A stretch of DNA of 54,484 bases, filler included, from Bipalium vagum (Eukaryota), in the NCBI GenBank assembly GCA_037834085.1. It is 3 parts of 3 records of this genome, joined end to end, with 100 filler letters (N's around TTAATTAATTAA, not from the genome) between each part and the next. Parts side by side here need not be neighbours in the genome. Positions count along the whole stretch, not along the records: positions 16,981 to 34,578 come from JBBMKC010059611.1; 2 more parts are not named here. One strand, given 5' to 3'. The position numbers and the translations under genes were made by a program. The notes under the pieces are model-generated. The model saw nothing but the letters and a program-made list of their open reading frames with translations, searched no databases and had not been told where the DNA came from. The stretch's first letter is position 1; the number at the start of each line of letters is the position of its first letter. Below are positions 1 to 54,484 of the stretch, piece by piece.

Positions 1-13699: not shown

Positions 13700-14440
13700 T
13701 TCAGTTCTTAGATTTTTTCCATCGTCTTTCTCAGCATGTAATTTTGCATTGTTTTACTGTAAATACATTGGTTTTACGTTGATCATTAAAGAAATTTCTT
13801 GATTAAAACCACAAATAATTCGTTTAAACTAGCACCGTATATATCCGCATTTATGACCTTTTCATTTGGAACAACTTCGAATTAAATCATGCCGCTGGAA
13901 TTCCACCAAACAGGCAATAAATCCTTTTCTGAGAACCTATTATACTTTGACAACACTTTTGAAATTTTACCTGAGCATAACCATTGCTTTCTATTGTCAA
14001 CAATTGAGAAATATATTCACTTTTCATCACAAGTGACGATTCCTCTAAAGGAACGTTCATCACAAGGACTTTCAATCAGTTCCAGAATATGTTTAACCTT
14101 TTTTTGACAGAATTTTGTAAACCATTTTTGGCATACCCGTTCGGTTCAGGCATCATCCCCGTATAAACGGCAAATTTTTTATGAACATCTGCAGCTCGTT
14201 TGCCTTTTTTAAAATAATATAAAGAAATGTGTCTAAAATGCACCATTTTATCTTCCATATTAGAATTTGAAATGTTGATTAAATAATGATATTATTTTAA
14301 CAATAATTGATTAATATATATCTTATGAAATACAAAATTGCTTATGCATCAAAATTTTGCTTCAAATTAATAAATTTTTTCGACATTAAGCAATTATTTC
14401 ATTTCATCTAAAAACCGAACGGACTTAATTGCCAACTCAA
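13700..14440 (-). mobile_element. Mariner transposon 5' half (frameshifted)
   Basis: TIR ttgagttggcaattaagtccg at about 14420-14440. ORF MEDKMVHFRHISLYYFKKGKRAADVHKK is a typical mariner N-terminal HTH. Confidence 0.8.
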
Positions 14441-15504
14441 TATATCAACTTTAAATTTCACTACATATAGTGTAAAAGAATACACAAGCTTTCGGTTCAC
14501 ACTAATAATATTCACAAAAATTGTAAATGTTGTTTAAATTGCTCAGTGATCTTATAACAAAAAACATCAGATATAAAACGTTTTATTTCCAGATAAAAAT
14601 ATTTTATTTTCAACTCATGTCATAAATCATCTCAAATGACTTAGATTTGGATTGAATATCAAATATGGAGTGTTTCTCCTCATTTCCTCAAAGTTTCGTT
14701 ATTTTTTGTTTAATCAGTTCTATATTTATCTAAAACTCATAATTCATAGATATGAAAAAGTTTCAAAAAGAATAAAAATATAACTTTTAGTCAATATATT
14801 TTATATTTGGTACGCCTCAAACCACTTTTTTGGGAAAAAAAATAATATTTTCATTTAGTTTATGACATGGTATATTCCGATGTTGACTTTTCCTTAATAA
14901 TTTGAAATTTTCCTGAAAATTTCAGAGAACTTCAAAATTATTAATTTTATAAAATTTATAATCAAAATTTAACATTTTTACATAATTCAGAGATCAAATT
15001 TTTCATTTACCTTAAACTAATAATTATGATCTGATTTTGAAAATTTTACAATTTTATAGAATTAATAAATTCTGAACTTTATTATTTTCATATTTTATTC
15101 GCCATTGTTGCTTCTATCGATGTCATTCTTTTTTTTTCATTTCCGATCATTATAATGATTTTTTTCTCACTTGGAACACGGTTTCTGTCTTTACTTCCTT
15201 TGAGAATTGTGCATTTAATTTATATTATTCCTCATGAAATATATTTGGGTTTCTTCCTGGTTTTTTCTCTGCAGTTGTGCATGCTAAACTTATGTATTCA
15301 CAGAAAAAGAATTCTCATATTTTTCTACTAATACTCTACGTTTTAAAACATACTTTGGTTAAGATCAGTTTTTATAAACTTATCGTAAAGTTAGTTTTTT
15401 GAGGTTCGCTTAAGTTACACTCTTTTTTCCATGATGAACCTCTACTAGCAACACAGCGCCGACCTACCCATGCGCCAACCACAGGACACATCGGGGATGT
15501 AAAT

Positions 15505-15890
15505 CAACAGAAAATTACTCAAGGAACGAAATAAAAAATAATCGGATGGTTCGAGATGCGGACTATATACTGGATATGATAATACATCCCAGTCTAGCTC
15601 CAATAATTTTAACAGATTTATCGCCATATACATCAGATAATTTCTTGTGCTCTTGTGTTGCTTTTCCCTTTATCTGAAGTAATGAAAAAAAAAGATTGCA
15701 ATAATGAAAATTATCATCTCTATTTTTTCAAATAATTGTAAATAAAAAATCTGAAGGATATTGATTTAAACAACGATTAATATATCAATATATAATAATT
15801 ATATTTAATTATATGAAAATTTGTCTACATAATTTTTTCACTAAATTAACACATACTAAAATACACAATTACTTAGTTGCCAACTCCAAA
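15505..15890 (-). mobile_element. Internally deleted mariner
   Basis: TIR-like ttggagttggcaactaagtaattg at about 15866-15889. LLELDWDVLSYPVYSPHLEPSDYFLFRSL matches YSPDLAPSDYHLFRSL. Confidence 0.8.
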
Positions 15891-16273
15891 ATTCAATTTA
15901 ACTTAATTAAATAAATATATTAAATAATTATTTAATGAAAATAACAAAATATTTATCAACTATCTAGAAAAGTGAAAATAAATATCAAATTAAATTGCTA
16001 TTATAATTTAATAAGTAACGAAATTATTTTAGATACTTTAGAGAATTTTTTTTACAATGTTTAATATTGAATTGAAAAATAAATAAATAATTCATTTGTC
16101 AAAACTTAGTTCCAGATTCAAAACAAATATTAATATACCTTAAAATATAAATAATTTTGTTGAAGCAACATTCATATTAAATTAATCTAAATATAAAAAT
16201 ATTTTTTTAAATTCTTTTTCTTAATAAAACAATAAAAATGAAAAATGAATTATTCTGTCAGAAGAAATCTAAC

Positions 16274-16417
16274 CTGTACAATAAATTGAATTTGTTTCAG
16301 AAAATTCTGCTCCGTCACCAAGAGTTCCCATATTGCCGACTGCTGCTGGTAAACCTCTTTGGAAACAGTGTTCTTCAAAAAAGATCCATCATTAAAAATT
16401 TTGATATTATAATTTAT
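16274..16417 (-). CDS. RhoGEF (PLEKHG5/6/7-like) exon, start of DH domain
   Basis: Translates INYNIKIFNDGSFLKNTVSKEVYQQQSAIWELLVTEQNFLKQIQFIVQ, resembling the QQxA(I/V)WELxxTE start of PLEKHG-type DH domains. GT donor at 16273-16272, phase 0. The acceptor (AG 16419-16418) is less certain and upstream exons were not identified. Confidence 0.8.
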
Positions 16418-16799
16418 CTTAATAACAATTAAATAATGGAACTTAAAAACTTTGGTTTTAATTTCCATATATAAATTTAAACAATAAACATATTCTTTCG
16501 TGCTACGAATAATAATTACATTCAGAGACAGAAGGAAGAGGAGGAGAAAGATTATAACGACATTGTAAAATTCTCTATTCGACGCCTGATTAAGTTTATT
16601 TAATTTCAAAATCAATAGTAAATTTCTGGAAAATATTTTCCGTTTAGAAAATTGTTTTAATGTTTCATTTCTGTATAAAATATTCTTTGAAGAACTTTTT
16701 CTGGGGAAATATATATTGATAATTTTAATATTATAATTAAATTAAATTTCAATTAAAATCACTTAAATGAACCAAATTACAATAGATATATTGATTTTT

Positions 16800-16880
16800 A
16801 TTATTATTATTTATTATTTATTATTTATTGTTTATTATTTATTATTTATTATTTATTATTTATTATTTATTATTTATTAT
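16800..16880. repeat. (TTATTTA)n tandem repeat abutting assembly gap
   Basis: Repeating ttattta units visible directly. Confidence 0.85.
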
Positions 16881-16980
16881 NNNNNNNNNNNNNNNNNNNN
16901 NNNNNNNNNNNNNNNNNNNNNNNNTTAATTAATTAANNNNNNNNNNNNNNNNNNNNNNNNNNNNNNNNNNNNNNNNNNNN
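16881..16980. other. Assembly gap with artificial TTAATTAATTAA six-frame-stop linker
   Basis: 100 nt block N44-ttaattaattaa-N44. An identical block occurs at 34579-34678. Confidence 0.95.
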
Positions 16981-19900
16981 CTTTTGCAATAATTCCTTTA
17001 AATCTCTCCTTTCAGATTTCTGTAAACTTTTATATTCTGAACTATTTAAAATTGTATTTCTCAACCCTTTTCCAAAATATGGATCGAAGTAAAGTCCAGC
17101 TTCAGTTGATACTTCTGTGGACGTTTTTGGTTTCAGCTTTTCCACTTCCATTTCTAATTTCTTTTATTCCAATTCGATCTTTTCTTTCTCTGCAGTATTT
17201 TTTGCTGCTTCTTTTGCTTTCTGAACAGTTGCTGCAATTCCTCCTGTAACTCCACCTGCTGCTCCTAAACCTGCAAATATTGCTCCAAGTATTGGAATGA
17301 TTGGAACTAAAAACCTTATATTTTTTCATCAGTTTCATTAATTTTATCTTTAATTTCATTTATTATTTTTAACTAAATATTATTTTCTCCATTGAAGGTT
17401 ATATGTTTTGGTTTTCCTATCTCAATTATATTTTGAAGGTTTTGTTCTGTAGTTTCGGACATCTATATTTTTTTAATTAAATTTGATTTTTTGAATTTTG
17501 GGATATTTTTCCCATGTTGGGATATTTCTCTAACCGTTCTCTATTCTTATATTCTCCTTCAAATTTTTATTTCTATTATTTTAAACTATCAATTGTTTTA
17601 ACAATACTTTTTATATTTCTGATAGTAAAGTCGTAAAATTTTTTTGATAAATTCTAATGTCTTGTTTGACCCTCAATAATTTTTTATAGAAATAATATTT
17701 TTCAAAATGGATTTTTGTGACTGGGAGGTAAAGAAATTATTTATTAGATAAAATCTGAAAAATAAAAAAACATATTTAGTGTGGTTAAAATCTAACATTG
17801 AAAAGTAGATAGTTTAAAAACTAGTTTTCTGTAAATCGTTTTCATAAAACCGTCCAAGAATTTTTTCTCTATTTACATCTATAATTCCATAAACAATTGA
17901 ACATAAAATAAATTTCATTTATAATAAAAATTTCATTTGTTCATTTAGCTCTATATCCTTTTTCAAATTTATTTTTATATTTAAAAATTCTTACATGACC
18001 TCCAATATGAAATTTAGTTTTTAGGTTTAAAATTTCAGAAGTTGAAATGGAAACTTTGTGCACCGAAAGTGCTAGAGCCGAAGACTGGTTTCCGAGAGGT
18101 TTCCTTGTATTTTCTTCTTTTTTATTTTTAGCTTTTCAAGGTGATTACTCGCTTCTTGAGGAGACATACTAATTGATGAATAATTTTTGTTATTATAAAA
18201 ATTAATTAAATTTGGTAAAAGATGTAACCATTTTCGATTTCCTTGTTCTGAAAATTTTTAAACATTAAAATTTTTAAAGTTATATTAAATTTCTCAATAA
18301 CAACTGCTTTTCCTTCATTCTCGGTTTAATAAATTTTTCATCTATAAATATCATCTTTGCTATTTAATTTTACTTTTAAAAAGTTTTTTTTTAAAAAGTT
18401 CATTTGCAGGTATTTTTGATTTTTCAGGAGTAAGAATTTTTGGTTTTTCATAGTTTTTCATTTGCAAGAGTCTTTGAAGATCTTTCTAATCCTAATCCTA
18501 AAGCGACCTTGCTCTTCATAATTAATTTTACTATTGCTCTTTCAAGTTTTCTCTTGGAGTTGGATTTTGAATATTGTTCATTTCATGAATCATTTCTACA
18601 TCTGAAACATGTCTCTTTAAAATCTGTTGAAATATATTTTACATCACGTTTCATTGCTGTTTGATAAACTCGATTTATTGGAATTGAATCACGTTTAGGA
18701 ATTAGAAGAATTGATATATTTTGACTTTCATTATAATTTTCTACTATTTCATTATAGTTTTCTACACGTTTATCAACATGTGTTCCAGGTCCCGTAAAAT
18801 TGTGTACTAGATTTGTTTTATTTAAATAATTTCCTCGGAAAAGCTGTGCGTAAGGAAGTTAAAAGAAAATTGAAACAAGAGTTTAAAAAGAGTATAAAGA
18901 GAAGATGCGAGCTTCGCTTATGAAATCCAAAAGATTTAGAAAAAATTAAATTAGTGAAATATTTTAATTTAAAAGCGGGTGATAATGATTTTAAAAAAAT
19001 TATTAGAAACAAAAAATAAATTTGAAACTTATCAATCAAATCTGTGGAAATCAGAAAAAGTTTAGCTTTAGATTTAGATACATTTCATAAACAAGTTACT
19101 GATGTGCTAAGCACAAAGACATTGTCTATTAAATTAGAGTATTAAACAGTCTTAAAAGATGAAAATCAACAAACTTTAGAAACCTAAAATAATCCTTGAA
19201 GAAAATATTTATCTGCTAAAACGCAGGTCATGATAATCTTGATCATTTCATTTTAAAAATATTAAATACATGTAAGTTAAAGCACAAAAAAGTATGACTG
19301 ATTTTATTGTGAAAAATTAAAGTTAAATTTGATATAGATTTTGATTAAAATATATATTGAAAAATGGAATCTTCTCTACAAAAATAGTAAATGTTTTATC
19401 TCAAAAATTTTCAACATCATTTATTGCAGAAAGTAAAGATTCAGATAAAACATTTAATTTAGATAAACTAAATCTTGATCCAAATTTTAACTATTCAAAA
19501 GGAAAAAAAGAATCTTGAAAGATAAAGATAACTCGAGGAACATATGAAATTTCTGATATATCTGCATATATTGATTCTATGTATATATCTATGTATTCTA
19601 AATCAACTACATACATATATCTAATATTGTTATTTTCTTCAGTTTTTTTCATAAATTAAATTTACATCTTCATACATTTTCCCTGTTGTTAAACATGTTG
19701 TCATACAACTAGAATATAAACTATTAGAATCATAATATTTTTAATATCTTTCTTTAAAGAAAAATTCATTCTTTTTAAAATAAGGATAAAAGGATTTCTT
19801 AGGTTTAAATTCATATAATTTTAAAATTTATTAGATTTTAATAAAGTTTCTCCCATAGCTTTAACAGAAATATTGGAACACATTCTTAAAGAATATAAAA

Positions 19901-20250
19901 ATCTTATATTCTTAAAAAAAAACTTAAATAATTTTCATCTGTATAATTTTATTTTTTATACCACATGGATATTTTGTCATTAATTCTTTGAAAAATATAT
20001 GAAAATTATACCCAGATCCATTATGAAAATAAAATGGACTAAAGAAATTTCTTACAGATTTATCCTTTATATTACAATTATTGTGAGCTGCTCCTCTATA
20101 TTTTCCATTTAAATTATCATGGTCTTTTATCTAAATAAAAATATAAATTCCAAGATTCAAGATTTCAAGATTTCCAAGATTTTTTGATTTATAATTATAT
20201 TTTTCAAATTTCATTCATTACAAAATAATTCATCTCTGGTTTCTGTCATT
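16981..20250. mobile_element. Decayed Polinton/Maverick (adintovirus-like) element, copy 1
   Basis: Minus strand: protein-X-like FLVPIIPILGAIFAGLGAAGGVTGG...GLYFDPYFGKGL (16981-17316); integrase C-terminal ENEGKAVVIEKFN and EKILGRFYENDLQK (17815-18410); PLA2-like HNFTGPGT...PIN...RHVSD (18480-18810); PolB KDHDNLNGKYRGAAHNNCN...FHNGSGYNFH and YDSNSLYSSCM (19640-20250). Plus strand: penton/minor-capsid-like KITRGTYEISDISAYI (about 19520-19575). Confidence 0.85.
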
Positions 20251-20379
20251 TTTATAATAATAAAATGTTTATTAATAAACCCAATTTGGTTTTTTAAAAA
20301 CATTTTTAAAAATTCTAAAAAATTAAAAAATTTAAAACTTGAAAAAAATATTCATGGGGTTTGGGTGTTTAAAAATTAA

Positions 20380-20860
20380 AACAAAATTTAGTTTATTCAA
20401 AATGTCTTTTTAAAGACAAAGATTTTATTTTTCAAGACGACAATGATCCATGCCACAGTGCAAAAAAAAGTTCAAAAATGGTTAGAAGACAATGATATTC
20501 AAAGATTGGGCTGACCTGCGCAGTCACTCTATCTTAATTCAATTGAAAATTTGTAGAAAGTGTTGGCAATATTATTTCTAAAAGGAAATCAAGGAATAAA
20601 AAAGATTTAAGTAAAGTATTATGTTATGCTAGGTATCATTGCAACACAGAACCGGAATTGAAGAAATTAGTAGGTTAAATGCCGAAACCATGTTAATTAA
20701 TAATAAAGAACAAGGGCTGGCCTATTAAATATTAAGAAAAGATGTTATTTTTCTATATTATTGTAAGCATTTGTAATAATAAAATTTGAATTTAAATTGC
20801 ATGTTAAAATAAAGCAAATATGTGTTTTTATTACTTTATCAAACTTTTATCCGGCTCAAA
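20380..20860 (+). mobile_element. Tc1-like (DD34E) transposon 3' remnant
   Basis: FQDDNDPCHSAK, then after a frameshift VQKWLEDNDIQRLG*PAQSLYLNSIENL* (cf. FQQDNDPKH...WPSQSPDLNPIENLW). Confidence 0.85.
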
Positions 20861-22722
20861 TTATTTATTTCTCGTTTAAGTTTTTATTATTAATTTTTGC
20901 TTTGTTCGTTTTTTATTAGTATTAACGTTAAACTTGATATTTATTTTATTGATAACGTTTTGGTTTTGATTTAGAAGTTGTAATAAAGTTTTATTTTAAG
21001 TATTTTGAATTGGTTCTTAAGGGTGCGGATACAGTATTGTGGAGGATGTTTTAAATTCAAAAAATTTGAGAGGAATTGCGAACACAACGAGTTATAAAAA
21101 GTGAGGAGTCATGAGCAGACGAGTACACGTTGCTACGTTTTAGTTGACAAAGATTGAACCCTACAAAGCTGCAAGCACTTGAGATAATCAAATTAGGAAT
21201 ATCAATCATGAACAAAAGTCTCGATGTACTTGTCCCTGCTGTCGTCTTAGATCCGTAATCAGCTGTCACTGCCAAATTTCCCCTTTCCATTTTTTCCGAA
21301 ATCAATAAGTTTTTAAATGAAAGATTGTTACATACACTTCCTTAGATAAGGAGAGTTGGGAAATACTATTATTGTTTCGCAGTTAAATTAGTTAATCAAG
21401 CTACAGCCAGAGTAGTCTGAGTACACCAAGAGATATATGCTTACAACTCTGATAAACATCACCACAAATATAGGTTATCCGGATAGATAAGAATTCATTT
21501 TTCGTCTCCAACTTTGTTGAATCATATCAGTCAAGCTAAATTTATATTTAAATTCCAAAATCTTAACTTGTTCTATAAAGGTTATTTGATTATTTCTTGA
21601 TTAATTTTATTAAATCTATAATGAATATGATTATATTGCAATTAAATTAAATGTTATTATAAATAAACTTGTGAAACTAAAGAACTAAGCATTTGAAAAC
21701 TATTGGGCTGTAAAGCTTCTTAAAACATAACTTAATAATAATAAAAAAAATTAAAGCTCTACAAATAAAATCAAAACAATCCATGGATAATTTTGGAACA
21801 AAATCCAATACGATGTAATTCCTATTGCCTAGAATTCATATAGTGAAAGTATTATAAATATTGATCATGTAACTATTGATGTCACACTTACAAAAACTGT
21901 ATTTTTCGATAAAATAAAACATTCAAAATCGATTGAGTAATAAAATCAATAATTTAAAAATAACATTTTAATTGTGGCATATATTTTAGAGTCATTGGGA
22001 TTCAGAGAGAATTAGAATATTGAGAGCATGCTGATTAAGGTTAACTCCAGTTAAACGTTTTGTAAACCAGATTAGAATTTTACTGACTAATCAATGTTTC
22101 ATCAAGTATTTTTTTATTAAATGTAAAGAAAATTATTGATTAAGAAAGTATAAATGTGAGTTAGGCTTTTTGACTTGGGCAATTCAAACCCTGAAATATT
22201 AAAATTTCCCAGCTAAAGTGACAGTTAGATTTCTAATTATGGGAAAACCAAAGAAAACAAAACATATCACTTATTCAATTATTTATTTTTCCTATACACA
22301 TGATTTTATAATAAAATAAAAATAGATAAATGCCTGAATGAAATAATTCAGTCATTTGTTAACGAAAGTTATAGATGATAAGCTCGATGACATTTTCCGC
22401 TTTTCGTTATACTGTTTTTGTAATAATTTCGAAGTACTACTTCTGTGTGCTATAAATGATTATTAAACTTAGAAATGTCTTAAAAACGGTTTAATCTGTT
22501 AATAAATATTGATTTTAATTATTGCTCACTGATTACCTGAAATAAAGATTTCAATTCATGAGACCAATAAACATCGTAAATAATTTGTAATTAAACATAA
22601 CTCAATATAAACTGCATTTAAATCAGAAATTAATACAAGATAAAATATTAAATCAATATAAAATTGATAATAAACCCATAATCAAATTTTTCTGATTCTC
22701 AAGGGTCAGTAACTTAAGCAAA

Positions 22723-23046
22723 TTAAACAATGACATCCAATAGATTTTTTTGCTTGTTCACGAAAATATTTTCTCCAACACAAGTCAAGGAATAAATATG
22801 ATGTTTGAAATAAACTAAATAATGAGTTATTTGAAATTTTATTTTCTACTAATAATTACTTTCAAAATTATGAAAACCTTTTGTATTTTTTAATAAAACT
22901 TGTAGCCGAAGAGCTATTGAAAAAAATTTTTTGCTTATATCTTCATCATTTTCTAAATCTCCACTGGAATATAAAATACCACCGGAAGAATTTATTATTA
23001 ATGTTCCACAACTGTTCGGAACTTTTAATTGTACAAAAGTTGACAT
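22723..23046 (-). CDS. LAMTOR4: Ragulator complex protein LAMTOR4 (92 aa, 2 exons)
   Basis: Exon 1 23046-22860, 45 nt phase-1 GT-AG intron 22859-22815, exon 2 22814-22723. SSGDLENDE signature, and C-terminus IYFKHHIYSLTCVGENIFVNKQKN parallels [24 protein letters not shown]. Confidence 0.92.
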
Positions 23047-24499
23047 AATTTAAAAATAGTATTCAACATATGATGAATAATAAAACAAATTTTAAAATTA
23101 TAATATTTAACATTATTATTTAATGAAATTTAAATTAATAAAAATTGAATTAATAACATTAAGAGTTTTAAATATTTAAATAAAAATTTTTCTTATCAAT
23201 ATGTAAATTATTTGTTTATTATTATAGAAATGCAATTTAACATAGCATTTCATAATAATTAGAAATTATTAATTGCTTCCGCTTAACATCTAATAACGAT
23301 CAAGAATGATTTGAATTTTTATTTATCACAGTTGGAGTCATATTTAATATTCTTTTAATTGATTTTTAGTTGTTCAGACTTTTACATCAATTTTAGGAAA
23401 ATTACGAAGGTAGGTTTTATAAATTAATTAAATTGAAACTTTATAATATTCATAAAAAGAAGAATTATGTAATTACAATTACAAAGTTAGTGTAAGTAAA
23501 ACTTTTTATTAAGATTTAGAAATTTTGATTATATAAAAATTATTACATTTTCATTATTTTTAATTTCAGTTTAATTTTTAAATATTCTTCATGAAATAAA
23601 AAAAATTACTTTGGTACTCTAAATAATCAATTATGTATGATTTTCTAAAGTGATCTTAATAATAATTCATTGTAATATACTCAAATTTTTGAAAAGATTT
23701 CTTAAGTTTTGAAAATTTTCAAGTTTAAGTTTAGATTGCCTATAAAACGTAGAGATTTTTATAATCCATTATTTAAATTTCATAATTAAAAATAAATTGA
23801 TATATATTTCATTTTTACATTGAAACATTTTCCATATTTTGTATTTTCAAATTTAAGTTAATTTTAATAAATGTAATAAATGAAACTAATAAAAATTAAA
23901 TAAATTTTAGGCTTATACATGATATATATAAATGAGTAATTGAGTATCATATAATATTTTTAACTGAAAGATTTTGATTAATTTTTAGAAATATTTTATA
24001 TATTATAAAACAATTTATATTAATTTATTTTCGTAAAATGAAATATCTAATAGAAAATTAAGACATTAAACATTAAAATACAACATTGTACTATCGTTTG
24101 ACTTTATTAAGATATTGTAATGTTTTCACAAAATGAATACCCTAATCTTTTATTGCAACGTTTATTGCCAATTGAGGTAAAGTCTTCTTATTTTTGAAAA
24201 AGTATTCTCCCCAAGATATTTTTAAATACTATCAAATGAGGTTGTTACTATTATTTTGTACATTTATTTACTTTTAACTTATTTAACGATAAACAAGTAA
24301 AAATCATCAGTTTTGGGAGCTCTTTATATGGAAACTCTCGACAAGTGATTCCCAAAGTAGTCGATGAAGACCTACAAGGGTCTACATGGGTTAAAAAAAT
24401 TGAAGGTCTATGAATTGAAATTGGGAGTCATAAATGGGAAGAATTTTTCAAAAATTGCAAAAATCAGTATAATTGATATCATTTTAATATATAAAAATA

Positions 24500-25498
24500 A
24501 TTATAAAAATATTAATATACTTTTATATTAATTTATTTTATGTTATATTCGTTACGTCAAAGCATTCAATGCTGGAATCGTCTACCAGTCGCTTTGCCAT
24601 CAAAAGAGAATTTAACCTAATAGAATTATCAAGTACGGATATTCGCTCGTTCTTATATATACGCACACAGCAAATCGCACTGATGCTAAGTTTCTTTCTC
24701 GGCAATAAAACTAACGTTATTTTGAGATCATTTGTCTTCGAAAGGAAAATATTTAATAATAATATAAACTGGTAATTAGGCATAGAAAATTAAAGTTAAT
24801 CAATATCATCTACAAGGTGACAGTTAAAACTTTATTAAAACAAAGTCGATCATTTCAGTGTTTCTTGCCAGATTTAAATTGATGAAGCAAAACATCGGGT
24901 GGGGTGCGAATTTTCCAAGTTTCCCAATTTGTCTCAGGTTAACCGCCAATCTATGTCCAGCATTTGAAAGCACTCCATTCAGATTTTGAAATTAGATTTG
25001 AGGATATTTTAACGCTTATAATACCGCAATGGATTATCAATCCATATGATGACAATGAATAAACGGATGTCACATTACAAGAAGAATTGATCGGAATAAG
25101 TAATAACGAAGAACTTAAGGTACAGTTCAGAAACGGATATCAACATTTCTGTCTTCAAAAAGACATACCTTTCACTTATCCCGTATTATGGAAAATCACG
25201 AAAGTTTTTAATTATTTTTCCGTAATGACAAATCTCATCAGAAAAAAGAAACAAACTGGAGACCATTAACGGAGAAGATTTGAGATTGAATCTAACTAAA
25301 TTGAAGCCAAATTTTGATAATTTGTTATTAAATCATCAAGTTCATCCATCCCATTCAACGAGTTTATTTTTTGCTTATTTCTTTTTATGTAACAAATACT
25401 ATAATATTTTAATTAATAATTATATTAAAATGTATTGTTTTTTTGTCTTTTCACATTATAGGAACTTGGCTACTAGTTGAAAGTTTGAGAACCTCTAG
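24500..25498 (+). mobile_element. hAT (Buster/Charlie, SCAND3/ZBED8-like) transposon remnant
   Basis: C-terminal DLRLNLTKLKPNFDNLLLNHQVHPSH, LWKITKVF, and a terminal aagtttgagaacctcta resembling Charlie-type ends. Multiple frameshifts. Confidence 0.75.
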
Positions 25499-26818
25499 AT
25501 CAATTCGGTTGATCTCTCCAAAAAACTTTAGAGTAAATTATAAAAGTTATAATTAGCTCCTAATGAGGCAAAAATCATACACAAACAGACCTTATATGAC
25601 CATCAAACAGTCAAATCATGCCATATTCAGAGCAACTCACTATGTCGATTTAATTAAGAGAATGGCAAACCCTCTAGTCCCGTGTATTAGATCATCTTCT
25701 CAATGAATCACAAAATACACATGAAATGTATTGAAAAAAAATCTAAATATCAATTGTTTTATGAGGAAAATTTCATTAAAACCTGTGATATATTCACCAT
25801 CATTCTCAATAAATTTCTGCCAATGTTCCATCAAAATTTTATATTCAAAATAATATACCACTTAGAATTATTTCTAATTAACATATTTTTTACAATAGAT
25901 TTCTGTATTAAGATTAGCATTTTTTATTTTCTTTGTTAATAATATTTAAACATAAAAATTTTCGGAAGGAAATAATTTCCAACTCTTTCAATTGATTACT
26001 TTGATGAGTTTGAATTGCTTAAACTTCCAGTTAAAATGATAAAGATAATAATTTAGACAGTTAATTTGACATATTAATTAAAGTATGTTTAAAGAGTGAA
26101 AAATATCGTGAAAGATTAAATTGAATAATATTCTTGAACGGGTATTACACAGAATGGAAAGATACAAGTTCCGAAAATCTTGTGATATATAATTCTGTCA
26201 TTATATTGATCACGTCTATGTTCTGAAACTATTGTTGATCGTTAGAGGTTTGGTGGCATTTACATTTTGACAATATTATATAAAGTTATTAAAATAATAT
26301 TTATTTTATTATAATTATTATTTTATTACGTATTATTTGAAAAAAACTGGCTTGTACCGAAGTTATAATAATACTTATTACAAAAATATCCTAATAAACA
26401 AAAGTACCACGTAGTCCTAATTATTCAAAATGCATTATTATATGAAATAATAAGCCTGAAAAATAAAAAATCATTTTTTTATTAACCAATAATTATTTAT
26501 TGACTTTTATTATTGTTTCTAAATTATGTTCTAAAGATTTAAATTTGTGCTATTACATTTAGTAAGACTTTCAAATTAAAATTGTATTTAAGTTTTTCTG
26601 ATATTTAGCATTAATGAACTGATATATTATATAAAGATTTTTCTATATATAATCTTCCTTTTAGGTGTACCAAAGATAAATTAAATCCACTAGTATGTAG
26701 TTCAATAAATACAATGCCTCATTTTCGTTTCTTAACACTTTAAATCTACATCTCAACTTAATTGTGATTATTTTTTTGTGAAAGATTTGGAAAAAAATTC
26801 ATTCCACTCAAGAAAACA

Positions 26819-28504
26819 ATGACCAAACCGGAGAAGATATACGTTCGAAACGGAATAATTGCGTTTCACGGACGAGGAAGACAAATTCTCAAATACCCGA
26901 ACCATTTGCTGATAAATTCGAATAAAATGAAAAATAATAATAGTAGAGACGATTCGTTGATTATAAAATTTTGCTCAAATACATCTATCCGAGGACTCAG
27001 TAGAATAAGTTCAAATCAAAACCTTTCCCTGAAATCGATTTGGATCATTTTTCTATTATCCATGTCGGCCTTGTTGACCGTTGGCAGTTTAAGTTTGACA
27101 TTCGAATTTTTGGAATATAATACGCTGACCAACACTCGCGAAAACCATGAAATGATAGCCACATTCCCAGATATTACTCTTTGCAATCACTATCCTTTCC
27201 ATCTGTCAGCATACAATCTGTGGAAAACCTCCCAAGTGTTGTCGCCGTTTGAGTTTAATACAAAAATCCGAAAAATGATGAAAGATAATTATCTGCAAAA
27301 TTTCTCGACATCGCGACTGCTGTTTACCAGCGACACAATCACGTCGTATTTTGAGACCATTGGACCCAAGAAAGCTCTGATGATTGGCCATGATTCCGAT
27401 CAAATATTATATTGTCTACTGTTGTTGAAGAATTCCAAAATCAAAGTCGGACATCACAATGAGTGCGGAATCAAAATCACGACGGTACCCAACAGTCAAT
27501 TTCTGACGTGTCAACATTTGAGAATCGAAAACAATTATTCCACCAATGCCGTTGCTCTTGGTCTCATAATACACATGGATGACGTTTCCATCAACAACAA
27601 CACGCTAGAATTGGGCCTGGTTCAGGACGTTTTCCGACAAGCACACGGTCTGAGAATCATTCTCCACGAACCGCACACGGTGGCCGACGTCGGTGTCGAT
27701 GGATTCAATATTGAACCCGGAAAATTGACGGAAGTTAAATTCAGCGCAGTTAAATGGAAAAAAATCGATACACCGAAAGAACCGTGTTGGTCAGAGAGCA
27801 TGATCAGCCAGAAAGAAAACCAGTCCGGTTACCATTTCAGATACACTTATGACATTTGCAAAAATGAAGAAATAGGCAAAATGATACATAATAAATGTCA
27901 ATGTTACTCCTCCAAATATCCCATGGTCATCAACACGGATGAAGACAATATTACGTTCTGTTCAAAAATCGATCCGGAAAATTCAGAGAGTGTCATCAAA
28001 CGATTGAACTGTTTGGATCAAGTAGAATCGCAAGAACCGATCAAAGTCGTCATGTCGGAGAACAATTGTATCCGACGGTGCAACTATATGACCTATGAAT
28101 GTCATCTAACAACAGCTCATTGGGTATTGTCCAACTGGAAACTATATTGGCTAATGACGATGAATGACGCTTTGACAGCGCTGGAACAGACCAATCGAAA
28201 GTCGGTAGAGGACAATGTCACTATGATTTTTGACAAATATGTCAATGAATGGAAACGCAATTTATCGGAAGACGTGAAAAACTCGATTGAAACAAAAAAT
28301 GATCTGTTTCTCATTATCAATCGTCAATCGTTTATGACACTTGAAAAGATCGAAGTCTACAGTTTGACGCGCAGTGCGCTGTTGAGTCGTCTCGGTGGGC
28401 TATCATCTATAACTTTGGGAATCACGTTTACAACGATATTTGAACTAGCCGAATGTTTGATAACATTTATACAGGGACGGAAAATGAAAAAATTCAACAA
28501 ATAA
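26819..28504 (+). CDS. DEG/ENaC (amiloride-sensitive sodium channel/pickpocket family) subunit, intronless CDS
   Basis: 561 aa ORF with pre-TM1 FCSNTSIRGL, TM1, FPDITLCN, GLRIILHEP, Cys-rich thumb and TM2 LLSRLGGLSSITLGITFTTIFELAE. The true start may be the downstream MKNNN. Confidence 0.93.
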   Translation: MTKPEKIYVRNGIIAFHGRGRQILKYPNHLLINSNKMKNNNSRDDSLIIKFCSNTSIRGLSRISSNQNLSLKSIWIIFLLSMSALLTVGSLSLTFEFLEYNTLTNTRENHEMIATFPDITLCNHYPFHLSAYNLWKTSQVLSPFEFNTKIRKMMKDNYLQNFSTSRLLFTSDTITSYFETIGPKKALMIGHDSDQILYCLLLLKNSKIKVGHHNECGIKITTVPNSQFLTCQHLRIENNYSTNAVALGLIIHMDDVSINNNTLELGLVQDVFRQAHGLRIILHEPHTVADVGVDGFNIEPGKLTEVKFSAVKWKKIDTPKEPCWSESMISQKENQSGYHFRYTYDICKNEEIGKMIHNKCQCYSSKYPMVINTDEDNITFCSKIDPENSESVIKRLNCLDQVESQEPIKVVMSENNCIRRCNYMTYECHLTTAHWVLSNWKLYWLMTMNDALTALEQTNRKSVEDNVTMIFDKYVNEWKRNLSEDVKNSIETKNDLFLIINRQSFMTLEKIEVYSLTRSALLSRLGGLSSITLGITFTTIFELAECLITFIQGRKMKKFNK

Positions 28505-28622
28505 GACACAAGAAAAAATATTTTTCATCAATACAAACATCAATAGTGATACAAATTTAAATCGATTGATTGTTGATTTAAATATAGTGTTTTTAATTTC
28601 AATAAATATCTCTTACAAATTT

Positions 28623-29404
28623 TCATTTCCGTCTTAAGTAAGTCGGATTCATTTCGTCGTAGTAATTGTTGGGCACCTGATATCTGTTAGGTGGAGGAGC
28701 CGGTTGTGAAACCATGAACTTTAACCTTTGATAGCTTATCATCATTTTTAATACAAAAATACCAACAACAGCCTAAAAATGTTACAAAATTTTTACTTTT
28801 AGTCTTTTTGTTACCTGGAAAACAATAAATACGGCCTCAATTATGTGCAATGCTCTTTCAAAAGGCGATATGATCATTTTTTCACTAAAGAGAAAAAAGA
28901 AGATTGCTGGGAGTTGAACCATAATGGTTAATAGCCAAAAACCTGCAAATTCCGGAATCTGGACAATTAATGTTATCAGAATAAGTAGATTTAGTTTAAC
29001 CTTTTCTGCCAAATTACCAGCATAACCAACATACAATCTTGATACTTCTAATATGGAAAATAATATAAACAGAGCAACGTTAATGACTGGATATATTTCT
29101 TTCATTTTTGTAAACTGATGATGATTAAAATGCAGTATATATTTACATAGTCAATACTTCTTGTTCTAATGTTAGGCACATTCCAATAAACCACAGAGGA
29201 AAATAAAATGCATTAAAATAAAGTGATATCTGTAAAGGTAAATTTGAATGATATTCAAAACCTGAAATAGAGACAATTAAATAATTTTTTAGACTTGACT
29301 AAACCAGTTTTATTTTTCTGTAATCTTTGTTTTTCCAGATCAGCGTCTGATACAGGAAAAATGTGATCAAATATTGAATTCATATATGAAGGTTTTTCAT
29401 TCAT
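28623..29404 (-). CDS. TMEM17: Transmembrane protein 17 (ciliary transition zone; 203 aa, 5 exons)
   Basis: Exons 29404-29305, 29261-29158, 29114-29001, 28958-28815, 28772-28623 with GT-AG introns of 43, 43, 42 and 42 nt. Motifs SNLPLQISLYFN, EVSRLYVGYAGNLAEKIPEFAGFWLL and FERA. Confidence 0.93.
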
Positions 29405-30169
29405 TATGGTAACTATGTGAAATAAGAAAGTTGCTATTCGAAATATTATTTTAGTTAATTTAAACAAATGATTAATTGATTCGTTAAAACTTAAATTTAA
29501 TAGTTTATAAAAATGATGCACAATTAATATTACTATATTTTTATTTTAAACATATATCTTTTTAATATTCAACAAATAAATTTTTTATTAAAAGATTAAA
29601 TGGAATTATAAATGGAATAAATCACATTTGATATTAACTATTGGATAAGATTTGATTTAGATGGTTCTTCTGGTAACTAGTCTAGTTTGAGATTAATGGG
29701 CCTAGGAGCCAAACTTCAGTTTTATTAGTAGATTTTTTTATATTTTTACTTATTTATATTTCTTTTGTGTACTCGTTTTTAACTTAATATTAATATCATT
29801 ATACCCCTTGTTTATTGACTAAAGTTAATCTGTATAACTTCTCTGGAAAGTTCGCAGGTTTCGATCTGAGTTTTGAATCAAGGAATTTTAATTTTTTAAT
29901 TTGATCCATAATTATTTATTGTCCTTATTTATAAATTATTTAATATTCCTTCTAATAAATTATTATTTATGAAGGGAATATGTTTACTTAATTGACGATT
30001 AATATTATTTAATAGAAATAAAACAAGAAGTTTTAATAAATTAACAAGAACTTGTGATATTTTTTGATATTAGTTAATGGTTTTTAAATAAATAAAACTT
30101 GCTGGTAATTGTTTAATATTATAAAAATTATTTAATAAAAATTATTTCGAGTTTATTTCTTCAGGACAC

Positions 30170-30725
30170 AGTAGATCTATATGGATCTTTGTCAGATGAG
30201 CTCTTCACTTGTGAAAAAAAAGCCTTCTTCGCGCAGTTTTGTCGACATCGGGGAATATTAAAGTTCTAAATAGATCTCAGGATTCCTGTAACATGGTACT
30301 GCCAAATCTTTGCCGAGTATTCAGCATCTGCTGCACATTCCTTGATGAGTGGACCAATTTTTGACCTCCGGACACCGATTTTCTTCAATACATCAACTGT
30401 TTTGGCGGTACTGTTCCTAGGGACTCAATTGTGCATGTATGCAGTACAACTTTATAATCAGGCTTCAACACTTGAAGTCGATTACGAAGATCTGCGTAAT
30501 TAGCTAAATTATCTTCATCTGAATTCTTGAAATTTTTCAGGATATCTTTAGGACATTTGATATCAATGAGAAAAATCATTTTATTCTCAATATGTGATCA
30601 AAAGATCAACACGTTCATTGCAATCTTTCAAGAGCTCACATTTCTTGTCCATGACTACAATAATGTCAAGACAACAACGTGCATCAGCAATTTTTTTTAA
30701 ACAAGCATTGTGACGCTCTGTATTG
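30170..30725 (-). mobile_element. Non-LTR retrotransposon 3' fragment with restriction-like endonuclease (R2/NeSL-type)
   Basis: RHNA..., RVDLLI...IFLIDIKCP...NYADL...IESLG pattern of REL domains. Disrupted. Confidence 0.65.
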
Positions 30726-31029
30726 TTTTAATATTGATGTGATTTTTAGTCAAGAGTCTATATGTAATTTCCTAATGTAATCTTGACTTAATTTTGTTTA
30801 ATGTAACTAAATAATCTTGGCAATCATTTGTTTCAGATCATTGAAAGCAATGTAAATATTATTTTTCAATTTATAGTATTAAATTAGCACAATAAAAACC
30901 ATAATAATAATTAATAAAATAAGTATAGTATTAAATTATTTAAGAAATGATATGTGGTTAGACTATTATTATTAAATTTATTAAATATATTTTAGGCCAA
31001 AAAAATAGTAACACATATTAACCATTTTA

Positions 31030-31450
31030 ATACCGATATACATGATTTCTTCATGAATTCCTTCATTTTCTTACTTTTGTGCACCGAAGCATTATCCTCC
31101 TGGAACCATCAATTTTTTCCATAATTTTATTTTATTATGGCACAGCACTTTCTGACAAAAGCTTAATGTATCCATCTGAATTCATGGTTCTTTTCACGAC
31201 TTTGAAAGACAGCAGACAGGCATTGTCGTCATCCATACAATAACGCTTCTACCTTTGCACTGCCTCTTAATGCGATAAGTTGGAGATGATTTGTGTACAT
31301 AGGATTTCCAATCATCTGAACCATTCAAAGGAAATCGCTGCTCGTCAGAAAAAATTGTGAAATCCCAATCATGATTAAACGAAATACATGATCTTATGCA
31401 TTGCAAACGTACTTTCTTTTGATTTATGAATTTGGGATGACATCTTTTTG
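31030..31450 (-). mobile_element. Tc3-like transposase remnant
   Basis: WDFTIFSDEQRFPLNGSD...GRSVIVW and WFQEDNASVH motifs. Confidence 0.8.
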
Positions 31451-32189
31451 TATATGAAACAAATTTACAATTTTTTTTTCTTACAAATATATTGTGTATT
31501 ATTGAATTAGAATCTATTATACTTTTTAATTAAAAATTATTTAAACTTAAAAAATTATTTAATAAAATTTAAACTTCCTGTGTCAAAAAATTTGACTTTT
31601 AAATAAATTCAAAATTTACTAAATATGACTATATTATATAAACAAGTATATTTCATTTAAAAATTTTAAGATATTTTAAATAAACATTTTATATCCATAC
31701 AAAATAAATGATAAAATTATTTTGATTAAGCATCGTATATAAAAATATAAGGTGTGTAATATAAGGTTATTTATTAATTATAAAGCTCATATTAAATTAC
31801 ATTTTGTGTTTGTTATATTTAGACACAGAAACTTTGCAGAGAATAGTTCAGAAGCTTAATGATAAACAGGACTTTAGAAGAAAAAGTTTTGTCTATAAAC
31901 CATTTTATCCTGCCGGAAAGTTAAGTCGAATATCAAATTATCCAGGTCCGTTGTGAAAGTTAAAATTATTCTTTTAGCCGAATGTTTTCTGACAGCATAA
32001 ATGTTAATTTTGTTTTTTTGTTTATTAATTTAAACAAAACGTTATTTTTGATTATTTAATATTTGCACTGAAGTCTGATTTACTGATAACAAATAACCAT
32101 TCTACTGAAACCATGAAAATCAATTCATATAATTTATTATTTTATTAAGATTTATAATATAATTATTTAATATAAAATAATATCTTTTA

Positions 32190-32202
32190 ATTTATTATTA
32201 AT

Positions 32203-32254
<52 letters not shown>

Positions 32255-32255
32255 T
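32190..32255. repeat. (AAT)n-(ATT)n inverted microsatellite
   Basis: An aat run directly followed by an att run, which is self-complementary. Confidence 0.85.
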
Positions 32256-32904
32256 GTCATTCATATTGAAACCGTTTTTTAGGTTTAAAGTTAATTAACA
32301 TCTTTCTTTTGATCTTCTTGTTTCTTTTATTTCTTATCTGTAATTGCTTTAAAATTTACAATAAAATGTTACATTAATAAAATAAAAGTTAATTTTAAAA
32401 TGAAAAGCAAACAAGAAATAAAACATCCATATAAATTCTCACCGATTCCGTAGACGATAGGTCCAAAGAGTCGTTTGCTAAGAAAAGCTCTAGCAGCACA
32501 CTCGTTAGCTCCTGTCGCATAATTGAAGGTATAATCATAATATTCATCGATAACATTTTCTTGTAAAAGTTTTCTTCCAACGCAATAATTTAAAATTCTG
32601 CAGGAATTTAGTGGAAATCCTCTGCGGATTCAAATTCCTTTTATACTATCCTGGCCAATAATCAAATCAGTCGTAGACCAGGAATTTTAATGGGGAATGT
32701 TAATTCCATTTTAGATTATTAATTCCAAATTCAAGGTCCGTCCTTGCGGATCCTGATCTAATTATGGAAATTTGGCTTCACCGTTGTCAAGATCAGATCC
32801 TTTTTGGAAAATAAAGAATTACTATTTTATTATTAATATTATTATAATTAACGTTTTGTCTTTTTAATTATTATTATTATTATTACATTTCTGACTCTTT
32901 AGCG

Positions 32905-34075
32905 GTAACTGGGTCGTAATTTTACTGGACCTGGAACAAATATTGATAAACGTTTATGTTAGCAGCTTTGAACTATGAAAAAGTTATTGAAAATCTAAAT
33001 ATCCGTCCAATTCTTAAACATGATTCAATTCCAATAAATTGAATAGATCAAAGAGCAATGAAATATGATGTAAAATATATATCAACAGATTTAAAAGATC
33101 GTCATGTTGCATATGTCGACATAATTCATGAAATGAATAATATTCAAAATCCAACTACAAGAGAAAAACTTGAAAGAGCAAGAATAAAATTGATTATGAA
33201 GAGCTAGGTTGCTTAGGACTTCCAAGAGCAGCAAAATCAATTGCAACAACAAATATTTATGAAAATTCAAAAATTCCTATTTCCGAAAAACGAGAAATTT
33301 TAGCAAATGAACTTCATAAAGAATTCAGGAAAAAACTTTTGTTCCAAGAGAAAAAGATTATAAAATAATTCTTACAATTATTGATTTATATACTCATTTT
33401 GCTGTTGTTGTTCCTTAAAAAAAATAAAACAGGTCAATCAATTACAGATGCTTTTGAAAAAATATTTAGTACTTGTCTTAGAAAAAAAGAAAAAATTTGG
33501 GTTGATATAGGTACAGAATTTTATAATAAAACTTTTGAAGAACTTTTTGATGAAAACGAAATAAATATTTATTCAACGGAGAATGAGGGAAAAGCAGTTG
33601 TTATAGAAAGATAGAATAAAAATGTTAATGTTCCAAAAACTTGCAAAACAATTAAATAGAAAATGGTTACATCTTTTACCAAATTAAATTATTTTTACAA
33701 TAATAAAATTCATAGCTCAATTGGAATGACTCCTAATGAAGCATATAAAAATCCCGAAAATTTAAACACAAAAGAATAAAAAAGAAGTCAATATTTTACC
33801 TTCTGAAATTTTAAAATCGAAAAAAAAATTTAATATTGGAGATCGTGTGGGAATTTTTAAATATAAAAATAAATTTTAAAAAGGATACACAGTAAAATGG
33901 ACAAATGAAATTGTTATTATTAATGAAATTTATTTTACAAATCCAATTGTCAAAGGAATAACTGATTTAAAGGTAAAAAAATATTAGAAAGATTTTATGA
34001 AAATGAGCTTCAACGAAGTAGTTTTCAAAGGATCATTTTTCAATGTTAAACTTTAACTATACCTTTTTAATTTCA
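32905..34075 (+). mobile_element. Decayed Polinton/adintovirus-like element, copy 2 (PLA2-like + integrase)
   Basis: RNFTGPGTNIDKR (GPGT 32927-32938), IDQRAMKYDVKY...RHVA, then LANELHK (33300-33320), KIWVDIGTEFYN, ENEGKAVVIER, HSSIGMTP, FNIGDRV...KGYT..W, FYENELQ. Collinear with copy 1. Confidence 0.88.
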
Positions 34076-34237
34076 AAATGGAACAATAAACTTCAAAATG
34101 AGAATAATATTGAGAATTGAACGGCACATTTATTATTGATAACAAAAATTATTGATAACATTATTTATTTGAAATGATTGCTTTATATTTGTTTGTATAT
34201 TGGTATTTTTGTTTACAAATTTTGAAAATTTTCAAAA

Positions 34238-34578
34238 ATGAAAAAAGCGGAAAAGGAAATTTAAAAAATGCAATTGATTGTCGTTGTTAATAACAAAGGA
34301 GACTGGAGAGAACTCGCAGGCCAGCTTAATGCTCCACAGTCAACGGCATATAGGTGGGTATCAGAGAGAGTATCCTTAGACAAACGAGGAGGGAAGAGAT
34401 TTAAAAAATCTCGCAAAATCACGAAGATTAAGCATTGTGAACCCGTTGTTTTGGTCATTGACAATGCACCTTGCCACAATGGAATTGAAGAGATTTTACA
34501 AGAAGAGGAATTTCGTGAAAACAAAATACTTAGACTGGCACCATATAGTCCGATGTTCAATCCCATCGAAAATGTTTG
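34238..34578 (+). mobile_element. IS630/Tc1-like transposase, internally deleted, truncated by gap
   Basis: HTH (DWRELAGQLNAPQSTAYRW) joined directly to VLVIDNAPCH...LAPYSPMFNPIENV, with 35 residues between D and E. Confidence 0.85.
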
Positions 34579-34678
34579 NNNNNNNNNNNNNNNNNNNNNN
34601 NNNNNNNNNNNNNNNNNNNNNNTTAATTAATTAANNNNNNNNNNNNNNNNNNNNNNNNNNNNNNNNNNNNNNNNNNNN
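34579..34678. other. Assembly gap with artificial TTAATTAATTAA linker
   Basis: Same 100 nt structure as 16881-16980. Confidence 0.95.
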
Positions 34679-36850
34679 AAAAAATAATAATTTACAAATT
34701 TTTCAAAAAAAATATAAAATTGAATTTTTTTAAATTTTAAAATTAAAAAAGTTAGTGGTTTTTTTATAGATACAGTAAAACTGTTTACAGATTCAAAATC
34801 AGCGCAAAAAACATCATTAGAAAACTATAGGCTTTTTTGATTTTGAAAAAATGTCAACACCTTACTCTACATATTTAAAATATATCATTATGTAGTGTCA
34901 AATTTAAGTTTCCGAAGTTTAGCAATTTGTGATTAATTGATTTTTTTCAGTGTCAAATTTTTAAATTACAAAATATTTATTTAGGTAAAGCAGTTCCAGT
35001 CCTGAAAACACGTTAATCAATGAAGGAGTATATTTGAAAGACTCTTCTTCATTAAAATTCCCAAATGTCGACGGACTTCATGTGATGTGTTATTACACAA
35101 TCCATACTTGTCATAGCATGTCCTAGCTAGGTTCCCTAAGGTCGAAAAGTGATATAGCAGTGGAATTTTTTTACATATGGTATTTTCGGAATAATTATGG
35201 ACTGATGTGTTAAGGGACTTGTGAATTTTCCATTCTAGACTCAGATAAGTCTTGGTTTTCCTTTCGTGTTGTATTCTGCGCTGTCCAAGATTGATGAAAA
35301 GAGAAATAAACTAAGTGAAGATAAAAAAAAGTGCAAAGTGTTTTTTTTAATGGACACATTTTTTTAGAGGTACTTTGGATTTCTCAAAAAAGCGTTTTTT
35401 ATAATAGAATTTATGCATTTTTTCGTGTAGCAGCACCATAAAACACAATCAGTGATGTTACTATTGTACCTTGACAGAGTAACTTGCGCTCGTGTACCCA
35501 TAAATCCTCACGTTTACAATGTTGTATTTCTTATTAGATTACACTCAACTCGAATCAAAATTCTCTCAATAAAACCTTATCTACTAAATCAAAACACCCA
35601 CGATAAGACTCTATCCGCACCCTGAGAACTGAATCAAAACTCTCACAATAAAACTTTATTGGAAAAACACAATCACAGATAGATATAACAACAAAAATTC
35701 ACCCTGTAAATCACCCCAATAAATAATAATAATAATATCCGATAATCAAAATGTCAAATGATAGTCACGCCAAAATAATGATAAAAATGCAATTACTAAT
35801 TATGAAGAGAGAGATGAAAGAGGTGATCACTACAGATGAGGTTCCGAATGTAACAAAAAGATAAATACGAAAAGATTTTGTACGAAAGAGTTTTATACGT
35901 CGACCAGAAATTCAGTTGTTTTTTTATTTTTGAATGAGTTATTGTCGTCAGAAGAAGTGTACCACTTATTTATTCGATTCTACAAGCGAGAAGATTATAA
36001 TTTTAACGAAGAAGATTTACAGAAGGCTCCAATAGTTTCAACACAAATTGATTTTCCAAGGACAATTTCAGACTCGGTACATTTTCTGTTTATTCGATAG
36101 GACAATGCAAAAGGATTTTATAAGGGGACCCAGCGAGTCTGGGAATTTCTAGGTGACCTAAAACAAACCTAGAATATTTCCAATTTTGTTTTTTTTCTTT
36201 ATTTTTATTATTAATATACATTTCATTTTAATATTTTTTTTGAATTTGAGTTGAATGATTTGTGTTCGTTTTTCTTTGATTTTCAGATAATTGAACAGTT
36301 TTAATTTTGAGACATTTGGACAGTTTTGATTATTGATTCTTAGACAGTTGAACGATTATGATTGTGATTTTGCGACGAGTGTAAAGATTGTTTTGCAGTA
36401 TGTAATAAAGTTTTCTTGTGGGGTTTTGATTCAAATCAAGTTTAGAAATTGTGCAGTTTGAACAGTAAAACAAAGACGACATTGAGTGCGGACAGTTATT
36501 GATTTGCGAGAGAAAGTAACTTTGTAAATGTAAAATATTAACAATTTTGAAAAATGATGTCGTCTTGTTTATGTAAAATTCTTTGTTGAATAAATGCTGA
36601 CTTTATGCAAAAAGACTATTCGGACAACCTAGTGAAACATCGAAAATGTATAATAACGTTCATTGTCTTAGAGTTATTTTCATTTTAAAATTTGTCACTT
36701 TCTTTTAGCGATGGGTTCAAAATTAATAGTATTATTCATATTAATATTAAACATTGTAGACTGAAATATTTTCGCAATCATTTGTATGGTTATTTAAGGC
36801 TAGTCGATGCCAGGAACTGTACATTATAAATTTGAAATATTTGGCTTTGA

Positions 36851-36982
36851 GTGTTAAAGGTCAACCTTTGACTACTAATGCAACGTTTTGAACCTCTGAC
36901 ATTCATAATTTTGTTGATGTGTTTTTTTAAATCAAATATAGTTTGGTCTTCATGGCACTGAACATATGTAATCCTTTGACCT
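36851..36982. promoter_or_regulatory. Putative nuclear-receptor direct-repeat elements upstream of CYP copy A
   Basis: AGGTCA at 36858-36863, tgaacctctgac at 36889-36900, and aatcct-t-tgacct ending at 36982 (DR1 on minus). Confidence 0.5.
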
Positions 36983-37041
36983 TCAAAGTTATTTATCGAG
37001 AAACCACATAAAAATAAAGTTTTAGAAAATTTCGTTTATTG

Positions 37042-38559
37042 ATGATTTGGATCACATTTTGCGTAATTATTCTAGCTGTTTTCTTTAGGAACATCATAGG
37101 AAGACGATCATCAATTCCTAAAGGTTATAAACAGCTCCCGTTAGAAAGAGGTATTCCAATCGTCGGTATCATCTTTCAAATAAAAAGATCAATGACGTTC
37201 TATCTGAGAGAGCTTGGCAAAAGGCACGGACCCCTGTTTGCTATCAGGTTGGGAATGAGGGATATTGTGGTGCTGAACACTTACGATGTTATCAAAAAAG
37301 CTTTTAAGGATAAATCAGACGTTTTCTCAGGCCGATTTGAGACTGAGTATAAGAAAGAAGTGACAAAGCATTCTGGATTTGTTTATCATGATGGAGAGGT
37401 GTGGAGTAGGCACAAAGCTTTTGCAAAGACTGTCTTTCGAGATTTTGGATTTGGTAAATCCAATTCGGAAGAAATTGTCCAAAATGAATGTATTTCTATG
37501 ATAGAGGACCTTACAAAATTGGACGGCAAGGTTTTGAATATTTGCGATTTCTTTTCCGTTTACATTGCGAACGTGATTTCTCATTTCATATTGGGAAAAA
37601 GAATGAAAAGGGAAAGTAAAGAACTGAATTGTTTTCGCCAAATCTTACAAAATAATATCAAATCTCACGAATGGTCAGATTATCTTAGCTTGATCTTTCC
37701 TTTTCTAAATACCAATTCCATATTCGTTAAGCTCTCCTACCATTTTTCTGTGTCAAGATCTCTACATGAAAAGAATTTTGAAATCTTTCGACGAGAGATT
37801 GATGAACATCAGAAAGTTCTAAGCCCAGGATCTGGAGAACAAGACTTTATAGACAAATACTTAATAAAAAGAAATGAAATGATCAGAGAATATGAAGAAG
37901 ATAAAGGTTTTACCGATGATAATCTAATCGTTATGATTTATGAATTCAGTGGCGCAGGATTTGATACTTTGACAACTTTTGTTGAATGGGGCTGTATGTT
38001 CATGTGCAAGCATCCAGATATCCAAAAAGAGGTCTACAATGAGATAGCTCAAAACATTGGATGTGAGAGACTGATAAACTTCAATGACAGAACCAGCCTA
38101 AACTATACTCAGGCCGTCATTGATGAAATATTACGAATGAGCTCCATTACGCCTTTTGCGGTACAGCATCGAACTTTAACTGATACATCTGTGGATGGAT
38201 TTTTTATCAAGAAAGATTCGGTTATTTTACCAAATATATTTAATTGTCATCACGACCCGGAGACTTGGGATAATCCAATGCAATTCAATCCAAACAGATT
38301 TTTAGCAAAAGAAGCTAATGGAAAAATGAAATACTCTCCTCGGAAGGAGCTGATTCCCTTCAGCATAGGCAAAAGAGAATGTCCTGGTATAAATTTATCT
38401 CGAATTGAGTGCTTTGTTTTCTTTGCAAACCTTATTCAAAAGTTTGAAATAAAGTCTCCAGAAGAAATAAGTGAAAAGAAGTATGAAGACGGATATGAAG
38501 ATGGATATATCATTCGACCCTGTCTTATGAAGGAGTTCATTTTTAAAAGACGATCTTGA
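37042..38559 (+). CDS. Cytochrome P450 (CYP2-clan-like), intronless; copy A
   Basis: N-terminal TM anchor, I-helix AGFDT, K-helix EILR, FNPNRF and heme motif PFSIGKRECPG. ATG at 37042 (the ORF track starts at TTG 37039). Confidence 0.95.
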   Translation: MIWITFCVIILAVFFRNIIGRRSSIPKGYKQLPLERGIPIVGIIFQIKRSMTFYLRELGKRHGPLFAIRLGMRDIVVLNTYDVIKKAFKDKSDVFSGRFETEYKKEVTKHSGFVYHDGEVWSRHKAFAKTVFRDFGFGKSNSEEIVQNECISMIEDLTKLDGKVLNICDFFSVYIANVISHFILGKRMKRESKELNCFRQILQNNIKSHEWSDYLSLIFPFLNTNSIFVKLSYHFSVSRSLHEKNFEIFRREIDEHQKVLSPGSGEQDFIDKYLIKRNEMIREYEEDKGFTDDNLIVMIYEFSGAGFDTLTTFVEWGCMFMCKHPDIQKEVYNEIAQNIGCERLINFNDRTSLNYTQAVIDEILRMSSITPFAVQHRTLTDTSVDGFFIKKDSVILPNIFNCHHDPETWDNPMQFNPNRFLAKEANGKMKYSPRKELIPFSIGKRECPGINLSRIECFVFFANLIQKFEIKSPEEISEKKYEDGYEDGYIIRPCLMKEFIFKRRS

Positions 38560-39249
38560 CATGACAAAGACTGAGATCAATGATGATCAAACTTATAGAA
38601 CCCCCTGATTATGTTTCATTATAAAAATAATCATGACTATAAAAAAAATAAATAATAAAAAATAAATAATAAAATAATCATGATATTTTGGCTTAAGATT
38701 TTTTTCTCTGTCTTCAGTTTATTCTTAAATGTATTTTTAACATAGTTTTACTAAAGAGTGTCAAAGAAAATATTTAGAAGATAATCAGATAATCATAAGT
38801 TCAGTGATCTTAGAGAAATCTTTCAAAATTTTTTTTAAATTTCAGTCCTAATTTGCATTCAGTACAATTCCGTCGAATACAAGGGTTGTATTTTAAGAAA
38901 AAAAAGCAAAATTTATTTTAATAAATTCTTCTCTTTCCGTCTTGCAGTATAATTTCTAAGTTTTCGTCCTGTTTTACATTTTGCTTGTAGCTCGTCTTTC
39001 AGCGTTTGCCTGTCATCGGCTCGTCGTTTCATTATTATTCTTCTTCTCCATAGAGATGAGCTGTGGAAATTAATAACAGACAAAGGAATTATTTAATTCT
39101 GCCCTTTATCGGCTGCACAGGTTTTCTTTCCCTTAATAAGTACACAAAAGCAACAAACCAACTCCAACAAACATTTTTCTTATGTGAGTCTAGATTGCAT
39201 ATTGGTGCATAAAAGCCTACAATAATATTAGTCTTTTTACAGCGAATAT

Positions 39250-39600
39250 TTAACATACATAATCAAAGACAAATTTCAGTTCACGAGAAAAAATGTACGA
39301 GCAATAATCAAAGAAGATTATGTTAGTTATAATATTGATCCGAAATGATATCTGATCTTGCGGATAAAGCTCCACAACAGTCCACAAATTCCTGTTGATA
39401 CCGCGATTACCAATGTGGACGCTTTAGTCTGACTGATGAGTGGAAAATTGGTGCACCACGGACAACAATTACCTAGGAAAAGCGATGCTTTACATCTGCT
39501 CATCATGGAAAGTCAACATGCAAAATATTGCGAGATAGATTGTTCATTGGGCATTTCAAAGTCCTCGTTGCATAAATCCGTGAAGAATTATTATAAAATT
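39250..39600 (+). mobile_element. Mariner transposase 5' remnant
   Basis: FTRKNVRAII, GRFSLTDEWKIGAPRTTIT (cf. GRxSLxDExRxGRP) and LGISKSSLHK HTH. A possible TIR, tacaagggttg, lies at about 38878. Confidence 0.7.
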
Positions 39601-41875
39601 CAAAATTAAAATAGATTACAAAAGGTTTTTTTGTCTAAAATAATTTTAATTTTATGATCTTCATGTGAAAATACCCCTTTAGTGTTCTTTATTTCTTGGT
39701 ATAAAGTGATATGTTCTGTTTGTTTAGGTTCGACTCCTATCTTAGAAGCTTCTATAAATAAAATTTAAATAATACGCTGGCTAATTTAAAATTAAGTATT
39801 TTATTTATTACTTATTAATTTAAAATTAATTAAATAAATTTTAGAAAATAAATGTTAAATATTATCTTAGAAGCAACTGCTGATTTTTAGTCAGCATCGT
39901 GTATTTCTAAAGTTATTATTTTCAAAATATTTTAGAAATTTATTTTATTTTTAGCAATAATTAAATTTATAAAGTACGTCATGATTGATAGCTTAACTGG
40001 CCAATCAGAAACGCCAAACAAACAGTAAAATAGTATATAAGCCAATGAAAATTCATTATTTTTCGCCCAGAAAATTGCCAGATAAAAAATGTATGCTTTA
40101 TTTTGGTAATTTTATTTTGCTGGACAAGGTTTACCCTGACACAGCTTTTTTAATTAAGCATTGTTATTTGTAGACTGCCTCAGCAGTTTGATGACATCGT
40201 GACTGCTTGTTGCAGTTTGTCTGCTGTAGTTAAAAGGGTCTTATCCTCATTTAATTTAATAAAGCTTTATATTGTTTTTGTCAGAGTGAGTTACGAGCTC
40301 TTTAGATAGGACCACAGCAACCTCAACGTACGTTATTTGAGCTAGATAAGAGTTACGCCATCATGCTATATAATTCGATTAATTAATTTTTAACGTCCAC
40401 ATCCCTAAATATTTGATTGATTCTGAGATCTCAAAGATTCATAATTTATTTCATGTATCAATTTCTAACTTTGTTTAAAATAAAAGATATTGACCAAGAA
40501 TTTTTTTATTTTACCATGTCAAAATCGTTTTTCATTAAATGGTTCGAGATCTTTAATTAAAAAGAAAAAAATCTACATTTATTTTATACCACACTTAGGT
40601 CCGCTCTAAATTTATCTTTTTAATGCTTCACTTATTTTATATTTTCAATGTTCATCATCTTCAGACAAACATTCATCAGAATTCATTCTTCATCATCCAC
40701 AGGCAGTTATGAGCATTCTTCTTCATTGTTCATAACAGACATTCATTTATCCAGTTTATGGCTCAGTGCGATTCCTTAAAAGCTGATTTCTCGGTTCCAG
40801 ATCGCCAATCCGTATGGGTGTGGTATAGTAATTCTGGTATGATGGCTCTTATCACTCATTTTGAATATTTTTCATTCAGTGTTTGTATGTCGTTTATTAT
40901 CGGGGAATCTGAATAGATTATCACAAGGAACCACTACTGTGCCACTGGAAAGGAATGTCTATCCCATACTGATTGCAAGCCAGTAAAATAGGACCAGTCT
41001 GAGGTTGCTCGAGGCATTGATAATAGGCCGTCTTTCATAGTATAGCTCCAATAGCATGTAAAAGAATTCATAAAACATTCTTCTTTGGTGATCGAGAAAG
41101 GTGTTCTTTTTGTTGAGATTAGAACATAATTCACACTGATCACAAGAAAAAACAAAAAACAATAGTACTCAAAGGCATTTATCAACATGGTATACTCAGA
41201 CACTCAAGTAGTCCTAAGGAGAACAAATTAAACTTAATACTTTAAACTCACACCATACAAAAAGCAAAGAAAGTACTAAAATCTAATCAAAACACAAAAT
41301 CTCTAACCAGAGAACCAGAATGGAACAGTCCAACCTTCAAAAATGAAAGATCAAAATAAAGATTTAAAATAGGATAAATTTACACGAATAAAAATTACAC
41401 GAATTTGAAAATAATGAGCCAATACGGGTTGAAAATGATTTTCTCGGGTCGTGGATCTATATAAAATGTAAAATATCGGTCGGGTCAGTCGGTTGGGATC
41501 ACGAGTTTGGCACACTCCAGGAGACAATAAAGGTTAACGAAAAAAACTGTTAAGTAAAAAATTAAATTAAATCTTCAGTGTTTTGTAAATTCTTTTTTTA
41601 AATAATATTTTGATTGAATAAAAATACAGGGCGAGAATCATTGTATCAAAATTACGAAAATATACTTCTTAGGTTGAGGGGGTTATTGATTTAGTTAGGA
41701 CATCATCAGACTATTGAAATGTTATCAGTAAGTATAAAATTACGAATGTCAAATGACATTGTAGACATGAAAACGATTTCCGCTGCTATTGGAATTTATA
41801 CTTTAAAATGAATAAGTGCCTCAAATGAAACGGAATTTCAAACGATGGCCATCTATCTAGCACATTTTTCATTGA

Positions 41876-41888
41876 AGGTTAAAGGTCA
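41876..41888 (+). promoter_or_regulatory. Putative DR1 element upstream of CYP pseudogene
   Basis: AGGTTA-A-AGGTCA, 162-174 nt before the ATG. Confidence 0.5.
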
Positions 41889-42049
41889 ATATCCTAGACA
41901 TTTTACAACTGACAGTTTATAATGTTATCCTGAAACTTAAATTAATTTTCGACTTCATAGCATAGGAGGTAGTACATCCAAATCAAACTCTTTTTTCCGG
42001 CGATATAAAAGTAAAGCAAAGCAATTCTCCAGAAAGCTTCCGGCTGCCA

Positions 42050-43540
42050 ATGAGTTTGATTATACTTTGCTTAGCTATTATTGTTGTTTATGTATGTAAG
42101 ACACGTTGCAACTCGTTCTTCCATTCCAAGGGGTTACAAAAAGCTCCCATTGGAAAAAGGTGTTCCAATTTTTGGTATCATCTTTCAGATAAAAAGATCA
42201 CTGATTTTCTATTTAAAAGAGCTTGGAAAAAAGCACGGGCCTCTTTTTGTTATCAGGCCTGCAATGAGGGATATCGCAATATTGAATAATTACGATGTCA
42301 TAAAAAATATATATATAGGACAAGTCAAACATTTTTTCAGGTAGATTTCAGCCCGAGTATAGAAAGCAGGAAACAACGCATTCTGGGTTTATTTTCCATG
42401 AGCTAGAGATGTGGACTAGGCACAAAGCTTTAGTGAAGTCTCTTTTGAGATTTGGGACTTGATAAATCAAAATCAGAAGAGTTTGTCCAAAATGAATATA
42501 TTCATATAATACAAGATCTTACAAAACTAGAAGGACAGATTGTCCTCTGTTTGCTATTTCTTTTCCATTTACATTGCAAATGTCATTTCATATTTTTTAA
42601 TGGACAAAAGAATGAAAAAAGATGGAAAGAAACTGAACTGTATGCGTGAAATCATGACAGGTAATGTCAAAACCCAATAATGATCGGATTATCTTAGCCT
42701 AATCTTTCCGTTTTTCAATACCAATTCTCTGTTCATCAAACCCTCTAACCGTCTCATTCTTTCAAGATATTTATTTGAAAAGATTTTCGAAATATTTCAT
42801 TTCGAGATTGATAGCATCAAAAATTACTAAGCCCAGATTCAGGTGGTGAAGACTTTATTGACAAGTATTTATTAAGAAGGAACGAAATGATCAGAGAAAA
42901 TGGAGATACAGATGCAAAAGGATTTACCGAAAATAATCTGAGTATTATGTTATATGAATTCAATACTGTAGAATTCGATACTTTAACTGCCTTTATGGAA
43001 TGGGCCTGCATATTCATGTCCATGCATAAAGATATTCAAAAGGAAGTCCACAGGGAGATACATAAATATATCGGATTTGAGAGAATGCTAAATTTCAATG
43101 ACAAAGCCAATCTAAAATATACTCAGTCCGTCATTGATGTAATATTAAGAATGAGCTCAATTTTGCCTTTTACCCTTCTCCATCGAACCTTAGGAGGAAA
43201 GATTCGATTGTCTATCAAATTTGTTAACTGTCATTACGACCCTGAGGTTGGAGATAATCCAATGCAATTCAATCCAAAAAGATTTTTAACAATGGATGCT
43301 AATATTGAGAGATAAATATACTTCTCGTACAGAGCTCATTCCCTTTGGGATTGGAAAAAGATAATGTCCTGAAATAAATTTAGGCCGAATGAAAAGTTTT
43401 AAATTCTTCGCCAACCTTTTGCATAAATTCTAAATAACGTCTTCTGAATAAATAAGTGAGAAGAAATATGAAGACGCTCTTTTTGAGGATGATTGCGTCA
43501 CTCGACCCTGCTCCATAGATAAGTTTTTTTCTCAAAATTC
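42050..43540 (+). pseudogene. Cytochrome P450 pseudogene; copy B
   Basis: Collinear with neighbouring CYPs but with several frameshifts, a deletion after HRTL, ExxR mutated (DVILR) and a stop inside the heme motif (PFGIGKR*CP). Confidence 0.93.
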
Positions 43541-43689
43541 GGTTTTATTAAACGGGCACAGAAATACGTGATAATATTTTTAATTACCTTTTTAAGTATA
43601 ATGATAATTTATTCTACTTCACTTATTAATTTTTATAAACAGATTTTAATTATTAATTAAAAAAGAAATTAGATTCGTAATCTCTCATG

Positions 43690-46005
43690 TGCATGGCAAT
43701 AGATATATTAAATTAAACAATAAATAACAAATGAATATTTTGATAAATTCTTATGAACCGTCTTAATATGAATTTGAAGAAAATATTAAGATTTTTAACA
43801 ACTCTTTTTTTCTAATTATTTAGGCTTTTATTTTAAAGAAGGATATTTAAAATATTATGATTCTAATAATTTATATTCTAGTTGTATGACAAAAGGTTTA
43901 CAAAAATGTTTAAAATATTATATAACAGCACTGCTTTTCCAGATCCAAAATGACCAATAATTAACATTCTAAAAATTTATGGAGAATTATAAAGATTTTT
44001 AAATATTACAGAATTATTATAAAGGAAATCACATTTTAAAAAATTTTTTTAGTATTTTAAATAAAATTTGTTTGATGTACTTGGTTATCAAGCCTTATTG
44101 AGAGCAGGTAACATCTGTTTCAAATGTTGAGTAGAATTTTATTCTTCTCAATTAAAATTTACTAATTCTTTGTTATTATCGGATATCTTAATTTTTTCTC
44201 AATAATATTTTTCGTTGTTAAAGAATAATAATTTGGGAATTTTAATTTTTAATGATTTTATATCCTCTTGTAACACTATTCGAAAGAAAGCCAAAAATAA
44301 TACTTCTTCATTTACTATCATAAAATCCTTCTTCAACAATATTGCAATCAATCATGATTTTACTTATCTTTGAAATTTTCAGTGGTGATGATTCATAATT
44401 TTCGTTTGTATAAGATTTTTTTTCTAATCCTAACATTTCATCAATTAAAATTTCTAGAAAGGAAATACAGCCTTTAGAAATTTTCATTACACAGTTTGTA
44501 GAAATTGCATTATTATTATTACTCTTCTGGGATTAATGATTCTTATGCTTTTATACTTTTTTTTATAATTTTATATTCTACAATAAGTTGAAAATTGTTG
44601 AAATAAAAAATTTAATATTTTTGTAGAGAAGCTTCCATTTTCAACATAATTTATCAGAATCTAATTTATATTTAACTTAGATTTTTTTAAAATAATCATC
44701 AGTGATACTTTTTAGCTTTTTCAATTTTTTAAAAATTAAATGATTAAGATTATCATGACCTGTTTTTTAGCACCTGTATATTTTCTTAAAGTTATAAATT
44801 TATCAAGTACATATTTCGGTTATTAAATTTTATATCTTTGTTCATCTCGTTTTATTTAATTATTTTTATTTAATTCGGTTTCTATACTTGTAATATATTT
44901 TCATTTTTGTGATCCTTTGGCAAGTTTTATTATTTGAAAATAATTACTCAAATCTTTTACTTTAAATGGTTTGTCTCTCTTTGAATTAAATTTTCCTTCT
45001 ATTAATAATTTAAAATCTTCAATTAATTCAAATAATCTTTCATCATCTGGTTTTGGATCATTTGGATTACTATATTTTAAAAATGCTTTTTTTTATTAAT
45101 GAAAAATGGGATTTTATTTATTATTAATGTGTTATCTATAATTGATGGACTAATGATTGATGTTAACTTAGAAGTATTTAAATCAAAAATTACGGATGGT
45201 GAAATAGGTTGTATAATTAAATCTATTGAAGATTTTTCATTTTTTAATATTTTCTTTATTAATTTTTATATCATGAGACTTTATTTTTATTAATTTTTTT
45301 TATATTAAAAATTATTAAATGATCACCAATATTATATTTTGGTTTAGAAGTTAAAGAATAATTTTGTTTATGATTTTTTTTCAATCTTTAAATTTTGAGG
45401 ATTGACTAAAAGCCTTGTAAATTTAATTGGATTAGCTTAAGACCTTGAAAGCTTTCCTGGATTCTCGGAAGGCTCTGTCAGCTTTTTTGGATCTTAGATG
45501 CTTTTTCAGGAATAATTTCAATTTTTTTATGAGTTTTATCAATCGAAGACTTAAGACCACGATGTGGTTGATTATGATAAATATTTATTAAATTTGGTAA
45601 TCCGTTTAACCATGTATCTTACCATCTTCTATAATTTTTTAAACATGATATTCTTCAAAGTTTGATTAAACCTTTCTAATACAACAGCTTTCTTTTATTC
45701 TCTGTTGACTAAGTTACTATTTCATTATTATCACCAAAATCTTCATATGTCCTATTATAAAATTACCTTTATCAACCAAATTCATTGGTTTTCTTTGATA
45801 GTCTTCAAATATTTCATCAAAAGCATTTGTTATAGATTTTTTTAAAGGAATAGCAAAAACATATCTTGTCTATAAATCAATAACTGCTAATATTATTTTA
45901 TAATCTCTTTCCACTCTGATAAATGTCAAATCTGCAATCGAAATATCATTTTTATTAAAAACCTTAACTTTAAGATATTGTTTAGGTTTTATAAAGTTCA
46001 TTTAA
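43690..46005. mobile_element. Decayed Polinton/adintovirus-like element, copy 3
   Basis: Plus strand: PolB motif YDSNNLYSSCM (about 43855-43890), homologous to 19690-19740. Minus strand: packaging-ATPase-like FRMLIIGHFGSGKAVLLY (Walker A 43935-43955); integrase KVKVFNKNDI..ADL...ILAVIDL*TRYVFAIPLK and ENKRKAVVLERFN (45550-46005). ggtcatgataatctt segment shared with about 19226. Confidence 0.8.
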
Positions 46006-46604
46006 TATTTTTTAACATTTTTCAGGATGAATTATATTTTTAATAATATTCTTATATTTTGAAACTATTTCTTTACAAAAAGAAATGAAATCATATCTAT
46101 ATCCTATATAAAAATGAAATAGAATGAGAAATATTTAACATGATTTATTATTTAAATTGCATTTATTGTGAGAAGCGCCTCCTTTATTTCCGTTTAAATG
46201 ATAATGACATCCAACGTTTTTCCGATATTTTTATTCAATTAATTTATGCAATAAATAAATTTATGTGAATTATTAAAATTGATTTTATCTTGTTTTGTCA
46301 TTATAGTTTCTTTATTTTTATAATTTATTATATTGGTTAATTTATTTTTCTAATTTAATTAAAAATTATTAGTTATATTAATTAAAAATAAAGGTAAAGA
46401 TAATATATCGCAGATATGTTTACAAAGAAAAGTAATAGGTTTTATAATAAATATACAATATAATATAATAATATAATATAATATAAATATAATAAATACA
46501 AATCGTACATAATTTAAATAAGAATGAAAAAAACTAAGATTTCTTTCTCTTAGAAATAAAATTGCTTTAAGACTATGTGAGAAGAAATAAATTAACCTAT
46601 CTTA

Positions 46605-48113
46605 TCAAGATCGTCTTTTAAAAAAGAACGTTTTCATTGGACAGGGTCGAATAATGTAACCATCCTCATAAAGTGCGTCTTCATATTCTTTCTCACTTAT
46701 TTCTTTGGGATACGTTATTGCGAATTTTTGGATAAGGTTTGCGAAGAATATAAAACTCTCAATTCGGGCCAAATTTCTTCCTGGACATTCTCTGTTCCCA
46801 ATAGCAAAGGGAATCAGTTCCTTTCGAGGAGTATATTTCATTTCACCATTCGGATCCATTGTTAAAAATCTCTTTGGATTGAACTGCATTGGATCGTTCC
46901 AAACTTCTGGGTCGTAATGACAATTAAATATGTTTGGTAAAACAACCGAGTCCTGTCTAATAAAATATCCATTTATACAAGTGTCAGCTAAAGTTCGACG
47001 AGAAAGACTTAGCGGGGTTATTGAGCTCATTCTTAACATTTCATCGATGACAGACTGAGTATAGTGAAGGTTGTCTTTGTCATTCATGACTATCATTCTG
47101 TTAGATCCCACATTTTCAACAATCTCTTTGAAGACTTTCAGTTGAATATCCTGATGCTTGGACATGAACATGCAAATCCATTCCATAAAAGTTGTGAAGG
47201 TATCAAATCCTGCTGCATTCAGTTCATAAATCATAATGAGTAAATTATTGTCTGTAAATACCCCAACCTCATCATATTCTCTCATCATTTCTTTCTGTTT
47301 TATTAAATACCTGTCAATGAAGTCTTCTCCTCCAGAACACTGGCTGAGTACCCTGTCATGCTCATCAACCTCGTGCTGAAATATTTCAAAAACCTTTGCA
47401 AAGAAATATCTTGAAAAAGCTACGCGATTGGAGAACCAGATGAACAGCGAATTGGTATTGAGAAACGGAAAGATTAGGCTAAGATAATCCGACCATTCTT
47501 GAGTTTTAATATTGCTTGTCATGAATTGTCGCAAAAAGTTCAGTTCCTTTCCATCTCTTTTCATTTGTTTGCCCATTACAAAATAGGCAATGTAGAGGGA
47601 AAAGAAATCGCAAACATTCACGACTTCTCCTTCTAATTTTGTAAGATTTTCGATCATATGAATACATTCATTTTGGACAACCTCCTCAGATTTAGATTTA
47701 CCAAGTCCCAAATCTCGAAAGACAATCTTTACCAAACCTCTGAGCATACTATGCGTCTCCCCATCATGAAAAACAAATCCAGAATTCCGTGTTGCTTCCT
47801 TCTTATATTCAGGTTCAAATCGTCCTGAAAAAATTTTTGACTTGTCCTGTAAAGCTTTTTTGATGACATCGTAATTATTCAATACCACAATATCCCTCAT
47901 TCCCAGCCTGATAGCAAACAGAGGCCCGTGCTTTTTTCCAAGCTCTTTTAAATAGAAAATCAGTGATCTTTTGATCTGAAAAATGATACCAAGAATTGGA
48001 ACACCTTTTTCCAATGGGAGCTTTTTGTAACCCTTTGGAAATGACGATCGACTTTTAATGAGGATCGTACATAGTACAACGGCAATAACCAAGAAAAATA
48101 TAATCAAAATCAT
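46605..48113 (-). CDS. Cytochrome P450 (CYP2-clan-like), intronless; copy C
   Basis: 502 aa with AGFDT, EMLR, FNPKRF and PFAIGNRECPG. Confidence 0.95.
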   Translation of the reverse strand: MILIIFFLVIAVVLCTILIKSRSSFPKGYKKLPLEKGVPILGIIFQIKRSLIFYLKELGKKHGPLFAIRLGMRDIVVLNNYDVIKKALQDKSKIFSGRFEPEYKKEATRNSGFVFHDGETHSMLRGLVKIVFRDLGLGKSKSEEVVQNECIHMIENLTKLEGEVVNVCDFFSLYIAYFVMGKQMKRDGKELNFLRQFMTSNIKTQEWSDYLSLIFPFLNTNSLFIWFSNRVAFSRYFFAKVFEIFQHEVDEHDRVLSQCSGGEDFIDRYLIKQKEMMREYDEVGVFTDNNLLIMIYELNAAGFDTFTTFMEWICMFMSKHQDIQLKVFKEIVENVGSNRMIVMNDKDNLHYTQSVIDEMLRMSSITPLSLSRRTLADTCINGYFIRQDSVVLPNIFNCHYDPEVWNDPMQFNPKRFLTMDPNGEMKYTPRKELIPFAIGNRECPGRNLARIESFIFFANLIQKFAITYPKEISEKEYEDALYEDGYIIRPCPMKTFFFKRRS

Positions 48114-48170
48114 GAATTATCCGAAGGTTTCTGGAGAATTGTTTTGCCTTACTCTTATATCGCTTGAAAA

Positions 48171-48286
48171 TGGACTTTGAAGGTGAAATGATGCATGGCA
48201 TCTGATGATGTATGTTCAGAGTTACGTCAACGAAACTTTTAAAAAATACATTATGAAAATGATATTATTATGGTGACCTTTATCCT
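48171..48286 (-). promoter_or_regulatory. Putative HNF4-type/DR1 elements upstream of CYP copy C
   Basis: CAAAGTCCA (48179-48171) and AGGATA-A-AGGTCA (48286-48274, 161-173 nt before the ATG). Confidence 0.5.
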
Positions 48287-51242
48287 TCGCCATACTTGTA
48301 ATCTCGAGAGATCCAAAACTTTGAACAGTTCTAAGTGACAATGCAATCGATTTGAAAAATGATTTTGCAAATCTTTAATATCACTTGACCTTCTTAAGCT
48401 TATACGAACTCATCATTCTATCTGGAGTCTCGACTGTTAGTAGGATGATAATATTGTTCACATTCTACTCTCCATAGATATCGAAATGGTTGATGTCACT
48501 TCAGAGATCTTGAAACATTTAATCAGAGCAAAGTGTAAGTTGACCATAGAAAAGAATGTTTTCTCTGATAATTAAAGTGTGAAAAGTTGGCTCCGTTCAG
48601 TGGTAGATAAAAGAATTTACAAAATCAATAAATACCTTAAGACTTAAGTGTGTCCAAGATATTGATCGGAGCTAAATTTTATCCATTCATTTATTCACTA
48701 CTAACATATTTAATGAATAAAAATAAAATAAGCTAAAATTGCAAACAGGTTAACTAAAACAGCACGGAAATTTTAATGAGCTTTGACTTTTTGAGGCTCT
48801 AGGGTGTATAGAGAAAATATCCATAAAGGTCGTTAAAGTTAAAAGCAAGAAACATAAAAAGAATAATTATATAAAATTGATCACGAAAACTGAGATAAAT
48901 TGAAAATTATTCAGGGGACGTTGCTCAGCAGTCAGGGCATTCCATGCGTACGTGAAAGGTCTTACTCAATCCAAATTAAGAATTGAGAAAAGGCTACCCT
49001 TGCCTGGAAATTCTGAATTTTGTAATCTTTATTCGTCAATGCATATGGAATTACTGGTTTTATTGATCTACACGAGATATATTTGATTCAGTCATTAGTT
49101 CATGGATATAGACTTCTGAATTCCTTCTGCAATTTAACAGATAGAATCATTCATGATTTAAAAATCTTATGTGAGTAGATCAAGACTGAGAATAGACAAT
49201 CGGACAACAGTTGATTGCTTAGAATACGTAAGTTGTAAAAAGATAAAAAAAACAACCATGAATCGAAAAAACCATGATGGGTCCGAATCAGAAAAGCTAT
49301 TAAATTTCTTTCCACATTTTATCAAATCACTTGTGGTTTTGAAGTTATAAAAGAAAAATTTGCCTGAGAGTACCTCACAACATTCGTGGCATTTACCTAA
49401 TCTCGCCTAATAATCGCAATGAAGTATCTCACATATTGCATCAATCCATTTATGATGCTTATTCAGTAAAGTGCAAAAACAGAGGATGGAGTAATTTCTT
49501 TGCAAGGAGCATTAATCTATGTCCATCAACAAACAGGAGCCCTTTTCGCAGGTGCTGATACGTTTTAGCTTCAAATTTATTCACAAAACCAACAGATTTT
49601 AATAAATGATCGCTTATTTAATAAGGAAGACTAGTCGTGTCTATGCAGATGTTGTCATTCTGATAATGAATCAATGATTCATATGCTGCAGGTTTGCAAG
49701 AGTCATCTTTTCTTTATTAAAAAAGATATGATATTTGTCAGGAAAAAATCTTTAATGAACTTCAAAGACTAGTACTCGTTTTACAGAAAAATATGCAATA
49801 TCAAGAGGTCGAAGACTCAAAAGAGAGTGTAGATTTGATAACTACAAATGTAGAGAAGAAGATTATTTACCCAATTTGTTTAAAATGTACAAAGTTTGAT
49901 ATACGTGATAATAAATATATCGTTAAGTATTCGGACTTGAAAAGAAAAATTAAACTGTCTTGGGATGAGACATCCGATTGCAATAGACATTATAATCAAT
50001 ATTGGAATCCAAAAAAAGAAATCACGTACAATCTTCAAGTCATGGGCAATATCAAATACTTGCAATTTGCGAAGATCTGAAACTTCCATGCTACTGGATA
50101 TTTGGTTAATTTTATGTGAACTGAAGAAAAAATCAATTTATCCGATGAATGAAATTTATTATAAACCCATGCTGGTTGATTATATCTATGACACTTGTGC
50201 TTGTTTATTTAATTAATGAGCCTTGTATACGACAAATGCGATTTATAAATAAAATGTTATTATATCATTTAAACAAATTTTTTTGTTTAAATTAAATAAA
50301 GGTATTTTAATTAACAAAATTAAAATTTTTAATAATAAAATTGTTTAAGTGTTTAATTTACAAATGTTGTTAGGTGTTCGAATAACACAGCTTATTTTAT
50401 ATTGAAAATCATTTGTACAGAAAAAACTGTTTGAATTTAAAACTTGTTCAAACATGTTACACTGTAAATATTTAGGAGAAATTTTATTATATGAAGGAAA
50501 TGAAGCAAAAAGTTCATAAACAAATAAGCGATTCCAATGAATGAAATTTTTCAATAAATAACAGTAAATGTAGAAATGTGTGTAAATATAGACAAAGAAT
50601 TGTGTTTGCATCAGAATCCATGGATCGGTATCGCAGAATTATTAAAAGAAAAAAACCTGGTTTTTAAATATTTTTAAGAATGAATAAAATGTTTTATTTT
50701 TCTAAGTATGATCTCTTTCAATCATTGCTATTATTAACCTCAATCATTAACTTGAGACAGGTTTCTAATATATATTTATCCACTTTAAACACGCGCCACG
50801 ATATACGGTTATTTAAACAAAAATTTTTATTCAATATATTAGAATGAGCTTTTCTATTTTCAAATATAAAGTTTAATGTAATAATATTCTTTTATAATCT
50901 TCAAAATATCATGAAATAATCTAAGTTTAGTTATTTTTAAATACTGGAGCACATTATTAAATTTAAAAATTCTAAATATTCCCGGTTATACCAAACTTTA
51001 TTAAAATAATCTTAAATAAAAACTAAATTTTAAATGTTTCTGAAGACCCCGTTTTAAATCTTGTATTAATTATATATATATTCCAGGTGTCACCACCATA
51101 ATTTTTTTAAAAATATTATCATGTGTCTGATCATACGAGACATAACAAAATGTAAGAACAAAGGTTATCACTTTTGCAAGATTTTCGGTGTCCATAAATA
51201 ATAAACTACAAAAGTTGGTCACACAACTCATATATTTGCCTT

Positions 51243-51259
51243 CAAAGGTCAGAGGTTCA
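51243..51259 (+). promoter_or_regulatory. Putative nuclear-receptor direct repeat upstream of CYP copy D
   Basis: caaAGGTCAgaGGTTCA, about 200 nt before the ATG. Confidence 0.5.
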
Positions 51260-51454
51260 TGAACTGGTGACATTTTGTGAACAGACAGAATTCAAGTTTA
51301 TAATATCATTCAGAAAAGTAATCAAACTGTTTTCATCATAAGAATAGACATACACAAATAGATTCCATACATCCTCTAAACTTCATAAACCAATCTTCAT
51401 TTATATTTGAAGCTGAGGCTACGGTAATTTTTCAAAGGTTAACAAATTTTACTC

Positions 51455-52975
51455 ATGATTCTGATTGTATTTTGTGTAATTATTTTGGTGATCGTTGGTA
51501 AGAAGATCATAGGACGGCAATCATCAATTCCAAAGGGTTATAAAGAGCTGCCACTGGAAAGAGGTCTTCCAATCCTAGGTATCATCTTTCAAATCAAAAG
51601 GTCAATGACGTTTCATTTAAAAGAGCTTGGCAAAAAGCACGGATCTCTGTTTGCTATAAGGTTGGGAATGAGAGATATTGTGGTGCTGAATGATTACGAT
51701 ATCATTAAAAAAGCTCTAAAGGACAAATCAGACATTTTCTCAGGCCGATTTGAGCCCGAGTATAAGAAGAAAGTAACACATAATTTTGGATTTGGTTTTC
51801 ATGATGGAGAGATGTGGAGTAGGCACAGGGCTTTTGTGAATACTGTCTTTCAAAATTTTGGAGTCGGTAAATCGAAATCTGAAGACGTTGTGCAAAATGA
51901 ATGTTCCTGTATGATAGAAGACCTTACGAGACTTGACGGGAAAGTTGTGAATATTTGCGACTTCTTTTCCCTTTACATTGCGAACGTGATTTCTCATTTT
52001 ATGTTTGGCAAAAGAGTGAAAAGAGAAAGTAAAGAATTGAACTTTATGCGTCAAATATTTAAAAAAAATATCAAATCTCAAGAATTGTCCGATTATCTTA
52101 GCTTAATCTTTCCGTTTCTCAATACCAATTCTCTGTTCGTCAAGCTCTCCTACCGCTTTGCGCCATCACGGTACCTTTTTGATAATATTTTTGAAATATT
52201 TCAACAAGAGATCGATGAACATGAGAAAACATTAAACCCGGTTTCCGGAGGAGAAGACTTCATAGACATGTATTTAATAAGAAGGAACGAAATGATCAGA
52301 GAATTTGGAGAGGATAAAGGGTTTAATGATGGTAATCTGATTCTCATGATGCATGAATTTAATGCGGCCGGATTCGATACTTTGTCAACCTTTGTGGAAT
52401 GGGCCTGCATGTTCATGTCCAGGCACCAAGATATTCAAAAGCAAGTGTACAAGGAGATAGTTGAAAACATTGGAGGTGAGAGGATGATAAATTTCAACGA
52501 CAAAGCCAATCTGAAATATACCCAATCAGTTATTGATGAAATATTGCGAATGAGTTCAATTTCCGCTTTCAGCATTCCTCATCGAACTTTAACTGATACC
52601 TCTGTGGATGGATATTTCATTAAGAAAAATTCCGTTGTCTTTCCAAACTTATACAATTGTCATTACGACCCAGATGTGTGGAAGAATCCAATGCAGTTTG
52701 ACCCGAAGAGATTTTTAACAACGGATTCTAATGGTGAGATGAAATATACTCCTCGAAAAGAGCTCATTCCCTTTGGCATTGGAAAAAGAGAATGTCCCGG
52801 AATAAATTTGGGCCGAATGGAAAGTTTTACATTCTTCGCCAACCTTTTGCAGAAGTTTGAAATAACGTCTGCTGAAGAAATAAGTGAAAAGAAATATGAA
52901 GACGCTCTTTATGAAGATGGTTACATAATGCGACCTTGTCCAATGAAGGAGTTCATTATTAAAAGACGATTTTGA
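51455..52975 (+). CDS. Cytochrome P450 (CYP2-clan-like), intronless; copy D
   Basis: 506 aa with WSRHR, AGFDT, EILR, FDPKRF and PFGIGKRECPG. Confidence 0.95.
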   Translation: MILIVFCVIILVIVGKKIIGRQSSIPKGYKELPLERGLPILGIIFQIKRSMTFHLKELGKKHGSLFAIRLGMRDIVVLNDYDIIKKALKDKSDIFSGRFEPEYKKKVTHNFGFGFHDGEMWSRHRAFVNTVFQNFGVGKSKSEDVVQNECSCMIEDLTRLDGKVVNICDFFSLYIANVISHFMFGKRVKRESKELNFMRQIFKKNIKSQELSDYLSLIFPFLNTNSLFVKLSYRFAPSRYLFDNIFEIFQQEIDEHEKTLNPVSGGEDFIDMYLIRRNEMIREFGEDKGFNDGNLILMMHEFNAAGFDTLSTFVEWACMFMSRHQDIQKQVYKEIVENIGGERMINFNDKANLKYTQSVIDEILRMSSISAFSIPHRTLTDTSVDGYFIKKNSVVFPNLYNCHYDPDVWKNPMQFDPKRFLTTDSNGEMKYTPRKELIPFGIGKRECPGINLGRMESFTFFANLLQKFEITSAEEISEKKYEDALYEDGYIMRPCPMKEFIIKRRF

Positions 52976-53104
52976 TATTCCAATCGTTAAGCCCACTGAT
53001 CTTTTAACCTATGAAACTAATCGGCTGAATTTGTTGACTATTTTGTTGATTATTATTTGCTATCATTAAAATTATTATTTATCATTTATCATTTTGTTTC
53101 TAAC

Positions 53105-53830
53105 ATAGGAGAGACCCCCTCCAAAAAAAAACCCCGGCTTGATTTTAGTGCAATTTTGAATGAACTTTGAATGGTTTCACACTCTTTGTTATGAACGCTC
53201 ACCACCGCGCTTGCACGATTATCAGTGTCAATTATTATTACTTAATAATCGAATGAAAATAGAATAAAAACAAAAAAAGGAAATAGTTTTATGTTTACTT
53301 TAAAATGAAAACGAAAGAAAATATTCGAAACTATGTTACCATAAGCCGATTTCAGTTCAGGTCCCAAGAAGGTTGGCACGGCTTATATGTGACCCATCAT
53401 CTCTCAAAACTCGACTGCCGTTTTCAATTGAAGATTGAGAATCACTATAATGAATCAATTTTTTTCTCAATAAACTAAATTTTTTAAGCGCTCGCTTCCT
53501 TAGACAGCCACCTTTAGAGACGACGTTGACCATTCATGTCGTCTAACACAGCCCTGAAAACAGAGAACCCACTCGTTCTAACGATAAAAAGAATATCTTT
53601 TCCGGTCGATCAAACAGAAAGGAAATATTTCTTTCTTGTCACCGAAGTAAGTTGAAATATTTTTATTTCATATCCATTCACGGGTATAATGATAATTATT
53701 TTTTTCTTTTCGCTATATCAGACACAAGGGAATAAGGTAATTTAAAAACCTCCAACTGGTGGTATTTTGTAAAACTCCGTCTCGGGTAAAAATTTAATTA
53801 ATCGCTAATCTGGGATAAAAACAAATTCTA
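53105..53830 (-). mobile_element. Possible pogo-like transposon remnant
   Basis: Minus-strand RHEWSTSSLKVAV (psq-HTH-like) and DGSH/GHIS resembling the DGHxSH motif. Heavily deleted, with approximate boundaries. Confidence 0.4.
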
Positions 53831-54484
53831 CAGTAATGATTACATTACTACAAACTACAGTAACGATTAAGAGAGCCGATTGGGAGAATTTAGTGCTAGA
53901 GATGAGAAACCAAATGAAGCATTTAAAAGATCCTTTTTTTAAAATATAAATCATATAGTTATACACCAATAGATAATAAATCTAAAAAATCTTATTTGGT
54001 AAAAGAATGAAAGAAATAGATAAAAAGGTTTGAATTGATTTAATTGATTGATCGAAAAAATTAATATTTCAACAAATCATGGAATTAAAACTGACAAACA
54101 TAATATTTATTTATATTGCTCAATATTTAGTGTATCAAACTTTAAACCTAACTCCAACTCTTAGGTGGTGCGAAATAACAACAATCAGTAAAGCATTAAC
54201 GTATTTATAACACAACAACTCACACAAAATCACACTGATAACAATTTCACAAAATCGTCAAACTCAGCAAAAGGATCACAATTATGTCTAAAATGTTTCA
54301 AATGTCTTAAATAATATTGAATCAAATCAATCAAAACAGAATATTCATTGAAAATCAATTTTAAAAATCAATTAATTATAACAATATACAAAACAAAGTT
54401 AATGGAAACAATTAATAAATAAAAACAAAAATCAAACTTAAATAATAATTAATGAATAATAATATTAAAGAATGTTAAGAAAAG

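Follow-up and report, generated by a model that had tools for sequence, protein, structure and literature searches.

A Polinton/adintovirus family in the genome of Bipalium vagum encodes a predicted phospholipase A2 (PLA2) domain and a DDE integrase in one continuous open reading frame, and we regard it as virtually certain that this fusion is native to the family. The single frame had been proposed in an initial annotation of the DNA and is found in natural genomic copies and in public homologues. As far as the literature was searched the fused architecture is undescribed, yet it is widespread in Polintons. The analysed stretch of 54,484 nucleotides (the window) consists of three joined parts. 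Two copies of the gene, copies 1 and 2, are both located in the second part (16981-34578). The following features of the element were identified:

32915-33204 (+): copy 2, broken PLA2 domain of the parvovirus type (identified by tblastn using the natural ORF P0001)
33213-33299 (+): copy 2, PLA2-integrase linker of 29 residues, without stop or Met, in frame with the integrase and out of frame with PLA2
33300-34026 (+): copy 2, rve (DDE) integrase with C-terminal beta domain and without chromodomain, broken by a deletion, frameshifts and stops
18451-18831 (-): copy 1, PLA2 domain plus the linker's first half; an internal stretch is out of frame, and the catalytic His is substituted
18390-18452 (-): copy 1, remaining half of the linker with the equivalent of the LAxELH motif, in another frame than the PLA2 part
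17817-18334 (-): copy 1, broken C-terminal portion of the integrase, with a deletion of much of the catalytic core
45502-45995 (-): third fragment of the same family, integrase only (tblastn E 2e-27), in a different part of the stretch than copies 1 and 2
17023-17459 (-): remnant of a protein-X-like core protein gene (tblastn with the natural ORF of locus L018)
19975-20130 (-): upstream of copy 1, piece of a protein-primed DNA polymerase of the Polinton type (E 1e-10 to 3e-11 in tblastn, compared with polymerases from IMG/VR loci)

Copies 1 and 2 are fragments of about 1.0-1.1 kb, and neither of them shows the fusion by itself. Comparison of the window copies with the natural ORF yielded E-values down to 1e-82, which rules out a chance match. 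The PLA2 motif NFTGPGT of copy 2 was found at 32918-32938 (+), and the linker is, as had been described, free of stops and in frame with LANELHK (33300-33320). The PLA2 segment ahead of this linker is not in frame with it; a frameshift at about 33205-33212, where the anchors are spaced by 134 nt versus the modal 141, separates them. Further lesions in the PLA2 part of copy 2 are an earlier frameshift, a TGA at 33040-33042 and a substitution of the catalytic His. The 5' end of the gene is absent, and the integrase has lost the stretch with the first catalytic Asp. DNA homology of copy 2 to other copies starts near 32900-32960 and ends near 34030, and Pfam scans of its short open pieces gave no match.

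For copy 1 the same domain order, with a read-through and a frameshift of its own, had been described. The end of its PLA2 domain does run into the linker (18516-18454), but the frame shifts mid-linker, and about 95 residues of the integrase are missing. The residues LANEK of this copy sit in the middle of the linker and do not represent the LAxELH motif, the equivalent of which is located in the other frame (18452-18390). The lesions of both copies are indeed at different places, as the idea of two complementing copies assumed, but the single ORF itself is shown by other genomic copies. Since copies 1 and 2 are only 70-76% identical in DNA, they represent independent insertions; an inverted duplication joining them was rejected because of this low identity.

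Other genes were also found in the window. A fragment of a Tc1/mariner-type transposase (DDE_3, E 1.3e-5, under the cut-off) lies right after copy 2 at 34265-34576 (+), and a DEG/ENaC channel gene (ASC, PF00858) with a single ORF of 578 residues is located between copies 1 and 2 at 26768-28504 (+); the presence of this channel gene points to an animal host. The third part contains full-length single-ORF cytochrome P450 genes at 37018-38559 (+), 46605-48116 (-) and 51443-52975 (+), clustered with a cytochrome P450 fragment at 42815-43315 (+). Polinton fragments at 45502-46221 adjoin one of these clustered genes.

To characterize the gene in the whole genome, loci were collected by a DNA search, which scored 40 of 1764 candidates, and by a protein search, which scored 86 of 7000; 50 loci were fetched, 47 of them distinct. 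A stop-free stretch of 496 residues (L012/L021) contains matches to both PF08398 (27.3 bits, cut-off 23.9) and rve PF00665 (43.2 bits, cut-off 32.6), so that the N-terminal part has a PLA2 match above the Pfam cut-off. No Chromo match was found in the fused ORF, which stops after the beta domain. The order within the gene is Met, a Cys/His zinc-finger-like motif, a low-complexity spacer, Gly-Gly, PLA2, Gly-x-Gly, a variable linker and the DDE integrase. Of the 19 loci that could be read at the zinc-finger-like start, 10 have this start in frame (4 stop-free) and 9 have it shifted. L021 belongs to the latter, with its zinc-finger start out of frame, and is incomplete as a gene.

To read the frame of the junction, the spacing from an anchor in the last PLA2 helix to the LAxELH motif was used, which was possible for 43 of the 47 loci. 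Of these junctions 36 are in frame, 31 of them stop-free, and 7 are shifted with scattered spacings. The protein search is biased towards in-frame copies; of the 18 readable junctions among the 20 DNA-selected loci, 13 were in frame. The in-frame spacings amount to 117, 126, 138, 141, 144 and 171 nt, and the frame has therefore been kept through length changes. Over 26 copies, dN/dS was 0.50 for the linker and 0.26 for the PLA2 helix, both values including neutral decay. Natural copies do not have a stop followed by a new ATG between the domains. The initial annotation had described the linker as free of Met, which holds for the linker itself, although most copies of this genome have an in-frame Met just upstream of it in the last PLA2 helix (LIMK). 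A programmed frameshift at the junction of the window family was rejected because most copies are in frame and the shifted ones show scattered spacings. Few PLA2-only proteins (28 matches) are close relatives of this family, and the closest ones end at unrelated places.

The genome of B. vagum contains thousands of candidate Polinton fragments, and the copies of the gene are fragmentary and located on short contigs. At L009:1268-1846 (-) PLA2 runs in frame into a small membrane-protein gene and not into an integrase, with an internal deletion as the probable cause. Locus L097 (G000 C98779) harbors two tandem PLA2 fragments, and a deletion joins the integrase to the ATPase gene.

The element was assigned to the Polintons/adintoviruses with a full virion module because of the gene set of locus L096 and a major capsid protein that matches PF21738 (E 1.6e-16 in L039). 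On L096 a single contig carries, on one strand, the PLA2-integrase gene followed by genes for X-like, protease, fibre-like, small membrane, penton, ATPase and major capsid proteins. Double jelly-roll capsid, penton, packaging ATPase and adenain protease are thus all present together with the PLA2-integrase gene, the protease being assigned by tblastn to IMG/VR ORFs and not by Pfam. Other Polinton/Maverick hallmarks are the D-D-E rve integrase, which is broken in the window copies, and the protein-primed DNA polymerase B, of which fragments lie beside the gene in the window and near it in 5 of 47 loci. An X-like gene is found downstream in 16 of 47 loci; the X-like protein of the L048 copy matched Adeno_PX below the cut-off (E 0.0098), and Gly-Gly and Gly-x-Gly motifs also flank segments of this protein. 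For the capsid, 122 candidates in the genome were scored, with 123 matches. A stand-alone small transposon consisting of the PLA2-integrase gene alone was rejected, since the neighbouring genes are Polinton virion genes. In the available text of Buck et al. (bioRxiv 2024.03.25.586562) adintoviruses are defined by an integrase with a C-terminal chromodomain and an OTU domain at the PolB N-terminus; the window family differs from this definition by an integrase without the C-terminal chromodomain.

Fused homologues are also present in public data. Among the best 120 of 422 public matches, limited to lengths of 272-868, 94 contain the PLA2 motif ahead of the integrase motif; one fused homologue, P0077, is named as a coral protein. 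According to a table count, just 26 of the 150 best representatives at 50% identity span both domains and 124 do not, and therefore most Polinton integrases are unfused. For an alignment 70 fusions were chosen among the public matches. The catalytic His of PLA2 is present in 69 of 70 sequences and Asp, Tyr and the second Asp in all 70; in the G-x-G of the calcium loop the first Gly is found in 70 and the second in 53. The PF08398 match and the conservation of this catalytic set in the relatives identify the domain as a predicted parvovirus-type phospholipase. The integrase D-D-E is present in 70 of 70 fusions. A Gly terminates the PLA2 domain in all 70 and is followed by x-G in 57 and by G in 7, the residue P4 of this motif being mostly Lys (34/70). 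The linker behind the Gly comprises 2-50 residues in the 59 measurable fusions, and a Met just before the linker is found in 22 of 70.

In a quick IQ-TREE analysis of the integrase core (126 rows), which was midpoint-rooted and gives no direction of change, the window family falls into an 81-row clade with an SH-aLRT of 100 that is chromodomain-free by motif label; some of these regex labels are wrong, as P0030 and P0046 are actually fused and several chromodomains were missed. Some fusions do carry a chromodomain. A structure prediction, as suggested at the outset, was made with AlphaFold and yielded two separate domains for the fused protein (mean pLDDT 84, pTM 0.48); the last PLA2 helix ends in the Gly motif. 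Independent folding, as predicted by this model, fits co-packaging better than a coupled enzyme; the initial annotation had proposed that the fused protein couples membrane penetration to integration. The integrase model matched chains of the foamy virus intasome (E 5e-16) and also the MELD virus integrase. For the PLA2 domain alone the pTM was 0.82; the top match was an entomopoxvirus PLA2-like protein (E 1.8e-4), with densovirus VP1s in the next rows. The similarity of the model to rice PLA2 is weak (Z 6.5, rmsd 3.8, 91 aligned), and the VIA score of the PLA2 domain is in the unspecific range of the tool.

A different link between both domains was found in a sister lineage, which falls outside the 81-row clade. 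The relatives of P0071 are mostly PLA2-only proteins, and in 112 of the best 120 x-Lys-Asn follows within 12 residues of the Gly motif. Using an alignment of 18 PLA2-only proteins, 28 metagenome loci were fetched; the patterns were N-terminal and away from the junction, and due to this query the lineage was chosen for being split. The junction was readable in 17 of 28 loci by either of two anchor methods. In 16 of the 17 the integrase is located in the -1 frame and in 1 in frame, and 13 of the 16 are related copies from one sample. An in-phase A AAA AAC or A AAA AAA heptamer was present in 15 of the 16 loci, compared with a background of about 0.04 per ten in-phase places, the copies being related. 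None of the nine -1 loci that reach the first catalytic Asp of the integrase contains a Met before it. Folds of the 50 nt downstream, calculated without pseudoknots for 14 metagenome loci and L053, were no more stable than shuffles (z -1.86 to +0.56). Judged by its sequence, this arrangement is a gag-pol-like frameshift signature, and the sister lineage quite likely uses -1 ribosomal frameshifting.

The -1 state could alternatively stem from slippage during transcription, from splicing, from initiation at a non-AUG codon or from a single frameshift inherited within a dead subfamily. The unremarkable downstream folds, the long A-runs in some members (L085, L086 and the P0103 cluster) and the origin of most loci from one sample point in this direction. 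On the other hand, the commonest slippery site has just six A's before the C, and the heptamer stays in phase while the length of the upstream tail varies. In most cases a stop closely precedes the heptamer in the -1 frame, and this frame continues with preserved integrase sequence immediately after the heptamer. The same state was seen in four samples and in PLA2-only protein clusters with as many as 1439 members. We consider a non-ribosomal origin unlikely.

Frame changes were observed in other lineages as well. A-runs are mutation hotspots, which weighs against a programmed shift in the sister lineage, and outside this lineage they occur in all three frames. L053 has a -1 shift at an A-run together with a Met of its own, and the two related proteins P0318 and P0319 appear, judging from their tails, to be in a +1 state; both observations likewise speak against it. 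L052 was rejected as a second -1 case; it is of the in-frame type with a small lesion. Scans of viral contigs with P0071 and with the heptamer pattern gave no match. For the P0103 cluster (P0171-P0184) 15 of 36 members are listed, 9 of which are PLA2-only (173 residues, ending after a Lys run), 5 fused and 1 in the third frame; this cluster may be a second lineage that switches frame at an A-run, or contain assembly errors there. Several of the integrase-only proteins P0097-P0121 (300-330 residues) have an initial Met at a position that is Leu in fused relatives; this suggests TTG starts set by the gene caller that hide a frameshift link.

The integrase is not only joined to PLA2. In L055 (2740-4251), P0341, P0358 and P0379 an adenain-like protease is fused in frame to its N-terminus, with Gly-x-Gly at each join, and the integrase is thus attached to two different virion proteins. 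P0378 shows the reverse order, with integrase, chromodomain and PLA2 in one protein and Gly-x-Gly before PLA2; this is a single protein and may be a chance read-through.

We infer virion association and cleavage of the fused protein; both fit the place of the gene among virion genes and the conserved Gly motif at the junction. The PLA2-integrase precursor is probably packaged in the virion, and cleavage at the PLA2-integrase junction seems moderately probable. Taken as a whole, the explanation we favour on balance is a precursor that likely becomes packaged in the particle, where the cysteine protease of the element likely cleaves it. The precursor would enter the capsid by way of its N-terminal part, and the Gly motifs flanking PLA2 would serve as cut sites for the protease. 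Escape of the particle from the endosome would be assisted by PLA2, a role also ascribed to the PLA2 of parvovirus VP1, and integration of the incoming DNA would fall to the released integrase. PLA2 and integrase would be made 1:1 in the window family, whereas the sister lineage would produce an excess of PLA2 and, through frameshifting, a minor amount of PLA2-integrase, following the Gag/Gag-Pol logic. The adenovirus protease cleaves at (M/L/I)-x-G-G or (M/L/I)-x-G-x-G. The Gly pattern at the junction is found in 64 of 70 fusions, but P4 is mostly Lys instead of the hydrophobic residue of this rule. Two observations also speak for caution: the Gly motif also simply terminates the PLA2 fold where the PLA2 protein is unfused, which is a counterpoint to cleavage, and the in-frame Met before the linker could start a separate integrase, which is a counterpoint to a polyprotein.

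The misfit of P4 would also agree with a fusion that stays uncut, in which PLA2 tethers the integrase to the incoming genome or membrane through entry and replaces the lost chromodomain in locating the integrase. The large clade of the window family without chromodomain (by regex labels) is in line with this reading, and linkers as short as 2 residues past the Gly leave little room for a protease. The wide range of linker lengths up to 50 residues and the low pTM of the fused model argue against a fixed packing of the domains, the Gly motif recurs at the joins of the unrelated protease-integrase fusions, and fusions with a chromodomain exist, so that we regard a permanent tether as improbable. 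Still less probable is mere genome economy, where neighbouring late genes were merged by stop loss, the integrase is made from an internal Met or promoter and the long product has no role. The Met in the last PLA2 helix of most copies of this genome and the large majority of representatives that do not span both domains, most Polinton integrases being alone, would be explained in this way. Such a Met is present in less than a third of the aligned fusions, the sister lineage has kept its slippery link without a Met before the catalytic Asp, and the frame was maintained across many length changes, all of which contradict a long product without role.

In retroviruses the integrase is encoded behind a virion protein as part of Gag-Pol, either in frame or via a -1 shift at X XXY YYZ, is packaged and is later released by proteolysis. 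The integrase described here is likewise located behind a virion protein, in frame in the window family and in the -1 frame at a heptamer in the sister lineage. The differences are that the element is a DNA virus with a jelly-roll capsid, that the carrier is a predicted phospholipase and not Gag, that no stimulatory structure was found in the folds and that packaging and proteolytic release of the integrase are predictions here. It is an even call whether Polintons have converged on the Gag-Pol solution, which would mean that the integrase is hitched to PLA2 or to the maturation protease, in frame or by a -1 shift that sets the PLA2:integrase ratio, and is freed by the capsid protease at Gly-x-Gly.

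Related components are known from other elements. The PLA2X protein of Alpha (Mayetiola-class) adintoviruses, as described in the available text of Starrett et al. 2021 (PMC8502044), consists of PLA2 followed by a protein-X-like C-terminal domain. It resembles the protein described here in its parvovirus-VP1-type PLA2, in the Polinton virion module and in the entry role proposed there. In PLA2X elements, as far as this text goes, the integrase is a separate gene with a chromodomain, whereas here PLA2 runs into a chromodomain-free integrase and the X-like gene is a separate downstream ORF, which does not correspond to the PLA2X class. CAP and INT of the Spodoptera frugiperda Maverick (PMC5803895, available part) contain, as here, an rve integrase and a PLA2 whose catalytic residues are conserved, but are separate ORFs, and INT has a chromodomain. 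Polinton lipases have been proposed as virion-packed entry factors (PMC4642659, PMC8502044, in the available portions). The available text on the Mavirus virophage, a Polinton-related DNA virus, reports packaging of its rve integrase inside the capsid and describes no PLA2 fusion of this integrase (PMC6428243, PMC6723459). In adintoviruses -1 slippery sites were predicted in Penton and Hexon-Adenain only, according to the available text of PMC11071296, a version of bioRxiv 2024.03.25.586562; these are virion genes as well, but neither PLA2 nor integrase. Within the Polinton/adintovirus literature searched, the accessible text contained no PLA2-integrase fusion and no integrase frameshift, and thus no earlier description of the kind that would have made the proposed fusion known. 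This applies to the available parts of PMC11131425, PMC3671162, PMC10748475, PMC8363768, PMC4028283, PMC8097293 and bioRxiv 2026.06.19.733378, and equally to PMC5803895, PMC6428243, PMC6723459, PMC4642659 and the text of PMC8502044, whose sequence files could hold fused annotations.

The case for particle formation by animal Polintons is based mostly on gene content. A link of the integrase to virion proteins by a polyprotein or a frameshift is sequence evidence that the integrase travels in the particle. In addition, many Polinton integrases that are annotated from an internal or a TTG start may be annotated too short.
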